IMG/VR virus record: IMGVR_UViG_3300044677_000044
Coordinates: 33,019 to 97,018 of that record
DNA from: a virus
Length of the DNA: 64,000 nt
Reading direction: 5' to 3' (one strand)
Every line of letters starts with the position of its first letter. Positions within the stretch are counted from its first letter, which is position 1. Made by a program: the position numbers and the translations under genes. Positions 1 through 64,000 of this stretch are shown here, in pieces. A model generated the notes under the pieces. That model was not told the origin of the DNA, made no database searches, and saw only the letters and a list, made by a program, of their open reading frames with translations.

Positions 1-464
1 GTCAGGGAGAAGAAGGCGCTCCCGGTGACGATGTCGTCGGGCAGGCAGTCGTCCGGGACGGTGGCGAGGGTGATCCCGTTGGTGCCGTCGATGACCGTGC
101 CGTCGACCTTGGCGATCCGGCCGCGGGTGTAGACCTGGCCGTTGTAGACGCGTACCTGTGGCGTCAGGGTGTTGGTCTGGAAGCCGGTGGCGAGGGTGAT
201 GGGGCGCCAGGCCGGGACGGGTTCCCAGATGGTGGTCCAGGTGTCGCTGTCGGCCGCCGTCTTGACCCACGTGGTGCCGTCGCGTGCGACCGCCACGGTC
301 CATACCGGTGCGGCGGACAGTGTCGCGGTGCGGTCGGCGAGGTCGTCGACGTGCTGCACGAGGTGCGGGTCGAGGGCGGTCGCCAGGTCGGCGAGGGCGG
401 GAGGCCCGTCTGGGGCGTCTCCGCCGCCTGGGACGGGCAGGTTGGCGTAGCCGATGGTGGCCAA
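1..464 (-). CDS. Minor tail / tail fibre protein (3' end outside window)
   Basis: Manual translation from TTG at 464 with GGAGG RBS: MATIGYANLPVPGGGDAPDGPPALADLATALDPHLVQHV...; open to the window edge; follows the minor tail genes. Not in the ORF track because it is truncated. Confidence 0.75.
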   Translation of the reverse strand, partial: MATIGYANLPVPGGGDAPDGPPALADLATALDPHLVQHVDDLADRTATLSAAPVWTVAVARDGTTWVKTAADSDTWTTIWEPVPAWRPITLATGFQTNTLTPQVRVYNGQVYTRGRIAKVDGTVIDGTNGITLATVPDDCLPDDIVTGSAFFSL

Positions 465-481
465 GGCAGAGTCCTCCGTGG

Positions 482-1411
482 TCAGGCCGAGAACGTGATG
501 GTGAAGGTGCCGCCGGAGAAGGCGGCGTAGTCCGTCGAGCCGCTGGCGAAGATCGCCAGGCCGCGGGCCGATCCGGAGGCCAGCGCGCTGCGCCAGGCGG
601 CGGGTAGCACTGCGGTGCCCCTGCCGCCCACGGAGAGGCTGAGCAGGTCCCGCGGCCCGTCACCGAGGCTGAGCTGCCCAGACGGTGGCGAGGTGAAGCC
701 GTGCAGGTACACATGCATCGGGCGTTTCGCGTTGACGCCGGACCCGGTGCGCCGGGTGAAGCTGACCTTCATCGACGCGACGGTCTTCCCGGAGCACGCG
801 GCCGCGATGCCGGAGCCGTAGAACCATCCGCCGCGGCGGTCACCGCGGCCGGTCCAGTCGCCCTGTGTCGGGTTGGGGGCGTAGTCGTCCGGCGAGCCGC
901 CGCGCCAGGTCCCGGAGGCGGTCGGGGAGATCGTCACCGGGGATGGCGCCCGGGCCGGCGGGGCGCTGGGGGATCCGTCGGACTGCGAGGCGAGTTGGGC
1001 GTACAGCTCGACCTGGCCCTCGGCGTTCTTCCGTACGAACAGGGTCGAGGTGGTCTGCCAGCCCGTACCGGACGGGCCAGCGGTGCCCCACGTCACGGCG
1101 CGCACGACCTGGACGTCGTGGGCGATGTCGGTGGCGATCTGCCGGGCTGTGTCCTCGTCGACGTCCTCAGGGTCGGCGCCGAGCCGCCACAGCACGACGG
1201 GCACGGTGCCGGGCCGCACCGCGACCCAGTCGCCGGGTGCCCGGTTTCGGTAGGAGTCCGCGCACTGCACGTCCAGTTGGAAAGCGCCCTGGTAGTTGAG
1301 GTTCACGCCGGTGTCAGTGACGTCGACGACCTGCGCGGACACGGTTTGCAGGCGGCCGCCGGCGGGCGCCTTGGCGAGGAGTTGCCCCAGCTGCTCGGCG
1401 GGAGTCGTCAC
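482..1411 (-). CDS. Minor tail protein
   Basis: 309 aa, beta-rich, Gly/Ser/Thr-rich C-terminal domain, position in tail module, overlaps upstream gene by 4 bp. Confidence 0.75.
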   Translation of the reverse strand: MTTPAEQLGQLLAKAPAGGRLQTVSAQVVDVTDTGVNLNYQGAFQLDVQCADSYRNRAPGDWVAVRPGTVPVVLWRLGADPEDVDEDTARQIATDIAHDVQVVRAVTWGTAGPSGTGWQTTSTLFVRKNAEGQVELYAQLASQSDGSPSAPPARAPSPVTISPTASGTWRGGSPDDYAPNPTQGDWTGRGDRRGGWFYGSGIAAACSGKTVASMKVSFTRRTGSGVNAKRPMHVYLHGFTSPPSGQLSLGDGPRDLLSLSVGGRGTAVLPAAWRSALASGSARGLAIFASGSTDYAAFSGGTFTITFSA

Positions 1412-2568
1412 GTCGCGAGCCTCCTCGTCGTCGTACGGGTCGAGCAGGTCATCGACGCGGCGCCCAGGGCGTACGACAGGGAGTCGATCAGGTGGGTCTC
1501 CCAGAGGTCTGGCTGGACCTCGACGCGGACGACGTCGCCGGGTGTCAGCGCCGGGTTGCAGGCCAGGGTGAGGCTGAGGGTCGCCTGAACGCCGAGGGAG
1601 TCGGCGAGCTTCGCGCGGGCGATGTCCATGGCCTGGCCGACACCGGTGATCAGCCCGGAACTGTACGTCTGGGTCCGGACCCGCACGGCGATCAGGCCCA
1701 GCCGTGCGGGCGCGCCCGGGTCGTTGACCGGGTCCGAGCCGGCGTACGTCAGCGATTTGGGGTCGTCGTCCCAGGCGAAGACAGGCCCGATCGACGCGGA
1801 GCCGTCACCGGAGTCGCCGGTGACGACCCACAGGTTGAACAGGCCGGCCGCGGACATCTGCGGCTCGGGCAGTACGACCGCCCCGCCCACTCCACGCGCG
1901 ATGCTCCACACCACCGGGTCGGCCAGGGACGGTACGGGGCCGACGGTGGGCACGCCGCGGGCGTCGACGTACAGTTCGGCGGCGAGCGCCGCGGCGATGC
2001 CGGTGTTGGACCCGGAGGAGTCCGTGCCGGAGGAGAGGACTGCCCATCGGTCGCTGGTCGACACGATCTGTGGGATCACGGTGTCCGGGTCGATCCCGGG
2101 CCGCCACGCCACCGGCAGACCCGGCAGGGCCTCGCCGATGAGCTCGGTGAGGATCGCCCGCGCGGTGTCCGGGCCGATCGTGCGCGGGATCGGGAACCCG
2201 GCGGCGCGGATCTCGTCCTCCATGCCGTCGAGTTCGACCTGCAGCCCGGTGCGGGTGACCTTCGGCTGCGCGACGGTGTACCGGCCGGCGGGGATCCACT
2301 CGACATCGCCGCGGGCGGGCTGGATGCCCTGCCACAGCCGGACGTTCGTCGAGATCGGGTTGATCCCGGCCGCCCCCAGGTCCACCCCGGTGAGGGTGGC
2401 GTTCGAGGTGTACCGGTTGCTTGCGGTGCGGTCGGCGGTGATCGTCGAACTGCCCGCGACGACGCCGCACGGCGTCCATGTGCGGCCGTCGTTGGTCCAC
2501 TCCGCGCGCACGGGCCGCCGGCAGGCACCCGTCAGGGCAGCGAGTGCCCCCGCACTGATCGGCAGCAC
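1408..2568 (-). CDS. Minor tail protein (baseplate hub, DUF5047-like)
   Basis: C-terminal 386 aa of track ORF 1408..3381; GTG at 2568 overlaps the stop of the upstream gene. Motifs YVDARGVPTV and ACNPALTPGDVVRV are typical of actinophage hub proteins. Confidence 0.75.
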   Translation of the reverse strand: MLPISAGALAALTGACRRPVRAEWTNDGRTWTPCGVVAGSSTITADRTASNRYTSNATLTGVDLGAAGINPISTNVRLWQGIQPARGDVEWIPAGRYTVAQPKVTRTGLQVELDGMEDEIRAAGFPIPRTIGPDTARAILTELIGEALPGLPVAWRPGIDPDTVIPQIVSTSDRWAVLSSGTDSSGSNTGIAAALAAELYVDARGVPTVGPVPSLADPVVWSIARGVGGAVVLPEPQMSAAGLFNLWVVTGDSGDGSASIGPVFAWDDDPKSLTYAGSDPVNDPGAPARLGLIAVRVRTQTYSSGLITGVGQAMDIARAKLADSLGVQATLSLTLACNPALTPGDVVRVEVQPDLWETHLIDSLSYALGAASMTCSTRTTTRRLAT

Positions 2569-3449
2569 TACAGCGCCCCGTTGATGCTGAGGGACGCCCA
2601 GGTGGTGTAGGAGGCGGCGACGGCGTCCCATGTGGCGAAGTCGGCGGCGACCTGGTCCCAGGACCATCCGGGGATACGCAGCGGCTGCCCCACGGTGGAG
2701 GGCCGGTCGACTTCCACCAGGTCTGCGGTGTAGGTGCGCGGCTGCGTCGGGGTGGAGACTGCGGCCTGCTGAGGATTCGACAGCAGGATGTACTGGTCGG
2801 GCCGGTGGTAGTCCGGGCGCGTCTGGATCAGCAGCACTCCGGCTGTCGTAAGGAGCTTGAGCACCGTCTCGATCGCGGCGCCTTCCGCGTCGATCGTGAT
2901 CGAGGAGGTGGAGGAGGAGTACACGTCCTGCGCGGCGATCGGGAACGGGCTGCCCATGACGTTGGCCTGGTCGATGCGCGCCGACCACGTCAGTTGCGGC
3001 CAGGAGGTGACGGTGACCCGTGCGGACATGCCCGGCGTATCGAGGGACTTGATCCACACGTCGCCCGGTCCGGCGGCCGGGATGGGCAGAGTGATCGACA
3101 GGGCCGTCGACGGGCCGGTCGTCCCGTCGGCGAAGGTGGGCACCGCGGTGTACACCACGGCGACACCAAGGGGTGCCTCGTGGTCGTAAGCGGTGCCGAC
3201 ACCCTCGATCGCCCATGCGGTGTCCGCCGACCGTACGGGCACCTGTGCGGCCGCACCCGGGTCCTGCCGGGTGATCCGCACCATACGGACGTCGTCCACG
3301 CTGTCCAGGGGTGTGCTGGCCGTGTAGTCGACGGCCAGCACCACCCCCGCCCACGTCGTGTCCGCTGTTGCCCTCAGCCATCCGTCGGGACTGGTGACCA
3401 CGACCGGCGGTGTGATCTCCGGCGCGTGCGGGTCGACGATCATCGGCAT
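2568..3449 (-). CDS. Minor tail protein (distal tail-like)
   Basis: Directly after tape measure; YDHEAPLGVAVVY and WSWDQVAADFATWDAVAASYTTW motifs of actinophage minor tail proteins. Confidence 0.75.
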   Translation of the reverse strand: MPMIVDPHAPEITPPVVVTSPDGWLRATADTTWAGVVLAVDYTASTPLDSVDDVRMVRITRQDPGAAAQVPVRSADTAWAIEGVGTAYDHEAPLGVAVVYTAVPTFADGTTGPSTALSITLPIPAAGPGDVWIKSLDTPGMSARVTVTSWPQLTWSARIDQANVMGSPFPIAAQDVYSSSTSSITIDAEGAAIETVLKLLTTAGVLLIQTRPDYHRPDQYILLSNPQQAAVSTPTQPRTYTADLVEVDRPSTVGQPLRIPGWSWDQVAADFATWDAVAASYTTWASLSINGAL

Positions 3450-3462
3450 GGGGGCTCCTCTC

Positions 3463-6400
3463 TCACTGCGCGTTGGCGGTACGCCGCACGGTCGTCAGCG
3501 CGCTGTCGACCTGGGTGTCGGCGACGCCGGCGACGTAGGCGTGCAGCGTCGGGCCGTCCTGGACGACCAGCGTCACCGCCTGCCCGGGCTGGAAGCCGCC
3601 TGCTGACGGGCCTGCAGCGAGGCGGGTGAGGGCGTTCGCCTGGTCGGTGGTGAACACCGGCTCCGGGGAGCCGGTGCCGTTGTAGGCCAGGTTCAGGCCG
3701 GGCTGGAGGTAGCCGCCCTTGTCGTACCAGTGGGGGGACCGGTCCGACCACTGCGACCAGGCATGCGACGGGGAGCCGTAGCGGCTGTGGATGTAGTCCA
3801 GCCCCCACGTGATCTGGGTGTGGGGGCTGGTTTTCCAGTCCGGGCCGGCGGCGGCCATCTTGGATGCGGGCAGCGACTGGGGGATGCCGTACGCGCCGCT
3901 GCTCTTGTTGAGGGCCTTGTAGTTCCAGCCCGATTCGCCGTTCCACAGCTTGATCAGGGCGGGCATCTCGTTGCCGCCCCAGCCCCACGCCTTGAGCATG
4001 TTGCGGGCCATGGCCTGTGCGGCTGCGGCGCCGGTGCCGTGAACACCGGCGTCCCCTCCCCCGCCGGCCTTCCCTCCGAGTCCGGTGAGGAGCTTCTTCA
4101 TGCCGCCGAGCGCGGCCACGGGCAGGGCCGCGGCCGCCTTCCCCCAGGGGCTGGACGTGAGCGGCTTGAGCTTGCCGAGAACGGGGTTGAGGATCTTCAC
4201 GAGGTTCCCGACCGGGTCGGCCAGGAAGTCCGCGGCGCTCTTGATGCCGCCCCAGGCCGCACCGGCGGCGTTCGACACGGCGCCGCCCGCGGCCTTCGCC
4301 GCGCCGCTGATGGTGCTGGTGATGTCGCCGAAGATGCCGCCGCCGGACAGGAGTTGCGCGCCGGCCTGCTGGAACAGGCCGAGCGCCCGGGTCCGGTACT
4401 TCGGGTCGGTGGGGATGACGTACTCGGGGTGACGGGGGTTGCCCTCGCCGACGATCGCGGTGGGCTTGCTGAACACCCCGGGCCGCATGGGCATCGGGCC
4501 GCCCTGCGCGAGAAGCGGGAGCTTCCCGAGCTTCGGCAGGCCGGGAATCCAGCCGCCGACCTTCTTCCACACGCTGAGGATCCCGTTGTTCCAGACGGTG
4601 TCGATCACGAAGTTGATCGGCTTCTTCGCCGCGTTCTCGATCTTGTCCCAGGTTTTGGCGATCCCGACACTCGTGCTGTCGAAGGCGCTGATGACCTTGT
4701 CGCTCAGGGTTCCCGCCCAGCCCGGGATGGTCTTCGTGAAGAACGTCCCGATCGGGTTGAGGACGTTCTTCTTCAGCCAGGACCAGCCGTCGGAGAAGAC
4801 GCTCTCGATGTTCCCCCAGTAGTGAGTGATCGCCCACACGGTCAGGCCGATCGGGCCGGTGATGATCCCGAGAACAAGCGGCCAGTTTCGGCTGATCCAT
4901 CCCATCAGCCACATGAAGGAGTTGGGGATCGTCTTCGTGAAAAACGGAATGAAGTCCTTCGTGAACCAGGTGACGACCGCCTGCACGGCGATCTGAATCC
5001 CGGCCCAGACTGCCTTCACCGAGTCACGGAACCACGCCCAGTGATTCCATGCCCAAAGGACAGCGGCGATCAGCAAGCCGATCGTGACGATGATGATCAG
5101 GATGATCGCGACGATCGGGTTCCCTGCGAAGGCTGCGTCCGCAGCCAGCGTGGCGGCAGTCCACCCGTCGGTGATCAGCGTGGTCAGCACCACAATCGCG
5201 TTGTAGACGAGGACCGCGCCGTTCCACGCCAGTTGCGCGAGCGTCGCCAGCTTCGTCACGACAAAGATCGCGTAGAGGAGTTGGATAACCCCCGGCGAAT
5301 TGGTGGCGATACTGCCGATGACATCGGCGACGGCTCCCAGTGCCTTCAGCACAGGGCCGGAAAGCGGAGCGGTCGCCTTCCCTACGTCTACAAAGGCGTC
5401 TCCGATCTTCCCGAGGGAGTCGGCGAGTTTCGGGGCCTCCTGCGACGCGTAGTCGAGGAAGTTCTCAAACTTCGGGCTGCCCTTGAGGTTCTTCCCGAAG
5501 TTCGCGAACTTTCCCGTGATCTTGTCCATCCGGGTGGAGATGGTGTTGATGTGCGGGAGGAAAGCGTCAATGATCCCCGCGGCCCCTACGAAGACGTTCC
5601 CGATCGCCGTGCCGACACCGACGATCGCCGGCTGGACCGATGACGCGAAGTCCTTCTTCAGGGACAGCCACCACGGGCTCTTGAAACCCTTACTGACCTT
5701 GTCCTGGAGGGTTTCGATGCCCTTCGCCGCACCGGTGACCAGAGGCGTCAACCCGGGCAGGCTGTTCTTCGCCCCGTCGATCCCGCGGGTGAAGATCGGC
5801 ATGATCTCCGGCTGCAAGTCCCGAGACCAGCCCTTGAACGCCGTCCGGAGATCGAGGAAAGCGTTGAAGGTGGCCCGCGAGCTCGGCGTCAGCTTGTCCA
5901 GGGCCTGCTGGTACTTCTGCGCCGCCGTGGCGCTCGCGTCCGAACCGCTCGCGGCCGACAGCGAGGCCGAAGCGACCTGCCGCTGCGCGCTCGCGATGGA
6001 GTCTGCGGCGTTCGCCTCAGCGTCGCTGACCTTCGCCTGCGCGTCCGCGATGGCCTGGGCGTTCTGCTGCTGTGTCCGTACCTGGGCTGCCTGCGCGTCC
6101 GACAGCGCCTGGGTGCGGTCGGTGACGTTGGCCTGGGCCTGGGCCACGGCGTCCTGGGCCTGCGTATAGGTCGCGCTGCCCTTGACGCCGGCCTTGTTCG
6201 CGGCCGTCGTCTGGTCCTGGAGACGCTTGGTCTGGATCTGCTGCTCGGACAGCGACTGAACGGCCGCGTCGTACGCCAGCTGATCCTGCGCAAGCTGCTC
6301 CGCGGTGACCTTCGCACCAGCGGCCTTGTCTGCGGTGAGCTGCTCCTGCGCGGACGTTACGGCGAGTGCCGCGCGCCGCTGCGCGAGGTCGGCGTCGACC

Positions 6401-7932
6401 AGCTGGTTGTTGAGGTCCTGGAGCTGGTCGGCCGCGGTCTTCCGCGCGGCCACCAGGTCCAACTGGGCCTGCTTCGCGGCCTTCTGCGCGTCGGCGAGGT
6501 CACCCTCGGCCTTCTCCACCGCGCTGTCGGCCTGCACCTGCTGCAGCGCGGCCTGCTGGATCGCGTTGCCCACGGCCTCTCTGGCCTGCTCGATCTCCCG
6601 GGCACCGCTGCGCACCGCGGAGGCAAGAGCCTGCTGAGCCCCGGCCATCTGCAGGGACTGCGAGGCTGCCTGAGCGGCGGCCTGGCCGCTCTTCGCCGTC
6701 GCGGTGGCTGCCGCGTTCTGGGCCTGCTTCTGTGCGTCGAGAGCGCCCTTGACGTCGCTGATCGCGGGAAGGGCAGCGGCGGCGAACGCGCCGACGCCGA
6801 CAGCGGCCGCGGTGAATCCTGCGACCAGGGACCCGGTGCCGGCCGCGAGGACCGGGATCGCCGGGAGCGCGATCAGGCCGGCGATGGCGATCGACACCTG
6901 GAAGATCGCCGACAGTGCCTCCCGGTTGGAGACGTGGAGGTTGATGTCCTTGCCGTCCAGGCCGTCCGCCGCGGCGTCGACCGCGGCGAGCTGCGCCAGC
7001 GCGGCGGCGGTGTCCGCGCGCACCGCGATGTTCGGGGACGACGCGCCGAGCGCAAGCAGCCGGGCGCGGATCTCATCGATCCTCGCCTGCGCGGTCGCCG
7101 CGTCGATGTCGACACCGATGCGCTCATCGGACAGCGCACCCAGCGACGCCCGCAAACGGGCCATCTCCAGTTCCGCGGGGGTGGTATCCACCCGGGCCTG
7201 GATGTTGACGTCCGGCAGGGACGCCTGAGCGCGCTGGACGGCCGCCCGCAGACGGGTAGCCCACGCACCGTCGGTCTCGACCTGGATGTTGACGGCGTTG
7301 GAGGAGACCCGCTCGATCTCCGCCCGGATGTCGGCCAGCGCGGCGCGCGCCGCCGCGGTGTCCGCACGCACCGCGACGTTCGGGTGCGCGGCACCGAGCC
7401 GGGTGAGCTGCGCCTCGATGTCGGCGACCTCGGCGTCGGCCCGGGTAACGTCGACGTCGATCCCGATCCGCTTGTTCGACAGGGTCTCCATGCGGGCGCG
7501 GAGCCGCGCGAGCTCCGCGTCCACACCGGTGTCGGCGAGGCTGACGTTCAGCTTGGGCATCGCCCGGAACGCCTCAACGAGCTTGGCCCGCAGGGTGCGG
7601 GCGAAGGCACCGCCGGCGTCGTCGCCCTGCTTGGACGCGGCGACCTTCGCCTGCTGGCCGCCGATGGTGATGCCCTGCTTGAGGGCGTCCTTCACCGCGT
7701 CCTTGATGCGGTTGGCGATCTCGGTGCCGATCTGCTGGCCGATCGACAGCCCGATGTTGCCGACGGCCCGCTGCATGGCGGGGCCGAACGCCTCACCGGC
7801 GGCCTTGCCCGCGTCTTCGCCGGCCTTCGTCGCGGCCGGCACGAGCGCGTCCCGGAGCCTCTGTTCGATCCCCGTGGTGTTGGGGACGATGTCGACTTCG
7901 ACGGATCCGACACTGATCGGCACGAGGGTCAC
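3463..7932 (-). CDS. Tape measure protein with C-terminal lytic transglycosylase (SLT-like) domain
   Basis: 1489 aa, Ala/Gln-rich helical repeats, hydrophobic middle, C-terminal LIKLWNGESGWNYKALNKSSGAYGIPQSLP...QITWGLDYIHSRYG lysozyme-like motif; follows the tail chaperones. Confidence 0.95.
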   Translation of the reverse strand: MTLVPISVGSVEVDIVPNTTGIEQRLRDALVPAATKAGEDAGKAAGEAFGPAMQRAVGNIGLSIGQQIGTEIANRIKDAVKDALKQGITIGGQQAKVAASKQGDDAGGAFARTLRAKLVEAFRAMPKLNVSLADTGVDAELARLRARMETLSNKRIGIDVDVTRADAEVADIEAQLTRLGAAHPNVAVRADTAAARAALADIRAEIERVSSNAVNIQVETDGAWATRLRAAVQRAQASLPDVNIQARVDTTPAELEMARLRASLGALSDERIGVDIDAATAQARIDEIRARLLALGASSPNIAVRADTAAALAQLAAVDAAADGLDGKDINLHVSNREALSAIFQVSIAIAGLIALPAIPVLAAGTGSLVAGFTAAAVGVGAFAAAALPAISDVKGALDAQKQAQNAAATATAKSGQAAAQAASQSLQMAGAQQALASAVRSGAREIEQAREAVGNAIQQAALQQVQADSAVEKAEGDLADAQKAAKQAQLDLVAARKTAADQLQDLNNQLVDADLAQRRAALAVTSAQEQLTADKAAGAKVTAEQLAQDQLAYDAAVQSLSEQQIQTKRLQDQTTAANKAGVKGSATYTQAQDAVAQAQANVTDRTQALSDAQAAQVRTQQQNAQAIADAQAKVSDAEANAADSIASAQRQVASASLSAASGSDASATAAQKYQQALDKLTPSSRATFNAFLDLRTAFKGWSRDLQPEIMPIFTRGIDGAKNSLPGLTPLVTGAAKGIETLQDKVSKGFKSPWWLSLKKDFASSVQPAIVGVGTAIGNVFVGAAGIIDAFLPHINTISTRMDKITGKFANFGKNLKGSPKFENFLDYASQEAPKLADSLGKIGDAFVDVGKATAPLSGPVLKALGAVADVIGSIATNSPGVIQLLYAIFVVTKLATLAQLAWNGAVLVYNAIVVLTTLITDGWTAATLAADAAFAGNPIVAIILIIIVTIGLLIAAVLWAWNHWAWFRDSVKAVWAGIQIAVQAVVTWFTKDFIPFFTKTIPNSFMWLMGWISRNWPLVLGIITGPIGLTVWAITHYWGNIESVFSDGWSWLKKNVLNPIGTFFTKTIPGWAGTLSDKVISAFDSTSVGIAKTWDKIENAAKKPINFVIDTVWNNGILSVWKKVGGWIPGLPKLGKLPLLAQGGPMPMRPGVFSKPTAIVGEGNPRHPEYVIPTDPKYRTRALGLFQQAGAQLLSGGGIFGDITSTISGAAKAAGGAVSNAAGAAWGGIKSAADFLADPVGNLVKILNPVLGKLKPLTSSPWGKAAAALPVAALGGMKKLLTGLGGKAGGGGDAGVHGTGAAAAQAMARNMLKAWGWGGNEMPALIKLWNGESGWNYKALNKSSGAYGIPQSLPASKMAAAGPDWKTSPHTQITWGLDYIHSRYGSPSHAWSQWSDRSPHWYDKGGYLQPGLNLAYNGTGSPEPVFTTDQANALTRLAAGPSAGGFQPGQAVTLVVQDGPTLHAYVAGVADTQVDSALTTVRRTANAQ

Positions 7933-7950
7933 CCCCTCGCGACTCGATCG

Positions 7951-8729
7951 CTACACGGCGTCCTGCCCCTTGATGAGGCGGAACAGGGCCTCACGGGCCC
8001 GGTCGGTCATCGTTGGCTTCGGATGTACGGCCTTCATCCCGGGGCGCCGCAGCGGCTCCGGCGGAGCCGGTTTACGGGCCTTGCTGTCGAGGTTGGATAG
8101 CACTGTGACGTACTCCAGGCGCCGCAGGGAGTCGACCACCGCGGCGAGCAGTTGCTCGATCTGCGACCAGCGGGCTTTCTCCGGCTCGCCCTTGCTGGCG
8201 TACCCCGCGTACTCCTCATCGGTGAGGTCGTTGCGGAGCGCGGTCATCGTGTGGGATTCCGCGGGCAGGTGCTGAATGATCACGCGGAGGCGGCGCCAGG
8301 TCATCAGGCCGCGGTGGACATCGAGGACGTCCAGGCCGCGCTCGATGAGGTCGGCTTCTACCTCCTCCGGGTGGGCCGCGAGGATCCTCGCCGCCCATTG
8401 GAGTTTCCCAGGTTGTCCCCGCCCACTTCGGATGCCTTCTCCGCGAAGTGGATGATCGCCTTGGGGTCCGGGTCGAGGTCCACGAAGGTGTCGTAGTCGT
8501 CCTCGTGAAGGATGATGTCGAAGAACGTGTCGAAGTCGCTGCGGTTCAGGGCGCGGAACGCGGAGGCGGGCCACCTGGTGGCGGGCAGGGTCCGGACGTC
8601 CTTGGTGACGCCGTCGTGGCCGGCCAGCGGAACCGGGTAGTAGTCGCCGTCGTCGTCTGCGGCGGCCTCCTGGTCCTCGGCCGCGTTAGCGGCGTTCTGT
8701 TCCTCGAGCTGTTGCTTCGTGGTGGGCAT
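7951..8729 (-). CDS. Tail assembly chaperone, long (GT) form made by -1 frameshift
   Basis: The -1 frame (...PGKLQWAARILAAHPEEVEADL...GQDAV*) overlaps the end of the short chaperone at a G GGA AAC heptamer. Confidence 0.85.
8358..8729 (-). CDS. Tail assembly chaperone, short (G) form
   Basis: 123 aa acidic protein between tail tube and tape measure; ends ...DNLGNSNGRRGSSRPTRRR. Confidence 0.88.
   Translation of the reverse strand: MPTTKQQLEEQNAANAAEDQEAAADDDGDYYPVPLAGHDGVTKDVRTLPATRWPASAFRALNRSDFDTFFDIILHEDDYDTFVDLDPDPKAIIHFAEKASEVGGDNLGNSNGRRGSSRPTRRR
8403..8409 (-). other. Programmed -1 ribosomal frameshift slippery site GGGAAAC
   Basis: Plus-strand GTTTCCC = minus-strand G GGA AAC, the canonical X XXY YYZ pattern in the correct phase (CTG GGA AAC). 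Confidence 0.88.
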
Positions 8730-8747
8730 GCGCGGGCCTTTCTCGGT

Positions 8748-8813
8748 CTGGCGCGGGCGGGTGAGATGGAGAGGGTGGCGGGCTGGGCCCGCGCCAGGAT
8801 CGGCCCGCCACCC
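8748..8813 (-). other. Interleaved pair of perfect 11-bp stems (pseudoknot or RNA switch) upstream of the tail chaperone RBS
   Basis: 8748-8758 pairs with 8787-8797; 8773-8783 pairs with 8803-8813 (A-B-A'-B' order). Confidence 0.55.
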
Positions 8814-8829
8814 CGTTCATGGGACCGGC

Positions 8830-9417
8830 TCAGGAGCCGGTGTAGGCGGGCGTGACCGGCACGAAGTCCGTGTGGTAGACGGTGATGTTCGCGTCGTCCG
8901 GGTACGCCGTGACGGTGATGCCGTAGCCGGACATAGTGTCCTGCTTGAACGTCACGTCGTCGCGGTCAGAGATCTCGCCCTGGGGGACGTAGAAGCCGCG
9001 GGCGGTGTCGCCATCGAAGACCACGAACCACCACGCCCGCCTGTCGGGGGTGGGGGCGGCCGTCTCGCCGAAGTTCGTCAGGCCGTCCTCGTCCGGCGCG
9101 AGGTCCGCCGCCGGGATGCGGTACATGATGCTCTGCACCTGCACCCGCGCGGTTTCCCACAGCGTCATCTTGAACGTACGGATGGACTTGGTGATCGTCG
9201 TACGGAACGGCGAGGTCAATCCCCACGGCGTGAACGCCTGGGAGTCCTCATCGAAGCCGTAGACCAGGCCGTCGTCGCTGGTCGCACCGAGGGGTGCGAA
9301 CGGCGGGAGGGGCTGCTCGAGCGGCGACGTGGGCCGCTCCGTTCCCAACGGGCCGACCCACCCCGCCCCGTTGCTTCCGATGACGGTCAGGTCCTGGGAC
9401 CTGTCGATCGTGACCAT
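8830..9417 (-). CDS. Major tail (tail tube) protein
   Basis: ATG 9417 with GGAGG RBS; LGATSDDGLV...TFKMTLWET...YGITVTAYPD is a typical actinophage tail tube; C-terminus ...PAYTGS. Confidence 0.92.
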   Translation of the reverse strand: MVTIDRSQDLTVIGSNGAGWVGPLGTERPTSPLEQPLPPFAPLGATSDDGLVYGFDEDSQAFTPWGLTSPFRTTITKSIRTFKMTLWETARVQVQSIMYRIPAADLAPDEDGLTNFGETAAPTPDRRAWWFVVFDGDTARGFYVPQGEISDRDDVTFKQDTMSGYGITVTAYPDDANITVYHTDFVPVTPAYTGS

Positions 9418-9498
9418 GCGCTGGCCTCCAGACATGCTGAGGCCCCGCACGGCGGGGCCAGGATGGGAAAGAGGGTCCGGCGCGGGCCCGCTTGGCGG

Positions 9499-9882
9499 TC
9501 AGGAGACCGGGTGGAAGAACACTTCGTAGGTGCCGCCGATCTTGCGCAGCGCCGGGTTTTCGTACGGCCGCCACATCGGGGCGCTGACGGTGGAGACCCG
9601 GCCGAACACCGCCTTGGCGGTCTTCACGCCCCGCAGCTTGATGACGAGGTCGTCACGGGCGGCGCGGGCCAGCGCGGACGCATCGGCGCGGGTCAGCGCG
9701 TAAGCGTCGACGTCGATCAGCGCCCGGTCCAGGCGGAACCCGTCGTCAGTGCCGCCGACGCGCTGCACCTGCAGGACCGGCAGGACATCGAGGAGATCCG
9801 CTGGAAGGTCCGTGCACACCCGCACCGTCCTGGTCCCCGTCAGGTAGGAGACCAGTTCGGCCTCCACATCGGGCCACTCCAT
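9499..9882 (-). CDS. Tail terminator protein
   Basis: WPDVEAELV...LPVLQVQRVGG...IDVDAYA pattern; position before tail tube. Confidence 0.85.
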   Translation of the reverse strand: MEWPDVEAELVSYLTGTRTVRVCTDLPADLLDVLPVLQVQRVGGTDDGFRLDRALIDVDAYALTRADASALARAARDDLVIKLRGVKTAKAVFGRVSTVSAPMWRPYENPALRKIGGTYEVFFHPVS

Positions 9883-10214
9883 CAGCCGCCCCCGGCCACT
9901 GCGGCGCGCAGCATGACGTGGTGGGCCGGGCCGCCCTGGCTGTTGCTGTACTCGACCCAGCGGGCGTACGGGGCGACGTTGGTGGCGTAGGCGACGGCCC
10001 GGTCCTGCCGTACGCCACCGTTCTTGGTCGATGTGACGAGGACCGATGCGGCGTACAGGCCGGCGTGCCGGTCGGTCAGCGGGTCACCGCGCGGGGCGAT
10101 CGCCTCGGCCGTGGCCTTGACGAGCCGGGCACGGCGCAGCATCTCGTCCTCTACCATCTGCGAGCGGAGCAGCTGACCGACTCCGGTCCTGCTCATCGTG
10201 AAGCGCGCCGCCAT
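9882..10214 (-). CDS. Tail completion / HK97 gp10-like neck protein
   Basis: MAARFTMSRTGVGQLLRS...YARWVEY...HHVMLRAA; ATG at 10214 with GAGG RBS (C-terminal part of track ORF 9882..10493). Confidence 0.75.
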   Translation of the reverse strand: MAARFTMSRTGVGQLLRSQMVEDEMLRRARLVKATAEAIAPRGDPLTDRHAGLYAASVLVTSTKNGGVRQDRAVAYATNVAPYARWVEYSNSQGGPAHHVMLRAAVAGGG

Positions 10215-10250
10215 GTGCAACCACCTCGTCTGCTGGATCAGGGGGAACTT

Positions 10251-10571
10251 GTGATCGACATCGAGACGGGCACCGGTAGCCGTGTGACCTTCGACGGGCG
10301 GTCGGTGACCATCGAGCGGCTGCGGGGCATCTCGAAGTCCGTGTTCGGTGAGCGGTCGACGGTCGTGCCGGTCGGTCAGATCGCCGCGGTGGAACTGGTG
10401 CAGCCGTCGTGGATGCGCGCCGGCCACATACGGTTCGCTGTGCCCGGGTCGCAGGCCGCCGCGGCCCGTACGGCGGCGAACCGGGATGAGCACGCGGTGC
10501 TGTTCAGCAAGAGCCAGGCCAAGGAGTTCGAGGTCCTGGCGGCCGCGGTGCGCGCGGTGATCAGCCGGTGA
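10251..10571 (+). CDS. DUF4429-like small protein, antisense to the structural operon
   Basis: GTG 10251: MIDIETGTGSRVTFDGRSVTIER...VVPVGQIAAVELVQPSWMRAGHIRFAVPG...DEHAVLF resembles DUF4429 (PH-like) proteins. Confidence 0.65.
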   Translation: MIDIETGTGSRVTFDGRSVTIERLRGISKSVFGERSTVVPVGQIAAVELVQPSWMRAGHIRFAVPGSQAAAARTAANRDEHAVLFSKSQAKEFEVLAAAVRAVISR

Positions 10572-10914
10572 CGTACTCCAGGCTGGCCTCGACCGGGCCG
10601 GTGCTTCCGGTGAACGGCGACTGGTAGTCGCCGCTGCGGCCGTACACGTTGTACAGGACCCCGTCGACGATGACCTGGTCGGTGGCCCGCAGGTCGGTGC
10701 CGGTGGGGGCGTACAGCTTCAGGCCGGAGGTGACGGTGTCCCGGGCGTCCACGACCTCGATAGGGCCTGCGGTCGCAGTGTTGTGGGGCTCCACGGCGCA
10801 GCCTGGGACCTGAATGTTCGTCGGGGCGCCGGGAACGTCGTTGCCGTAGTCGTCGCGGGCTGGCGCCCCCGGGCGGACGATGGTGATCGTCTTACCGTGT
10901 GGCAGGGCGCGCAC
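10561..10914 (-). CDS. Head-to-tail stopper
   Basis: TITIVRPG...DDYGNDV...LYAPTGTDLRATDQVIVDGVLYNVYG pattern. Confidence 0.88.
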   Translation of the reverse strand: MRALPHGKTITIVRPGAPARDDYGNDVPGAPTNIQVPGCAVEPHNTATAGPIEVVDARDTVTSGLKLYAPTGTDLRATDQVIVDGVLYNVYGRSGDYQSPFTGSTGPVEASLEYVTG

Positions 10915-11914
10915 CGGCCGCCACCTCCTCCACCGCCGTGCACCACTGCCCGAGTTCCGCGCCCGGGTCGAGTGTGTCGGCCCGGGTGGTGGCGAGTTTC
11001 GACGCCTGACCGTACGTGGCCGGGTCGTCGAGGTCTTCGATCGCGGCCTGCCACGACGGAAGGTCGGCCCGGTCGCAGAACACCCCAGCTTCGCCGAGGG
11101 ACTCGGCCAGGCCCGGTGTGGGGTGTGCGATCACGGGGATGCCGGAGCTCATGGCCTCCACGCCGACCCGGCCCCACGATTCGTACACCGACGGCATCAG
11201 CAGCAATCGGGTGCGGGCGTACACGTCCTCGCGCATGCGGCGCCCGTCGGTGTGCTCGATGACGGTGACGTTCGGGAGGTCCGGTGGCTCTTGCGGCCCG
11301 TGGCCGCCGATGACCGCGAGGAACCTGCGGTCCGGGTTGGCGCGGGCGAGCGCGGCGAAGACCCCGACGCCCTTGTCCCGGTTGCAGTTGATCAGGGTGA
11401 TGTGGTCGCCGCGGGTGGTGCGGTAGTCCGCGGCCCGCACCGGCGGCCGGACCACCAGCATCCGGCCCGGCCTGCGGGTCCGGCCGTGGAAGTGCTCCTC
11501 GGCTTCGCCACGCATCCACTGGGAGTTGACGACGGCGAGCGCCGTGGCACCGGTGACCAACGGCTTCCACGTCAGGTCGAACGTGTTGTGACAGACCACG
11601 ACCAGGGGCCGGCCGTAGCCGTGGGCGAGCGACGCGGTGACCTGCACCTCGTCCAGGTGACTGACCAGGACGTGCGCCCGGGCCGCGGCTGCGGGGAAGC
11701 GGCTCCCGGCGGCCGCCGGGATGACGTGCACACCGTCCAGGTCGTACGGCTCGCGGCGCCCCGGCGTCCACCGGGACAGCCACACCTGCACGGTGTGGCC
11801 GCGGCCGGCGAGCGCCCGGAGCATCTCGTGGAGCATCCACTCGGCGCCGGCGTTGTGGTCGGGCGGGTAGGCGTGGATCCGGGCCAGGACCCGCAGCACG
11901 GTGGTCATCGCCAC
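10892..11914 (-). CDS. Glycosyltransferase family 4 (GT-B), paralog B
   Basis: HAYPPDHNAGAEWMLHEM N-terminus; PSVYESWGRVGVEAMSSGIPVIAHPTPGLAE GT4 signature. Confidence 0.92.
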   Translation of the reverse strand: MAMTTVLRVLARIHAYPPDHNAGAEWMLHEMLRALAGRGHTVQVWLSRWTPGRREPYDLDGVHVIPAAAGSRFPAAAARAHVLVSHLDEVQVTASLAHGYGRPLVVVCHNTFDLTWKPLVTGATALAVVNSQWMRGEAEEHFHGRTRRPGRMLVVRPPVRAADYRTTRGDHITLINCNRDKGVGVFAALARANPDRRFLAVIGGHGPQEPPDLPNVTVIEHTDGRRMREDVYARTRLLLMPSVYESWGRVGVEAMSSGIPVIAHPTPGLAESLGEAGVFCDRADLPSWQAAIEDLDDPATYGQASKLATTRADTLDPGAELGQWCTAVEEVAAGARPATR

Positions 11915-12531
11915 CTCACCATCGACATGCCGCTAGTGGGCCGGTAGTCCTTCAGCGTGGCCTTGTCCGCGGCGGACATCGTCACGGCCGTGCCGACCCC
12001 GGAGCCGTCGGTGCGGTAGCTATACGGGCCGATCGTCTCGCCGGTGACACCGCCCGCGAGGGTGGGCGCGGTCAGGGTCCGCAGGACCATCGCGGCGACC
12101 ACCGCCACCACATCTTCGGGGACCGCGGCGTCCCCGTAGCTGTAGACGACCCGGTAGGTGCCTGGGTACGCCTCCGCGTCGTCCTCGTACCACTGCTCGG
12201 GGAGGTTGATGACGGGGGTGGCCACGGCGGTCCGGATGATGTCCAGGCCGTCCCACTCCCAGCCCACCACGGGCAGATCGGGTGCACCCCCGGCGCCGAT
12301 CGCCACCACCGAGGTGACGTCCCGGACCGGCTTCTGCGGCAGGCGGATCTCGCCCTGCTGCGCGCGCAGCACGACCGCCTCGTTGTCGGTGCGTGCGAAG
12401 CTCTGCTTGGTGTAGCCGCGTACGAGCGCGGACGCGTCGGCCAGCAGGAACCCTGCGCGGTCGGTTTCAGCGGGGGTCAGGGGCCGGCCGAGCCGGCCTT
12501 CCAGGTCGTCGGTGCTAGCGAGGGGATCCAC
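11905..12531 (-). CDS. Head-to-tail adaptor
   Basis: MDPLASTDDLEGRLGRPL...LLADASALVR...ETIGPYSY pattern; position after capsid. Confidence 0.88.
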   Translation of the reverse strand: MDPLASTDDLEGRLGRPLTPAETDRAGFLLADASALVRGYTKQSFARTDNEAVVLRAQQGEIRLPQKPVRDVTSVVAIGAGGAPDLPVVGWEWDGLDIIRTAVATPVINLPEQWYEDDAEAYPGTYRVVYSYGDAAVPEDVVAVVAAMVLRTLTAPTLAGGVTGETIGPYSYRTDGSGVGTAVTMSAADKATLKDYRPTSGMSMVRWR

Positions 12532-13528
12532 GGCGGCTCACCCCCTCCATGACGGTGGCCCACTGGTCAAGCTCCGCGCCCGGATCGAGCGCGGCCGCCC
12601 GGGCGGTCGCGGCCTTCGACGCCTTCTTGTACGCGGCGGCCCCGGACAGGTGCTTGATCGCGGCCTGCCAGGCCTCGATGTCGTCGCGGTCGCAGAACGT
12701 CCCCGCGTCGCCGCAGGACTCCAGCAGCCCCGGCGTGGGGTGGGCGAGCACGGGGATCCCGGAGCACATCGCCTCGACCGCGACCCGGCCGTACGACTCG
12801 TACACCGATGGCGCGAGGAGGAACCGGGTGCGGGCGTACACGTCCTTCGCCATGCGGTCCCCCGCGGTGTGGGGCACGATCTCCACGTTCGGAAGGTCCT
12901 CACGGACGATCTGGTGCCCGTAGCCGCCGACGACACCGAGGAACCGGCGTTGCGGCATCCGCTCGGCCAGCGCGTAGAAGACCCTGGCGCCTTTCTCCTC
13001 GGTCAGGTTGATCAGCGTGATGTGGTCGCCCGGGGTGGTCTGGTAGTCGGGCACGGCGACCGGCGGGTGCACCGTGATACCCCGCGGCATCGGCCTGTCC
13101 CCACGGTTGCGGCGCCACCACTGCTCAGCGTCGGCCGCCATCCACACGGTGTTGTAGACCGCGAGCGACGGGGTGCCCTTGGCCAGCCACGACTTGGACT
13201 TCTCGAAGGTGTTGTGGAGGAGGTGCACGACCGGGATGTGGTTCATCTCCCCCAGGATCGAGGCCCGCGGGGTGTTCTCCAGGTGCGTGACGATGACCTG
13301 CGCCCGGTGCTCCCCGCGCATCCACGGGCCTGGGTCGGCCTTCCCCCGGAACGGGTAGACGTGGACGCCGTCGATGTCGTACCGGTCCGTGGTGTCCCCG
13401 CGCTGGGACAGCAGGACATCGACGTTGTGCCCACCGGCGGCGAGGTGCCGCAGCAGGCTGTGGGCGGCCCACTCGGCGCCGGCGTTGTGGGCCGGCGGGT
13501 AGGCGTGCAGCATCGCCAGGACGCGCAA
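12515..13528 (-). CDS. Glycosyltransferase family 4 (GT-B), paralog A
   Basis: Likely TTG start at 13528 (GGAG RBS); HAYPPAHNAGAEW; PSVYESYGRVAVEAMCSGIPVLAHPTPGLLE GT4 signature. Confidence 0.92.
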   Translation of the reverse strand: MRVLAMLHAYPPAHNAGAEWAAHSLLRHLAAGGHNVDVLLSQRGDTTDRYDIDGVHVYPFRGKADPGPWMRGEHRAQVIVTHLENTPRASILGEMNHIPVVHLLHNTFEKSKSWLAKGTPSLAVYNTVWMAADAEQWWRRNRGDRPMPRGITVHPPVAVPDYQTTPGDHITLINLTEEKGARVFYALAERMPQRRFLGVVGGYGHQIVREDLPNVEIVPHTAGDRMAKDVYARTRFLLAPSVYESYGRVAVEAMCSGIPVLAHPTPGLLESCGDAGTFCDRDDIEAWQAAIKHLSGAAAYKKASKAATARAAALDPGAELDQWATVMEGVSRRGSPR

Positions 13529-13547
13529 CAGGGGCTCCGTTCTCCGG

Positions 13548-13582
13548 CCGTGGCGGCGGCCCACGGGTTGCAGGCCGCCGCC
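13548..13582 (-). terminator. Hairpin(s) after the major capsid gene (attenuator or processing site)
   Basis: 10-bp stem 13552-13561/13573-13582 with a competing 6-bp stem 13548-13553/13561-13566. Confidence 0.45.
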
Positions 13583-13589
13583 GGGCGGC

Positions 13590-14540
13590 TCAGGACGCGG
13601 CGGTGGTCGCCTGAACGACACCGAACGGCGAGCGGGTCGTCGCGTCGGTGTTGAGGCGGGTCGCCGGGTTGGCCGTGGCGAACGCCGCGCGCATCACGAC
13701 ACGCATCGCGACGGAGTCCTGCTGCATCAGGTTGAGGATGACCCGACCGTCGTCGTCGGAGATCACACCCTCCGTGAACAGCTTCCAGGAGATGTCCTGC
13801 CGGGTGCCGACGATCGCCTTGGACCAGTCGCCCATCAGCAGTTCGGCCTCGGACATGTCCCAGGCGCCGTTGCTGAGTTCGGCCATCGGGTAGCCGTACA
13901 GGTTGCCGCCCGGGGACCCGTTCATGTTCGGCTGGAAGATCGGGATGCCCTGCTCGGAGCGCATACCGGTGAGCTTCCAGTTCAGGCCCGGGCGGGCCAC
14001 GAACCCGTTCACGCCGAAGCCGTCCCGGGTGACGAGCTCGGCGACGGTGGAGACGTCCTGCCCGAAGTCGGTGCCGGCGCCCGAGATGACCGCGTTGCCG
14101 GCGCCGACCGCGGACTGGTAGACGGGCGTCGGCCAGGTGCTCGGCTTGTTCGTGCCGAACAGGGCCGCGCCGTCCAGGAGCGCGCCGATCGCCTCGGTGA
14201 GGCGGGGCCGCACCTGGTCCCAGATCGGGATCTGAGCGTCGTCCAGGTAGGACTCGGGGATGGGGACGATCGCCGCCATCTCCTCGACGATCAGGTCGAC
14301 GTTCTTCCAGTCCTGCGCGCTGGTCTGCTTCAGGCCGGTGTCGCCGCCGACGAAGTACGCGATCGGCATGACGTCCAGGACGGGCTGCCGCTGCGTCTTG
14401 GACGACATCGGCACCTTGCGGGCGAGCTGGAGGATCGCCGACTGCGACGGAAGCTCCTGGATGATCTCTGCGCTCACCGGCTCGGGCACCAGCGGGTCGT
14501 TGCTGGCGTCTCGGCTGATGATGCTGTTGTACGTGGCCAC
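13590..14540 (-). CDS. Major capsid protein (HK97 fold)
   Basis: DPLVPEPVSAEIIQELP...YFVGGDTGLKQTS...EEMAAIVPIPE...NLMQQDSVAMRVVMR; C-terminus ...QATTAAS. Confidence 0.96.
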   Translation of the reverse strand: MATYNSIISRDASNDPLVPEPVSAEIIQELPSQSAILQLARKVPMSSKTQRQPVLDVMPIAYFVGGDTGLKQTSAQDWKNVDLIVEEMAAIVPIPESYLDDAQIPIWDQVRPRLTEAIGALLDGAALFGTNKPSTWPTPVYQSAVGAGNAVISGAGTDFGQDVSTVAELVTRDGFGVNGFVARPGLNWKLTGMRSEQGIPIFQPNMNGSPGGNLYGYPMAELSNGAWDMSEAELLMGDWSKAIVGTRQDISWKLFTEGVISDDDGRVILNLMQQDSVAMRVVMRAAFATANPATRLNTDATTRSPFGVVQATTAAS

Positions 14541-14612
14541 GGGGTCTCCTTTCGGGTATGCAGCGACCCCGGCCCCGTGACATGGGTGATTCCGGTGCTG
14601 CGAGGGTCAGGG

Positions 14613-15365
14613 TTAGGGCCTTCGGCCGGCCGCGTTGCGGATCCAGTCGTCAGCGGTGACAGGCGCCGCCGACGCGGGCGCCGCGCCGGGGGTGAGGCTC
14701 TCCACCGGCCGCTGGGCCGCCGGAGCAGCCGCAGCCGGGGCGACGGCCTTCAGGTGGGTGGCCAGGGCCTCCGCCCGGGCTCCGATCTCCTCGGCCGTGC
14801 CGCCTCCGAGGAGGTCGATCAGGTCGGGCGGGATGCTGTGCGTCGCCGCGGCCATGAGCCGCGAGTTCGCAGCCTTCGCGTCGGCGAGCTGCTGCTCGTA
14901 CGTCGTCGCCTTGTCGGTCGCCCGCTGGAGCTCGGTCTTTTGCTGCTCCTCGAACTCCTGGTACTTCTGAGCCGCGGTGCGCAGCTGGTCGAGCTCGTCC
15001 TTCGACTTGAAGCCGAGCGCGCCGATGTGCTGGGTCTCGTGCTTGCGGGCCAGCGCCTTCCACTTCGCGACCTCGCCTTCGAGGTCGACCGGGCCGGTGT
15101 CCTTCCCGGCGGGGTCGGTGCCACCAGCGGCGGCCGGAGTGGGCGGGGTCGGTACCGGGACTGCGGGAGCGACGGCCGCCGGGGCCTGAGGCGCCGCGGG
15201 GGCGCCCTGGGCCGACGGCTGCATGAACTGGCCCGCAGCGACGGCCGCACCGAGCATCTGCTGGGCCTGCGCGTCCGGAGACGCGGCAGGGTCCGCGGCG
15301 GGTGCCGCTGCAGGAGCTGCGGGAGTAGGAGCGGCCGGGGCCGCGCCGGGGGTGGGTGTGGACAT
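14613..15365 (-). CDS. Capsid scaffolding protein
   Basis: Ala/Pro-rich N-terminus, KWKALARKHE and EQQKTELQRA coiled coil; directly upstream of capsid. Confidence 0.88.
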   Translation of the reverse strand: MSTPTPGAAPAAPTPAAPAAAPAADPAASPDAQAQQMLGAAVAAGQFMQPSAQGAPAAPQAPAAVAPAVPVPTPPTPAAAGGTDPAGKDTGPVDLEGEVAKWKALARKHETQHIGALGFKSKDELDQLRTAAQKYQEFEEQQKTELQRATDKATTYEQQLADAKAANSRLMAAATHSIPPDLIDLLGGGTAEEIGARAEALATHLKAVAPAAAAPAAQRPVESLTPGAAPASAAPVTADDWIRNAAGRRP

Positions 15366-15377
15366 GATGGGTGACTC

Positions 15378-15500
15378 CCGTGTCGGGGATCGGCGCGCCC
15401 GCCATGTCGGCCGGCGCGGGGTGTGCGGGCATGCAAAAGCGCTCACCGTGTCGGCGAGCGCCAGGGGAAGACGGGCTGCGGCCGGGCCACCGTGTCGGCG
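15378..15500. repeat. Four CC(G/A)TGTCGG direct repeats in the scaffold leader
   Basis: Copies at 15378, 15402, 15446 and 15490; the last two extend to the identical 13-mer CACCGTGTCGGCG. Confidence 0.7.
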
Positions 15501-15527
15501 GCCCCGGGGTACGGCCCGGGCGGTGGG

Positions 15528-15794
15528 TCAGGTCTTCAGGGTGCCGTCGGGCATCCAGTTGGGCGGGATGACGGGCATAAGGTTGAGCTCACCGGCCCGC
15601 TTGATGATGAAGCGCCGCACAGTGGCGCGCGCCTGATCGGTGTTGGGCCGTACTCGGCCCACGGCCCGGATGGCGTTGAGGAGGTCGGTGCGGTTCGCGA
15701 TCGGGAACCGGCCGGGGGCGTCCTGCCCGGGGGCGGGCATCGCCTTGCCGTCCTTGACGAGGTTCCGGAGCTTGTCGTTGTTCGGCTGATCCAT
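15528..15794 (-). CDS. Small conserved phage head-region protein (DUF6582-like)
   Basis: GRFPIANRTDLLNAIRAVGR...VRRFIIKRAGEL motif; ATG 15794 with GGAGG RBS. Confidence 0.6.
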   Translation of the reverse strand: MDQPNNDKLRNLVKDGKAMPAPGQDAPGRFPIANRTDLLNAIRAVGRVRPNTDQARATVRRFIIKRAGELNLMPVIPPNWMPDGTLKT

Positions 15795-15796
15795 GG

Positions 15797-16591
15797 TCAC
15801 CTCCCTCCGGTGTCTCGGGGCGGCGCCACGTATCCGGTGCGGCCCTCGGCTTCCCACCAGCGGCGGAACGCGTTGACGGCGTTCCTTCCGCCGGTTCCTT
15901 TGGTCTCGCGGACCCAGTCCTCGTACAGCTTCGCGGCTAGGCCGACGAAGTCCTCGGAGAGGGTGAATGCCGGCCATGCCTGGCAGGCGCACAGGTCGTG
16001 GTAGCGGTTGCCGCCTTGCCGGGGGTCACCGGCGCTCTGCGCGGACTTGTAGACCGGGCCGCGGGACGCGAGCATCGCGCACCAGGCGCACGGGTCTTCA
16101 TCGGTGACCCGCGACCATCCAGTGGCCCGCTCATCCCGCTCAGTCGAGTCCTGCAGGACCTGCCGGCCGCCTTCGAGCGCCAGGTACGACGCGGACCCCG
16201 ACAGGCGAACCGCCGCGGAGTCCATCGCCTGCTGCGGGGTCTTGCCCGCCGCGATGGCCTTCTTGAACTCCACCGGGCCGGCGACGTCCAGGGCCGTCAG
16301 CAGCCGTTCGATGTCGAGGTCCTCCGCCGGGGAGGGGAGGAACGCGTCGTCGGGGATGTCGGCGGCCCGCCGGGCTTCCATGTACGCGCTGTCGGCGAGC
16401 TGCGCGGACTCCAGGCGGGCCTGCTGTACTGCGGGCACCATCAGGGCGCGCAGTGTGGGCCACGACGCGTCGACGTTCGCGGGGTTGAGGAGGTCGCGCC
16501 AGGCCCGCACGAGTTGCTGGATCAGCCGGGCCTGGATCAGGGCCTGCCGGCGCCGGTACGCCATCGCCAGGCGGGCGCTGATCGACGCCAC
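15797..16591 (-). CDS. MuF-like minor capsid / head morphogenesis protein
   Basis: GWSRVTDEDPCAWCAMLASRGPVY...YHDLCAC Cys/His motif; follows portal. Confidence 0.85.
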   Translation of the reverse strand: MASISARLAMAYRRRQALIQARLIQQLVRAWRDLLNPANVDASWPTLRALMVPAVQQARLESAQLADSAYMEARRAADIPDDAFLPSPAEDLDIERLLTALDVAGPVEFKKAIAAGKTPQQAMDSAAVRLSGSASYLALEGGRQVLQDSTERDERATGWSRVTDEDPCAWCAMLASRGPVYKSAQSAGDPRQGGNRYHDLCACQAWPAFTLSEDFVGLAAKLYEDWVRETKGTGGRNAVNAFRRWWEAEGRTGYVAPPRDTGGR

Positions 16592-16592
16592 G

Positions 16593-18008
16593 TCAGGCCG
16601 CGTCCGGGAGCGTCAGGTTCGGGCTGGGGGGCGGTGTGGCGTCCTTGGGCGGCGTCATCTGCTTCTCGATGATCCCGTCGAGGCGGTGCATCGCATCGCC
16701 CTGCTCAGCGGTCTTCTTCCACCGCACTACGTCGGTCTGCGTGATGCCGGGGATCTTCTCCCACAGTTCCTGCGGGGGCACACCGAGCATCGTGACGAGT
16801 TTGCCGAGGGCGTCGACGGTCTGCGCGAGCGACCGCGCGGAGGTGTCGCGCCACACGACCTGCGCGGAGGTGTCCTCCCACGCCTCCTTGTCTCCGGACG
16901 CGTGGCCGACCAGGCGCAGCAGTTGCTCGTGGGACTCGCCGCACAGCGACTCGCGTTCGTCGATTTTCCGGTCCAGGCCGTCGCGGGCGGCGGCCAGGGC
17001 CTCCGCGGAGAGGTTCACCAGCGCGCCGAGCAGGTGGTAGGGCGGGACCTGGCTCATGGTCGCGATGTGCCGGATGGTGTCCTCGCGGGACTTCAGGTAC
17101 CCGGTGAGGTCGGTCTGCCCGAACTCCCCGAACTTCGTGTCGGCGTCCTCGCCAACGAACAGGCCGTCGACCCGGGACCGGAAAGGCTCGATCGGGTTGC
17201 CCTTGCTGTCCTGCGGCGGTGCCATGCCGGTGACCCAGCGCTGCCGGAATGCGGCGTACTGCTGCGCCATCAGCAGGTTGAACGTGGTCATGTTCAGCTG
17301 GTCCTGGGTGGTGATCAGCGGCTCGACCTCGCCGAGCACGCCGTCGCCGTCCAGGTCCTGGGTGTTGACGTACCGCACGACCGGGCACACCCCGAGCCCG
17401 TGCTCCATCACCGCGTTCCGGCTTTCCATGGTGAGTTCGGACCCGTCCGGCTTCCCGGTCATCGAGTAGCGGGCCTGGTCGTCGTAGACGCGCACCACCC
17501 GGCGCTTGCCCGTCCGGGTGTTCTGCAGGCTGTCCTCGATCGCGAAGATCGGCCACTCATCATTGACTGGGTCCGCGTACACCGCGGTCATCCGCCGCGG
17601 CGAGAACGGGGTAATCACCGGCAGTGGCTTGCCCGGCAGGACCACCGCATAGGCCGCGCCATAGCTGAGGACCGCACGGTGGATGCCGTGCTGCCGGGCA
17701 TCCATCCGGTTGGCCTGCCACGCCTTCCACGGCGCCGCGTTGTCGTCCTGCTTCGCCTGCCGGTACCCGTCGACGTACATGTTCTGCGCGACGACCGTGA
17801 CAACCAGCGGCAGGATGTTGACCTTCGCCCGCTCGATCAGCCAGTGGTACTCAGCCTGCGCCCCCTTAGGTACGTACACCGAGGCGTGCTTCCCGCACAG
17901 GTAGTCAGCGATCCGCTGGAGCCGCGCCTGCTCATCCTTGCGGACCGCCAGCAGCCGCTTGCCCGTCGCCACCGCCTCATTGGGAGTCATCAGGGGCATG
18001 CCGGACAC
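16593..18008 (-). CDS. Portal protein (SPP1 gp6-like)
   Basis: 471 aa after TerL; QQYAAFRQRWVTG, NLSAEALAAA and ELWEKIPG motifs of actinophage portals (start may be ATG 17999). Confidence 0.93.
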   Translation of the reverse strand: MSGMPLMTPNEAVATGKRLLAVRKDEQARLQRIADYLCGKHASVYVPKGAQAEYHWLIERAKVNILPLVVTVVAQNMYVDGYRQAKQDDNAAPWKAWQANRMDARQHGIHRAVLSYGAAYAVVLPGKPLPVITPFSPRRMTAVYADPVNDEWPIFAIEDSLQNTRTGKRRVVRVYDDQARYSMTGKPDGSELTMESRNAVMEHGLGVCPVVRYVNTQDLDGDGVLGEVEPLITTQDQLNMTTFNLLMAQQYAAFRQRWVTGMAPPQDSKGNPIEPFRSRVDGLFVGEDADTKFGEFGQTDLTGYLKSREDTIRHIATMSQVPPYHLLGALVNLSAEALAAARDGLDRKIDERESLCGESHEQLLRLVGHASGDKEAWEDTSAQVVWRDTSARSLAQTVDALGKLVTMLGVPPQELWEKIPGITQTDVVRWKKTAEQGDAMHRLDGIIEKQMTPPKDATPPPSPNLTLPDAA

Positions 18009-18018
18009 ACCCCCCTCA

Positions 18019-19668
18019 TCATCTGAAGCCGTGTACGCGCCCGGTGCGGGCCTTCTTCTTCTGCTGTTTGGCCCACTCCGGGGACGCCAGCAGCGTCCGC
18101 CGGGCCATGTCCGCGAGCTGCGTTGCGGCGAACCCGTCGACCTTCTTCGGTGACTCCCGTGACTCCTTGCCGAACGACACGCCCCATCGGTTCGGGCGGC
18201 GCCGCGCGTTCCCGGCGTGCCGGTTGAGGATCGGGTGGTTTGTGTGCGGGACCTGGCCGTCGACGATCCCCTGCACCAGTGCCTCGGTGGCCTTGGTCAG
18301 TTCCTGCTGGTGGCCGCGCATGTCGTAGCCGATCAGCGCCTTCGGGGACGCCTTCGCCAGCAGCTTTTCGCGGTACCTCTCCGACCAGGTGTCAATGTAG
18401 GACTCCCACAGCTTCACGTCCGCGAAGAACGCCCTCACCTGGTACTGGCCGAAGGTGTTCTCGACCAGGTCGTCGACCTGCATCCGGTCGACCTCCCAGC
18501 CCTGGCCGCGCGGGCCCTCAGGGCGCTCCCAGATCCCGATCGGCTGCACGAGCCGGTCCACGAGCCGCATTGCGATCAGCGCGGTCGCGTCGTCGCTCTT
18601 GCCGCCGTCGAAGCCGAGGACGATGTCCTCGCCGGGCTGGAGCCGCATCTCCGAGGCGTTCTTCGCCCACTCCGCAGGGTCCAGGAGCGCGTCCTCCGCG
18701 GCGACCGGCTGGTTCAGCCAGTACCGGCGGGAGTCCGACGGCGCGGACTGCGGGTCCCAGATCTCCGCGACGATCCCGTCCAGATCCATCCACTCTGCGG
18801 CCGGCCCGTACGCCTCCCGCAGCCCCGCGAGGAGTTCGTCCCGGTCGGCCAGGTCGGTGCCGTCCTTGGCCTGCCGGTGGTCGAACAGCAGCCCAGCGGC
18901 CTCGGGGTCACGGATCCGGCCCTCACGAATCGCCTTGAAGTACGTGTGGGTGGCCTCAGCGACCGAGTCCTGACCGGGCTCGTACATGGTGCTGGTCTCC
19001 AGCGCCCACGGCTCGGCCTCCTTGCGCTTGCGGAGGTTCCGGCGCACCGTCTTGTGCATCTCCCGCAGTTCACGGGTGACGTATAGGTGCGTCTCGTCGA
19101 AGACCGCGAAGGTCTCCTTACCGCCGTCCTTCGCCGACGATGATGCGGTCGACGGGGTGATCTCACCACGCTGATGGTGCAGCACGATCCGGCTCGATGA
19201 CGCTGCGGACTTCCCGATGTCGATCCCCGGGAAGTCGTCGGCGGAGTTCTCTACGACGTACTCGAGCATCGTCGAGACGTTGTCGTAGGTGTTCCCGCTC
19301 TGCCCTTCCTCCGTGGCCAGGCATCGGATGAACGGCGACTTCACCGGTCGGCCGACCGGCTCACCGCTGGCGTCCCACCCGGCGAACCGCACCGGGAACA
19401 GCGCCTCGGAGCAGACCAGCATCCCCGCGAGCTCCGACTTCGCCCGGCCCTTCGACCTCGACAAGAACCCGCGCCGGTACACCCGGCGCCCGGTATCCGG
19501 GTTGAGCCGGTATGCCTTGACGACGAACGCGTAGAACTCGTCATCGAGCTCGATCGGCTCGCCGATGACGTCGCCCGGGCCGTGGCACAGGTACGCCTCG
19601 ATGTGCTCCACGATCTGAGGGCCCAGCGACGGGAACTCCCCCTCGTAGTCCGCACCACGCCAGGGCAT
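18019..19668 (-). CDS. terL: Terminase large subunit
   Basis: Walker A-like SRSKGRAKSE, Walker B FAVFDETH, nuclease motifs LGFDGGKSDD and KVDGFAA. Confidence 0.96.
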   Translation of the reverse strand: MPWRGADYEGEFPSLGPQIVEHIEAYLCHGPGDVIGEPIELDDEFYAFVVKAYRLNPDTGRRVYRRGFLSRSKGRAKSELAGMLVCSEALFPVRFAGWDASGEPVGRPVKSPFIRCLATEEGQSGNTYDNVSTMLEYVVENSADDFPGIDIGKSAASSSRIVLHHQRGEITPSTASSSAKDGGKETFAVFDETHLYVTRELREMHKTVRRNLRKRKEAEPWALETSTMYEPGQDSVAEATHTYFKAIREGRIRDPEAAGLLFDHRQAKDGTDLADRDELLAGLREAYGPAAEWMDLDGIVAEIWDPQSAPSDSRRYWLNQPVAAEDALLDPAEWAKNASEMRLQPGEDIVLGFDGGKSDDATALIAMRLVDRLVQPIGIWERPEGPRGQGWEVDRMQVDDLVENTFGQYQVRAFFADVKLWESYIDTWSERYREKLLAKASPKALIGYDMRGHQQELTKATEALVQGIVDGQVPHTNHPILNRHAGNARRRPNRWGVSFGKESRESPKKVDGFAATQLADMARRTLLASPEWAKQQKKKARTGRVHGFR

Positions 19669-19700
19669 CGCTCACCCCCGCCGCAGCACTCCCCGAGGCG

Positions 19701-20171
19701 TCAGCCTGTCGACTCCTGCTCCGCGGCCACGATCCGCAGGTTCTTGCGCCGCGCGGTCACCGACCGCGGTGTCTCTGCGGCAGGTTCAGCCCCGGTCCCT
19801 GGAAGGTTGACCTTCAGCTTCAACCGCATCCGATCCTCGGGGGTGGCCCCAAACTTCGCCGCCCGCAGCCGGACCTCGGACCCGAATTCCCATCTGCCCT
19901 TGGTCCAGAACACATGGTGCAGAAGTGCCGTATCGAGGAGGAAGTCCCAGTCGGTGTCCAGGAACGTGGCCGCCATCGGCGAGTGCCGCCACGTCTCCCA
20001 CCACCTGCGAGTCTGCGGGTGCCAGGTTTCATCGTCCGGGAGCACACCCTCCGGCAGATCAGGGCCGCGCACCTCATCGTCGACGTCGAGCGGGGTCATC
20101 TCCGCGTCCCGCGCTTTCGCATCTCGGGCCCGCGAGCGGGTGCCCTTGGGGGCCATGCCGTGGCCGGCCAT
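19701..20171 (-). CDS. terS: Terminase small subunit
   Basis: WHPQTRRWWETWRHSP...DWDFLLDTA...EVRLRAAKFGATPEDRMRL is a typical actinophage TerS; ATG 20171. Confidence 0.9.
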   Translation of the reverse strand: MAGHGMAPKGTRSRARDAKARDAEMTPLDVDDEVRGPDLPEGVLPDDETWHPQTRRWWETWRHSPMAATFLDTDWDFLLDTALLHHVFWTKGRWEFGSEVRLRAAKFGATPEDRMRLKLKVNLPGTGAEPAAETPRSVTARRKNLRIVAAEQESTG

Positions 20172-20184
20172 GAGCGCCACCCCC

Positions 20185-20787
20185 TCACAGCAGGTCGGCG
20201 ACCACCCCGGACAGGTCGGCGAGCTCGGACGGAGCATCCTCGAACGGCTCGCGGGTGACGGTGATGTAGCGGCCACGGTCGTACAGCTCGATCGCGGTCT
20301 CGCCGCGGCGGATCTTCCGGCCACGCTCCAGGGATCCGCGGCCCCAGATGTGCAGGCCGCTCCCCGAGGGGGACACCTCGATGTACGTGCGGGGCATGCG
20401 GTCGACGATCGCCCGGGCCCACGGCCGGAGTTCACCGTCGATCAGGGCGTGGTCGAGGTCGATGCACATCAGCCGGTCCCCGCCGGTCAGGACGAAGCCC
20501 ATGCCGACGCCGGCCGTTGAGCGGGCCGCGGTCCGGTACGTGCTCCACGTCGACGGGTCGGTCGAGGACGCCGGCCACACCTTGCCCGCGGCCGCGGTCA
20601 GCGGGGCCTTCCGTGCGGAGTACCGCACCCACTGGGCCCGCCTGGTCATCGCCGAAGGCACCGGGTCGGCCGCGCGCTGCCGGCTTCGGCAGGCCGCGGT
20701 GCGGCAGGCGCCGGAGCAGTACCGGGCGTTGTGGGCATGCCGGGCACTGAGGGGGCTCTCGCAGTGCTCGCAGCGGCGCGTCTTCAT
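20185..20787 (-). CDS. Stand-alone primase-polymerase (AEP, NrS-1-like) domain with N-terminal Zn finger
   Basis: CEHC...YCSGAC N-terminus; DPSTWST, GMGFVL, CIDLDH and YIEVSPSGSGLHIW AEP motifs. Confidence 0.8.
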   Translation of the reverse strand: MKTRRCEHCESPLSARHAHNARYCSGACRTAACRSRQRAADPVPSAMTRRAQWVRYSARKAPLTAAAGKVWPASSTDPSTWSTYRTAARSTAGVGMGFVLTGGDRLMCIDLDHALIDGELRPWARAIVDRMPRTYIEVSPSGSGLHIWGRGSLERGRKIRRGETAIELYDRGRYITVTREPFEDAPSELADLSGVVADLL

Positions 20788-20844
20788 GTTGGAGAGCCTA
20801 ACAGGCTGTGTAACGGCAATCCAGCATCTGACCTGCTGTTTCTC

Positions 20845-21211
20845 GATCGAGATTTCCAAGGCCGATCGGGGGTCGGCCGGCGGCCTGGCGAAGGCGCCCG
20901 ACATCAGCGCAGGTCAGACCATGATCATCAGATCCCCAGAGTCGCGCGCACCGCGAGGTGCTAACGTGCCCGATCCTCAGGATTTTTTGATCTTGGGGTG
21001 GCCCCCCAGGGTGATCTTGGCCCGTCGTTTGATCTTGACGAGAGGTTCAGACCACCCATGTTCAATCTTGGACCGGCCGGCCTGGACTCCCCGGAAGTCG
21101 ATCATGCTGGCGTCCGATTGGATCTTGCCAAGGCCGATCACGACCGACTCGCAAGCTCGTTCGATCAGCCGATCAGTGCCACATCACTACGATGATCACA
21201 GCGTGATGATC
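20845..21211. repeat. GATC/ATCTTG-rich intergenic region; probable cos/packaging site
   Basis: 15 GATC in 367 bp, five ATCTTG copies (20990, 21014, 21032, 21065, 21122), central TGGGG-TGGCC-CCCCA inverted repeat at 20994-21008; located between HNH and the terminase genes. Confidence 0.65.
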
Positions 21212-21240
21212 AAGCGCACGTGATGCCCACCAGCCTCGCC

Positions 21241-21549
21241 CTACGACAGCAGGCCCGGGTGCTGCTCGGCCGGCCGGGCGCGGGGTGGCCGTGCGTGTGC
21301 TGCCCTGGATGCTTCGCCTGCGGTCTTCTGGTTGTGGTGCCAGGAGCACAGGGCCCACAGGTTGGTGTCGTCGTCTCCGCCTCCAGCCACGGCGCCGACC
21401 TTGTGGTCCACGTCGGTGGCCGGCTCACCACATGTGCCGCCCGTGAGCATGGGCCACTGGCAGGCGTGGCCGTCGCGCTTGAGGATGCGCCCGCGGATGC
21501 GGTGCCAGCCCTTGGGCAGTGGCGTAGAACGGCGTCCCTGGCTCGGCAC
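21241..21549 (-). CDS. HNH endonuclease (packaging-associated)
   Basis: RILKRDGHACQW...ATDVDHKV...NLWALCSWHHNQKT. Confidence 0.93.
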   Translation of the reverse strand: MPSQGRRSTPLPKGWHRIRGRILKRDGHACQWPMLTGGTCGEPATDVDHKVGAVAGGGDDDTNLWALCSWHHNQKTAGEASRAAHARPPRARPAEQHPGLLS

Positions 21550-21552
21550 GGC

Positions 21553-21810
21553 CTACTGTCCTTCGGCCTGGTGGGCTGCTTGCTCGCCTGGTGCGTGGCC
21601 GGGACGGGCGCCGGTGGCGCGCTGGTGGAGGTTGGAGCAGAGGCCCTTGACGATGCCGGGCTGCACGTACTTGCCGAGCTCCGTGACGCAGCGGTCGAAG
21701 TCGCCCGGCACGCCCCATTCGATCTTGGCTGCGCCGGGTCCGTGTGCCCAATACTCCATGAGGTGTTCGGTGTCGGCGGGGTGGCGCTGTGCGCCGCCGG
21801 TGTCGGCCAT
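21553..21810 (-). CDS. Conserved small actinophage protein
   Basis: YWAHGPGAAKIEWGVPGDFDRCVTELGKY...GLCSNLH motif; good RBS. Confidence 0.65.
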   Translation of the reverse strand: MADTGGAQRHPADTEHLMEYWAHGPGAAKIEWGVPGDFDRCVTELGKYVQPGIVKGLCSNLHQRATGARPGHAPGEQAAHQAEGQ

Positions 21811-21814
21811 GGGG

Positions 21815-22024
21815 TCACCTCGGCTCGGGCGGTGGCGGTTCCTCGGGGAGGTCGTCGGTGCGGATGAGGGAGCGGATGCGGCTGGTGGGGAAGGCTGCGG
21901 CGATGCCGTCGGGGTCGATGAAGGTGGCCCAGCCGTCGGTGAGTTTGAGGGTGAGGGCGTTGTCGTGGATGGTGATGGGCGCGCGTTCGCCGTCGATGGC
22001 GAGGGTGTAGCTGATCACGGGCAC
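21815..22024 (-). CDS. Hypothetical protein
   Basis: 69 aa, coupled to its neighbours, GC3-biased codons. Confidence 0.6.
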   Translation of the reverse strand: MPVISYTLAIDGERAPITIHDNALTLKLTDGWATFIDPDGIAAAFPTSRIRSLIRTDDLPEEPPPPEPR

Positions 22025-22539
22025 TCGGGGGCGGGCTCGCCCGCGGCCTGTGTGGCACGGCTGCGGAGTTGTTCGGAGGTGAGGCCGACGGAGGGCTGGC
22101 TGCGGATGGTGCCGCCGGCGGCGTACGCGGGAGGCTCCCGGTCGGCAGCCAGAGCGCCGAGGGCGGCACCGTCGTTGTACTTGCGGACCTCCCGGTCGGC
22201 GTAGGTCCTGGCGATCCGTTGGGCGCCGGCCAGAGCAGCGCCGAGGCTCTCATCGAAGCCGGTGAGGTCGGGCTCGACCTTGAGGTGTACGACGCCGGCC
22301 GTGACGCTGTCGCCTTCTCCGGTGAGCTCGGTGGCGTAGGCGGGCTCGTTGGCGGGGATGTCGACGGTCTCCTCGAAGGCGAGGATGACGCGAGCTCCCA
22401 TGGCGTCACGGACCGAGCTGTCCAGGCCGAGGCTCGTGCGGAGAGCATCGACGTCCTGCACCTGGTCGATGATGACGGCGAACGGCGATCGCTCGTCGCT
22501 GGCACCTTCGGGGAGTTCGAGGATCTGAATGCGGGCCAT
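22015..22539 (-). CDS. Hypothetical protein
   Basis: 174 aa, tightly packed in the late operon. Confidence 0.65.
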   Translation of the reverse strand: MARIQILELPEGASDERSPFAVIIDQVQDVDALRTSLGLDSSVRDAMGARVILAFEETVDIPANEPAYATELTGEGDSVTAGVVHLKVEPDLTGFDESLGAALAGAQRIARTYADREVRKYNDGAALGALAADREPPAYAAGGTIRSQPSVGLTSEQLRSRATQAAGEPAPECP

Positions 22540-22540
22540 G

Positions 22541-22930
22541 TCAGGCCGCCTTGGGCTGGCTGGTGTGGACGGGCTGCCCGCTGTCGCTGGTGAGCGGCTC
22601 TTCGTCTACGAGGGTGTAGGTCTTGCCGCCGTCGGTGGACATGGCGCGGGGGTCGCGGACGTTTTGCCAGAACGGATTGCCGCCCATCTCCTGCGCCCGG
22701 TCGATCCACTCGGCGGGGTCGTCCGTGAGCGGAGTCAGCGGGCGGTAGCGGAGCAGGTGGTTCAGGTAGTCGGCGGCGATGGGAGCGGAGCCTCCGCTGT
22801 GTCCCATGTCCGCGAAGGCGGCGACGACCTTGCACAGGCCGTCCACGATCCAGGGGTCTTCGCCGCGCAGGGTGAGTTCACGGCGGGCGTGGTCAACGAG
22901 GGGGCTGTCGGTGGTGGTGGCGGTGGCCAT
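22541..22930 (-). CDS. Conserved hypothetical phage protein
   Basis: HARRELTL...FADMGHSGGSAP...PLTPLT motif seen in many phage proteins. Confidence 0.7.
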   Translation of the reverse strand: MATATTTDSPLVDHARRELTLRGEDPWIVDGLCKVVAAFADMGHSGGSAPIAADYLNHLLRYRPLTPLTDDPAEWIDRAQEMGGNPFWQNVRDPRAMSTDGGKTYTLVDEEPLTSDSGQPVHTSQPKAA

Positions 22931-22948
22931 GGGCGCGGGCCTTTCCGG

Positions 22949-23632
22949 TCAGGCGGTCTGGTGGGTGTGCTCGTTGATGAGGGCGCGGATCGCGTCGGGG
23001 TTGCCGGTGGCGTCGACGTAGCGCTGCATGCGCTGGCCTCCGGCGATGTGCTGGGGTGATCCGAGGCCGGATTCGAGGGGGTGCCACAGGTGGGTGATCG
23101 TGCCGGGGTGCTTGGCGGCGGGGCCGAGGAGGGCGTCAGCGGCGGTGCGGAACGCGGTGTCTTCGAAGCCCCAGCCGGTGAACGCCTCGTCCATGCCGCC
23201 CGCCGCCCACCAGGCGGATGGTTGGATGACGAGGACGCCGCCGGTGGCCCATTCGTGGGCCCAGTCGCTCGGGCAGTCGTCGGCGGGCTGCCCTGCAAGG
23301 TAGGCGGCGGTGCCGGCCTGTGACAGGCCGCGGTACCAGGTGTACGGCAGGTGCAGCACGCCGTCGGTGGCGTCCGCGATCGCGGCGTGGAGGGGCTCGG
23401 CCTGGGGCAGGGTGTCGGCGTCGCAGATGACGACGATGTCGGCGCCGGCGGCCTGGGCTTGCCGTACGCCTTCGTTGCGGCTGCCGGCCCGGCTGAACGG
23501 CTCGTGGGCGCTGTCGACATCGAGGTGCAGCGCGTCGGGCAGCAGCGCTGTCAGGTGGGTGCGGACGGTCTCGTGGTGGGCGTTGCGCTCGGGTGTGCCG
23601 GGCCGCCAGGGGATGACGGCGGCGACGGTCAC
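22949..23632 (-). CDS. GT-A glycosyltransferase (GT2/GT7 galactosyltransferase-like)
   Basis: GTG 23632; VIPWR, FSRAGSRNEG, DxD motif CDAD, GGMDEAFTGWGFED (Glyco_transf_7C-like), HLWH. Confidence 0.9.
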   Translation of the reverse strand: MTVAAVIPWRPGTPERNAHHETVRTHLTALLPDALHLDVDSAHEPFSRAGSRNEGVRQAQAAGADIVVICDADTLPQAEPLHAAIADATDGVLHLPYTWYRGLSQAGTAAYLAGQPADDCPSDWAHEWATGGVLVIQPSAWWAAGGMDEAFTGWGFEDTAFRTAADALLGPAAKHPGTITHLWHPLESGLGSPQHIAGGQRMQRYVDATGNPDAIRALINEHTHQTA

Positions 23633-24222
23633 AGGGCCCGCCACAGGCTCCAGGGCCGGTCGTGGTTGTCGAGGCGTTCCATCTTGAGCCGGCCAGCGAG
23701 GTCGTTCTGGCGTTGGCGGTCCCAGGTGGTGACGTCGAGCCAGGCGGCGCCTTCGGCGGGGTCGTCGGAGGTGGGCCAGTCCAGGGCGAGGGTGCCGCCC
23801 TTCTTGACGATGCCGCGCAGGGCGGTGACGAGGTGCTCGCTGGTGGCGTAGTCGTGGTGGATGAGCACGGCGAGGCACACGGCGGCGTCGACTTTGCGGC
23901 GGCCGAAGTGGTCGGTGAAGTTGTCGCCGGTGGACTGGAACGCGGTCAGGTCTGGGTCGTTGGCGGTGAGGGCGGTGAGCATGTGCTCGGAGGCGTCGGC
24001 GCCGGTCACGTCGTAGCCCAGGGCGCGCAGGGCGATGGAGATGCGGCCGTCGCCGCATCCGAAGTCGAGGACCCGGGCGCCGGCGGGGATGTCGGCGGCG
24101 AGGAGGTCGGCTTGTGCGCGGCCGGATGCCCAGTAGGCGTCTTCGGAGATGCCGCGGGTGGGGTGGATGGAGCCGGCGGCTTCGGGCCGGTCCCAGGCGG
24201 CGATGACGTCGGCGGCGATCAT
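23629..24222 (-). CDS. Class I SAM-dependent methyltransferase
   Basis: ATG 24222; RVLDFGCGDGRI, VTGADASEHML, AVLIH motifs. Confidence 0.9.
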   Translation of the reverse strand: MIAADVIAAWDRPEAAGSIHPTRGISEDAYWASGRAQADLLAADIPAGARVLDFGCGDGRISIALRALGYDVTGADASEHMLTALTANDPDLTAFQSTGDNFTDHFGRRKVDAAVCLAVLIHHDYATSEHLVTALRGIVKKGGTLALDWPTSDDPAEGAAWLDVTTWDRQRQNDLAGRLKMERLDNHDRPWSLWRAL

Positions 24223-24809
24223 GCTCGGCTCTCCACTTCGTGCTCGGCGAGCCAGCGCCGTACTGCCTGGTTCTGGTACGCGTCGTTGAGGGCGTTGTGG
24301 AGCCCGGTTTCCTGCTGGGGGAGGTCGGCGTCGGTGAGGCCGAGGCGCTCGATCTCTTGGCGCAGGTCGTGGGTCCACATCGGGACGCCGTCGGGCAGGC
24401 GCATCATCGTTCCCCAGAGTTGGCACAGGGCGACGTGGTCGTAGGCGCCGTAGTCCGCCCACAGTTGGGGCTCGGGGGTGGCTTGGATGAAGTCCCGGAC
24501 CTCGTTGGCGATGACCCAGTGGGGCTTCACTCGGCTGTCGGCCTTGTCGGGGCCGACCATGGATAGTCCCGGCCGCGGGTAGTGGTTCGGGTGGTTGGCC
24601 ACGTAGGTGTCGAGCGTCGTCTTGCCCCTCATGGGCAGGGACGGCAGGACGTTGCGGACGAGCCAGTCGTTCGCCTTGATCCGTTCCCAGTCGGCGTCGC
24701 TGTTGACGGCGTAGTAGGAGCGGCCGTCGTCGGCGGCCATGCCGATCGAGATGATGTCGATCGTGCTGCCGTCCTCCAGGAACTCCAGGTCGTAGTCGAT
24801 GCCCGTCAC
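24219..24809 (-). CDS. DEDD 3'-5' exoribonuclease (Rv2179c/DUF5051-like)
   Basis: IDYDLEF, LWADYGAYDHVALCQLWG, HNALNDA motifs. Confidence 0.85.
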   Translation of the reverse strand: MTGIDYDLEFLEDGSTIDIISIGMAADDGRSYYAVNSDADWERIKANDWLVRNVLPSLPMRGKTTLDTYVANHPNHYPRPGLSMVGPDKADSRVKPHWVIANEVRDFIQATPEPQLWADYGAYDHVALCQLWGTMMRLPDGVPMWTHDLRQEIERLGLTDADLPQQETGLHNALNDAYQNQAVRRWLAEHEVESRA

Positions 24810-26059
24810 ATCTTCCTCCCGACTCGGATGGTGGTGACGCCGGGTTGGTCGGGCATGTAGCCGTGCGGGTCGATGACGACCGATCCGGGGGCGACCGCGA
24901 GGGTGCGGTGGTGTTCGTGGCGGGTGGCGATGACGTAGACGCGGGGCACGTGGGGAAGGTCGAACTCGCCGTCGACGTGGATGTCCTTGTGGTCGACCTC
25001 AAGGCCTCGCTCGCGGAGCTGGTGGGCGAGGAGGAGTGCGGGGCTGCCACCGGTGAGGTCGGAGCCGGGTTTGTACGCCTTGCCGAGGATGGTGATGCCG
25101 AGGCCGGTCTGCTGGGCCCACTGCTCGGTGAGGTCGGCGAGCCATCCGGACTGGGCTTCGCGGGCGCGGGCCATGTAGCCGAGGACGTCGGTGGACAGGT
25201 CGAGGCGCTGTGCGAGCCAGGACATGGCGATGAGGTCTCGGGGGTGGCAGTGGCCGCCGTCGCCCATGCCGCCGCGCATGTATTTCGGGGAGATGACGCG
25301 GTCGGTGGCTGCGGCGAGGGCGTCGGTGACGGCGTCGCAGTCGGCTCCGGTCTTGTGGCAGATCTCCATGAGCGCGTTGGCGATGACGATCTTTGTGGAG
25401 ATGACGACGTTGTACGCGACTTTCGCGAGCTCCGCGGACTCGATGCCCATGACCTGTGCGGGGCGGTCGTGGAGGGTGCGGTGGATGTCCATCACGGGCC
25501 GGGTGTGGGTGGGGTGGTCGGCGCCGAGGAGGACGAACTCGGGGTTGAGGTAGTCGGCGACGGTGGTTCCCATCGCGATGAACGCGGGGGTGTAGACCAG
25601 CGTCGTGAACTGGTTCAGCAGGGGCCGGATGAGGCGGTTCATCGTGCCGGGCAGGCACGTGGAGACCACGGCGACCGTGATGGGCTTGGCCTGCTGGTAG
25701 GCGGCCCGGCACACGTCACGGACGGCTTGGACGAGGAACTGGTACTCGAAGTCCCGCGGTTCGGCCGGCATGGGCTGCTCGCCGCCGTACTCGGGGCTGT
25801 GCGGGGTCTGCACGGCGACGAACACCACGCCGTCGGTTGCCGCGACCGCCCCGGCTGGGGTGGAGGCGAGTTCGAGGTTGGAGCCGGCGAGGAGCGCTTC
25901 GATGCCGTCTTCCTGCGGGGGTGGTGCCTGGCCGCAGAGGATCTCGTTGGGGCGGGTTGAGGGGTCGTAGCCGACGATGTGGTGCCCGCCGTGCTTCTCC
26001 TGGACCAGGGCGCACACGAGGCCGAGTTTGCCGAGGCCGACCCATCCGATGGTGCTCAC
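24806..26059 (-). CDS. UDP-glucose/GDP-mannose dehydrogenase family protein
   Basis: GTG 26059; Rossmann GWVGLGKLG, AVQTP, AELAKVAYN (catalytic Lys), GGMGDGGHCHPRD (catalytic Cys), ILGKAYKPGSD. Confidence 0.93.
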   Translation of the reverse strand: MSTIGWVGLGKLGLVCALVQEKHGGHHIVGYDPSTRPNEILCGQAPPPQEDGIEALLAGSNLELASTPAGAVAATDGVVFVAVQTPHSPEYGGEQPMPAEPRDFEYQFLVQAVRDVCRAAYQQAKPITVAVVSTCLPGTMNRLIRPLLNQFTTLVYTPAFIAMGTTVADYLNPEFVLLGADHPTHTRPVMDIHRTLHDRPAQVMGIESAELAKVAYNVVISTKIVIANALMEICHKTGADCDAVTDALAAATDRVISPKYMRGGMGDGGHCHPRDLIAMSWLAQRLDLSTDVLGYMARAREAQSGWLADLTEQWAQQTGLGITILGKAYKPGSDLTGGSPALLLAHQLRERGLEVDHKDIHVDGEFDLPHVPRVYVIATRHEHHRTLAVAPGSVVIDPHGYMPDQPGVTTIRVGRKM

Positions 26060-26850
26060 GATGCCTCCCGCTTCCTGAGGACGGCGGCGCAGTACCGCTT
26101 CTCGGGGGTGAGGTACGCGAAGCGTTCGATGGTGAACAGGTCGCCGAAGCGCTGCTCGATGCGTGCCTGGTCGTACCAGTCGGCGTATTCGCCGACCTGG
26201 TCGAAGGCCCGGACGAACCGTTCGAGGACCACGGGGTCGGCGGTGACGTCGTCGGGCGGTTCGGTGCCGGTGGCCTGCCGCCATCCGTGGTCGCTGTAGA
26301 CCATGATCCGGGCGATGCCGTTGGGGCGGAGCAGGGTGTGGGCGCGTTCCATGATCTGCCGGGCCCAGGGGATGTGGTGGAGGACTCCGTTGCAGTGGAA
26401 CACGTCGTAGGAGGCGGGGTCGGCTTCGATGTAGGGCGGTTCGCCGAGCGCCCGGTAGATCGTGAGGGGGCGGTCGAGGCGGAGGCGGGGCGGCATCTGG
26501 TCGGCGTAGAGGCTGAGGACGCGGACGGCCAGGTGCAGGTTGTCGGGGCTGATGTCGGCGAGGTCGACCCGGTTCCCTGCGAGGGCGAGTTCGAGGGCTT
26601 CGACGCCGGTGCCGCATCCGAAGTCGAGGATGTCCCTGTCCGCGGGGTCGTCGAGGCCCATGAGGTCGCGCCACAGGTTGTTGTGGTTGCGCCAGCCCGT
26701 GTACCGGGTGGTCCGCATCTGTTCGACCAGCGCCCGCAGTTCGTCGTTGGGCAGTTCGAGGAGGTCCGCGGAGGGGATGTAGCCGACGTCGTCGACGGGG
26801 GGACGGGACCAGGCGGCGGTCTGCCGGTCGAGGAATCCGGGGTCGGTCAC
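26056..26850 (-). CDS. Class I SAM-dependent methyltransferase
   Basis: GTG 26850; ILDFGCGTG, LADISPDNL, CNGVLHHIP motifs. Confidence 0.9.
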   Translation of the reverse strand: MTDPGFLDRQTAAWSRPPVDDVGYIPSADLLELPNDELRALVEQMRTTRYTGWRNHNNLWRDLMGLDDPADRDILDFGCGTGVEALELALAGNRVDLADISPDNLHLAVRVLSLYADQMPPRLRLDRPLTIYRALGEPPYIEADPASYDVFHCNGVLHHIPWARQIMERAHTLLRPNGIARIMVYSDHGWRQATGTEPPDDVTADPVVLERFVRAFDQVGEYADWYDQARIEQRFGDLFTIERFAYLTPEKRYCAAVLRKREAS

Positions 26851-27503
26851 GGCAGCTCCGCGTAGGTCAGCAGCAGGCGCAGGGCGGTGGTGTCGTTGGC
26901 GCGGGCCTGTTGCATGTCGGGGTGGTGGTACTCCTGCGTGCGGTACCCGGCGAGGGAGTCGGCGCGGGTCTGGTCGTCGTGGCCGCCTGTGAGGTCGGCC
27001 CGGTCGTGGAGGATCTCGATGTCGACGCGTTCGTGCCGGCCGACGGCCTGGCCGAGGTCCTGGATCCAGGAGTCGCAGTGCGGCGACAGTGACACGTGGC
27101 CGAGCGCCGTGGTCCATGCGGCGGGCCAGATCGGGAAGGTGTTGCATCCGGCGACATCGTTGCTGTGGGGCCACAGCACACCGCGGGGCCGCTGGTGAAC
27201 AGCGGTGTCCCAGCCGGGGGTGAGGAGCCGGGCGTCGTCGTTCCACAGCATCAGCCACTCGCCCTCAGCCATTTCGCCGAGGCGGTTGACGTACTTGTGG
27301 AGGCGCGAGTAGCCGTACCGCTCGGGGGCAGTCCACACGGTGGCCTGCCACGGCAGGTCTGTGGTGATCGTGGCCTGGTCGTCGGGGTCCGCGGCCACGA
27401 GGACCTGGATAGTGCCGGGCCGGTCCGCATGGTCCAGGAGGCTCGCAATGGACTCGGTGAGGGCCTTCGGCCGGCCGCGGGACGGCAGGAGAACAGAGAT
27501 CAC
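26847..27503 (-). CDS. GT-A glycosyltransferase (GT2-like)
   Basis: ISVLLPSRGRP N-terminus, WLMLWNDD (DxD-like), HCDSWI motif. Confidence 0.85.
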   Translation of the reverse strand: MISVLLPSRGRPKALTESIASLLDHADRPGTIQVLVAADPDDQATITTDLPWQATVWTAPERYGYSRLHKYVNRLGEMAEGEWLMLWNDDARLLTPGWDTAVHQRPRGVLWPHSNDVAGCNTFPIWPAAWTTALGHVSLSPHCDSWIQDLGQAVGRHERVDIEILHDRADLTGGHDDQTRADSLAGYRTQEYHHPDMQQARANDTTALRLLLTYAELP

Positions 27504-27573
27504 GCCTCGGCTCCGTACAGGTCGTGGTGGGTGAACGATCCGCTGTTCCGGCGGACGCCGCGGGGTGGCTCGG

Positions 27574-27819
27574 TCAGCCGTTGGCGCCGCCGATGAGGCC
27601 GCCCACCAGCGCGGTGCCCGTGGCGGTCGGGGGCGGCGTGGTGGGGGGAGTTGTCGGGGGTGTGGTGGGTGGCTTGCTCGTGGGCGGGGGCGTCGTCGGC
27701 CGCACGGTCGGCGTGGTGGTCGACGGGGCCGGGCCGGGCTTGTCGTGGCCGCAGGCGGCGAGGGCGAGCAGTGCGGTGCCGACAGCAGCGGCTGCGGCGA
27801 GGCGACGGGCGAGGTGCAC
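27574..27819 (-). CDS. Small Pro/Thr-rich (mucin-like) lipoprotein
   Basis: GTG 27819 with AAGGA RBS; signal peptide with lipobox LAAC; then PSTTTPTVRPTTPPPTSKPPTTPPTTPPTTPPPTAT. Confidence 0.75.
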   Translation of the reverse strand: MHLARRLAAAAAVGTALLALAACGHDKPGPAPSTTTPTVRPTTPPPTSKPPTTPPTTPPTTPPPTATGTALVGGLIGGANG

Positions 27820-27827
27820 GGGGGTCC

Positions 27828-28187
27828 TTACGGTTGAGGTTCCAGTGGTTCCCACGACATGGCCCAGCTGATGCTGACCAGCCCGGCGCGGGAGGGGTGC
27901 GGGTCCCAGGCGATCTGCCCGTCGATGAGCACCACGGCGTGCTGGTGGCCGCGCTCGGATTGCCCGCAGGCGATGCCCATGTGGACGGCGTCGTCTGGGC
28001 GGGAGATGACGAGGTAGCCGTGCTCGCGGCCCCAGTTGACGAGGTGCTGGAGCCAGTCGTCGTGGGTGATGAAGTGCGGCACGTCATCGAGGTCGAGTTC
28101 GAGGAGGCTGGCGACGGCGGCTTGGAGGCAGTTGCCGGGCACGCCGGGGATCTGGTCGGCCAGGATCGTCTGGGTGACCTCGCGCAC
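27828..28187 (-). CDS. Conserved hypothetical phage protein (Cys...His pair, possibly papain-like)
   Basis: GNCLQAAVASLLEL...VPHF...HAVVL...WDPHP motif; GTG 28187. Confidence 0.65.
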   Translation of the reverse strand: MREVTQTILADQIPGVPGNCLQAAVASLLELDLDDVPHFITHDDWLQHLVNWGREHGYLVISRPDDAVHMGIACGQSERGHQHAVVLIDGQIAWDPHPSRAGLVSISWAMSWEPLEPQP

Positions 28188-28342
28188 AGCGTCGACCTCC
28201 GTCGCTACGGCCGGAATCGGATCGGCCCGTCGTCGGGGCGGACGTGTCGCCAGCACACCGGCTGCATGGGAGCGCTTCGTAGTCGTTGGTCCTCGCTGCC
28301 CGCCCATGGGTTCCGTGGGCTGGCCGGTCGGACAGCGGGAGT

Positions 28343-28609
28343 TCAGTGGCTGCGTTCCATCAAGTGCCACACGAGCCCATTCGGGGCGAGCGCGGTGCCT
28401 CGATAGTCGACGGGGTCGCCAGCCGGGAGGGACTGGCCGGTACCGAAAACGCGGAAGGTGCGCGCCGTGGTTGTGCCGCCACCGCTGAAGGCCCACACCT
28501 CGACAACGTCCGCTTGCCTGGCGGCAACATGGAGGAGATCACCAGACAGAGGTAGCGAGTGCCAGCAGTCATCGACGGGGACTTCGTACCGGTGGATAGC
28601 GGTGGCCAT
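28343..28609 (-). CDS. Conserved hypothetical phage protein
   Basis: IHRYEVPVD...RTFRVFGTG...YRGTA...LVWHLME; AAGGA RBS. Confidence 0.7.
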   Translation of the reverse strand: MATAIHRYEVPVDDCWHSLPLSGDLLHVAARQADVVEVWAFSGGGTTTARTFRVFGTGQSLPAGDPVDYRGTALAPNGLVWHLMERSH

Positions 28610-28638
28610 GTCGTCCTTATAGGTGGCGGGAGGGAGTG

Positions 28639-28674
28639 CCTCGCGGCCCGGGCCCCTTCACCCAGGCCGCGAGG
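28639..28674. terminator. GC-rich inverted repeat (putative terminator)
   Basis: CCTCGCGGCC (28639-28648) / GGCCGCGAGG (28665-28674), a 10-bp perfect stem in an intergenic gap. Confidence 0.5.
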
Positions 28675-28745
28675 GGCAGGTGTCGCCCTTGGGGCATCGG
28701 CCTGCTGGCCCCGGTATCGGATGAACCGGCGGGGCGTCTGGGGGG

Positions 28746-28994
28746 TTAGGCGGCGGCTTGGCCGGCTGCCTGAGGGAGGGGTGGGGCTGCGCCGGGTTCG
28801 ATGACGGCTCTGGTGGTCTCGTCTCGTCTGGCGGCGGGGAGTTCCCACAGGTCGTAGAGGACGCCGTTGCGGCGGCCGCTGGTGGCGTGGTGTCTGGTGA
28901 TGCGGCGTTCGGCGGCCCAGCGGCGGATCGTGGACGGCGGACGGCCGACCCAGTACGCGGCGAGGTCCTCGGTGACGAGGTGCTGTTCGGGCAT
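28746..28994 (-). CDS. HTH DNA-binding protein (putative late-operon regulator)
   Basis: LVTEDLAAYWVGRPPSTIRRWAAERRI...LYDLWEL MerR/excisionase-like HTH; heads the late operon. Confidence 0.75.
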   Translation of the reverse strand: MPEQHLVTEDLAAYWVGRPPSTIRRWAAERRITRHHATSGRRNGVLYDLWELPAARRDETTRAVIEPGAAPPLPQAAGQAAA

Positions 28995-29050
28995 TCGATC
29001 ACCCCCGGACGCACGAAGGGCCACCGCGGGGGGTGGCCCTTGCGACAGAA

Positions 29051-29097
29051 CTGATCGATTGCATCAGAAAATACGCTCGCGCAGGTCGGGGCGTCAA
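29051..29097 (-). promoter_or_regulatory. Housekeeping-sigma-type promoter with downstream palindrome
   Basis: Minus strand TTGACG (29097-29092) - N18 - TATTTT (29073-29068), followed by CTGAT-N7-ATCAG inverted repeat at 29051-29067. Confidence 0.55.
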
Positions 29098-29357
29098 GCT
29101 GCATCGCTGACGGCGCGTCGGGGAACAGCCTCCACGAGGGAGGTCGCGCACCCGAGCCGCTTGGCGATCTGCGCATCGGTGGCACCGAAGAAGCGCATGT
29201 TGCTCACCACGGCCTGCTCGGCGGGATCTAGGTCAGCCTCGCCCACGTGCCGGGCGTAGTGGCGCCCGCAGCGGTCGCACCACCCCCACCGCATCTGCGT
29301 GGCGAACTCATGCGGGACGTTCCGCCAGAACCGGCGCAGCAGGGTCACGGCCTCCAT
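29094..29357 (-). CDS. Hypothetical protein with CxxC and short HTH-like tail
   Basis: WCDRCGRH; GATDAQIAKRLGCATSLV. Confidence 0.55.
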   Translation of the reverse strand: MEAVTLLRRFWRNVPHEFATQMRWGWCDRCGRHYARHVGEADLDPAEQAVVSNMRFFGATDAQIAKRLGCATSLVEAVPRRAVSDAA

Positions 29358-29364
29358 CCCTTCC

Positions 29365-30000
29365 TCACGGGCACTTCTCGCGGGTCTTCACCGCGGTGAG
29401 CGTCACGGGCTGCCCGTTGTAGGCGGTGCCGGGCTTCGGCGTCTGAGTGCACACCTTCCAGTCGGACTCCAGGATGATGATCCGTCCCTGGCCGGAGGCG
29501 TCCTTGGTGGTGATCGACGCGTTCGACGGGAGGCTGTTGCGTGCCGCGGCGAGGCCCTTGCCCACGAAGTTCTGCATCGTCTTGCCGGTCTTCGCTGGCG
29601 GCGCCTGGTCTCCGCCCTTGGGGCAGGACTCGGCGAGCTTGACCGCGCCGAGGTCGAGGGTCGTGTCGGTGGTCTCCGACTTCCCGGCGGCGGGGCTCTG
29701 TGAGCAGACCTTCCAGTCGCGGTCGAGGACTTGGTGGCGGTCCTGACCGAGGGAGTCGTGGGACTTCAGGACGTAGAACCCCTGGGCTTGGGCGGCGTCC
29801 TGCGCGGCCTGCAGGCCCTTCCCCACCAGGTTGGGCACGGCCTTGGTGTCCTTGCCCGTGGTGGCTCCGGGCGTGCTGCTCGCGGCCGCCGGGGCGTTGT
29901 TGCTGCTGCCGGTGGTGTCGCTGTTCGGGTTGCACGCGGTGAGCGCGAGCGTCCCGGTAGCGAGCAGGCCGACGACGGTGATGGTCGTACGTACGCGCAT
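29365..30000 (-). CDS. Lipoprotein with two PASTA-like repeats
   Basis: Lipobox LTAC; VPNLVGKGLQAAQD...DRDWKVCSQSP and MQNFVGKGLAAAR...ESDWKVCTQTP repeats. Confidence 0.85.
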   Translation of the reverse strand: MRVRTTITVVGLLATGTLALTACNPNSDTTGSSNNAPAAASSTPGATTGKDTKAVPNLVGKGLQAAQDAAQAQGFYVLKSHDSLGQDRHQVLDRDWKVCSQSPAAGKSETTDTTLDLGAVKLAESCPKGGDQAPPAKTGKTMQNFVGKGLAAARNSLPSNASITTKDASGQGRIIILESDWKVCTQTPKPGTAYNGQPVTLTAVKTREKCP

Positions 30001-30167
30001 GGTCGTCCCCCCTTGCGTGGTGTGTGAAGGATGAGCGTGTCAGTCCGCTTGGCCGTAGATGGGTGCTGTGACCGGCTTGTGACACTGCATCACCCGAGGA
30101 TGGGCTGGGGCGGGATGTCGGGACCGGGCATGGTCGTGGTCCTTCGTGGCTGAGCGTCTGGGGTTGG

Positions 30168-30575
30168 TCAGTGGCGGCGGCTGGCCGGGCCGTATGTGGA
30201 CTGCCAGGCCGGCCGGTCTCGGCGGGCCAGGGGCTCAAGGCTGACTTGCTGCTGCAGGGCGGATGCCTGCTCGATGGTGGCTTTCCAGTGCCGGCCGATC
30301 TGTTCGAAGGCAGACCGGAACTGTACGAGGAAGCGGCGTACCTCGGCGGCGATCGGCGCGGTGATCTCGTTGATGACGGCGAGGGCCTCTTCGCGGACAA
30401 ACTGGGCGTGGGGGCCGGTCTTGTCGCCGAGCATGACCTGGGTGACGGCGGTGTATGCGGTGTCGTGGTCGAGTCCGTGGCGGGTGGTGAGCCGCTGCAC
30501 GAGGTGGTCGCGGGCGATGAACGCGCCGGGGCCGTCGATGGGCAGCCGGCGGGGGCTGTTGGGGTCGGGGCTCAC
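30168..30575 (-). CDS. Hypothetical protein
   Basis: 135 aa ORF with GGAG RBS and GC3 bias. Confidence 0.55.
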   Translation of the reverse strand: MSPDPNSPRRLPIDGPGAFIARDHLVQRLTTRHGLDHDTAYTAVTQVMLGDKTGPHAQFVREEALAVINEITAPIAAEVRRFLVQFRSAFEQIGRHWKATIEQASALQQQVSLEPLARRDRPAWQSTYGPASRRH

Positions 30576-30638
30576 GTGGGGTCTCCTTCGGCCGGGGTGA
30601 TCTGGGGTGTGGTGATGCTGCCGGTGCCGTCGGTGGGT

Positions 30639-30914
30639 TCAGGCACGGGGCGCCTCCGGTGCGGCGGGGGTGACTGCGCCGATATGGTCGCCGCGTTCCA
30701 GGCGCATCTGCGTGAGGTACGTGAGGAGGTCGAGCGCCTCTTCCCACGCGTCGGTCAGGGCGTCTCGCCCGTTGTGGGTCTCCAGGGGGCGGCCGTACTT
30801 GCGGATGCCGTAGTCGCGGCGTTCGGCGAGTGCGGCGATGAGCACGGCCTGTACGGGCTGGTGGCCTGGTGTGGGGAGTGGCTGGTCGCGTTGGGTGTCT
30901 CGGGTGTTGGCCAT
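30639..30914 (-). CDS. Conserved phage protein (possible all-alpha NTP pyrophosphohydrolase-like)
   Basis: GIRKYGRPL...DALTDAWEEALDLLTYL EExxD acidic helix. Confidence 0.55.
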   Translation of the reverse strand: MANTRDTQRDQPLPTPGHQPVQAVLIAALAERRDYGIRKYGRPLETHNGRDALTDAWEEALDLLTYLTQMRLERGDHIGAVTPAAPEAPRA

Positions 30915-30917
30915 GGG

Positions 30918-31259
30918 TCAGCCCTCCTCGGTTGGGGGTTCGGTGTCGGCCCAGCCGAATTCGACGATCTGCCAGCCGGATGTTTCGTCGAGGTCTCCGA
31001 GGCGGATCTGGTAGCCGTGCTGCATCGCGATGAGGTCGACCTGCGAGATGAACCGTGTGTCGATATACCGCTCGCGCGGCAGGGTGTGGACTGCGGCGGT
31101 GACGGTCAGCTCCTGGTCGAGGGCTCCGCACGTGAACCCGGCGACGAACGCGGAGTCGTCGAATGGGCCGCCGTGGGATTTGACGAGGACGAAGGGCATG
31201 GCGAGTTGGTACTCGCCGGGGGTGTTGTCGTCGCCTCCGGGTTGGCTGCTGGTGCTCAT
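30918..31259 (-). CDS. Hypothetical protein
   Basis: C-terminal part of track ORF 30918..32138; ATG overlaps the upstream stop. Confidence 0.6.
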   Translation of the reverse strand: MSTSSQPGGDDNTPGEYQLAMPFVLVKSHGGPFDDSAFVAGFTCGALDQELTVTAAVHTLPRERYIDTRFISQVDLIAMQHGYQIRLGDLDETSGWQIVEFGWADTEPPTEEG

Positions 31260-32116
31260 GCGGCTGCGGCCTCCAGGGCGCGGTCGGCTTCGGTGAGGGC
31301 GTGCTGGGCTTTGCGGAGTTCGCGCAAGCCGTTGAGGTCGGCCCATGTGGTGTGGCAGGTGGGGCAGCGGATGGTTCCGCCGGCGGTGGTGGCGGTGAGT
31401 TGGGTGCCGCAGTGTCCGGGGCCGGCCAGGGCGTGGGTGGGGGTGGGGCAGGTGCCGACTTCGATGCGGCCGGGTCGGGGCGTGCCGGCCAGGGCGTGGG
31501 TGGCCTGGGTGTGGAGGTGGCGGAGTTCTTCGAGGTCCTGGGCGACTTCGTTGTAGCTGGAGCAAGCCCACAGGAGGTTGTTGCGGAGGAACGTGAGGTG
31601 GCCGGTGATGGTGGTGTGGGGGGCGGCTCGCCAGGCGGCGTAGACCCGTTTGCCGTCGGTGGTGACGGGGAGCGTCCAGCCGAGGACGGTGCGCCAGGCG
31701 TCTTCGATCGCGCCCAGGCGGGTGGCGATCCCGCCGGCGGCGGCGAGGTCGAGGACGTCGATGCGCAGGGGCATGGGGGCGTGGGCGCGCCCGGCGGTGG
31801 GGCCGCCGGTGGGCGGGTTGGGGGTGCTGTTGCTGCGGCGGGTGCCGGGGATGAGCGCGGTGGTGACGTCGAGGGCGGCGAAGAGTCCGCCGAGTTCGGC
31901 GAGGTGCTGTTCGGCTTTGTCCTGGCAGGGGCGGCAGGCGTAGCGGCCGAGCTCGGTGTCCCACAGTTTGTGGTTGCAGCCGACGCAGGTGGGCCAGGTG
32001 TAGCCGTCGTGCGGTGCCGCGTGCGGCTCGGTGCTTGGTGCGGTGCTTGGTGCGGTGTTCGGCTGGGTGTGCGGGTTGGTGGTGGCGGGGTCGTGCATGG
32101 GTGCTCCCTGCGGCAC
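31256..32116 (-). CDS. Zn-ribbon protein of Streptomyces prophages (putative late activator)
   Basis: CxxC pairs (CVGC, CRPC, CPTC) and PLRIDVLDL...IEDAWR motif. Confidence 0.65.
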   Translation of the reverse strand: MPQGAPMHDPATTNPHTQPNTAPSTAPSTEPHAAPHDGYTWPTCVGCNHKLWDTELGRYACRPCQDKAEQHLAELGGLFAALDVTTALIPGTRRSNSTPNPPTGGPTAGRAHAPMPLRIDVLDLAAAGGIATRLGAIEDAWRTVLGWTLPVTTDGKRVYAAWRAAPHTTITGHLTFLRNNLLWACSSYNEVAQDLEELRHLHTQATHALAGTPRPGRIEVGTCPTPTHALAGPGHCGTQLTATTAGGTIRCPTCHTTWADLNGLRELRKAQHALTEADRALEAAAA

Positions 32117-32636
32117 TAAGGGGGTGCGGTCCGGGCAAGGTTGATCGTCACCCCAGGGAGCGGTTTGTACTGCCTCCGGTCCGCTTCAGGGGCCTGCCGG
32201 GTGCCGCGGCCGCCACCCTGCGCGGCCGCGGGCCTGCGCGTGCCGGGTGGGCGGCGGGGCGGGCGGTGCCGGACTGGGTCGCGGGGTGCTGCGGCTTCGG
32301 CCAGCTGAAGTGGGATGCCGCGTGCCGCGCGGTCTGCCGCGCTGCCGGGCTGGTGCGTGCGGCCCGGTGTGTGCGGTGGGGGGTGGGTGTGTGGGCCCCG
32401 GTGTCAGGTCCGGGGTCCACACACCGTGCCGGGGTGAGCAGTCCCGGCTGCGTGCGGCGCTGTCCCGGCGCCCGCACGCGCTGTTGGGCGGCCCGGGTGA
32501 TCACAGCATGGGGTTGCGGTGATCGTTCCGGTGGGTGGAGTGGGCCCGGGCCGCTGCCCTGATGGTGGGGTGGGGGTGCGGGGCTGTCCACCGTGTTCTG
32601 CCCCGAGTCGGGTTGCGGTGCTGGTCAGGGCTGGGG

Positions 32637-33029
32637 TCAGGCGAGGATCAGTGCGGCGATCGCGAGCGCGGTGATGTGCGCGGTCTGGTCGACGTGGGGG
32701 GCTCCGCCGCGGGTACGGAAGTCGGCGGACCCGGTGTTGTCCATCCACCAGGCGACCGGCCAGCGGCGGTCGATGAAGCCGTGCGAGGCGCCGATCCAGG
32801 CGAGCGCGATGGCGGTACGGGCCGCGGGGAGGTGCACGCCGTTCAAGACGGCGGCACCGATCGTGAGGGCGACCGCGCAGGTGACGACGTGGGTTGCGGC
32901 GTGGGTCAGGTTGGCCCACCAGCCGGCGCGGCCGGGCTCGGACTTGAGGATGGCCTGCCGGTCGGTCTGGATGGCGTAGTCCGCGATCAGGTGGGCGACG
33001 TAGAGCAGGACGAAAGCGGTGGCGAACAC
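32637..33029 (-). CDS. DUF3307 family membrane protein (plasmid spread/transfer-associated)
   Basis: HLIADYAIQTD...HAATH...SHGFIDRRWP...VDQTAH motifs; GTG 33029. Confidence 0.8.
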   Translation of the reverse strand: MFATAFVLLYVAHLIADYAIQTDRQAILKSEPGRAGWWANLTHAATHVVTCAVALTIGAAVLNGVHLPAARTAIALAWIGASHGFIDRRWPVAWWMDNTGSADFRTRGGAPHVDQTAHITALAIAALILA

Positions 33030-33114
33030 GAAGGGTCTCCAGGTTGGGTCGGGTTGGGGATGAAGATGCCCCGCACGCTGGCGGGGCTCTTCACGCGGTG
33101 CTGCGTGGGGTGGG

Positions 33115-33747
33115 TCAGTGGCCTTGCTGGGCCGCGGTGTGCCCGGCGGCGGTGAGCAGGGCGGTGGCCTGGTCGGCGGTGCGGCCGGGGGCACGGTTCC
33201 ACGGGCCGATGAGCTCGGTCCATCCCTGTCGGCGGAGTTCGGACAGGACGTAGGTCGCGGAGCGTCCGGCGGTGGTGTGGGAGCCGTAGCCGAGGCGTTC
33301 GGCGGCGAGGATCGCCCCGCACACACATCGGGCGCCGCCGAAGGACCGCAGCCGGTAGGGCTCGTTCTGCCAGCCCCATTCCTCGAGCACGCGGGCGGCG
33401 TAGCCGAGTTGCACGGACGGCTTGAGGTCGGGTTGGTAGAGGCGGCGCCAGGTGTGGAGGCGGTCGGGCACGAGGGCGGCGATACGGCCGGGGAGTTGCC
33501 GGTCGGCGGGTGCGGGGCCGAGGCGGACGCCGGCGTCGGCGATGAGCTGTTCGGTGGTGCGGGTGAGGAGCAGGCCGGGGACGTCGGTGACCAGGTCGGC
33601 GCCGTCCCCGTTCGGCTTGTTCTCCGGGCGGCCGGTGGGGGCCGGGGTGGTGGTGTGCCAGCCGTCGACCATGGCCTGCCAGGCCGCCGTGTCGTAGAGC
33701 ACGGCGGCCTGCTGGTCGAGCAGGTTGGGGTCGAGGCTGGCGGTCAC
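33115..33747 (-). CDS. DUF6197-like hypothetical protein
   Basis: AARVLEEWGW...GARCVCGAI...PWNRAPGRT motif common in Streptomyces plasmid/AICE transfer regions. Confidence 0.6.
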   Translation of the reverse strand: MTASLDPNLLDQQAAVLYDTAAWQAMVDGWHTTTPAPTGRPENKPNGDGADLVTDVPGLLLTRTTEQLIADAGVRLGPAPADRQLPGRIAALVPDRLHTWRRLYQPDLKPSVQLGYAARVLEEWGWQNEPYRLRSFGGARCVCGAILAAERLGYGSHTTAGRSATYVLSELRRQGWTELIGPWNRAPGRTADQATALLTAAGHTAAQQGH

Positions 33748-33753
33748 GGGGGT

Positions 33754-33954
33754 TCAGGTCTCCAGGTCGTTGTCGGGGCGGGTGGTGGGCGGTTCGGGCC
33801 GTCGGCCGAGGCCGAAGGGGGTGCGGAGTCCGGCGGCGCGTAAGGCGCGGCGTAAGGGCGAGTTGCGGATCATGCGGTCGGGGTCGAAGCGGATGTATCC
33901 GGGCCGCTCGTGGTCGTCGTGGTCGTCCGGGGGCGGCGGTGTGTGCTGGGGCAT
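33754..33954 (-). CDS. Small hypothetical protein with two TTA codons
   Basis: 66 aa; in-frame TTA at 33853-33855 and 33841-33843 (SP-L-RRA-L-RA). Confidence 0.55.
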   Translation of the reverse strand: MPQHTPPPPDDHDDHERPGYIRFDPDRMIRNSPLRRALRAAGLRTPFGLGRRPEPPTTRPDNDLET

Positions 33955-33968
33955 GGTCGTGGTCCTGG

Positions 33969-36209
33969 TCAGGTGGTGCGCTGGTACACGCCGCGGCTGA
34001 GGGGGGTGACGCGGCCGGCTTCGTGGAGTTTGGCCATGGTGTTGTTGACGCTGCCGGGGGCGAGGCCGGGGAGGGCTGCGCGGACGTCCTTGATGGCCAT
34101 GGGGCCGTCGGCGAGGACGGTGAGGATCCGGTCTGCGACGGCGCCGGTGTCGCTGGCGGCCGCGGGGGTCTCAGCGAGGGTGTCTTCGTCGACCTGGTCG
34201 GTGTCGCCGTCGGGGTCTTCTCCGGCGAGGAGGTCTTCGGCGTGCTGGAGCCAGTAGGCGTAGGACTCCTGGAAGACGCGGTGTTCGTCGGGGCTCAGCG
34301 TCGGGATGGGGGCGCTCTCGTAGAGGGCAATGAGGCCGGGGAAGGTCTTGTTCTCCTTGCGGGCGCCGAAGGTGCGGGCGAGGAAGAGGCTGCCGCCCTG
34401 AATGATGTTGGCCATACCGGCGGTGATCGGCCCGTTCTCGACGTCCTTGCCTTCGAACGCGGCGTCGATGTCGCTGACGGACTTGAAATAGCGCGGGATG
34501 GGTTCGAGGATGACGCCGGGCGGGAGGACACCGTCGGCGGCCATGTGCTGGGTGGTGGAGGAGTTCACGCGGCCCAGCCACACGGTGCCGTTCTTCGCGT
34601 TGGCCCGGATGCGTTCCTTGTCGCCGAGGTCGGCGAGGTGGATGGACTGGGCGGCGAAGCGGATGCCCTCGCCGAGCTTGCGGCCGGTGGCCTGGGTGTC
34701 GCCGACCAGGCCGGTGACCCACTTGCGGAACGGCCGGGGCACGGTCGCTTCGGACGACAGGATCCGGTTGAGCTCGTCGAGGGTGACGTTGACCAGCCGC
34801 CACGGCTTGCCAATCTCGAAGGACCCCCAGCCGTTGGCGGCGCTGATCTTCTCCCGGTACTTGGCGAGGTCGTTGGCGGCGGCGAGGGTCGCGCCGGTCG
34901 CGGCGATGCCCTTCCCGAAGTGGTACACGCGGCCTTCGGCCTCGGGCAGGCTCATGCCGTCCTGCGCATCGGCGACGATCGAGACGATCCCGGAGATCCG
35001 CTCCGCGGCGAGCATCGTGTTGAGGGTGACGGACTTGCCCGCGCCGGGCGCGCCGGCGAGCAGGTCGGTGATGGCTCCCATCTGGGGGTCGTAGAGCGGG
35101 ATGCGGGCCGGGCGGCCGTCGGGGCGCAGGCCGATCTGGATGGTGCCGTCCTCAGCCATGGTGAGGTCCGCGACGGTGGCCTCACGGACCTGAATGAGCG
35201 GGTGGTTGCGGTACACGGAGATGACACCGTCACCGAGGCCGTCGGTCTCGACCATCAGGAGGCTGGCGTCCTTCATCCCGAACGCTCTGGCGAGCTGCTT
35301 CTGCGGGAGGAAGATCAGCTGGTTCTCGGGGGCCTGGACGCGCAGCACGATGCGGTTGTCTTCGACGCGGTAGCCGGTCAGGGCCATGCCGGGGGCGGCG
35401 CCGGTCGGCCCGGAGACCTTGTCCTCCCACAGGGTGTGCATCTTGTCCTGCTGGGCGCGGGCGGCGTCGGCGAGGGTGGGGGTGGCGATGAGCCGGCGCC
35501 GTCCGGGCCCGGACCCGGGCACCGCCTCCAGACGCACGGATCCTTCGGGCATGTCGAACGCGGCCGCGAGCGCGGTGGCGTTGAGCGCGGGCACCGCCCG
35601 GCCCTTCTGTGCGACGACGACGGCTTCGAAGTCGGCGCGGCCGTGCTGGTACTGGCGGATCGCGGTGAGCTTCGTGCCGGAGGCCATGCCCGCGGCGGAC
35701 GCGGTGTCCCACTGGCGGGCCAGGTACTCCTCGTAGGTGCCGGCCTGGCCGGTGGCCACGGCCAGGGCCGCCACGGGGGTGGGCGAGGGCAGTTCCAGGG
35801 TGAGGTGCGCGGCCCGGGTGACGGGCGCCATCCAGCTCATGAGGGCGCCCCAGGCGGTGGCCGCGGCGATCTCCCACCACGGCGTGCCGGGGTTGACGAG
35901 GTTGGTGAGGTACAGGCCGGCGCCGGTCAGGACGGGCAGGCACCGCTGGCACGTCACGACGAACCCCTCGTGGTCGCCGGCGCGGTTGCTGGCCTTGTCG
36001 TACAGCCACGCGACGGTCCCCACCGCGGTGGCCGCGGCCGCGGCGTGGGCGGGCCACGCCGCGTGGAACTGCGGGGCGATGGCGATACCGGCGGTGGCGG
36101 CGGCGTACGCGAGGCGTTCGCGCTTGACGCGCCGGTGGATGACGTGGCCGGGAACGGGCTCGGCCTGGGCGGCGGGTGCTGGGGTCTTGGCTTTGTCGGT
36201 GACGGCCAC
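33969..36209 (-). CDS. traB: TraB-like FtsK/SpoIIIE conjugative DNA translocase
   Basis: N-terminal TM segments, Walker A LAGAPGAGKS, Walker B VTLDEL, C-terminal winged helix (LPGLAPGSVNNTMAKLHEAGRVTPLSRGVY). Confidence 0.85.
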   Translation of the reverse strand: MAVTDKAKTPAPAAQAEPVPGHVIHRRVKRERLAYAAATAGIAIAPQFHAAWPAHAAAAATAVGTVAWLYDKASNRAGDHEGFVVTCQRCLPVLTGAGLYLTNLVNPGTPWWEIAAATAWGALMSWMAPVTRAAHLTLELPSPTPVAALAVATGQAGTYEEYLARQWDTASAAGMASGTKLTAIRQYQHGRADFEAVVVAQKGRAVPALNATALAAAFDMPEGSVRLEAVPGSGPGRRRLIATPTLADAARAQQDKMHTLWEDKVSGPTGAAPGMALTGYRVEDNRIVLRVQAPENQLIFLPQKQLARAFGMKDASLLMVETDGLGDGVISVYRNHPLIQVREATVADLTMAEDGTIQIGLRPDGRPARIPLYDPQMGAITDLLAGAPGAGKSVTLNTMLAAERISGIVSIVADAQDGMSLPEAEGRVYHFGKGIAATGATLAAANDLAKYREKISAANGWGSFEIGKPWRLVNVTLDELNRILSSEATVPRPFRKWVTGLVGDTQATGRKLGEGIRFAAQSIHLADLGDKERIRANAKNGTVWLGRVNSSTTQHMAADGVLPPGVILEPIPRYFKSVSDIDAAFEGKDVENGPITAGMANIIQGGSLFLARTFGARKENKTFPGLIALYESAPIPTLSPDEHRVFQESYAYWLQHAEDLLAGEDPDGDTDQVDEDTLAETPAAASDTGAVADRILTVLADGPMAIKDVRAALPGLAPGSVNNTMAKLHEAGRVTPLSRGVYQRTT

Positions 36210-36266
36210 CGGGGGTTCTCCTTGCAGAGTCAGCGGATCGTGGGCAGGCAGTAGACGGGACGGGGG

Positions 36267-36833
36267 TCAGCGGACGCGGTTGAAGCCCGGCTTGGGCTGG
36301 CGGACAGCGGACGCCTGCACGGCCTCGTACACGCCGCGGTTCTCGCTCTCGTGGGCGTCGTTGAAGCCGCGGGCGTGGGTTTCCATCACGTCGGCGGTGT
36401 CGGCGAGTTCCCCGGAGGCGTTCGCGACCCTGCGCAGGGCCTTCGACGACTCCATGATCAGCGCGGTGTACTGGGGCTCGACTTCGGCGGCATCGCACAT
36501 CTCCGACAGCGTCTGGGCCTTGCCCGCGTTGTCCTCCATGTGGCGCTGCAGCGCCCACGCGTTCTCCTTCAGGCGCAGCGCCGCGGCGGACAGGGCGGTG
36601 ACGCGGGCGGCCAGCGTCAGGAAGTTCACCACTCCCACGACGGCGCCGGCGGCCGTCGCCCCGGCAGTGCGGGCCGGCCGGTCCGCGGGAACGGGGGCGT
36701 TCTCCTGCCCGGCCCCCGCTGCGCCCGCGGCGGCGGGTGCGGGCTGCGGGCCGCCAGCGGCCGCCCCGTTCGGGGTGGCAGGGGCGGGCGCGTTGGCGGG
36801 GACGGGTTCGATGCTGCTCACGGTGTTCCTCAC
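36267..36833 (-). CDS. Conserved helical protein of Streptomyces transfer regions
   Basis: Ala/Pro N-terminus plus about 100 aa amphipathic helical hairpin; coupled to the upstream gene. Confidence 0.65.
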   Translation of the reverse strand: MRNTVSSIEPVPANAPAPATPNGAAAGGPQPAPAAAGAAGAGQENAPVPADRPARTAGATAAGAVVGVVNFLTLAARVTALSAAALRLKENAWALQRHMEDNAGKAQTLSEMCDAAEVEPQYTALIMESSKALRRVANASGELADTADVMETHARGFNDAHESENRGVYEAVQASAVRQPKPGFNRVR

Positions 36834-38860
36834 GTCTCGTTGTGGGCGCGCGCGGACGGCACGGTCAGGCCGGCGTCGGCGGTGGCCTGGGTGATGGGCC
36901 GGTACGCGTCGTTGAGGGCGTTGTCCGCGGCCTCCGTTGTCTCCGCGGCGTGCAGGGACTCGGTCTGCATCTCGTCGGCCTTGCGGGCGAGGATGTCCAT
37001 GGACTCCGCGAGGCGGACCATCGCCGATGTGGTGAGCACGCCGATGACGTTGTTGGTGACCGCCAGGTCCACGGCCAGGTTCTCCAGACGCTCCCGCAGC
37101 CTGCGGGCCCGGGCGGCCAGGCGCACGCTGTCGTCGTGGGTGCTGAAGCTGTCCCGGGTGAGGTCTTCCAGCACCTCCAGGGCGTCATCGAGGCTGACTT
37201 CCGTTTCGTGCTGGGCGTCCATCGCGGGCACGCGGCGGCTCTTGGCGGGCACGGACATGGGGCGCGGCTCCTTACTGCGGGTGGGCGTGCTGGGGGCGGC
37301 CGGGGCGCCCGGCATGGGCCGGGGACGGCGGGTACCGGGCCGGCGGGTGTGCGGGACGGGCGCCGCGGGCAGCGCAGGCGCGCCGGCACCGATCCCGGCC
37401 GGCTCGCGCCAGTGCCGCTCCTGGTCACCGACGTTGTCGGTGCGCTCGACGGTGGTGGTGTAGCCGCCGGCCGCCGTAGCGGAGGCCATCCCGGCTGCCT
37501 CCCACGGCGTTTGGCGGGTGCCGCCGCCGGTGAACCCGGCGCTGGACGACCCGGCCGCACCACCAGGTGTGGCACCGGCGGTGGTGCCGGGACGGCCGGT
37601 GTGTGCGGTGCGGCGCTTGTCCCAGTAGGAGTGGGCGCGGGTGCGGGCCTTGCCCCAGTAGCCGTTGGCCCGGTCCTTCTTCTTCCACTTCATGTCCTGG
37701 GCCTTCTTGGTCGACGGCCTGGACGTGCCGCCCGCGGCCCCGCCCGGCTTGCCGCCCGGGCCCTTGCTGTTCCGGTTCTTCCTCGTGTTCGTGGTGCTCA
37801 CGACCGGGGTGAGGCGCTTGCGGCGCTTCTTCAGGCGCCGCGCGGCTTCGTTACTGACCGCCCCGGTGAGCGTGGTGCGCTCCGCACCGTTCTTCTTGGT
37901 CTGCTTGTCGGCGGCCGCCGGGCTGTTCTTGGACAGCCGGTCCTTCTTCGCGGTCTTCTTCTCCAGGTCGGCGCGCTTCTTCTTCGGCGAGCGGAGCGTG
38001 CCCTTGTCCAGGGAGGTGCCGCGGGGCGACTTCGTCCGGCGGTCGCGCCGGGTCAGGCCCAGGCGATCCGTCGTGGTCCCCTTGGGATCCTTCGCACCGG
38101 GCTTGTCCTTGCGGTCCTTGCGGTCCTTGGTCTTGGTGGCGCCGCTGCCGCGCTGCGACGGGGCGAGCACTCCCCCGCCCCGCTTGCCGCCGTTCTTCTT
38201 GTCCGTGGAGCGGTTGTTGCGCTGGGTGCGCGCGCTGTCGGTGCCGCCGCTCTTGCTGTTGTTCTTGCCGGGGGTGTTCCTCCCGCCGCCACCGCCCCCG
38301 TTCTTGGGACCGCTGGAGTGGTGGCCGCCGCTGGTACCGCTCGAGGTGCGGCGCAGGGACTGACTGCCGAAGTCGTGGCTGGAGGGAACCCGCCGCGTGG
38401 ACCTACTGCTGCTCCCGGAGCCGGCCAGGCCCTCAACGGTCTGCCGGTGCTCCCGGTGCTCGCGCCACGCGGTGACCGCGGAGTGGATACCGCGCAGCGC
38501 CGCCACAGCCACCGCGAGGGCGACCGCCAGCGACAGGGCACCCAGTTGCGCGCTGTGCGCGGGCCTCGAGGGCTCGGCCCGGAACGTGTCGGGAACGACC
38601 CCCGGCGCGGGCGGGGCCGGCGGAGTGATGACCGGGTCGGCCAGGCCGGGCTGGGCGAGCGCGGCGATGGTGTCCATCGGGGACCGGCGCCCGCCCGTGG
38701 CGGGTGCCGCATCCCCAGCAGCGGTTCCTGCCGGGCCGGCCGCCGGCGGGAACATCGGCGCGACCGGAGCACCCGGCGCGACCGGAGCGGGCCGGGCGGG
38801 GGTGAGGTCGAACCCGATCCGGGGGAAGTTGATCACGTTGTTGTCATCGTCGCGGTCCAT
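36830..38860 (-). CDS. Large low-complexity protein with one TM segment and C-terminal helical domain
   Basis: 676 aa; TM LSLAVALAVAVAAL, Lys/Arg-rich middle, acidic helical C-terminus. Confidence 0.65.
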   Translation of the reverse strand: MDRDDDNNVINFPRIGFDLTPARPAPVAPGAPVAPMFPPAAGPAGTAAGDAAPATGGRRSPMDTIAALAQPGLADPVITPPAPPAPGVVPDTFRAEPSRPAHSAQLGALSLAVALAVAVAALRGIHSAVTAWREHREHRQTVEGLAGSGSSSRSTRRVPSSHDFGSQSLRRTSSGTSGGHHSSGPKNGGGGGGRNTPGKNNSKSGGTDSARTQRNNRSTDKKNGGKRGGGVLAPSQRGSGATKTKDRKDRKDKPGAKDPKGTTTDRLGLTRRDRRTKSPRGTSLDKGTLRSPKKKRADLEKKTAKKDRLSKNSPAAADKQTKKNGAERTTLTGAVSNEAARRLKKRRKRLTPVVSTTNTRKNRNSKGPGGKPGGAAGGTSRPSTKKAQDMKWKKKDRANGYWGKARTRAHSYWDKRRTAHTGRPGTTAGATPGGAAGSSSAGFTGGGTRQTPWEAAGMASATAAGGYTTTVERTDNVGDQERHWREPAGIGAGAPALPAAPVPHTRRPGTRRPRPMPGAPAAPSTPTRSKEPRPMSVPAKSRRVPAMDAQHETEVSLDDALEVLEDLTRDSFSTHDDSVRLAARARRLRERLENLAVDLAVTNNVIGVLTTSAMVRLAESMDILARKADEMQTESLHAAETTEAADNALNDAYRPITQATADAGLTVPSARAHNET

Positions 38861-38982
38861 GGGCCACCTCCTTCAGAGTTGACAGACAGTCACGGAATGG
38901 GCGATCCTCGCGCGCGCACGTCGCGCGCGCACCTTGGGCGCATCGTCACCGCGTTTCGCGGTGATGATGATGACCACACTCA

Positions 38983-39195
38983 TCACTCGGCGTAGCGCTT
39001 GTAGAAGTCGTGCAGGTGGTCCGCGAGCTTGCTGTGGGCGTCGGGCTGGCCGTTGTTCGCGGCCTGCTTGGCGACCATCCGGCAGGCGTCGAACCACACC
39101 GTCACGACCTCCTCCGGCGTGGTGGCCGCGGCCTGGCGGGCGTTCCAGTGCGCTGCCTGGTTCGCCCGCCGCCGCTCGGCACTGATCCGCTTCAC
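38983..39195 (-). CDS. Small hypothetical protein
   Basis: 70 aa, overlaps the traA stop by 4 bp. Confidence 0.65.
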   Translation of the reverse strand: MKRISAERRRANQAAHWNARQAAATTPEEVVTVWFDACRMVAKQAANNGQPDAHSKLADHLHDFYKRYAE

Positions 39196-39734
39196 CGCTG
39201 GCCCTTCGCGAAGAACTCGCCGATGCCCTCCGGCGACCAGTCCTCGCCGCCGGCCGCCCGCCCGAAGCCCATCGACGGCGCGTCCAGGTACTGCGGCTCC
39301 TGCTGCTGCCCGCCGCTGGCCTGCGGGTTTGCCGCATCACCGGCCAGGAACCGGGTCGACTTGTCCAGCGACTTCGCCACGAACGCGCCCTTGGCCACGG
39401 CCCGCTGCTGCTTCCGGGCCGCCTTCCGCTCCGCGGTCACCGCCCGGCGCTCCGGCAACTCCAGCACGTGGTGCTTGTACGTGGCGTACAGCGCCTCCGC
39501 ACTGGCCGCGGCCTTCTCCGAGGCGCGCTGCATCCGCTTCATCTTCCGGGCGACCTTCCGGGCCCGCCGACCTGCGGCGAAGGGACGGTCGCCCTCGATC
39601 GGGGTCTGCTTCAGACGGCCCTGGATGATCTGACCGATCTGCCCGTACTGGCGGCCAGCCTCCATGTGCTGGTCCCGCTCGATGTCGGTGAACTCCCTCA
39701 GCCCGTCGTCTGTGAACAGGGCGTCGACGTTCAT
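39192..39734 (-). CDS. traA: Plasmid transfer protein TraA family
   Basis: ATG 39734 with GGAG RBS; IQGRLKQTPIEGD...RARKVARKMKR...AAASAEALYATY resembles Streptomyces plasmid TraA. Confidence 0.7.
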   Translation of the reverse strand: MNVDALFTDDGLREFTDIERDQHMEAGRQYGQIGQIIQGRLKQTPIEGDRPFAAGRRARKVARKMKRMQRASEKAAASAEALYATYKHHVLELPERRAVTAERKAARKQQRAVAKGAFVAKSLDKSTRFLAGDAANPQASGGQQQEPQYLDAPSMGFGRAAGGEDWSPEGIGEFFAKGQR

Positions 39735-39823
39735 GGTGGTACTCCTCTCGCGATCGGATGCTGTGCGTTTGTGCAGGTCAGGCAGTGTTGCGCTGGTGGT
39801 GGCGGGGTGGACTGCGTGACCGG

Positions 39824-40036
39824 TCAGGACCGGCCACGGCGGCGGCCGCCGCCGGACGAGTTGCGGTACCCGAACGGGCCGGGCAGGTCCATCGAGGTCG
39901 TACGCCGGCCGGTGGACGAGGTGGTGTAGTGCGGGCCGCCGTGCTTCCGGCCGAACGTCACCGACCACGACTTCGCGTTGATGTTGAGGCGGACGAGCGG
40001 GAAGATCATGAAGGACTTGCGGAACGTGATCGGCAC
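39824..40036 (-). CDS. DUF4236 domain protein
   Basis: MPITFRKSFMIFPLVRLNINAKSWSVTFG...TTSMDLPG motif. Confidence 0.8.
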   Translation of the reverse strand: MPITFRKSFMIFPLVRLNINAKSWSVTFGRKHGGPHYTTSSTGRRTTSMDLPGPFGYRNSSGGGRRRGRS

Positions 40037-40054
40037 GGTGTTTCTCCTCGGAGA

Positions 40055-41293
40055 TCAGGCGGACTTGAGGTTGCGGTACTCCCGAACGAGCCGGGACGCG
40101 GTGGGCTTGGAACGGCCGAGCGCGTCGGCGATCGGCTGCAACGGGAGCTTCTCGTCGGGCCCGTTCCACTCGTCGACGAAACGGCTGACGATGTCGAGCT
40201 GGGCGTTGCGGTCGATCGGCGTTGCAACGGACCCAGTCGTTTCACGGGGCGTTGCGGCGGGGCGGGTTCGGGGCGTTGCGTTGCGCGCTGCGCCGCCCAT
40301 TGCGCGCTGCGGGGGGGCCGTTTCACCCATTGCAGGGGTGGCGGGGCGTTGCGTTGCGGAAGCCGTTTCACGGTCCGTCGTGGAACGCCCGGGGAGCGTT
40401 CCACCGACCGTTTCGCTGGGGACTGTGGAACGGTCGGGAAGCGTTGCACTGACCGTTCCACGGGGCGTTGCGGCCGCCGCAACGGTGTCGCGTGCAACGG
40501 CCGTTTCACGGCTCACATCCGTTGCGGAGGCCGTTTCACCGGAGACCGTTTCGCTCTTCCGCAGGTCGTTTCGGGCGGCCGTTGCGGCGACCTTCTCAGG
40601 GTGCGTTTCGGTGATGCGGTGGACGCGCCAGACGATGAGGGGGGCGATGGCGGCGACCAACACGATCAGCCACCACTGCGTGGTCCACGTCTCGTGGTGC
40701 GGCCGGCCAGTCTTGGTGACGCCCACGAGGTGAGCCTCAGCGAGGTGAAGGAGCGCGTTGGTGGCGATCATGAGGATGAGGGCGGCGGCCACGTCGCGGT
40801 GACGGCGCATGGCCTGGATGACGTAGACGTCGATCGCGGTGGGCAGCGCCCAGGCGATCGAGGAGGGGAAGCCCACCATCCTGGCGAGGCCGTACTCGCC
40901 CGACGCGGTGAGGCCGACTGCGGCGAGGAGCGCGATCCAGGGGCCGACACGGTCGAACAAGGGCTTCTTGTCCGGCGCCTGCGCGGTGGTCTTGGTGGCC
41001 GGCCCGGCGGGCGCCGTGGTGGGGCGTGCGTTGGCGGTCGCGGGCCGGGCCGGCCGGGTGAACACGGGCGGCGCAGAGTCGACGGCGGCCGCCTTGACTT
41101 CGGCGATGGCGACCTGGCTCTCGTAGTGGGCCAGGCCCGCCTCGCGGAACGTCGTCGGAGCGGGCGCCGTGGTGGTGGTCGGCGGGAGAGTTATGGCGGG
41201 CAGCCCCGAGCCGCTGGGGTGCGGTGCTCTCGCGGCCGGCATCGCGGCCTCGGGCAGCGGCCGGGCCGTGGGGGCGATCGGGGCGGTGGTCAC
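40055..41293 (-). CDS. SpdB/DUF2637-like multi-TM spread protein with repeat linker and C-terminal HTH
   Basis: GTG 41293; about 4 TM segments (GPWIALLAAVG...AWALPTAIDVY...), ET/AT-rich linker, PIADALGRSKPTASRLVREY HTH. Confidence 0.7.
   Translation of the reverse strand: MTTAPIAPTARPLPEAAMPAARAPHPSGSGLPAITLPPTTTTAPAPTTFREAGLAHYESQVAIAEVKAAAVDSAPPVFTRPARPATANARPTTAPAGPATKTTAQAPDKKPLFDRVGPWIALLAAVGLTASGEYGLARMVGFPSSIAWALPTAIDVYVIQAMRRHRDVAAALILMIATNALLHLAEAHLVGVTKTGRPHHETWTTQWWLIVLVAAIAPLIVWRVHRITETHPEKVAATAARNDLRKSETVSGETASATDVSRETAVARDTVAAAATPRGTVSATLPDRSTVPSETVGGTLPGRSTTDRETASATQRPATPAMGETAPPQRAMGGAARNATPRTRPAATPRETTGSVATPIDRNAQLDIVSRFVDEWNGPDEKLPLQPIADALGRSKPTASRLVREYRNLKSA
40204..40609. 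repeat. Array of about 27 CGTTBC cores (11 full CGTTBCAC 8-mers) in both orientations
   Basis: Manual count: 22 plus-strand and 5 minus-strand cores; CGTTTCAC at 40238, 40319, 40364, 40502, 40532. Confidence 0.85.
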
Positions 41294-42003
41294 GGGGATC
41301 GGTGTCCTTCCGAGTTGAGGCGGGTGGTGTGTGGGCGGGTCAGGTGAGGTTGTGGAGCGGCGGGTTGGGCAGACCGGCGTGCGCGGCGATCTCGTCACCG
41401 GTGAGGCGGGTGGCGCGGACCAGGTACGGGGCGACAGTGAGGATGCGGTGCCAGTGCAGGCTGAGGGCCTGGTCCGCGAGGGCGTGGAGGTGGGCGTAGT
41501 CGTAGCCGTCGCCGCCGCCGAAGGTGACGCGGGGCTGGACATCTGCGGCGAGGATGACGCCGCGGTCGCGGTGGGCGCCGACCTCGGCGACTGCGGCGCG
41601 CTCCTCAGTCCACAGACCGGTTTCGCGGAGCCAGCGGTCTTCTGCGCGTTCGCCAGCGGCGAGCCCGACAGCGCAGCCCAGGCCAGCGTGAGGCGGGACG
41701 GGGCCGCCCGTAGCGATTCCTTCCTCGGTGCCGATGGCGGCGTCGACCACGTGGATGCCCGCGGCCATCCACAGGACGGCGTGGGCGAGTTCGTGGACGG
41801 CCTGCGCGGTGCGGGCCTGATCGGCGGCGAGGCCGACGGTGCGGTGGTCGAAGTACGGGAGGTCCGCGAAGTGGTCGGGCAGGACGTGGCGCAGCGGGTA
41901 AGGAGTCCCGTCGGGCAGCGCGAAGCCGTGGTGCCAGGTCACAGTCATGGCGGCTGAGGCGGTGGTCACGGGGATCGGTGTCCTTCCGGGTTGAGGCGGG
42001 TGG
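41282..42003. repeat. 46-bp direct repeats (1 mismatch) at 41282-41327 and 41958-42003
   Basis: GGCGGTGGTCACGGGGATCGGTGTCCTTCCG(A/G)GTTGAGGCGGGTGG; each copy contains the RBS, GTG start and first codons of adjacent genes. Confidence 0.9.
41340..41969 (-). CDS. HExxH zincin-like metallopeptidase domain protein
   Basis: AVHELAHAVL motif, ...LAAGERAE... third-ligand-like segment. Confidence 0.55.
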   Translation of the reverse strand: MTTASAAMTVTWHHGFALPDGTPYPLRHVLPDHFADLPYFDHRTVGLAADQARTAQAVHELAHAVLWMAAGIHVVDAAIGTEEGIATGGPVPPHAGLGCAVGLAAGERAEDRWLRETGLWTEERAAVAEVGAHRDRGVILAADVQPRVTFGGGDGYDYAHLHALADQALSLHWHRILTVAPYLVRATRLTGDEIAAHAGLPNPPLHNLT

Positions 42004-42019
42004 GGTGGGGGTTGGCGGG

Positions 42020-42634
42020 TCAGGAGGCCGTGCCGCCGAACGTGATGGTGGTCGGCTTCTCGAACTGCGGGACGATGATCTGCATCGAGCCGGAGGCGTC
42101 CTGCTCCTGCTGCGCGAGCGCGATGCGGACGAACGCGGTCTGGAGGCGGCTGATGGTCTCGGCGACATCGCCGCCGACAACCGGGTACGCGGCCAGGTAC
42201 AGGCGGGTGGCGAGCTCGGCCAGAACGGCCGGCTCGGACTGGTGTTCCACGAGCTGGTCCAGGACGTGTCCGAAGGCGTCCTCCCAGTCCTCCGATCCGC
42301 GGGTACGGAACTCCAGGTTCTCCGCGACCGAGGCCGACGCGAGCAGCTGCAGGAGCTCCGAGGTGTCGGCGCAGACCTGGGTGATCTCCTGGTCCTCCCG
42401 GGTGACGTTCCAGCCCTGGGCGTACGCGTCGCCCATCTGCTGCTCGAGCACGGCGAGGCCCGACAGGAGCCGGGCCCGGGTGTGCGGGTAGCGAGCCTTG
42501 GGGCCGTCGAGGAGGTCCCAGACGGTCGCGGCCTTGTCGGCGAGGGTGAAGTAGATCCGGCGGCCGTCGCGGACGATGCTGCCGGGCCGTCGGGCGGCGG
42601 CCTCCTGGCGGAACTGGGCGAGTCGGATGTTCAT
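42020..42634 (-). CDS. Hypothetical protein
   Basis: 204 aa, AAGGAG RBS. Confidence 0.65.
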   Translation of the reverse strand: MNIRLAQFRQEAAARRPGSIVRDGRRIYFTLADKAATVWDLLDGPKARYPHTRARLLSGLAVLEQQMGDAYAQGWNVTREDQEITQVCADTSELLQLLASASVAENLEFRTRGSEDWEDAFGHVLDQLVEHQSEPAVLAELATRLYLAAYPVVGGDVAETISRLQTAFVRIALAQQEQDASGSMQIIVPQFEKPTTITFGGTAS

Positions 42635-42697
42635 GCGGTGTGGTGCTCCTTCGGGATCGAGATCGGCGGGTGCGGGTTGGTGCGGTGGTTGGCGGGG

Positions 42698-42874
42698 TCA
42701 GGCGTTGCGGACGTCGGCCGGGGTGACGCCGGCGGCGATGGCCCGGTTGACGGTGGTGACGACCGCGTCCGCGGCCTCCTGCGCCTCCTGGCTGTCGGGC
42801 CCGTAATCGCGGACGACCTGTGCGGTCACCGCGATGGCGTCCGTACCCGCCTGGATCGTCGGGTGGCTCGTCAT
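42698..42874 (-). CDS. Small hypothetical protein
   Basis: ATG 42874 with AAGGAG RBS; 58 aa. Confidence 0.6.
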   Translation of the reverse strand: MTSHPTIQAGTDAIAVTAQVVRDYGPDSQEAQEAADAVVTTVNRAIAAGVTPADVRNA

Positions 42875-43115
42875 GCGAGTGGTGCTCCTTCGAGGTCGGG
42901 TTGGTCGGTGTGTCTGGTGGTTCTCCTCACCGGCCAGCAGGTGCTGGTACTCGCCGGTGAGGACAGCCGTCAGGCTGCGGTAGGGGTGCGGGCCCGGCCG
43001 GTCGGACGACCGGGCCCGCGCGCCAGGCGGTCTGGGGGTCAGTCGTCGTCTTCGGGCCTGATCGGGTCGTCGTCGTGGCCGTCGTCGCCACACCAGTCGC
43101 AAGCGGTGATCACCT

Positions 43116-43268
43116 TCACCACCCCCTGATCTGCATGCCGAGGCGGTGCGCGTCAGGGTCGGTGAGGTCGGACGGCGGGGCCGGCACGACCACGGGCTCA
43201 GCGGCAATCACACGGTCCAGGTCCTGATCGGCCTGGCTGCGCTGCACGGGAACCTGCTGGTCACTCAC
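43116..43268 (-). CDS. Small hypothetical protein (50 aa)
   Basis: Manual translation MSDQQVPVQRSQADQDLDRVIAAEPVV...MQIRGW*; GTG overlaps the upstream stop. Confidence 0.4.
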   Translation of the reverse strand: MSDQQVPVQRSQADQDLDRVIAAEPVVVPAPPSDLTDPDAHRLGMQIRGW

Positions 43269-43711
43269 TGCTGGCCCCCGTCCTGTTCGGCGTACGGGTC
43301 GGTGCGGGCGGACAGCTCCGCGACCAGGTCACGGGGCGCGGTGGTGTCCAGGTCGACCGCGACGGCCGCGCCGATCCTGCGGACGTCCATCGCGGTGTCG
43401 TGGTCCAGGTCGCGCAGGCACGGGTTCGCCTCAAGGTCCGCGAGCCGGGCGATCGCCGCGGCCAGCAGGCCCTGGACGTCGTTGCCGTCCAGGTCGCCGG
43501 CGAGCGCGCTCATCAGGGTCTGCGTCTCATCGAGCGACAGGCGCTCGGTCATCAGCAGCCGGAACCCGGCGCGGATCTGGTCCAGGCCCGGGTGGATACC
43601 CGACAGGCTGTCCAGGAGGTCCTCGTGGCGCTCGGCCAGCGCCGGCACCGCGTTGCCCGCGGTGTGCACATACCCGGCCGGACCGGCCCCGGTGATGCGG
43701 TGAGCACCCAT
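43265..43711 (-). CDS. Hypothetical protein
   Basis: 148 aa, coupled to neighbours. Confidence 0.65.
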   Translation of the reverse strand: MGAHRITGAGPAGYVHTAGNAVPALAERHEDLLDSLSGIHPGLDQIRAGFRLLMTERLSLDETQTLMSALAGDLDGNDVQGLLAAAIARLADLEANPCLRDLDHDTAMDVRRIGAAVAVDLDTTAPRDLVAELSARTDPYAEQDGGQQ

Positions 43712-44265
43712 CAGGCACCCGCCGACACAACAGAAACCGAACCAGCAGACACCTGCGCGTTGCCGTGCGCCCAGAACGTGGCATCGTCCGCGGCCAGCAA
43801 CTCACTGGCCGGTACCGGCACCATCTGCGCGTTGTACCCGTCGATGAACGCCGGGGTGCTCCCGGCCCGGTGCGCGACGTGGCCACGGGCGACCGTGCCG
43901 TACACCGTGACCCGCACGCCCTCAATCAGCAGCGGGTTCACCATGCGGACGGTGTCCGGGCCCATCGAGACCATCGCGCTGTTGCCGTCGTCCGAGCTCA
44001 GGACGACCATCACGCGGCCGAACCGGCCCGGGTCGAGGTGACGGACCCGGGTGATCGTGCCGGTCGCGGAGATCTGCGTGTCGGCCGCCACATCACTCAG
44101 CGGCTCGGACACGCGAGCCTTCAACAGGCTGTCGTAGTGCTCGACCACGAGATGGCCGGGCATCGGGGTGGGCGTGGGCTTCGAGGTCCCAGCGATGGCG
44201 CGCGTGACGCGCTCATTCGACGGGTGGATGGTGCTGGTCTGCACCGTGTCTGTACGATCCGACAT
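43711..44265 (-). CDS. OB-fold-like protein, first gene of the transfer operon
   Basis: ISATGTITRVRH...MVVLSSDDG...EGVRVTVYGTV beta-barrel pattern; GGAGG RBS. Confidence 0.55.
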   Translation of the reverse strand: MSDRTDTVQTSTIHPSNERVTRAIAGTSKPTPTPMPGHLVVEHYDSLLKARVSEPLSDVAADTQISATGTITRVRHLDPGRFGRVMVVLSSDDGNSAMVSMGPDTVRMVNPLLIEGVRVTVYGTVARGHVAHRAGSTPAFIDGYNAQMVPVPASELLAADDATFWAHGNAQVSAGSVSVVSAGA

Positions 44266-44411
44266 CAGGATCGGCCTCCTGTTATGGCAGGTAGGGCGGT
44301 TCGCTGGGTCCTACGGGCCCCGATAGGTCCGGGTGTTCGAGCACCTGGGCCTTTCGGCTTTTTGGCCGACGTAGTCCCCGGCTGTCGTTGCGTATTGCTC
44401 CGACTCGGCCT

Positions 44412-44460
44412 AATGTAGAGCACTACACACGGAAGAGCAAGCACTACATGGAGCACTACA
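44412..44460. promoter_or_regulatory. Leftward promoter overlapped by three AGCACTACA boxes (putative Kor/TraR operators)
   Basis: Boxes at 44419, 44440, 44452; minus-strand TTGCTC (44440-44435) - N17 - TACATT (44417-44412). Confidence 0.7.
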
Positions 44461-44476
44461 TATGAAGGGAGGGAAG

Positions 44477-45208
44477 ATGAGCGAAAAGGCTGGCTACGCC
44501 AAGATCGCCGCCCACTACCGGGAACTGATCGCAGATGGCACGCTCGCTCCGGGCGATCGGATGCCGTCCATGAAGGTCGTCTGTAAGAAGTTCAACGTCG
44601 CGATCACCACAGCCAACCGAGCCTTCCGGATGCTCAAGTCGGAGGGGCTCACGGCGGCCTTGCCCGGAGTCGGGACAGTGGTTGTTGACCGCCCTCGCGT
44701 GGCTACAACGGCCGCCGCGCGACTGGACAGGCTCTCTCGCACGGGAAGGGCGTACGCGAGCAAGGAGACGTCCGAACGGCACAAGGTCTCGCTCCGGTCC
44801 TGCGCGGATCCGGAGCTCGCCACTGATCTCGATATTGATCTACACGATGAGATCGTGTTCCGCACACGGGTGTTCCTGAAGGACGGCACGCCCACGGTGG
44901 TGGCCATCTCCTGCATCAACCTGCGGGCGCTGATCGACGTGCCGGAGTTGCTCGAGCCGAGACCGCTCCCGCGGTTCTGGCAGGAGATCTACACCGAGCG
45001 CACCGGGCGCACGATCACGAAGTCCCCGGAGCGGCGTGGTGCGCGGATGGCTGCCGACGACGAACTGGATGCGCTGGGTATCTCCGTGCCGTCAGGAGCT
45101 GCCGTGCCCGTGCTGGTCCTCGTGAACGTTTTTCACGATGAACAGGGCCCCATCGAGGTGTGGGAGGACGTCTACGCCCCTGGTCTGTGGCAGGTGGCCA
45201 CCGAGTGA
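44477..45208 (+). CDS. GntR/HutC-UTRA transcriptional repressor (KorSA/TraR-like)
   Basis: YAKIAAHYRELIADGTLAPGDRMPS...TANRAFRMLKSEGL wHTH plus UTRA domain; divergent from the transfer operon. Confidence 0.9.
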   Translation: MSEKAGYAKIAAHYRELIADGTLAPGDRMPSMKVVCKKFNVAITTANRAFRMLKSEGLTAALPGVGTVVVDRPRVATTAAARLDRLSRTGRAYASKETSERHKVSLRSCADPELATDLDIDLHDEIVFRTRVFLKDGTPTVVAISCINLRALIDVPELLEPRPLPRFWQEIYTERTGRTITKSPERRGARMAADDELDALGISVPSGAAVPVLVLVNVFHDEQGPIEVWEDVYAPGLWQVATE

Positions 45209-45432
45209 GGTGTCTCCGAGCCAAGAACATCGTTGGCCACCTGTGCACCGCACGGGAAGGAGGGTGACCTCGCACGCATAGAACGACCGACCGGTGTATC
45301 AGACCGGCCGGCCGTCCAACAGGCAGACGCACGCAGCGCGCCCACCCACGAACCCATCGCGAGAAAGGTTCTGACGTTGAGCCTACCTTTTCCGGGACAC
45401 GGTAAAAGCCTGTGCCCTGAAGGGCGGCCTCG

Positions 45433-45756
45433 ATGACCGCCCACGAACCTGACCAGCCTGTATTCGTGACCTTCGAGACCGGCGCCCAACTCCTCGTCGA
45501 ACTTGACGTCGACCCGGAGGCGACCGCCGCAGCCCTCCGTTACACCGCTCGGACGGACGTCGACCACTGGCCTTTCGGCGAGGGCAAACCTCACCCGTAC
45601 GTCATGGTCGGCAACGCGCGCACGATGGAGACCGGGGTCTTCCTGGACTACTTCCGTAAGCACCCACGGGGCGGACGCGGACGAGATAAGAAACCCCGCC
45701 GGGCTCGGCAGCAGGCTCAGGACGAGCCAGTTCAGAATGAGGAGCGACTGGCATGA
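45433..45756 (+). CDS. Small conserved DNA-binding-like protein
   Basis: VTFETGAQLL...RYTART...WPFGE...RTM...VFL...RGGRGR; paralogous to the C-terminus of the next gene. Confidence 0.65.
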   Translation: MTAHEPDQPVFVTFETGAQLLVELDVDPEATAAALRYTARTDVDHWPFGEGKPHPYVMVGNARTMETGVFLDYFRKHPRGGRGRDKKPRRARQQAQDEPVQNEERLA

Positions 45757-46340
45757 CTGATTACATCTATGTCATCGGAACCATGGACGGAGAGATCGTC
45801 AAGATCGGGATCTCGAACTCGGTCAGCAGGCGCCTCCGTCAGATCCAGTTCCTGTCCCCCGTTCCTGTCAAGATCTTCTGGTCCGGGCCGGGGAACCGCG
45901 ACTTGGAGCAGGCGCTCCATCGCAAGTTCGTCGGCCGCCGCCTGCACGGCGAGTGGTTCTCCTTCAAGGATGAAGACGCCGTCGCCGCAGTCGTTGACGC
46001 AGTTCAGTCCCTTCCTGCCTCGCTGAGACAGCAGGTGCCAGATTCCAAGCGCACCTTCGTGCCTGCGGCTGTGGCCAAGACGGATACCCACGTGACCTTC
46101 GTCTCTGGCGCGGCTCTGCTGGCCAGCCTGGGTCTTGTGGACAAGATCACCCCGGACGGAGTGCGGTACTTAGCCCGCACATCGCCTGATTGGCCATTCG
46201 GCGAGCAGGAAGGCATGGTCCCGTACCTCGTAGTCGGCGCGAGCCGAACGATGGACAAGGAAGTCTTCCTTGCCTTCTTCAGGTCGGGTCCTAAGCGTGG
46301 CGGCCGCGGCCGAATTCCAAGTCAGCGAGTGTCCCCATGA
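45753..46340 (+). CDS. GIY-YIG (T5orf172/MUG113-like) nuclease fused to a paralog of the upstream protein; contains a TTA codon
   Basis: YIYVIG...VKIGISNSVSRRLRQIQ...LEQALHRKF...GEWF; TTA in frame at 46170-46172. Confidence 0.8.
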   Translation: MTDYIYVIGTMDGEIVKIGISNSVSRRLRQIQFLSPVPVKIFWSGPGNRDLEQALHRKFVGRRLHGEWFSFKDEDAVAAVVDAVQSLPASLRQQVPDSKRTFVPAAVAKTDTHVTFVSGAALLASLGLVDKITPDGVRYLARTSPDWPFGEQEGMVPYLVVGASRTMDKEVFLAFFRSGPKRGGRGRIPSQRVSP

Positions 46341-46563
46341 TCGACCTGCGCGGCACCCCGAGCACAGCACGTGGCCGTCCTAACGTACGAAACGGCCGGT
46401 TGGGACTTCAGTCCCACCGGCCGCTCGAAGTCCAGCGGGCTGGCACCCGCTGTCACGTACAGACCCACCTGGTGAAAGTTGGTCCGAGCGCGATGCTACC
46501 CGCCCCCTACGACATCCCACGCGCTTCCGGCTACGTGATCGCGGCCACCTTCGGGCGGTCCCG

Positions 46564-47925
46564 ATGAGCGACGCTGAGAACGTTGTACCCGTCGAGCTGT
46601 ACGGCCCCGACGATGGCGGCTGGTACACCACCCGTGTGCACGACTGGATCGGCCTGTGCCCGGAACTCCGTGATGCCGAGGTCCGGGGCTATCTGATCCT
46701 GCGGTCCCTGGTGATCGAGAAGTACAAGAACCCCGTACGGAAGCTCGCCCTGGACGACCTCTGCGCTCTCATCCCCGGGCCCACGAAGGGACAGCCGAGC
46801 AGCCTCACGCGCGTACGTGGAATCCTCGCCGGCCTGTCCGCCGTGGGCCTGGTGACTACTCCGGAGGGCCTGCCCGTCAAGACGTCATCCCGCCCTGCAG
46901 CTGCAGGGCGGCCCATCCGACTCCGCATCAACGACATGCCCACGAAGGGCTACTCGGGGTGGCGGAACACCGAGGACAAGCTGTCATCCATCTCCCGGGA
47001 GGACGCCGAGATGTCGGCGGGTCGGATTTCCGACCCGGACCAGAACGAGGGCGGTGCAGGTCAGGGCGGGGGGCGGTTTACCGACCCGCCGGGTCGGAAA
47101 TCCGACCCCGGGGGTTGGATTTCCGACCCGGAACCGCCACCTGACCTGCCGGAACCCGAAGTCCCTCTGGTACCTACTCTTGGTATGACCGGTGGAGATG
47201 CGCCTTCGGCGCGTAGCGTCGTGGACGGCCGGAGGCCTTCTGACGGTAGTAGCGCGCGCGAGGGTGAAGGCGGCTCCGCCGCGTCCAGCAACGACAGCCC
47301 CTCCTCCACTCAGGAAGACGGCCCAGCGCCGCGCCGCGCCGGGCGGAAGAGCGCAGCAGCACGGCACACCCGGGATCAGTTGCAGCAGGCGCAGCGGGTT
47401 CTTCCGTACTTCCCTGCGGAGTTGGGCGTGAGCCTGGTGCCGGCGCTGACGCAGGCGATCCTTGATGCGCTCGCGGGCGACTGCCCGGGGGCGGATCGCA
47501 CCGCGGCCCAGCTCGGGGTGCGGATTGAGCGTCGGTGGGGCCAGCACGGTTACGCGGCGAAGCACTACGCCGGGACACTGGACAGCCCGGTGGGCGCGGC
47601 GATCGGCATGGTCCGGCCGCTGAAGGCCGGCGACCGGTACGGGTGTGCGAACCCCAGGTGCGAGGACGGCGCCGACGTCGACACCGGCGAGGCGTGCACA
47701 GTGTGCCCGGAGCGGCTCGCCGCGCGACGGGCCGCACGCCGCCAGGCGGCCGCTGTGCCGCCTCCGCGGCCGCCTGCGGCATCCACACCCGCCAGGGCGC
47801 CCGGCGGGTTCCGGGAATGCCCGTGCGGGGATCCGCTCGCGAGGGCCAGCACCGACACCCTGTGCCAGCGGTGCCGAGCGCGCGCCGACTCCCCTGCGGG
47901 GCAGGACGTCCTGGCGCCGTTCTGA
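46564..47925 (+). CDS. Replication initiator protein (wHTH N-terminus, Zn-binding C-terminus)
   Basis: N-terminal wHTH-like region, low-complexity middle carrying iterons, C-terminal CANPRC/CPC..CQRC; lambda O-like organisation. Confidence 0.75.
   Translation: MSDAENVVPVELYGPDDGGWYTTRVHDWIGLCPELRDAEVRGYLILRSLVIEKYKNPVRKLALDDLCALIPGPTKGQPSSLTRVRGILAGLSAVGLVTTPEGLPVKTSSRPAAAGRPIRLRINDMPTKGYSGWRNTEDKLSSISREDAEMSAGRISDPDQNEGGAGQGGGRFTDPPGRKSDPGGWISDPEPPPDLPEPEVPLVPTLGMTGGDAPSARSVVDGRRPSDGSSAREGEGGSAASSNDSPSSTQEDGPAPRRAGRKSAAARHTRDQLQQAQRVLPYFPAELGVSLVPALTQAILDALAGDCPGADRTAAQLGVRIERRWGQHGYAAKHYAGTLDSPVGAAIGMVRPLKAGDRYGCANPRCEDGADVDTGEACTVCPERLAARRAARRQAAAVPPPRPPAASTPARAPGGFRECPCGDPLARASTDTLCQRCRARADSPAGQDVLAPF
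47019..47129. repeat. Four 18-bp palindromic iterons GGGTCGG-W4-CCGACCC (putative replication origin)
   Basis: 47019-47036, 47070-47087, 47091-47108, 47112-47129; the last three at exact 21-bp periodicity. Confidence 0.85.
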
Positions 47926-47992
47926 CCGGTGTCGTTGGCCTGGTTGGGGCGACTGGCCATCTCCACAGAGCAGAGAACGAAAGGATGTGCCT

Positions 47993-48802
47993 GTGACTGA
48001 TATCGAAGAGTTCGGCGCCTTGCACCTGAAGTGGGCGGACACGGATGATCAGGGATTCTCGTACGTCAATGACCTGGTCGGCTCGGCAGAGCAGGCTGGG
48101 GATGATGCGCATGAGCCGGTCGACACGCTGGCGCTGGCGTGCACAGCGGCGTTCGCCAGTACGGCTCTCGGGAAGGCTCTCGACCACGAGTGGGCGCTTT
48201 ACACGCCGCAGGATGCAGCCGTGGTTGCCTCCGCCATCCAAGCTCAGGTTGCGACGACCGCTGACAACCTGCGCAAGCTCATCCGGGCGGTTGAGCACAT
48301 CGCGGAGCGTGGCGAGGTCGAACTTCCTGAGGTGTCTGGGCTGGACGGTCCAGAGGAGGAAACCCTCTCCGACGCCCTGGACCAGATCAGTGAGGTGGCC
48401 GGCCAACTGGGGGAGGTCGTTACGGCGATGCACCCCCTGGTGCCCTCTCTGCACCGGGCGGCCTCGAAGTTCCGGCCCAGCCCTAACCTCCACTCGAACC
48501 TGCGTGCCGTAGTCGCGCTCCTCGGCGAGGGGGCGGAGATGAATGAGCACCAGCACGATGAAGACCACGAGGAGAGCGGTTGTACCGCGGTCATCACCCG
48601 CGGTTCCGAGACCTATTACTTCGGCTACATGGACTCAGAATGGACCCTGTTGCGAGATGGTGATGCGGAACATCATTCCGACGGGTCGAAGTTCTGGATC
48701 AACGGCGGGAGCGTCACGATCGAGGCAGGTGAGGAACTGGCGCACCCTCACCAACTCGCACAGGAAGTACGGCAGGCCATCGGCGATCCCGAGCCATCCT
48801 GA
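47993..48802 (+). CDS. Acidic hypothetical protein
   Basis: GTG 47993 with AAGGA RBS; 269 aa. Confidence 0.7.
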   Translation: MTDIEEFGALHLKWADTDDQGFSYVNDLVGSAEQAGDDAHEPVDTLALACTAAFASTALGKALDHEWALYTPQDAAVVASAIQAQVATTADNLRKLIRAVEHIAERGEVELPEVSGLDGPEEETLSDALDQISEVAGQLGEVVTAMHPLVPSLHRAASKFRPSPNLHSNLRAVVALLGEGAEMNEHQHDEDHEESGCTAVITRGSETYYFGYMDSEWTLLRDGDAEHHSDGSKFWINGGSVTIEAGEELAHPHQLAQEVRQAIGDPEPS

Positions 48803-49105
48803 AACCAGCCGAACTGGGCGAGGTGGGGCCGGGCGAGCTGCGTCCCGGTCCCACCGTCGGCTCAGGGTGGGAGTTGTCCGAGCGGATCGTCCGGATGTCC
48901 GAGCGGACATGTGCCGTTCGATGTCCAAGTGCGGCGCCCTGGTCCCACTGTCCCGGTGGCGGGTGTGGTCGGTTCTCTCCCCGGGCGGGGAGTTCGCTGA
49001 GTAGACTGCCGTCTGTCGGCCGCTGCTATGGCCGCCCCAAGCGCCTCGCCAGGGATCGCCCCGGCCCCCACCCTCACCGGTGGGGGCCATCGTCGTTCGT
49101 AGGGG

Positions 49106-49594
49106 TCAGGTCGGGAGCTGTTCGAGGACGTGCCGGGCAGCTTCTACGAGCAACGCGAACCGGCGGGCGGCCTCACGGCGGTCCGTGTCGTCCCAGGAGA
49201 GGTCCTGTTGGGGCGGGACCGCAGATGCTGCCGTGATGACCATGCGCAGCACGGGGGTGGCGCTGTTGGCGACGTCCACAGTTCCGACGATCCGGATCCG
49301 GGCGATCGCGCGGAGCATGTCCTGCCGGAAAGCTTCGGCCGCGTCTCGGGTCACCTGCCCTCCCCAGTACACGGGCTGCTCCGCTATGAGGAGTGCGGCC
49401 TGGTAGGCGTCGTAGCGGGCTTGGCGTTGCCAGTGCTGCTGCTCGGTGACCGCGGCGCGCTGTGCCTGTTTCTCGGCGGCTTCGACGGTGCGTTTGCCGC
49501 CGATCCAGGCGCCCCATGCTGCTGCGCCTCCGCCGATTGCGGCGCCGGCGAGGCCGGCTATGCCTGCCCAGACGGCGGCGAGTCCCTGGTCCAT
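49106..49594 (-). CDS. Membrane-anchored hypothetical protein (moron-like)
   Basis: N-terminal Gly/Ala TM segment then helical domain; opposite strand to the early genes. Confidence 0.65.
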   Translation of the reverse strand: MDQGLAAVWAGIAGLAGAAIGGGAAAWGAWIGGKRTVEAAEKQAQRAAVTEQQHWQRQARYDAYQAALLIAEQPVYWGGQVTRDAAEAFRQDMLRAIARIRIVGTVDVANSATPVLRMVITAASAVPPQQDLSWDDTDRREAARRFALLVEAARHVLEQLPT

Positions 49595-49680
49595 GCGCTG
49601 ATCCTGCCACCCCGGGGCCGGGTCAACGGCGGTGTGCGGGCGCCCTGTTGCGGGGTGGGGCGGGCACACTCGGCACAGTA

Positions 49681-49730
49681 AAATGATTGCGCATGTAGTC
49701 ATTTAACGGTAGGGTGGGGGCCACACCAAG
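49681..49730 (+). promoter_or_regulatory. Early promoter/operator copy 1
   Basis: TTGCGC (49687) - N17 - TAGGGT (49710); AAATGA-N12-TCATTT inverted repeat over -35; 47/50 identical to 51853-51902. Confidence 0.8.
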
Positions 49731-49751
49731 CAACGACCAGGGGAGACACCC

Positions 49752-50048
49752 GTGCCCAGTGCCGCGACCATCACCACCCCGCAGACCACCACCCTCCCGG
49801 TCATCGACCTGGGCACCCACAACCGGGACTTCACCACTGGCCGGTTCGTCCCCACCTACACCCTGCGCTACGCCACCGAGCGGCACGGCATCGAGACCGC
49901 CATCGAGCGGACCATCCCCGCCTCCGGGATCGAGCGCATCGGCGCGGTCACCGCGCGCTGCGCCGACCGCGGCACCGTCTGGAACGTCGAGGTCATCGAC
50001 AAGGACGGCCACGACGTCACGTTCGACTTCGCGTGCTTCCAGTCCTGA
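49752..50048 (+). CDS. Hypothetical early protein
   Basis: 98 aa, GGAG RBS, immediately after promoter copy 1. Confidence 0.7.
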   Translation: MPSAATITTPQTTTLPVIDLGTHNRDFTTGRFVPTYTLRYATERHGIETAIERTIPASGIERIGAVTARCADRGTVWNVEVIDKDGHDVTFDFACFQS

Positions 50049-50072
50049 CCCGGCCCCATCACCTCCCCCACT

Positions 50073-50104
50073 GGCCCGGCCGGCGCCCCTCCGCCGGCCG
50101 GGCC
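50073..50104 (+). terminator. 13-bp perfect GC stem-loop
   Basis: GGCCCGGCCGGCG-CCCCTC-CGCCGGCCGGGCC. Confidence 0.6.
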
Positions 50105-50128
50105 GCCCCATCTCCTGGAGGACAGCCC

Positions 50129-50527
50129 GTGATCCGCGAGGACCGCTTCCTGATCAGCCGCAAGCCCTACGCCGTTGACCTGTCCAGCCTGCGCGGCGAG
50201 CTGAAGGCATCCCCGCAAGGACGACGCCCCACCTACTACGACGGCCGTATCGACGCCGTGTGGTTCCGCCGCAAGCAGGGCGTCACCGCGGCGTACATCG
50301 GCACCCTGTGGGACCTCCAGGACGCCGAGCCCGCCGACGGCGCCGCGTTCCTCACCGCCCACACCGACGGCCGCTACGGCGGTGACTGCGACGGCCGGTG
50401 GGACGGCACCAGCTACTGGGGCAACGTGCCGCTCACCGTGCAGGAGCAGCACCTGGCGATCCTGCGGCCGATGCTCGCCAACTACCCGGACCTGCCGCCC
50501 CTTTACGACGGCTGGTGGCGGTTCTGA
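50129..50527 (+). CDS. Hypothetical early protein
   Basis: GTG 50129 with GGAGG RBS; aromatic-rich. Confidence 0.7.
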   Translation: MIREDRFLISRKPYAVDLSSLRGELKASPQGRRPTYYDGRIDAVWFRRKQGVTAAYIGTLWDLQDAEPADGAAFLTAHTDGRYGGDCDGRWDGTSYWGNVPLTVQEQHLAILRPMLANYPDLPPLYDGWWRF

Positions 50528-50608
50528 CCGCCCTGGCCAGCCCGCCGGCCCAGGTGCGCAGTCGCACCCCGGGCAATGAACCGACCGCCTCCTGAAAGGG
50601 AAAGCCGC

Positions 50609-50998
50609 ATGACCACCCAGACCGCACCCCGCACACGCCGCGGCGACCTCGCCGTGATCGAACGCCTCAACGTCACCCACTCCACGACCGGCCGCACCGA
50701 GACCACCGAGTACACCGTGATGGTCGTGTGCTCCGTCACCCGTGACGGCCACGCCAAGGCCGTCAAGGACGAGCGCTACCCGAGCGACGGGCACAACGTC
50801 GCCTACCCGCAGCCCCTCGCAGAGATGCTCGGACTCCAGCGCTTCCTGATCGTCCCCAAAGACAAGATCGACGTGACTGCAGCCGTCGCCGCAGCCCGCG
50901 CCCACGTCTACCCGGGCAGCGCCACCCCGCGCCCCTACGACTCCCTCGACGAAGTGCGTGCCGCGCTCGCCCCGCACCGAATTGGGGCAGGCAAGTGA
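50609..50998 (+). CDS. Hypothetical early protein
   Basis: ATG 50609; coupled to the next gene. Confidence 0.65.
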   Translation: MTTQTAPRTRRGDLAVIERLNVTHSTTGRTETTEYTVMVVCSVTRDGHAKAVKDERYPSDGHNVAYPQPLAEMLGLQRFLIVPKDKIDVTAAVAAARAHVYPGSATPRPYDSLDEVRAALAPHRIGAGK

Positions 50999-51735
50999 CC
51001 ATCGACCTGCCCGTCGCGCACGGCTGGACCATGCGCAGCCTCGACCAGGTGACCCGCGCCGCCGTCAACAACGACCGCTCCATGGCCTGCGATGCCGACA
51101 CCCGCTACAACACCGCCTGGTCCGCGATCGCCGAGCACCTGTGCGCCGCCGAAGAACCGCCCACCTGGCACGACCTGTTCACCACTGGCTGGCAGGCGAT
51201 CTACCGCGAAGTGCGGGAGATGCGCGAGGTGTTCGGCTTCAAGGACCGTGACGGCACCACGGAGACCGCGTCCGCGCCGCGGTACGTCCGGTACTGGTGG
51301 CAGCCCCCGAACCGTCCCGAGGACGGCCTCCTGGAGCGCATCGCCGTCGGGCAGATCATCGACACCATCCCCGAGATCTACCGGGATGCGGTCGTGGCCC
51401 TCGCCGTCCACGGCGACTACCAGGCCGCCGCTGAGTCGCTGGGGCTGAAGTACACGGCGTTCACGGTCCGCATGTCCGTCGCCCGCAAGCAGTTCCGCGC
51501 CGCGTGGTACGCGCCCGAGACCGCGCCGCGTATCAAGGGCACGGACCGGCGTATCGGCTCCCGCAACACGCCGCTGGCCACGCACTGCAAGGGCGGCAAG
51601 GGTCCGCACGAGATGACGCCGGAGAACACCTACCGCCGGCCCAGTTCCAAGGCCGGCCACCGCGGGGAGCGCGTCTGCCGGGCATGCGAAGCCGAGCGCA
51701 GCAAGGCCCGTGTGGCGGCCAAGCAAGTCGCCTGA
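50995..51735 (+). CDS. Sigma-70 region-4-like HTH protein with C-terminal Zn finger
   Basis: IPEIYRDAVVALAVHGDYQAAAESLGLKYTAFTVRMSVARKQF; THCKG..HEMTPENTY...RVCRAC. Confidence 0.65.
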   Translation: MTIDLPVAHGWTMRSLDQVTRAAVNNDRSMACDADTRYNTAWSAIAEHLCAAEEPPTWHDLFTTGWQAIYREVREMREVFGFKDRDGTTETASAPRYVRYWWQPPNRPEDGLLERIAVGQIIDTIPEIYRDAVVALAVHGDYQAAAESLGLKYTAFTVRMSVARKQFRAAWYAPETAPRIKGTDRRIGSRNTPLATHCKGGKGPHEMTPENTYRRPSSKAGHRGERVCRACEAERSKARVAAKQVA

Positions 51736-51744
51736 CCCAGGGCC

Positions 51745-51827
51745 GCCGGGGTGGCGCAACGGCGACGCAGCCGCCTTAAAAGCGGTCGCCCCGCGAGGGG
51801 TTGCGGGTTCGAATCCCGCTCCCGGCA
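51745..51827 (+). tRNA. trnL-UAA: tRNA-Leu, anticodon UAA (bldA-type, reads TTA)
   Basis: Acceptor GCCGGGG/TCCCGGC, D-arm GCG..CGC with GG, anticodon stem GCCGC/GCGGT, loop CT-TAA-AA (51777-51779), long variable arm CCCC-GCGA-GGGG, T-arm GCGGG-TTCGAAT-CCCGC, discriminator A, no encoded CCA. Confidence 0.92.
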
Positions 51828-51852
51828 CAGATGGAGCCCGCCAAGATGGGTT

Positions 51853-51902
51853 AAATGATTGCGCATGTAGTCATTTAACGGTAGAGTGGGGACTACACCA
51901 AG
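51853..51902 (+). promoter_or_regulatory. Early promoter/operator copy 2
   Basis: TTGCGC (51859) - N17 - TAGAGT (51882); TTAAATGA..TCATTTAA 8-bp inverted repeat. Confidence 0.8.
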
Positions 51903-51921
51903 GGGAAAACCGGGAGCCGCC

Positions 51922-52299
51922 GTGAAGACCATCGCCCGCACATCCACCGAGCTCGCCGGGCCCGCCGCACTGCCGGCCACCACCCGCAGCCCCGTCCCCG
52001 ACGGATCCTCCAACGCGTACAGCTCGCACAGCGGCGCCGTGTTCGCCGACCCGCGCGTGACCGACCTGGACATCTCCGCCCGCTACCTCGGCCACACCAG
52101 CACCGACGAAGGCGCCACCTGGCAACCCGTGCCCATGCCGACCGGCTGGGACACCGTCTGCGGCGGCCACGTCCAGGCGGAGGCCGGCGGCGCGCTCCTG
52201 CACGGCTGGGACGTCGTCGCCGACGGGCCGACCCGGATCATCCGCGAGTGGGACGGCTCCCTCGCCCGCTGGACGCTCACCGACCCCACCGCGCACTGA
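51922..52299 (+). CDS. Hypothetical early protein
   Basis: GTG 51922 with GGGAG RBS right after promoter copy 2. Confidence 0.65.
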   Translation: MKTIARTSTELAGPAALPATTRSPVPDGSSNAYSSHSGAVFADPRVTDLDISARYLGHTSTDEGATWQPVPMPTGWDTVCGGHVQAEAGGALLHGWDVVADGPTRIIREWDGSLARWTLTDPTAH

Positions 52300-52428
52300 C
52301 CCGCACTCACCCTGTTCTGCCGGCCCCGTGGGGGCGTGGCCGGCACGCTCCCCGCCTCCTGATCCCCAGGGCGGCGGGGAGCACTCGCACCCAGCTCACA
52401 CCCGGCAGCGCCGAACGGAGGATCCGCC

Positions 52429-53259
52429 ATGCCCGAAGCCGTCTCAGGCCGCACGATGCCGAGTCCGGCGCAGGCGCTGGCCGCGTGCACCCGGGCGGCT
52501 GAGGAGCGCGCCGCTGACGGCACGCTGTGGGCGGACGCCGTGCACGGCACTGTGCGGTCCCTGATCGACCGCCTGGTGGCGTCCCGTGGCCTGCCCCCGA
52601 CGGGGCTGTCCTACCCGGTGGGTCCGGCCGCGGATGAGGCCCTGGACGCGTTGGGGCCGCTGGACGGCTGGCACATCGCCGACATCGGCGAGGTACACCA
52701 GCACCTCCTCGAACTCACCCTGACCACCGGCCCCGACGGCGGTCGGCCGCAGGCCCGCCGGGAATCCCTCGGGCGCCGCGCGGAGCAGGGCGCCTGGTAC
52801 ACCCCGCCGGAGATCGCCGAGGCCATGTGCCGCCTGTCGCTCGGCCCGCAACTCGCCCGCCTGGAGGCCGACCCGGACCCGGCGAGCGTCCTGGACATCC
52901 TCCTCATCGACCCCGCATGCGGCGCCGGGGTGTTCCTCATCGCCGCCGCACACCTGATCGCAGGCCGGTTCGCGGCCCGCGTTTCCGGCCAGGACCCGGC
53001 GCCCGCCGCGCACCTGCGCGCGGCACTGCCCGTGGTGATGGCCGAGTGCATCCACGGCATCGACATCGACCCCATCGCGGTCGACCTGGCCAAGACCGCG
53101 CTGTGGCTGGAGGCAGGTGGCCGCCCCCCGTTCACATTCCTCGACCGCAACATCATCTGCGGCAACCCGCTGGACGGCGACGAACCGCCCGCCTTCACCG
53201 AACGCCAGCACACCTCAACCACCAGCACCACGCCCACCTCCCCGAACGGAGCCCAGTAG
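52429..53259 (+). CDS. N6-adenine DNA methyltransferase, N-terminal part only (SAM-binding motif present, no NPPY)
   Basis: GAWYTPPEIA, IDPACGAGVFL, IHGIDIDPIAVDLAK, NIICGNPL, then ends in a low-complexity tail. Confidence 0.8.
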   Translation: MPEAVSGRTMPSPAQALAACTRAAEERAADGTLWADAVHGTVRSLIDRLVASRGLPPTGLSYPVGPAADEALDALGPLDGWHIADIGEVHQHLLELTLTTGPDGGRPQARRESLGRRAEQGAWYTPPEIAEAMCRLSLGPQLARLEADPDPASVLDILLIDPACGAGVFLIAAAHLIAGRFAARVSGQDPAPAAHLRAALPVVMAECIHGIDIDPIAVDLAKTALWLEAGGRPPFTFLDRNIICGNPLDGDEPPAFTERQHTSTTSTTPTSPNGAQ

Positions 53260-53262
53260 CCC

Positions 53263-53541
53263 ATGGCCCAGACCACCACCAAACCCACCACCGACATCGA
53301 CGACATCGAGCTGTTCCACCCGGACATCGACACCGACGACACCCCGCAGACCGACACCGCGCTCAAGCCGGAGAACGACGACGAGCACCTGGCCGGCCCG
53401 GGCGCGGCGTTCGCCGCCGCGATGGACCTGGCCGTGACCGGCGCCCACGTCGATTTCGTCGCCAGCGGGGAGAAGGAGTGCCTCACCGGCCACTGCTCGC
53501 TGAACCCCGAGTTCGTGACCGTGCTGGACGGGGTGCTGTAG
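53263..53541 (+). CDS. Small acidic hypothetical protein
   Basis: 92 aa, strongly Asp/Glu-rich. Confidence 0.65.
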   Translation: MAQTTTKPTTDIDDIELFHPDIDTDDTPQTDTALKPENDDEHLAGPGAAFAAAMDLAVTGAHVDFVASGEKECLTGHCSLNPEFVTVLDGVL

Positions 53542-53544
53542 CCC

Positions 53545-54282
53545 ATGCCCCAGGAACACGAAGAGCAGCCCGGCGCCAGCCCGGTCGAGGAGCGGTGTGT
53601 GCTGTGCACCCACCCGTTCAGCGCGCACGGCACGATGCCCGACGGAACCCGGCCCTGCCGCAGCGTCGGCCACCCGGACGGGCTGAACTGCGAGGAGTGC
53701 AAGCGCCTCACCTCGCCCGAGTACGTGCAGCAGATCATGGCGATGCGGGAGGAGCACTCCCCCGCGTTCGCCGCCGCATGGGCGGCCTACAGCACGACCC
53801 TGGACCACGTCCGCCACGAGATCGGCGCCGGCTGGCAGGCGTTCTTCACCGACGTGCACCAGGCCGCGCTTGCCTCCGGCCTGATCGAGTACACCGCGCC
53901 GCGGCGGCCGCCGGTCGTCGTGATCTGCGGCAGCACCCGGTTCATGGCCGAGATGGCCGAGGCGAACCTGCGGCTGACCGCCGGCGCCGGCGGCCGCCAG
54001 CCCGCAATCGTCCTCGCCCCGGCCTGCAACATGAAGCAGCCCCACGAGCTGTGGGCCGACCCCGCCGATGCCGAACGCCTGAAGGCCGTGTTGGACGAGA
54101 TCCACCGGGCGAAGATCCGCATGGCCGACTGGGTCCTGGTCGTTAACCCAGGCGGCTACATCGGAGACAGCACCGGGGGCGAGATCGAGTACGCGCGCGA
54201 GTTGGGCAAGCCCGTCCGGTTCACGGACCCGCCGGCTCGCCCCGAGCACGCCGCGACCGTGCAGGACGGGGTACAGCTGTGA
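53545..54282 (+). CDS. Zn-finger plus DUF4406/nucleoside deoxyribosyltransferase-like Rossmannoid domain protein
   Basis: VVICGSTRF...HRAKIRMADWVLVVNPGGYIGDSTGGEIEYARELGKPV. Confidence 0.65.
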   Translation: MPQEHEEQPGASPVEERCVLCTHPFSAHGTMPDGTRPCRSVGHPDGLNCEECKRLTSPEYVQQIMAMREEHSPAFAAAWAAYSTTLDHVRHEIGAGWQAFFTDVHQAALASGLIEYTAPRRPPVVVICGSTRFMAEMAEANLRLTAGAGGRQPAIVLAPACNMKQPHELWADPADAERLKAVLDEIHRAKIRMADWVLVVNPGGYIGDSTGGEIEYARELGKPVRFTDPPARPEHAATVQDGVQL

Positions 54283-54851
54283 ACGCCCCCACGATGACCG
54301 AGACGCACCGGGGCCTGGCGCCCGACTGGACCACCCCGACCGACCACCACGGCCTGCAGGGACTGTGCCGGGCGCCGGAGTGCCGGGCATCCGGGGCGAT
54401 CGCTCTGGCCCTGACTATTCAGCAGCCCTGGGCGGACGCGATCGCCCACGGAGACAAGCGCACCGAGAACCGGACGTGGCCGATTCCCCCGCAGCACATG
54501 GGCGCCCGGATCCTGCTCCACGCCGGGAAGGCCGTCGACCGCCGCGCCGTGCTCGTCCGCGGCCGGGACTGGCCCGACCACCGCGGCGCGGTCATCGGGA
54601 CCGCCCGCCTGGACTCCTGCCACCAGGCCACCACCAGCGGTCTGTTGTGCTGCGCGCCGTGGGGGCACCCCAGCGGGGCCTTCGCTCCCACCTGGCACTG
54701 GCGCCTCACCGAAGTCCGCGCCCTGGAACTGCCCATCGAGGCCAAGGGCTTCCAGAAGCTGTGGCGGCCGCCGGCCGGCCTGGTGCGGGCGGTGCGTTCC
54801 CAGTTCGCCGGTTCGCCGTTCGTCATCCTGGAGGAGGAAGACCTGTGCTGA
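54279..54851 (+). CDS. ASCH domain protein
   Basis: ALTIQQPWADAIAHGDKRTENRTW...ILLHAGK...GAVIGTARL...KGFQKLW. Confidence 0.9.
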   Translation: MNAPTMTETHRGLAPDWTTPTDHHGLQGLCRAPECRASGAIALALTIQQPWADAIAHGDKRTENRTWPIPPQHMGARILLHAGKAVDRRAVLVRGRDWPDHRGAVIGTARLDSCHQATTSGLLCCAPWGHPSGAFAPTWHWRLTEVRALELPIEAKGFQKLWRPPAGLVRAVRSQFAGSPFVILEEEDLC

Positions 54852-55426
54852 CCGCCATGAACCGGGCGCTGCCCCGGCCTGTTGTACACGTCATGTGCGG
54901 GTTGCCCGGGAGCGGAAAATCCACGGCCGCGTACCAGCTGCTCGCCGAGTCCCAGTGCCGGATGCGGCGGGTCAGCATGGACGACCTGCGCGCGATGCTC
55001 GACCAGCCCGGGCCCACCACGGAACGACCCTGGTCCCGGCTGCACGAACAGACCGCGCTGGCCGTCCACGACCATGCGGTCCGCGAGGCCGTCCTCGGCG
55101 GCTGGGATGTCGTGGTCGACAACTGCAACGTCACCCCGTACATGCCCGAACGGCTGAAGGACGCCGTCGGGGCGCTCGCGCAGTTCGTCGTCCACGACCT
55201 GACCGACGTGCCCGTTCAGGAGTGCATCCGCCGCGACGCGGAGCGGCCCTGGCCGCTCAGTGTCGACGCCGACGTGATCCTCGGGCTCGCCCGGCAGCAC
55301 ACCGAAGCCCGCGCGACGGGCTGGCAGCTGACCGACGAATGGATGAACGACCGCCACACCGACCCGGCCGAAGGCGCCCGCTACGCCCGCCAGCACCTCA
55401 CCCAGCCCGTTGGGAGCGACGTATGA
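54845..55426 (+). CDS. AAA_33 / polynucleotide kinase-like P-loop kinase
   Basis: MCGLPGSGKST, RVSMDDLR, VVVDNCN, ECIRRDAER. Confidence 0.88.
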   Translation: MLTAMNRALPRPVVHVMCGLPGSGKSTAAYQLLAESQCRMRRVSMDDLRAMLDQPGPTTERPWSRLHEQTALAVHDHAVREAVLGGWDVVVDNCNVTPYMPERLKDAVGALAQFVVHDLTDVPVQECIRRDAERPWPLSVDADVILGLARQHTEARATGWQLTDEWMNDRHTDPAEGARYARQHLTQPVGSDV

Positions 55427-56214
55427 GCCGCCAAGTCCGCAGGGTGCCACTCGATTTCGACTGGCCGATGAACAAGGTCTGGGAGGGCTACCTCCTCCCC
55501 GAGCGGCTGCACTCCGACCGGTGCCCGGACTGCTCCGGCGGGATGACGGCCGCCGGGGAGTGGCTGTTCAAGCTGTGCACCAGGATCGACATGCTCGCCG
55601 AGGACATCGGCGCCCAGCGCCGCGGCCGGCCCATGCACCCCTACCTCGCCCAGGACCAGGACCCGGCCACCACCCGGTTCGTGTTCGGGCCCGGCGGCGC
55701 CACCGAGTACCCGAAGCTCCTGCGCCCGTCGCAGGACATCCTCGAACTCGTAGCCGGCCTCAGCGGAGAGACCCCGGAGCACCTCACCTCACCGATGCGG
55801 GGGATGAGCACCGGGACGTTCAAGACGGTCATCAAGGCCGCGGGCCTCGACCCGACGGTGTGGGCGATCTGCCCGACGTGCGACGGGCACTCCGGCGTCG
55901 AGAGATTCCCCGGCCAGCGGGCCGAAGCCGAGGCGTGGGAGCCCACCGGGCCCCCAACCGGTGAGGGCTGGCAGCTGTGGGAGACCACCTCCGACGGCTC
56001 CCCGATCAGCCCCGTGTTCCCCACCGCCGACGGCCTCACGACGTGGATGTCCCACCCCGACCGCGGTGACGACTGGGTGCACCCGCACGTCGCCGCGAAC
56101 TTCATCAAGGTGGGCTGGGCACCGTCCGGCGCGTCCGGGCCCGGCATCCACGGCGTGATCTCCGGTGTCGAGCTCATCGGCACCACCTTTGAGCAGGAAG
56201 GCCCCACCGAATGA
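55423..56214 (+). CDS. Conserved hypothetical phage protein
   Basis: MSRQVRRVPLDFDWP...CPDCSG...CPTCDG...GEGWQLWETTSDGSPISPVF. Confidence 0.75.
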   Translation: MSRQVRRVPLDFDWPMNKVWEGYLLPERLHSDRCPDCSGGMTAAGEWLFKLCTRIDMLAEDIGAQRRGRPMHPYLAQDQDPATTRFVFGPGGATEYPKLLRPSQDILELVAGLSGETPEHLTSPMRGMSTGTFKTVIKAAGLDPTVWAICPTCDGHSGVERFPGQRAEAEAWEPTGPPTGEGWQLWETTSDGSPISPVFPTADGLTTWMSHPDRGDDWVHPHVAANFIKVGWAPSGASGPGIHGVISGVELIGTTFEQEGPTE

Positions 56215-56723
56215 CCACCTCACCCGCCCCCGCCACCACGGCGGCCGCCCTGCCGCCGCGCACCAACACCCCAGACCACGACTGGCTCGACGACGACGGC
56301 CACCGCCGCACCACCATCACGCTGAAGCGTTCCTGCAACGGATGCGGCCAGGGCCTCGGCGACGCCACCGACGCCGAGGTCGACCGCGCGATCGCCGGGC
56401 AGCCCGAGCAGGACGTCCGCGGCGAGTGCCCGAACTGCGCGCCCGTCGTCGCCCTGGAGAAGGCCGGCTGCCAGACCTGGCAGGTGACTCCCCGCAGCTT
56501 CCCGACGGTGATGCACCAGATCGACCAGCTCCGGCCGTGGGTCTTCACCAAGGGCTACTGGAAGGAGGTCGACGGCAAGTTGCAGGTCGTGGGCCTGCGA
56601 GTGGGAGAGGACTACACCGACCGAGTCGTGGCGTTCTGGGGCGACTGGATCATCCGCCACCCCGACGGGCACTACAGCACCCACAAGGCCCCCGCCGCGC
56701 AGGACGGCGGTGAGGCAGCGTGA
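56211..56723 (+). CDS. Hypothetical protein (CxxC pairs)
   Basis: KRSCNGCGQ...ECPNC; C-terminal VAFWGDWIIRH. Confidence 0.7.
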   Translation: MTTSPAPATTAAALPPRTNTPDHDWLDDDGHRRTTITLKRSCNGCGQGLGDATDAEVDRAIAGQPEQDVRGECPNCAPVVALEKAGCQTWQVTPRSFPTVMHQIDQLRPWVFTKGYWKEVDGKLQVVGLRVGEDYTDRVVAFWGDWIIRHPDGHYSTHKAPAAQDGGEAA

Positions 56724-57664
56724 CCTCCACCCTGACCGCGCCCGCCCCGGTCGCCTCGACCGATATCGAGACGACCGGCCTGGACCCGATCCGGCACGAC
56801 GTATGGGAAGTCGCCGTCAAGCGCCGTGACCTGGACGGCAGCATCACCCGCCGCCTGTGGCAGATCCGCCCCGCCAGCCTCCGCATCGCCGACCCGGAGG
56901 GACTGGAGAAGAACCGCTACGCGGAGCGGATGGTCGTCCCCGACGACGTGGACGCCCTCGACATGACCCCCACCCTCACCGGCGGCCGGCCCGAACCGCT
57001 CGGCTTCATGGACGTGGCCCGGCAGATCCACGACACCCTCACCGACACCGTGATGATCGGGTCGAACTCCCACTTCGACGCAAGCTTCCTGCACCGCCTC
57101 ATCCAGGTCCGGGACGACGCATGGCACTACCGGCCCGTATGCGTCGTCACCCACGCCGCCGGGGCCCTCGCCGGCGCCGGGCACGCCATGCCCGTGCCGT
57201 GGCGCTCCCACGACATCTCCCGCGCCCTCGGTGTCGAACCTCCCGCCCCCGACGTCGCGCACACCGCGATGGGCGACGCTGAATGGGCCCTGGAGCTCTG
57301 GGACGCCGCGAACCGGTGGATGGCCGTCCTGCGCGGCTGCATCGTGCCCGGATGCCTCGCCCAGTTCGACTCGATGGCCGCGATGGCCGGCCACACCCCT
57401 GCCCGCCCGGCATGGTCCGGCAAGGGCTGGCAGCAGATCCGCGGCACGGGCGCCCACCCGGCCGGGGCACACATCTGCCCGGCCCACACCGACCTGATCG
57501 ACACGCACCGGCCGCGCCGCGGTGAGTCGGACATCCCCGGTGGTGTGGAAGTCGAGTGCGCCTGCGGCTGGTCCACCCGCGGGCTCCTCCTGACCTGGCA
57601 CGGCGCGACCCGGGGCATGTGGGAGCAGCACCTCATCGAGGCGATGGGAGGACCGATCCGATGA
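56720..57664 (+). CDS. DEDDh 3'-5' exonuclease (DnaQ-like) with C-terminal extension
   Basis: STDIETTGLD, GSNSHFDASFL, HTAMGDAEW. Confidence 0.88.
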   Translation: MTSTLTAPAPVASTDIETTGLDPIRHDVWEVAVKRRDLDGSITRRLWQIRPASLRIADPEGLEKNRYAERMVVPDDVDALDMTPTLTGGRPEPLGFMDVARQIHDTLTDTVMIGSNSHFDASFLHRLIQVRDDAWHYRPVCVVTHAAGALAGAGHAMPVPWRSHDISRALGVEPPAPDVAHTAMGDAEWALELWDAANRWMAVLRGCIVPGCLAQFDSMAAMAGHTPARPAWSGKGWQQIRGTGAHPAGAHICPAHTDLIDTHRPRRGESDIPGGVEVECACGWSTRGLLLTWHGATRGMWEQHLIEAMGGPIR

Positions 57665-58140
57665 GCCAGGAACCGCAGGCCGTGCCGCTCACCGCCGGCG
57701 CGCAGGTCCGCATCAGCATCGAGACGACCGTGGAATCCCTCAACGACCACGAACTCACGCTGACCGGCGGCACCACCATCACCTACACCGACCCGGCCGC
57801 GCTCGGCCTGAGCGTCCTCATCCGCGGTTGGGAGCCCGGTGACATCGTCGATGACGGTTACGGCTGGCTCCTGCGCGTACGGCGCGACGACGGCGTCGAC
57901 GTGTGGCAGCGCGCGGACGGGATGACCGTGTACGACGACGAAACCAGCCTCGCATCGCTGCGGGTCGTGGCCCGCGCGTCGAACCCGGACTATGTGCCGC
58001 CCGGCGACTACGTCCGCAGCGACGGCGTGCGCTGCTGCGTGCATGCCGTCCCGGTCGGGCCCGGGTCCTGCCCGGACTGCTGGGACCTCGCCAAGTGGGA
58101 CCACCAGGACACCGCCCCGAAGGAGGACCGCACACCGTGA
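57661..58140 (+). CDS. Hypothetical protein
   Basis: ATG overlaps the upstream stop; C-terminal CCVH..CPDC. Confidence 0.65.
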   Translation: MSQEPQAVPLTAGAQVRISIETTVESLNDHELTLTGGTTITYTDPAALGLSVLIRGWEPGDIVDDGYGWLLRVRRDDGVDVWQRADGMTVYDDETSLASLRVVARASNPDYVPPGDYVRSDGVRCCVHAVPVGPGSCPDCWDLAKWDHQDTAPKEDRTP

Positions 58141-58751
58141 CCGACACCACCGACACCACCGACCCGATCGCCGAACTCGCCGAGGTGGCCGCTGCCGCCC
58201 TCGACGATTACCGGCCCGTGGAGGACATGCGGCCCGTCGTCGAAGCCGTCCTCGATGAGGCCGCCGCGCAGCGGTGGATCGCCAAGCAGCTCGCCGAGAC
58301 CGGCATCAAGGCCATGGAGATCCGCAACGGCACCAGCGACCTGGAACTCAAACCGGCCGCTGAGGCCGTCGCGATGTGGGTCGGCATCGCCCGCACGATG
58401 CTCGGTGACGCCCCGAACTACACCGAGACCGTCCTCGATGACGGGCCGGCCCCCGAGCGTGAGCACGACGGGCTGTACAAGATGGAGGTGAAGGTCGCCG
58501 AGTCCGGGGAGCAGTTCGCGTTCATTCTCCAGCGCGTCGGCTTCGGGAAGCTCACTCCGCACGAGGCCCGGCTGAAGGCCGAGGGTGAGCGGGATACGGC
58601 ACGCTCCCTGCTCGGCAAGGTGCTCCGTCTGTCCGAGGTCACCCACGAGCACCGGATCCAGGGCGGCCACGACACCCTCGGCGAGGGACTGGGCTGCGCC
58701 GGGTGCGCGCTCGCCCAGCAGATCCGCGAGCACCTCAGCGGCGGTGCCTGA
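58137..58751 (+). CDS. Hypothetical protein
   Basis: GTG 58137 with GGAGG RBS; TMLGDAPNYTET...TPHEARLKAE. Confidence 0.7.
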   Translation: MTDTTDTTDPIAELAEVAAAALDDYRPVEDMRPVVEAVLDEAAAQRWIAKQLAETGIKAMEIRNGTSDLELKPAAEAVAMWVGIARTMLGDAPNYTETVLDDGPAPEREHDGLYKMEVKVAESGEQFAFILQRVGFGKLTPHEARLKAEGERDTARSLLGKVLRLSEVTHEHRIQGGHDTLGEGLGCAGCALAQQIREHLSGGA

Positions 58752-59161
58752 TGCGTATCCCGATCTGGCCAGGTGTCGGGCTGTCGCTGTTCGTACGGCA
58801 GGACCAGCAGGCCGTACGGATCCGTCTCGCCGCGTACTACAACCCCCTGCGGGTGCTGCGGCTCGCGTCGATGCGCGGCTGGTTCGTCGTCCTGGTCCGC
58901 TACGACTGGCGCGACAAAGGTGTGTACGAGCCCCTGGACCGCACGGACGTGGCGCTCACCCCAGATGAGTCGTGGGAGGAAGCCGAGCGCCTCGGCACCG
59001 AGCTGTACGAGGCGAAGGACGCGCTGGCGTTCGTCGGGGAGATGTGCGACATCGCCGACCGCACCGGTCGGCAACCGACGACGGCTGACGTGCGGTCCTG
59101 GATAGGTGGCCCGAAGCGCGCCCGCCAGGCCGGCCTGGTCATCGACGGCGGTGAACTCTGA
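58751..59161 (+). CDS. Hypothetical protein
   Basis: TGATG coupling with the upstream gene. Confidence 0.6.
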   Translation: MRIPIWPGVGLSLFVRQDQQAVRIRLAAYYNPLRVLRLASMRGWFVVLVRYDWRDKGVYEPLDRTDVALTPDESWEEAERLGTELYEAKDALAFVGEMCDIADRTGRQPTTADVRSWIGGPKRARQAGLVIDGGEL

Positions 59162-59937
59162 TGGGCGCGGCACTGCACCTCGCTGAGGTCCATCAGGAGA
59201 TGGTGAAGAAGCGGCGGCCCAAGCGGACCGGCGGCGGCAACAGCAGCGAGTTCGCCACGATCGCCCACCGCATCTACCAGGACACCCGGGCCGACACACG
59301 CTCCCGGCAGCTCCTCCTCGCGGTCGCATATGCCGTCACCATGGCCCCGATCGACGAAGCCGTCCCGGAGTGGAGCAGCACGTACCGCGCCATCTGCTCC
59401 GCGATCGGAGACTCCATCCGGGACTGGGGCGGGCTGCGCTCCCGCCTGTGCGATGACCTGCCCCGATACGAACGGCCCGGGAGTCGCCTGGGAACTGACC
59501 GCATGGACCGGCTGTGCTCCGGCCCGCGGGTCCGCCCCCACCCGGACGGTCCGGATGACTTCCGGAACCGGCTGAAGGTCTGCGGCGCTCCCGCGCAGGA
59601 CCTGGCCGTGGAGAAAGACCTGGTGACGGGGTGGCACACCAACCACTGGTTCTGTACGCGCCACGGCGACCAGCTGATCAGGGTTCGGGCCCAGGTGAAG
59701 GGACAGAACGAGCGGGCGCCTGAGCCGATCCCGAACCGTGGGGGTCTGTTGCCCTGCTACTTCGACTCGGACTGGGTGGAGCTTTACCGGTGGGCGCTCC
59801 ACTCGGACACGTGGAATCCCCCCGGATACGGGGTGAGGGCGGACGACTGGCCCGTCCCCGGCCGGGACCCCGTCGCGCCCCGCGCCCGCCTGCGTTTGGC
59901 GGCGCTGGACGGCGAACTGCTGGACGGCGGCGCCTGA
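59161..59937 (+). CDS. Hypothetical protein (Cys/His-containing)
   Basis: 258 aa, TGATG coupling. Confidence 0.7.
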   Translation: MGAALHLAEVHQEMVKKRRPKRTGGGNSSEFATIAHRIYQDTRADTRSRQLLLAVAYAVTMAPIDEAVPEWSSTYRAICSAIGDSIRDWGGLRSRLCDDLPRYERPGSRLGTDRMDRLCSGPRVRPHPDGPDDFRNRLKVCGAPAQDLAVEKDLVTGWHTNHWFCTRHGDQLIRVRAQVKGQNERAPEPIPNRGGLLPCYFDSDWVELYRWALHSDTWNPPGYGVRADDWPVPGRDPVAPRARLRLAALDGELLDGGA

Positions 59938-60617
59938 TGGGCCGCCCCGACCTCGATGTTGCGCCGCGCGCCGCAGCAGGCCGGGCCCTCGTACCCGGCC
60001 TGCCCGACGACGTGATCGCCCTTCCGCACTGGCGGCAGCAGAGCACGACCCTGCTCGTCACCCTCGACCGCTCGGAGCACGCCCGCCGCGGCGACACGCA
60101 GACCGGGCCGGTGCCGTACGACTCGATGGAACTCCTCACGCTGATGCTGCGCCTTCCCCACGGCGAGCAGGTGCCGCTCGCGGAGTTCGACCAGCGCGAC
60201 CGGCGCCGACTGCGCGGCGCCCGCAACAGCGGCGCCGTCAGCGAAGCCCACACCGACCGTGGCGCGGCCGCCGTGGTCCGCCACGCCCTGCGGCCGCTGC
60301 GCGTCCATCTCGCGGTGGTCTCCGGCCCCCCGATCGCTGGCCTGGAGCAGGCCGGCTCCTTCGCCCCGTTCTGCGCCCGCGCGGTCCTCCTGCGCAAACA
60401 CCCCGGCGAGGACTACCTGTTCGAGGCGTCCTTCTACGGCGTCGGCATCGCGATCCCCGGGCCCGATCCCCGGCAGGACGCCCCGGTGTCGCTGCTCGCC
60501 CCGCGCCCGTGGGTGCCCAAGCGCCACACCCCCGCGGGCTGGAACTTCCAGGAGACCGCCTACAAGCAACTGCTCACCCACCCTGACCTCATCCCCGTAC
60601 CGGACGGAGTCTCATGA
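59937..60617 (+). CDS. Hypothetical protein
   Basis: 226 aa, TGATG coupling; GSFAPFCARAVLL...EASFYGVGI. Confidence 0.7.
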   Translation: MGRPDLDVAPRAAAGRALVPGLPDDVIALPHWRQQSTTLLVTLDRSEHARRGDTQTGPVPYDSMELLTLMLRLPHGEQVPLAEFDQRDRRRLRGARNSGAVSEAHTDRGAAAVVRHALRPLRVHLAVVSGPPIAGLEQAGSFAPFCARAVLLRKHPGEDYLFEASFYGVGIAIPGPDPRQDAPVSLLAPRPWVPKRHTPAGWNFQETAYKQLLTHPDLIPVPDGVS

Positions 60618-61576
60618 CCAGCACCGCACCCGGCTGCGTGTTCTGCGCGATCGTCGCCGGACAAGCTCCCGCCACCGTCGTCCGGGAGTGGGACGACGCC
60701 GTCGCGATCCGGCCCCGCGGCGGCGTCAACGACAGGCACGTCCTCGTGCTGCCCCGCGTGCACGTCGAGGACGCCGGCACCGACCCGGACGTGACCGCAG
60801 CGGTCCACCGCCGCGCCGGCGAACTCCTCGCCGAGCACCCCGCCGGGAACCTCATCACCAGCAAGGGCCGTGACGCCACACAGACGGTGTTCCACCTCCA
60901 CGTTCACGTAGTGCCCCGCCAGGCCGGTGATGGGCTTCCGCTCCCGTGGACGCCCCAGCAGGAAGCCGCCACGGCCGCCCTGCAAGCCACGGCCGCCTCC
61001 ACCCCCGACCGGGCCACCACTTCCTCCAACGAGATCCCTCTGCCTCGGCTCGCCGGCATCCGGCTGCAACTGGTGTACGCACGCGAACCCATCCCGTTCA
61101 GCGACCAGATGGTTTTCCTCGCCGGGCCCACCCCGGTCGCAGGCGGCGACGTCCCCTCGTGGCGGCCGGCCGCGATCGAGGCCCTGGCGCAGCAGTGGGC
61201 CGGCCCCGGCCCACTGACCGTCCTCACTCCGGAATCCCGCGGCGGCGTACGCGCCGAGCACTACGACGACCAGGTCGGCTGGGAGACCGACGCCCGCGCA
61301 GCGGCGGACGTGGTCCTCTACTGGATTCCCCGCGACCTCCGCGCCCTCCCCGGCATGACCACGAACGTGGAATTCGGGCTGGATGTGGGCACCGGCAAGG
61401 CGGTCCTCGGTTGCCCGCCCGACTGCCCCAATCCAGAACGCAACCGCTACCTGATCTACGTCGCTCGCCGCCACGGCGTGCCGGTCCGCGAGAGGCTCCC
61501 GGACACCGTGGCCGCCGCCCTGGCCCTCATCCCCCCCACCACCAGCGACATCCCCGGATCGGACGGAGCAGCATGA
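60614..61576 (+). CDS. HIT hydrolase fused to a nucleoside 2-deoxyribosyltransferase-like domain
   Basis: CVFCAIVAG...HVLVLPRVH...QTVFHLHVHVVP (HIT triad) then VFLAGP...SWR...LTPE...QVGWE...YWIPR...TTNVEFG. Confidence 0.85.
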   Translation: MTSTAPGCVFCAIVAGQAPATVVREWDDAVAIRPRGGVNDRHVLVLPRVHVEDAGTDPDVTAAVHRRAGELLAEHPAGNLITSKGRDATQTVFHLHVHVVPRQAGDGLPLPWTPQQEAATAALQATAASTPDRATTSSNEIPLPRLAGIRLQLVYAREPIPFSDQMVFLAGPTPVAGGDVPSWRPAAIEALAQQWAGPGPLTVLTPESRGGVRAEHYDDQVGWETDARAAADVVLYWIPRDLRALPGMTTNVEFGLDVGTGKAVLGCPPDCPNPERNRYLIYVARRHGVPVRERLPDTVAAALALIPPTTSDIPGSDGAA

Positions 61577-62124
61577 CCAGCACCAACGACCAGGCCACCA
61601 CCGGGCAGTCGGCCGACGACGGCCGGGTGTGCCACATCCGCTCGACCCTGGACGACGCGGGGAAAGCGGCGTGCCTGATGGAGTGGGGGCCGGTCCAGGC
61701 CCTGCTCGAGCCGGACGTGGTCCTCGCGACCGCCCGGGACCTGGTGGCGGCCGCGTTCGCCGCAGAGACCGACATTGCCCTGATCGAGACGTTCCGGCAG
61801 GACGTGAAGATCCCCGACTACGCGCTCGGCCAGCTGCTGCAGTCGGTGCGCGGGCGGCGCCCGGAGCCGCGCGGGAAGGTCGCGCTGCGGATCGCGGCGG
61901 TCGCCGGCGCGAACACCGGGCTGCCGCTGGTCCACATCGGCCGCGGCTCGATGAAGGGCGAACTCAGCCCGGATGAGGCCCGGACCATGGCCGTGCAGTG
62001 GATCCAGACCGCGGTCGCCGCGCAGATCGACGTCCGCCTGCGGTACGCCCTCGGCGAGTGGGACAAGCTGACCGCGTCCGAGATCGAGGACCTGTTCGCC
62101 CTGGTCCAGGGAGTAGCGCGCTGA
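61573..62124 (+). CDS. Hypothetical protein
   Basis: ATG 61573, 183 aa, coupled to the upstream gene. Confidence 0.7.
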   Translation: MTSTNDQATTGQSADDGRVCHIRSTLDDAGKAACLMEWGPVQALLEPDVVLATARDLVAAAFAAETDIALIETFRQDVKIPDYALGQLLQSVRGRRPEPRGKVALRIAAVAGANTGLPLVHIGRGSMKGELSPDEARTMAVQWIQTAVAAQIDVRLRYALGEWDKLTASEIEDLFALVQGVAR

Positions 62125-62190
62125 TCCGCTGCCCGCCGCACGGCCGCTCCGCTACCGTGGTGCGCAGCAGCCCCGTCCCGGGAGGCCCCG

Positions 62191-62451
62191 ATGCCCCGCC
62201 TGATCTACAGCCCCGAAGAGGGCCACCAGCTCCTCACCGCCGCCGACACGGCAGCGGCCGAGGGTGCGGACCCCGCCCTGGCCGACCTCTACCGGCAGTT
62301 GGCCACCTCCGGCATCGACCTGGACGCGTGCACCCCGGATGAGACCGTGCGCGAGCAGCTCGGCATGCCGCCCCTGGCCGGCCACGACGACGACCAGGCC
62401 GAGCGCGATGGGCGCGGGCATGACGGCGGCGACCACCCGCATGCCGCCTAA
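62191..62451 (+). CDS. Small acidic protein (antitoxin-like)
   Basis: 86 aa, GGAGG RBS, overlaps the next gene by 11 bp. Confidence 0.5.
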   Translation: MPRLIYSPEEGHQLLTAADTAAAEGADPALADLYRQLATSGIDLDACTPDETVREQLGMPPLAGHDDDQAERDGRGHDGGDHPHAA

Positions 62452-62701
62452 GCACGCCGCGGGCGGTAGCCGCCGGGCCCGGATCGTGTGGCACGACACC
62501 GCCCTCAAGCAGATCAGCGCGATGACGCCCGGGGACCGGGCGCGTCTCGATCCGCTGCTGGCCGATATCTCCGCAGACCCGTCGGTCGGCGACCCGGACG
62601 ACTCCGGGCTGCTGCGGGACTACCAGCGCGACGGCTGCCGCTGCTTGTACGTCGCGACCGCCCTCGGAAGCGTGATCGTGGTCGCGTACGTAGAGGCATA
62701 A
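62441..62701 (+). CDS. RelE/ParE-like small protein (putative toxin)
   Basis: RIVWHDTALKQISAMTPGDRARLDPLLADISADP...RDYQRDGCRCLY...VIVVAYV pattern. Confidence 0.5.
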   Translation: MPPKHAAGGSRRARIVWHDTALKQISAMTPGDRARLDPLLADISADPSVGDPDDSGLLRDYQRDGCRCLYVATALGSVIVVAYVEA

Positions 62702-62708
62702 GCCCCCG

Positions 62709-63134
62709 TCAGGGATCCGGTTTGCAGACATCGCACGGGGTCGTGTCGTCGAACTGGAGCATCCCGCGCGCCCGCTCGGCACTCGGGACGGGCGTGATCC
62801 GGGTCCACGCGGCGATCTGCCCGAGCGTGAAGCAGTCGGCGAGGTGCAGTTCCATGGTGGGCTTGGTGCCGGGTGGCCTGCGGTCGTCCGTGCTGAGCAC
62901 GTACCGGGGCCCGGCCGGCTCACGCGGCACGGCGCTGTAGTCCTCGCCCTCGACCTGCTGCACGGCCCCTGCTGGCACGTACCAGGTGGCCTCCGCCCAC
63001 CACTCCCCGTCGGGTCCCTGCCGCCACCGCAGGATCCGCCCGGTGACCACACGCCCGTCGGGGAGGGTCACGCGCACGCGGGGCGGATCCGGTTGTTCGC
63101 TCACGCGTTCGAGCGTAGCGGGGGTGGGCCGCAC
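62709..63134 (-). CDS. DUF6233-like hypothetical protein
   Basis: RVRVTLPDG...WRQGPDGEWWAE...LHLADCF...CDVCKP. Confidence 0.55.
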   Translation of the reverse strand: MRPTPATLERVSEQPDPPRVRVTLPDGRVVTGRILRWRQGPDGEWWAEATWYVPAGAVQQVEGEDYSAVPREPAGPRYVLSTDDRRPPGTKPTMELHLADCFTLGQIAAWTRITPVPSAERARGMLQFDDTTPCDVCKPDP

Positions 63135-63640
63135 TGGCCCCGCCAGAAGGTGACGACGGGGCGGGATATGCCCAGTTCACGGGCCATCCGCGCGATTGCC
63201 GCGCCCTGACGGTCAGCGAAATAGGCGGCGATGTCGGCGTAGCCCAGCACGTGCGCTGCGTCGTCCATGCGGCGCCGGGCCGCCGCCCTCTTGCCCTGGC
63301 CTCCACGCCGCCGGGCTTCGCGGACCATCTCATAGGCCGCGCTCGCACGGGAGCCGGCGGCGACGTTCGCACGGTCGATGGCGCGATGTCCGTCGGCGAG
63401 GTTGGCGCGGACGTCCGGACGGTTCGCGTACCGGGCGATTCCCTGTTCGCGGGCGGCCGCGGTGAGTTCGGCGGCGCGCAGGCTCAGCTTGCGTGGCAGG
63501 CGGTAGGCGAGCCGGTAGTCGGCGCTGCTCATGCCGTGGGCGGGCGCGAGGTGCGGGGCAAGGAGCTTGTACCAGCCGCCGCACACCAGGCACCGGAGCC
63601 GGCCGCTCTCCTGCGGCTGTCGCCCTGACCCCGCAGTCAC
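63101..63640 (-). CDS. Ros/MucR-like Zn-finger DNA-binding protein
   Basis: LRCLVCGGWYKLLAPHLAPAHGMSSADYRLAYRLP plus C-terminal HTH IARMARELGISRPVVTFW. Confidence 0.75.
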   Translation of the reverse strand: MTAGSGRQPQESGRLRCLVCGGWYKLLAPHLAPAHGMSSADYRLAYRLPRKLSLRAAELTAAAREQGIARYANRPDVRANLADGHRAIDRANVAAGSRASAAYEMVREARRRGGQGKRAAARRRMDDAAHVLGYADIAAYFADRQGAAIARMARELGISRPVVTFWRGQCGPPPLRSNA

Positions 63641-64000
63641 TCGGTCGGGTCGGCGTAGGCGATCTGCAGCCCGGGCACTTCCAGTGCGATCCGGGCGACG
63701 ACGGCCCGGTGCCAGGCTGCGGGGAAGGGGCTCTCGGGGTGCGCGGCGTGGTACTCCTCATCCGACCGGTAGGTGATGACGGCAGGGTCGGGCCCGGTGA
63801 GGAGTCGCGGGACGATGCCGCCGATGAACTCGCCGGTGCGCTGCTCCAGGTCCTCGACCTCCAGTCGCACGCCGTCGGGGATGTCGTACCGGCCGGCCTC
63901 CCAGTGGCGGACGGTTCGTGCGGACAATCCGAGGTGGGCGCCGAGCCACTCGGGGGTCAGGCCGAGGAACTCGCGGGTGACGCGCATTTCGGCGTCGGTC
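63637..64000 (-). CDS. XRE-type HTH protein (DUF1870/Aca2-YdiL-like); start just beyond the window
   Basis: ..TDAEMRVTREFLGLTPEWLGAHLGLSARTVRHWEAGRYDIPDGV; reading frame open to the right edge. Confidence 0.7.
   Translation of the reverse strand, partial: TDAEMRVTREFLGLTPEWLGAHLGLSARTVRHWEAGRYDIPDGVRLEVEDLEQRTGEFIGGIVPRLLTGPDPAVITYRSDEEYHAAHPESPFPAAWHRAVVARIALEVPGLQIAYADPTE

Follow-up and report, generated by a model that had tools for sequence, protein, structure and literature searches.

The region between positions 32637 and 45208 of the analysed sequence, a 64,000-nt window read from a 98,334-bp IMG/VR virus record representing a soil Streptomyces element, is probably the native tra-spd operon of a pZL12-type phage-plasmid from Streptomyces. 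It comprises a 12.6-kb minus-strand operon and a divergently oriented gene for a GntR/UTRA regulator, with the operon starting a single-strand gene run of about 50 kb that reaches into the late genes. The record is linear, lacks terminal repeats and is rated 91% complete by CheckV. An earlier note on this DNA had proposed a complete tailed phage with a TraB-type conjugation/spread module, citing pZL12 as precedent, and this reading is supported by both gene content and comparative evidence. Gene identities, the fold of the motor protein, synteny with phage-plasmids, the absence of hallmarks of actinomycete integrative and conjugative elements (AICEs) and an array of short repeats were all observed directly.

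The major transfer protein is a TraB-type, FtsK-like dsDNA translocase of 746 amino acids (33969..36209, minus strand), as assigned from its identity to SCP2 proteins, its fold and its motifs. It is 47-50% identical to SCP2 TraX+TraA and contains the Walker A motif GAPGAGKS. The best Foldseek matches of its structural model (pLDDT 76) are the FtsK motor domain and TcpA of pCW3 (E about 1e-12), including 6t8o and 2ius (E about 1e-12, TM by target about 0.6), confirming the FtsK-like TraB first recognized in the earlier note. The protein scores below the gathering threshold of Pfam FtsK_SpoIIIE (16.6 bits versus a cut-off of 24) and has no match in NCBIfam, while a profile of its homologues searched against PDB sequences recovered a winged helix-turn-helix (wHTH) alone and not FtsK, such that the fold search was needed for the motor assignment. 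The wHTH is located at the C-terminus, where the model has a hairpin after helices at residues 688-730; the wHTH of RPA32 is matched by the family profile (E 0.006), and relatives are annotated as wHTH proteins. At the N-terminus, the model contains four long helices (residues 21-127), none of which reaches the Kyte-Doolittle threshold of 1.6. Homologues of TraB are present in 203 plasmid records, almost all of them from Streptomyces, and a metagenome scan added just four further relatives. For both TraB and a 453-aa protein encoded adjacent to the module, homologues number in the dozens on Streptomyces contigs of 85-112 kb, and a nucleotide search with the module as query returned three weak plasmid matches and zero phage matches.

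The gene for this motor lies within a transfer locus of SCP2 type, in which homologues of SCP2 TraX/TraA, TraB and SCP2.23c are adjacent to one another. The accessory transfer protein 'TraB' of SCP2 has a 188-aa homologue here (36267..36833, minus strand, as for all operon genes below), with 56% identity over 100 aa. The counterpart of SCP2.23c (36830..38860) is a 676-aa protein with one membrane helix, a long basic region rich in Gly, Lys and Ser, and a conserved C-terminal coiled part, the last 127 aa being 56% identical to SCP2.23c and 61% to relatives. Related operons, including those of the plasmid pSLE1, of L002 and of several IMG/VR or JGI contigs (L013, L015, L024), share further genes. 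These include the first operon gene (43711..44265; 184 aa, 37-45% identity with the gene that heads the operon in pSLE1 and L015), a 148-aa gene (43265..43711; 43-44% identical in pSLE1, L013 and L015) and a 70-aa gene translationally coupled to its neighbour (38983..39195; 41-47% identical in L002, L013 and L015). A 50-aa ORF (43116..43268), called from GC3, has a start that overlaps the stop of the upstream gene by 4 nt; several such start/stop overlaps occur in the operon, and they have likewise been described for spd operons (PMC4447253). The remaining upstream genes encode a 204-aa protein of high GC3 (42020..42634; GC3 0.95, no family match) and a 209-aa protein (41340..41969), the latter lying between two copies of a 63-nt ribosome-site/start region.

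Domain families named in the earlier note were recovered to differing degrees. Pfam identified both DUF4236, in a 70-aa protein (39824..40036; PF14020 at 39863-40027, 2.6e-15, 54 bits), and DUF3307, in the membrane protein encoded by the last operon gene (32637..33010; 2.3e-10), the reading of each gene being based on the frame plot. The start of the latter gene is approximate because the long ORF that contains it (32637-33326) overlaps the gene for a DUF6197 protein (33115..33747; 210 aa, Pfam 2.8e-16, same position in L024); the L024 counterpart of the DUF3307 protein has 130 aa. Between the DUF6197 gene and traB is a conserved gene of 66 aa with two TTA codons in its PLRRALR motif (33754..33954). 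The proposed TraA gene (39192..39760, start approximate, frame plot), so called after pSN22-type naming, does match NCBIfam NF041213, but below threshold (1.5e-7; 31.6 bits against a cut-off of 80); its product is 35-47% identical to proteins of L002, L013 and L015. For most operon genes, as for the ORFs at 46564-48802, NCBIfam and PHROGs gave no match.

The SpdB-like membrane protein (40055..41293; 412 aa, start mapped) was likewise only partly borne out, with DUF2637 proteins matched by fold and not by sequence. It consists of a helical membrane core (residues about 112-248), a disordered Thr-rich linker and a C-terminal three-helix HTH, the model having a pLDDT above 90 in the core and of 96 in the HTH, and it has a weak match to HTH_23. 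The model matches AlphaFold Database clusters named DUF2637 with E-values from 2e-10 to 6e-4 and Atlas DUF2637 clusters with TM values of 0.34-0.45 by target. Searches with Pfam DUF2637 gave no match at E up to 1 anywhere in the record, and none of 42 homologues of the SpdB-like protein matched this family by sequence. A homologue search with the protein found 355 in all.

In the linker-encoding part of this gene, an 8-mer is repeated about 25 times in an array (40136..40630), read on the coding strand as GYGRAACG and also CGCAACG. Its density is 25 matches per 500 bp compared with 0.4 expected; 12 of the 15 matches to CGTTBCAC in the 64-kb window fall inside it, and GC3 drops to 0.60-0.67 at this point. 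Every relative examined carries different, element-specific words at the equivalent place. The clt loci of different plasmids include 8-bp repeats recognized by the cognate TraB (PMC4447253), and the array is a candidate clt, serving as docking repeats for TraB, or alternatively a candidate array of binding sites for the HTH of SpdB. Elements that use different repeat words differ only slightly in the recognition helix of TraB and strongly in the C-terminal HTH of SpdB, so that the array may belong to SpdB rather than TraB. Covariation with the repeat word is seen for the TraB helix and for the SpdB HTH alike and does not decide between the two as binding partner.

The regulator gene (44462..45208, plus strand) encodes a protein of GntR/HutC type analogous to TraR/KorA (Pfam GntR 1.1e-12, UTRA 6e-8), in agreement with the divergent GntR repressor described previously. 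The probable start codon is the ATG at 44477, which is preceded by a GGGAGGG ribosome site. The protein is 58% identical to the N-terminus of SCP2.35 and 38% to the GntR protein of pSLE1. A divergent regulatory region of 196 bp (44266..44461) separates it from the operon. This region contains three direct copies of the 9-mer AGCACTACA at 44419-44460, representing three of the four exact copies in the 64 kb, and these are a candidate operator.

A mechanism can be proposed in which every step is modelled on homologous plasmid systems. In a plasmid-prophage state, the GntR/UTRA regulator would repress the divergent operon in a kil-kor arrangement. Upon derepression, the TraB-type motor would assemble at the membrane and dock through its C-terminal wHTH on the repeat array of the element, for which the 8-mers in the spdB-like gene are the best candidate. 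It would then pump the 98-kb replicon, as unprocessed double-stranded DNA, into an adjacent hypha, assisted by the products of the two adjacent SCP2-type genes, with the SpdB-like pore protein and small Spd-like proteins spreading the DNA across septal cross-walls. The same replicon could also be packaged by its own siphovirus module. The element is predicted to have dual mobility, as a virion and by TraB-mediated transfer. A more tentative possibility is that the linker arrays are specificity determinants, through which the TraB/SpdB of each phage-plasmid would move its own DNA alone, allowing a regulated, capsid-free spread within and between mycelia alongside infection.

It is also conceivable, though unlikely, that the module mainly serves the phage. 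TraB and Spd proteins would then carry phage DNA, either replicating or freshly injected, from compartment to compartment within a single mycelium, before lysis or in lysogeny, with no mating between mycelia. The leading position of the operon in the one-strand run into the late genes fits this role. So does a 92-kb contig that has the same virion module and, upstream of the late genes, a TraB of a different lineage together with an SpdB gene, which indicates that phages of this type keep acquiring or retaining such modules. The operon nevertheless has its own divergent repressor, as do conjugative plasmids, and pZL12 is cited in a passage of PMC3583192 as transferring by its own tra genes; moreover, a phage role and a mating role are not mutually exclusive.

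The virion module extends over 3463..19668 of the window (minus strand) and was delineated by PHROGs matches. It encodes the large terminase, portal, protease, scaffold, capsid, adaptor, tail tube, chaperone and tape measure, together with two glycosyltransferase-like genes. Over the whole record PHROGs additionally detects tail proteins, a tail spike and an endolysin, yielding a complete-looking siphovirus set in keeping with the earlier claim of a complete tailed phage. These virion genes are akin to those of Streptomyces prophages and, more distantly, Arthrobacter phages, and the portal has no close relative on any Streptomyces plasmid in PLSDB. As the virion genes are not of the pZL12/pSLE1 lineage, regulation could have been upset by a recent swap of modules. 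The differing nearest relatives of backbone and virion module, in a record drawn from an assembled virus collection, might also suggest a metagenome assembly chimera of a pZL12-type plasmid and an unrelated prophage. This is very improbable: collinear pSLE1-like genes flank the virion module on both sides (endolysin/integrase on one, tra/GntR on the other), such that a chimera would need two precise junctions at the module borders, and on another contig, too, this virion module is accompanied by an upstream tra-spd operon.

The placement of the operon between late genes and a replication initiator, as formerly described, holds only in part. About 12 kb of other genes, including a sugar-modification block, separate the operon from the terminase, and no initiator was recognized by family in the record. 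Candidates for this function are an HTH protein encoded beside parAB, which matches a pSLE1 gene, and the 453-aa ORF adjoining the module (46564-47925), which has no family match. ParB is clear and ParA matches weakly (E 1e-4); both are collinear with pSLE1, as are WhiB, a methylase and an integrase.

The view of this module as an AICE in its own right, or a small conjugative plasmid, inserted in a prophage is largely refuted and can be considered extremely improbable. Its FtsK-like Tra protein, Spd-like genes and GntR repressor do resemble AICE transfer regions, and a tyrosine recombinase is encoded elsewhere in the record. The latter, the only integrase detected (PF00589; record positions 19.4-23.1 kb), qualifies the earlier statement that AICE-type Rep, integrase and excisionase genes are missing nearby, but it lies about 44 kb from the operon and is 75% identical to the backbone integrase of pSLE1. 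RepSA (PF20199), HTH_17 excisionase and serine recombinase are absent from the whole 98-kb record. A check for flanking att sites, as the earlier note had advised, revealed no pair of direct repeats bracketing 32.6-45.2 kb, and the composition of the sequence shows no step at 32.6 kb. Two repeat pairs were considered as att sites and rejected. The 63-nt repeats (41273-41335 and 41949-42011) are the duplicated ribosome-site/start region, each with GGAAGGA and a GTG start, and the 53-nt repeats (49678 and 51850) are a duplicated promoter-operator-like region. The same module also occupies the same place in several relatives. Given the lack of hallmarks, the distant integrase, the absence of att repeats and the recurring gene order, the operon is not an inserted AICE.

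The element is a well-delimited example illustrating that the TraB operon is a stable backbone component in Streptomyces phage-plasmids, where it can occur together with virion modules of unrelated origin. Two routes of horizontal spread would be open to these elements, which bears on the movement of cargo among soil Streptomyces; the cargo here is a virion-glycosylation block and a UUA-reading tRNA. The repeat arrays additionally provide a concrete candidate docking site for SCP2-type transfer systems.

Among known transfer systems, pSVH1 (TraR, SpdB3-Spd79-SpdB2, TraB and clt; PMC4447253) was compared by features and not by sequence similarity. Common to both are an FtsK-like hexameric motor with a C-terminal wHTH, a repressor of GntR type, spd genes with translational coupling, a pore-type membrane protein and short repeats. 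The repeats are the docking site in pSVH1 and a candidate docking site in the present element, where they number about 25 and lie within the spdB-like gene. Sequence similarity is evident with SCP2 (traA/traX, traB, SCP2.23c to SCP2.32c), both in the major transfer protein (47-50%) and in the two adjacent genes (56%; SCP2 TraB and SCP2.23c). SCP2 also has a large membrane protein at the equivalent operon position and a divergent GntR regulator, SCP2.35. It differs in being a 31-kb plasmid without phage genes, and its small upstream genes are not detectably similar. For both SCP2 and pZL12, a passage of PMC3583192 states that transfer requires the major tra gene together with two neighbouring genes.

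The closest tra operons are those of the 87-kb plasmid of S. seoulensis KCTC 9819 (NZ_CP032230) and of contigs L013, L015 and L024, with TraB proteins 62-67% identical to the present one. All four share the same gene order, including the 66-aa, DUF6197 and DUF3307 genes, and carry phage capsid and terminase genes; L024 ends its operon in the identical order TraB, 66 aa, DUF6197, DUF3307. They differ in having a virion module of pZL12 type directly after the operon and GATGCG or GAGACC as repeat words, and in L024 an HTH_31 regulator replaces GntR.

The phage-plasmid pZL12 (phage ZL12; Zhong et al. 2010, J Bacteriol 192:3747, as cited in passages of PMC4487206, PMC3583192 and PMC7157519) was not found in the phage collection with the present TraB or that of pSLE1 as query. 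It was compared through pSLE1, published as syntenic with it (PMC4487206). The comparison with pZL12-like elements called for by the earlier note upheld the backbone and not the particle: 19 of 119 proteins are common with pSLE1, all collinear and restricted to the backbone, whereas no virion protein matches at E 1e-5 and TraB is just 26% identical. The present element further differs from pZL12/pSLE1 in having the sugar-modification stretch of about 12 kb before the terminase and a tRNA-Leu(UAA) gene. In PLSDB, a capsid of pSLE1 type is encoded on about 35 plasmids of 85-94 kb, and the order of GntR, tra operon and packaging/head/tail genes recurs in pSLE1, the S. seoulensis plasmid and several metagenome contigs. 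Features in common with pZL12/pSLE1 are a replicon of about 90 kb, partition genes (ParA being a weak match in the present element), a full set of tailed-phage genes, a transfer locus of SCP2 type and the order of a GIY-YIG-type nuclease, small genes, GntR, the tra operon and packaging/head/tail genes. The combination of phage particle, partition genes and TraB operon on one element is already known from pZL12, making the present element one more member of this group, with a different particle module.

The present element is most likely a phage-plasmid of the pZL12 kind with a native TraB operon for transfer and spread. It derives from a single IMG/VR virus record of 98,334 bp, which is typed as 'linear' (without end repeats) and which CheckV rates as 91% complete; the window covers its bases 33019-97018, and no terminal repeats of the window's own were found. 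Because ORF lists are useless at the window's G+C content of 70%, genes were called by third-position G+C, with doubtful stretches settled by frame plots. The transfer genes form one minus-strand run (44265 to 32637) in which several starts overlap the preceding stop by 4 nt. Within it, the TraB-type protein (33969-36209, minus strand; 746 aa) shares 47-50% identity with TraX+TraA, the annotated major transfer protein of the Streptomyces coelicolor plasmid SCP2; homologues are encoded in 203 plasmid records, almost all from Streptomyces. The protein does not reach the Pfam FtsK_SpoIIIE cut-off; a structure model built from 20 homologues (pLDDT 76) matches the FtsK motor domain and the coupling protein TcpA of pCW3 (E about 1e-12), and both a Walker A motif and a C-terminal winged helix are present. 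These results bear out the FtsK-like TraB proposed in the earlier note.

Other predicted members of the operon were recovered to differing degrees. Two genes upstream of the TraB-type gene match SCP2 TraB and SCP2.23c (56% identity), and DUF6197 is found in the operon together with the previously noted DUF3307 and DUF4236 genes. The claimed TraA has an NCBIfam match, but a sub-threshold one. For the SpdB-like protein (40055-41293, minus strand; start fixed), the assignment stands at the level of fold but not of sequence: in its model, a helical membrane core predicted with confidence and a C-terminal HTH match DUF2637-named proteins in AlphaFold DB clusters and the ESM Atlas, whereas no sequence match to DUF2637, which we take to be the family of SpdB2-type spread proteins, was found in it or in the 42 of its 355 homologues checked. 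The divergent regulator is, as expected, a GntR protein (GntR+UTRA) in opposite orientation to the operon; three direct copies of AGCACTACA in its control region (44419-44460) are a candidate operator, and the regulator would control the operon as a kil-kor switch. The same divergent slot holds a GntR regulator in pSLE1 and SCP2, and an HTH_31 protein with an ABM-domain gene in a close tra-operon relative (L024, JGI contig Ga0616357_000097, 1873-3461). The 66-aa gene after traB (33754-33954, minus strand) carries two TTA codons, both within a conserved PLRRALR motif, where the L024 homologue has CTC/CTA; all called genes of the 98-kb record contain just seven TTA codons, and the record also has a tRNA-Leu(UAA) gene. 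The end of the operon is separated from the next gene by about 520 bp (32117-32636) that lack a clear coding frame, with G+C very high at each of the three codon positions.

A separate AICE inserted into a phage genome would be an alternative source of the operon. No RepSA, HTH_17 excisionase or serine recombinase was found in the whole record, and its sole tyrosine recombinase (genome positions 21239-23113), which shares 75% identity with a pSLE1 backbone gene, is about 44 kb away from the operon; the earlier statement that no Rep, integrase or excisionase of such an element lies nearby thus holds. A search for flanking att sites, as had been proposed, found no repeat pair bracketing the module, and there is no compositional step at its 32.6-kb border. 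Most tellingly, gene order argues for a native module: in three relatives (pSLE1, used here as a stand-in for the plasmid-phage pZL12; an 87-kb S. seoulensis plasmid; and a 68.5-kb JGI contig), a nuclease and small genes are followed by the regulator, a tra operon ending in TraB, and then terminase, capsid and tail genes. The suggested comparison with pZL12-like elements, made through pSLE1, recovers a shared order of regulator, tra and packaging-head-tail genes, and the operon end of the JGI contig (TraB, 66-aa gene, DUF6197, DUF3307) is exactly that of the present element. We consider the identity and native status of the module probable, and its functionality for transfer somewhat more likely than not.

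Two conspicuous repeat pairs were rejected as att sites: one duplicates a ribosome-site/start region and the other a promoter-like region. The first is a 63-nt unit (41273-41335 and 41949-42011) comprising a ribosome site, a GTG start and the first codons V-T-T-A, and it precedes two successive operon genes. The second consists of 53-nt copies (49678-49730 and 51850-51902; 92% identical) in which TAGGGT or TAGAGT comes after a small palindrome (AAATGA...TCATTT); each copy precedes a rightward gene block, one of which has tRNA-Leu(UAA) as its last gene.

Within the spdB-like gene, a repeat array (40136-40630) matches an 8-mer family 25 times, mostly in the same orientation, where 0.4 matches per 500 bp would be expected; it also includes 12 of the 15 CGTTBCAC sites of the window. 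Third-position G+C falls to 0.60-0.67 in this stretch, compared with 0.87-0.97 in the rest of the gene, and 17-23% of codons end in A, which points to selection on the DNA itself. In each relative that was examined, the corresponding part of the gene carries a word of its own: GAGACC in L024 (about 30 copies), CGAAGC in the relative L021 (21-27 copies), GATGCG in the relatives L002, L013 and L022 (12-17 copies) and GGCTCA in pSLE1. According to published work, clt loci contain 8-bp repeats that the cognate TraB recognises (PMC4447253). The recognition helix of TraB covaries with the repeat word, as does the much more variable C-terminal HTH of SpdB. A clt is the likeliest reading of the array, at somewhat below even odds; an array bound by SpdB is somewhat less probable, with the remainder left to other explanations.

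The complete tailed phage described previously is sound at the level of gene content, as judged from PHROGs matches running from terminase through endolysin. On the minus strand of the window lie genes for the tape measure (3463-7932), tail tube (8830-9450), capsid (13590-14540), portal (16593-18008) and large terminase (18019-19668), together with a chaperone, neck and adaptor proteins, a scaffold, a protease and two glycosyltransferase-like genes; tail proteins, a tail spike and an endolysin are encoded immediately left of the window. The tRNA-Lys(CTT) that ARAGORN places within the tape-measure gene, on its opposite strand (4209-4290, plus), is probably a false call, as Rfam backs only the tRNA-Leu at 51745-51827. 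In a virion-module relative (L016, JGI contig Ga0495629_0000069, 7316-9979), the large terminase has 887 aa, against 549 aa here, and a weak LAGLIDADG match suggests an intein or homing-endonuclease insertion.

Outside the window, ParB, a weak ParA match, WhiB, a C5 methylase and an HTH protein are all collinear with pSLE1, which matches 19 of the 119 called proteins (25-75% identity). Both record ends map to adjoining parts of the pSLE1 circle, consistent with a circular or permuted genome that is nearly complete. For both TraB and a neighbouring 453-aa ORF (46564-47925, plus strand), dozens of homologues lie on Streptomyces contigs of 85-112 kb, several of which are labelled as plasmids; no TraB relative occurs in the GenBank phage records of the collection. 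The 453-aa ORF has no family match but is conserved (50-66% identity to its homologues, one of which carries HTH_36), and it may be a replication protein or a marker of the family.

A passage in print describes pSLE1 as highly homologous and syntenic to pZL12, phage particle genes included (PMC4487206), and a pSLE1-type capsid is encoded by about 35 Streptomyces plasmids of 85-94 kb in PLSDB. In contrast, none of the present virion genes matches pSLE1, and the Streptomyces plasmids in PLSDB include none with a close relative of the portal. Most near relatives of the portal (75-81% identity) are found either on large Streptomyces contigs that presumably represent integrated prophages or on metagenome contigs, two of which share the whole packaging-head-tail block (60-88% identity). 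Upstream of its late genes, a 92-kb contig with the same virion module encodes a distant TraB of its own (24% identity across the ATPase core) and an SpdB protein (HTH_SpdB_C in the precomputed Pfam annotation). The pairing of tra-spd operon and virion module thus recurs with different lineages of each, as ordinary modular exchange. The native operon would provide capsid-free transfer of dsDNA and intramycelial spread, with virions as an additional route of transmission. Phage-plasmids of this kind are already known, and the present element adds another member.

Follow-up and report, generated by a model that had tools for sequence, protein, structure and literature searches.

A tRNA-Leu(UAA) gene distinct from bldA, located behind a sigma-like gene on a putative Streptomyces phage-plasmid

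The viral DNA analysed here carries a complete tRNA-Leu(UAA) gene which, as judged from its alignment with host sequences, is independent of the host developmental gene bldA. UUA is a very rare leucine codon, and the gene probably encodes a functional leucine tRNA for this codon, which probably decodes UUG as well. Since this tRNA is unrelated to bldA and is placed behind a sigma-like gene, the element probably reads UUA without the tRNA of its host. The explanation favoured in our study, to which we give about an even chance of being right, is that UUA is decoded independently of bldA during early infection.

The element and its host

The window, i.e. the whole stretch of 64,000 nucleotides that was analysed, corresponds to bases 33019-97018 of a 98,334-bp IMG/VR record with a CheckV completeness of 91%. 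The minus strand encodes the tape measure, major capsid, portal and large terminase proteins. The left 33 kb of the record, outside the window, encodes a lysin, a tail-fibre-like beta-helix protein and a tyrosine recombinase, and ParB-like, WhiB-like, PIN-domain and DNA-methylase genes are also found there. At least 12 Streptomyces genomes contain genes with 79-86% identity to the terminase, and hence the host is taken to be Streptomyces. An FtsK/TraB-like gene (a weak Pfam match) together with the ParB-like gene suggests that the element is a Streptomyces phage-plasmid of about 98 kb. A megablast search of 44-56 kb against GenBank phages gave no match, and no close match to the tRNA was found among isolated phages.

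The sole tyrosine recombinase gene of the record (record positions 21239-22339, minus strand) lies outside the window at a distance of about 63 kb from the tRNA, and no serine recombinase or serine integrase was found in the record. It adjoins a gene for a 604-aa PIN_4-domain protein (record positions 19373-21187, plus strand), which is likewise outside the window. Within the window, three copies of the 21-nt unit GGGTCGGATTTCCGACCCGGA at 47019-47132 form perfect 20-nt inverted repeats. These repeats sit inside a 453-aa open reading frame (46564-47925) without a family match, and they may serve as an origin or as binding sites.

Structure of the tRNA gene

51745..51827 (+): tRNA-Leu(UAA), type II, discriminator A73, CCA not encoded (ARAGORN, Rfam RF00005)

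The earlier note on this DNA had described a complete type II cloverleaf with a UAA anticodon and an A discriminator, and the computational searches agree with that description. ARAGORN called a tRNA-Leu(taa) at 51745-51828 (+) of the window, and the Rfam family RF00005 matched 51745-51827 with 51.5 bits (cut-off 29, E 3.8e-8), which places the gene in the tRNA family. The acceptor stem consists of 7 bp including one G-U pair, the D stem of 3 bp and the anticodon stem of 5 bp with the loop CUUAAAA, and the variable arm has 4 bp and a 4-nt loop. The sequence and the ARAGORN drawing together contain all the features of a bacterial type II tRNA-Leu, namely the long variable arm, U8-A14, the D-loop GG, the T loop TTCGAAT and A73. 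The same tRNA sequence, without any difference, is present in contigs from soil-metagenome runs of two independent studies; these are DNA runs, and a search for RNA runs returned none.

For the part at 51792-51827, a second tRNA with the CUUAAAA loop and the common T arm was observed on another contig of the same soil sample (run X2, record 12), so several tRNA(UAA) variants coexist in that community. The sole other ARAGORN call, a tRNA-Lys(ctt) at 4209-4290, was rejected as a false positive; it falls inside the tape-measure gene, has mismatches in the acceptor stem and gives no Rfam match.

The sigma-like neighbour and the promoter-operators

The features that surround the tRNA are as follows.

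49678..49730 (+): promoter-operator copy 1 (P1), TTGCGC-N17-TAGGGT with palindrome AAATGA-N12-TCATTT (repeat family D1)
49752..50998 (+): three small early open reading frames at 49752-50048, 50129-50527 and 50609-50998 (GC3-based gene calls)
50995..51735 (+): ECF-sigma-like protein of 246 aa with a Cys/His-rich C-terminal tail, stop codon 9 nt before the tRNA (AlphaFold, Foldseek)
51850..51902 (+): promoter-operator copy 2 (P2), -10 box TAGAGT, 22 nt past the tRNA (repeat analysis)

The region is therefore arranged in the order P1, three small open reading frames (without a Pfam or PHROG match), the 246-aa protein, a gap of 9 nt, the tRNA, a gap of 22 nt and P2. P1 and P2 are copies of a 53-nt element with 92% identity, which confirms the duplicated promoter that had been noticed directly after the tRNA, and a 26-mer within the element occurs twice in the window against zero expected by chance. 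The promoter is of the Streptomyces type, TTGCGC-N17-TAG(G/A)GT, and is overlapped by the palindrome. Two further copies are found in the record at 6447 and 19020, both on the minus strand; the four copies make up a four-operator regulon, and the set looks like a repressor-controlled early regulon. The unit with the tRNA at its end probably starts at P1, and P2 heads the second early operon, which is long (51922 to about 62451). As neither a promoter nor a terminator of its own could be detected near the tRNA, its co-transcription with the first unit is inferred, and it would be the last gene of this operator-controlled early unit.

The gene just before the tRNA had been called sigma-like from its sequence, and structural prediction supports this reading. 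An AlphaFold model of the 246-aa protein, built on 39 homologues, reached a pLDDT of 80.8; its Foldseek matches in the PDB are almost exclusively ECF sigma factors, and its sigma-4 domain superposes at an rmsd of 1.5-1.6 A. The Pfam match to Sigma70_r4_2 reaches just E 0.046 (13.8 bits, cut-off 25.7), a profile search against the PDB gave E 0.05-0.2, and homologues of the protein are named 'sigma24 family' by some sources. Matches to PHROG HNH families of phages span residues 191-244. On the basis of the model, the protein is predicted to fold like an ECF sigma factor and is called sigma-like here.

The second early operon encodes, at 54279-55426 and 60614-61576, an ASCH-domain protein, a polynucleotide-kinase-like P-loop kinase (phrog_505) and a fusion of HIT and nucleoside-deoxyribosyltransferase-like domains. 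An RNA ligase was looked for beside the kinase and none was found.

Relation to bldA and other host tRNAs

A pattern search of five Streptomyces genomes located a single bldA gene per genome, and these copies are nearly identical to one another. The phage tRNA is only 62-68% identical to them, far from the near-identity of a bldA orthologue. In the same five genomes, the phage tRNA shares 73-75% identity with the host tRNA-Leu(CAA), the T arm being the same and the acceptor stem almost so, and 72% with the host tRNA-Leu(UAG). Descent of the phage tRNA from tRNA-Leu(CAA) is plausible in view of this resemblance.

The earlier note had stated that the tRNA differs substantially from bldA and does not look like a duplicate of an att site. 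Both statements hold. The tRNA is complete and divergent, the sole recombinase gene is 63 kb away, and phage genes are present on both sides. The combination of near-identity to bldA with an adjacent integrase, which that note had named as speaking against its reading, was looked for and not found.

TTA codons of the element and of its relatives

TTA codons were counted in gene calls of our own, which are based on GC3. The record contains three secure TTA codons (four with the one at 49681) in about 28,700 codons, or 1.4 per 10,000, and they fall in two or three accessory genes of about 123.

33754..33954 (-): 66-aa orphan open reading frame, TTA at codons 34 and 38, GC3 0.88, just downstream of the FtsK/TraB-like gene
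45753..46340 (+): T5orf172/MUG113-domain gene, TTA at codon 140, in a lower-GC accessory island

These two genes account for the roughly three in-frame TTA codons that had been counted by eye, and the tiny demand that the first reading ascribed to the phage is confirmed. The fourth TTA, at 49681, sits in the operator repeat and is probably non-coding. For the 66-aa gene, no homologues were found in relatives, plasmids or IMG/VR, and none were found in relatives for the T5orf172-domain gene.

Streptomyces host genomes carry TTA in 1.7-3.4% of their genes (PMC6662830), and the share of TTA-bearing genes in the phage equals that of the host. Among ten related records, carriers of the tRNA have 0.7-1.8 TTA per 10,000 codons and non-carriers 0.8-3.0, with one non-carrier at 7.8. 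Carriers thus use TTA no more than non-carriers, and codon compensation is not supported by this comparison. One relative with a terminase 76% identical (G021; IMGVR_UViG_3300049171_000040, L118-L122) lacks a tRNA(UAA) and contains 22 in-frame TTA codons distributed over 21 genes, which is the opposite of what codon compensation predicts. A codon-compensating role, for which TTA use should be raised, receives no support, since it is raised neither against the host nor against the non-carriers; taken together, the comparative data argue against simple codon compensation.

A lineage of UAA tRNAs on mobile elements

An exact search of IMG/VR with the anticodon arm returned 11 loci on 10 contigs with such tRNAs, and BLAST returned five Streptomyces plasmids with UAA tRNAs. 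Four of the five carry the lineage of the phage tRNA, one of these four having a bldA-like copy in addition, and the fifth has a bldA-like copy only. The plasmid copies have evidently been annotated by RefSeq. Members of the lineage include the tRNAs of a 93-kb plasmid of S. platensis NBC_00734 (NZ_CP108975.1; 88% identical to the window copy) and of locus L153 (87%). The plasmid and IMG/VR tRNAs share with the window copy the anticodon arm GCCGC-CUUAAAA-GCGG, the T arm and the acceptor pattern, and they often adjoin a homologue of the sigma-like protein.

L002, L003, L176: tRNA(UAA) immediately downstream of a sigma-like homologue
L136, L157, L169, L172: tRNA(UAA) within 0.6 kb of a sigma-like homologue
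L004, L179: tRNA(UAA) 1.7-2 kb downstream of a sigma-like homologue

When loci were collected through the sigma-like protein alone, five of the nine were found to have a tRNA(UAA). Most members of the lineage are 75-78 nt long and lack the variable arm, which is kept only in the window, L153 and NZ_CP108975.1; armless genes were recorded at L002, L137, L139, L150, L151, L154, L157, L162, L169, L172, L173, L174 and L176. The discriminator of the armless forms varies between A, U and G. This variability, together with the missing arm, fits a Streptomyces LeuRS that is reported to ignore both A73 and the variable arm. At L176 the anticodon loop is the host-like CUUAAAC.

In an alignment of 15 lineage sequences (11 IMG/VR loci and four plasmids), 96% of the stem positions pair and 10 of the 20 stem pairs show changes on both sides, values that were reached by none of 500 shuffles, and control alignments with slid partners gave 36-46% pairing. 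The compensatory changes and the pairing indicate that the lineage has been kept as a working tRNA. The comparison shows that selection is keeping a tRNA with a UAA anticodon beside a sigma-like gene. The lineage is rare in isolates, as the arm-plus-T-loop pattern was found in one of the 401 genomes of Streptomyces species that were searched. The tRNA has a patchy distribution over the phages with a common terminase, and the nucleotide homology of L002 to the window ends exactly at the 3' end of the tRNA.

Some further observations were made on these elements. The position that follows the sigma-like gene is taken, in a sister lineage, by a class I tRNA whose anticodon is UAA at two loci and UAU (Ile, for the rare codon AUA) at one; the UAA form has an Ile-like body, and at a further distance of 1.4 kb there is a second tRNA, a tRNA-Ile(UAU). 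The two tRNAs of each locus are placed as follows.

L004: 6439-6513 and 7848-7921
L179: 7691-7764 and 9059-9131
L180: 7724-7799 and 9139-9212

In two plasmids of about 90 kb, NZ_CP108975.1 and NZ_CP134214.1, the tRNA(UAA) is followed at about 1.5 kb by a gene with a NERD domain (L136:7556-8236 and L137:1791-2432, respectively); these genes contain one and two TTA codons, respectively, at differing positions. Diverged type II tRNA(UAA) genes resembling bldA were noted on the large Streptomyces plasmids NZ_CP134606.1 and NZ_CP086103.1 (L174, L175). One plasmid of this group has both a bldA-like and an armless copy, and the copy of another directly follows an autoregulator-receptor gene of the ScbR family. 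No description of a phage- or plasmid-borne UUA reader in Streptomyces was found in the open-access literature, which does not prove that there is none.

Proposed role and alternative explanations

If UUA is decoded independently of bldA, the following course can be proposed. Host RNA polymerase would transcribe the tRNA with the first early unit once the operator is free, RNase P and 3' processing would release it from the transcript, a host enzyme would add CCA, and the host LeuRS would charge it with leucine. The most likely benefit is that translation of the element would then be freed from bldA, the single UUA reader of the host. Self-sufficiency in UUA decoding, when and where infection occurs, is the most economical mechanism. 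Such a tRNA would prevent expression from stalling at the few TTA codons that the element has in its changeable accessory genes. As a mosaic element swaps its accessory genes, one small gene would insure it against any TTA codon.

Phage infection takes place in young hyphae, in which mature bldA tRNA is reportedly scarce; its late accumulation was reported by Leskiw et al. 1993, a point which is debated, as is whether bldA limits translation in such hyphae. Young mycelium is much more susceptible to phages than mature mycelium (Luthe et al. 2023, PMC10117723). As regards charging, S. coelicolor LeuRS accepts type I and armless tRNA-Leu, the loss of variable-arm base pairs of tRNA-Leu(UAA) is harmless, and A73 is no identity element (Fan et al. 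2019, PMC6614811). The same paper cites earlier work in which tRNA-Leu(CAA) given a UAA anticodon could replace bldA. In view of these results, it is plausible that the armed forms as well as the armless ones are charged with leucine.

A different role would be the reprogramming of the host, in which the tRNA allows TTA-gated host genes (adpA, pathway regulators) to be translated outside their normal schedule and shifts development, sporulation or antibiotics to the advantage of the element. Work on bldA has established that UUA gates these genes (PMC2000904), tRNAs that read UUA occur repeatedly on Streptomyces plasmids, in one case directly after a ScbR-family regulator gene, and the tRNA is paired with an ECF-sigma-like gene. 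However, the operator-controlled early unit implies that the tRNA is probably not expressed in the carrier state, few isolates have the lineage (one in 401 species genomes), and help given to host TTA genes could help host defences too; we consider this role unlikely. Its more specific form, in which the ECF-like sigma factor and the tRNA(UAA) together act as a cassette for mobile bypass of bldA, switching on TTA-gated regulators such as adpA and altering development or antibiotics in infected or carrier mycelium, appears improbable to us. The tRNA could also be a passenger at a module boundary, travelling with the sigma-like cassette or serving as a recombination joint with little fitness effect of its own. 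The end of the L002 homology exactly at the 3' end of the tRNA, the patchiness among terminase-sharing phages and the presence in five of nine loci found through the sigma-like protein alone are in line with this. The compensatory stem changes and the UAA anticodon conserved across divergent bodies point instead to purifying selection on a working tRNA, and a passenger status is quite unlikely.

Defence and capture have also to be weighed. In a counter-defence role, the phage tRNA would substitute for a host tRNA that an anti-phage nuclease cuts or depletes, or would act as its decoy. This is weakened by the fact that, to our knowledge, no nuclease specific for tRNA-Leu(UAA) has been described. 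Moreover, destroying a tRNA needed for three phage codons would hardly stop the phage, no RNA ligase was found, and the loop of the relative L176 is host-like. The tRNAs of T5 and other phages do evade tRNA-targeting defences (PMC10264068, PMC11555353), loop position 38 is A in the phage tRNA against C in bldA, and the gene for the polynucleotide-kinase-like protein (phrog_505, E 1.6e-20) is found 3 kb downstream, but we judge counter-defence improbable. Many actinophages integrate into tRNA genes, and the gene might on that ground be a captured host bldA or a remnant of an attP/attB tRNA. The 62-68% identity to bldA, the complete cloverleaf, the position of the tyrosine recombinase about 63 kb away, the lack of a serine recombinase in the record and the phage genes on both sides leave this origin a negligible probability. 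We therefore retain bldA-independent decoding of UUA as the preferred explanation.

Significance and comparison with known systems

UUA is the one Streptomyces codon whose decoding is treated as a developmental checkpoint. A phage and plasmid lineage of UUA-reading tRNAs which is under selection and independent of bldA would make this checkpoint idea testable from a new side. It raises the question whether foreign DNA must bring its own UUA reader, and what effect such a reader has on the TTA-gated genes of the host. The armless tRNA-Leu(UAA) forms are natural variants that fit the unusual charging of type I tRNA-Leu by Streptomyces LeuRS. A tRNA of this kind could also serve as a compact tool to express TTA-containing gene clusters early or in bldA-poor strains.

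Phage tRNAs are common. Like those of T4, T5 and the mycobacteriophages, the present one is a single tRNA gene on a tailed phage, corresponds to a scarce host decoder and lies among early genes. It departs from the models proposed for them in that codon use is not raised, so that the classic signature of compensation is missing, and in that we know of no nuclease partner. The nearest host tRNA is the S. coelicolor tRNA-Leu(CAA), from which the phage tRNA differs in the anticodon and the anticodon stem. With chromosomal bldA it shares the anticodon, the type II shape and A37 in the loop, and presumably also the codon read and the amino acid carried. On the other hand, it differs from bldA in the acceptor stem, the D arm, the anticodon stem, the T arm and loop position 38 (A instead of C) and, unlike the chromosomal gene, it is encoded on a mobile element, inside what appears to be an early operon.
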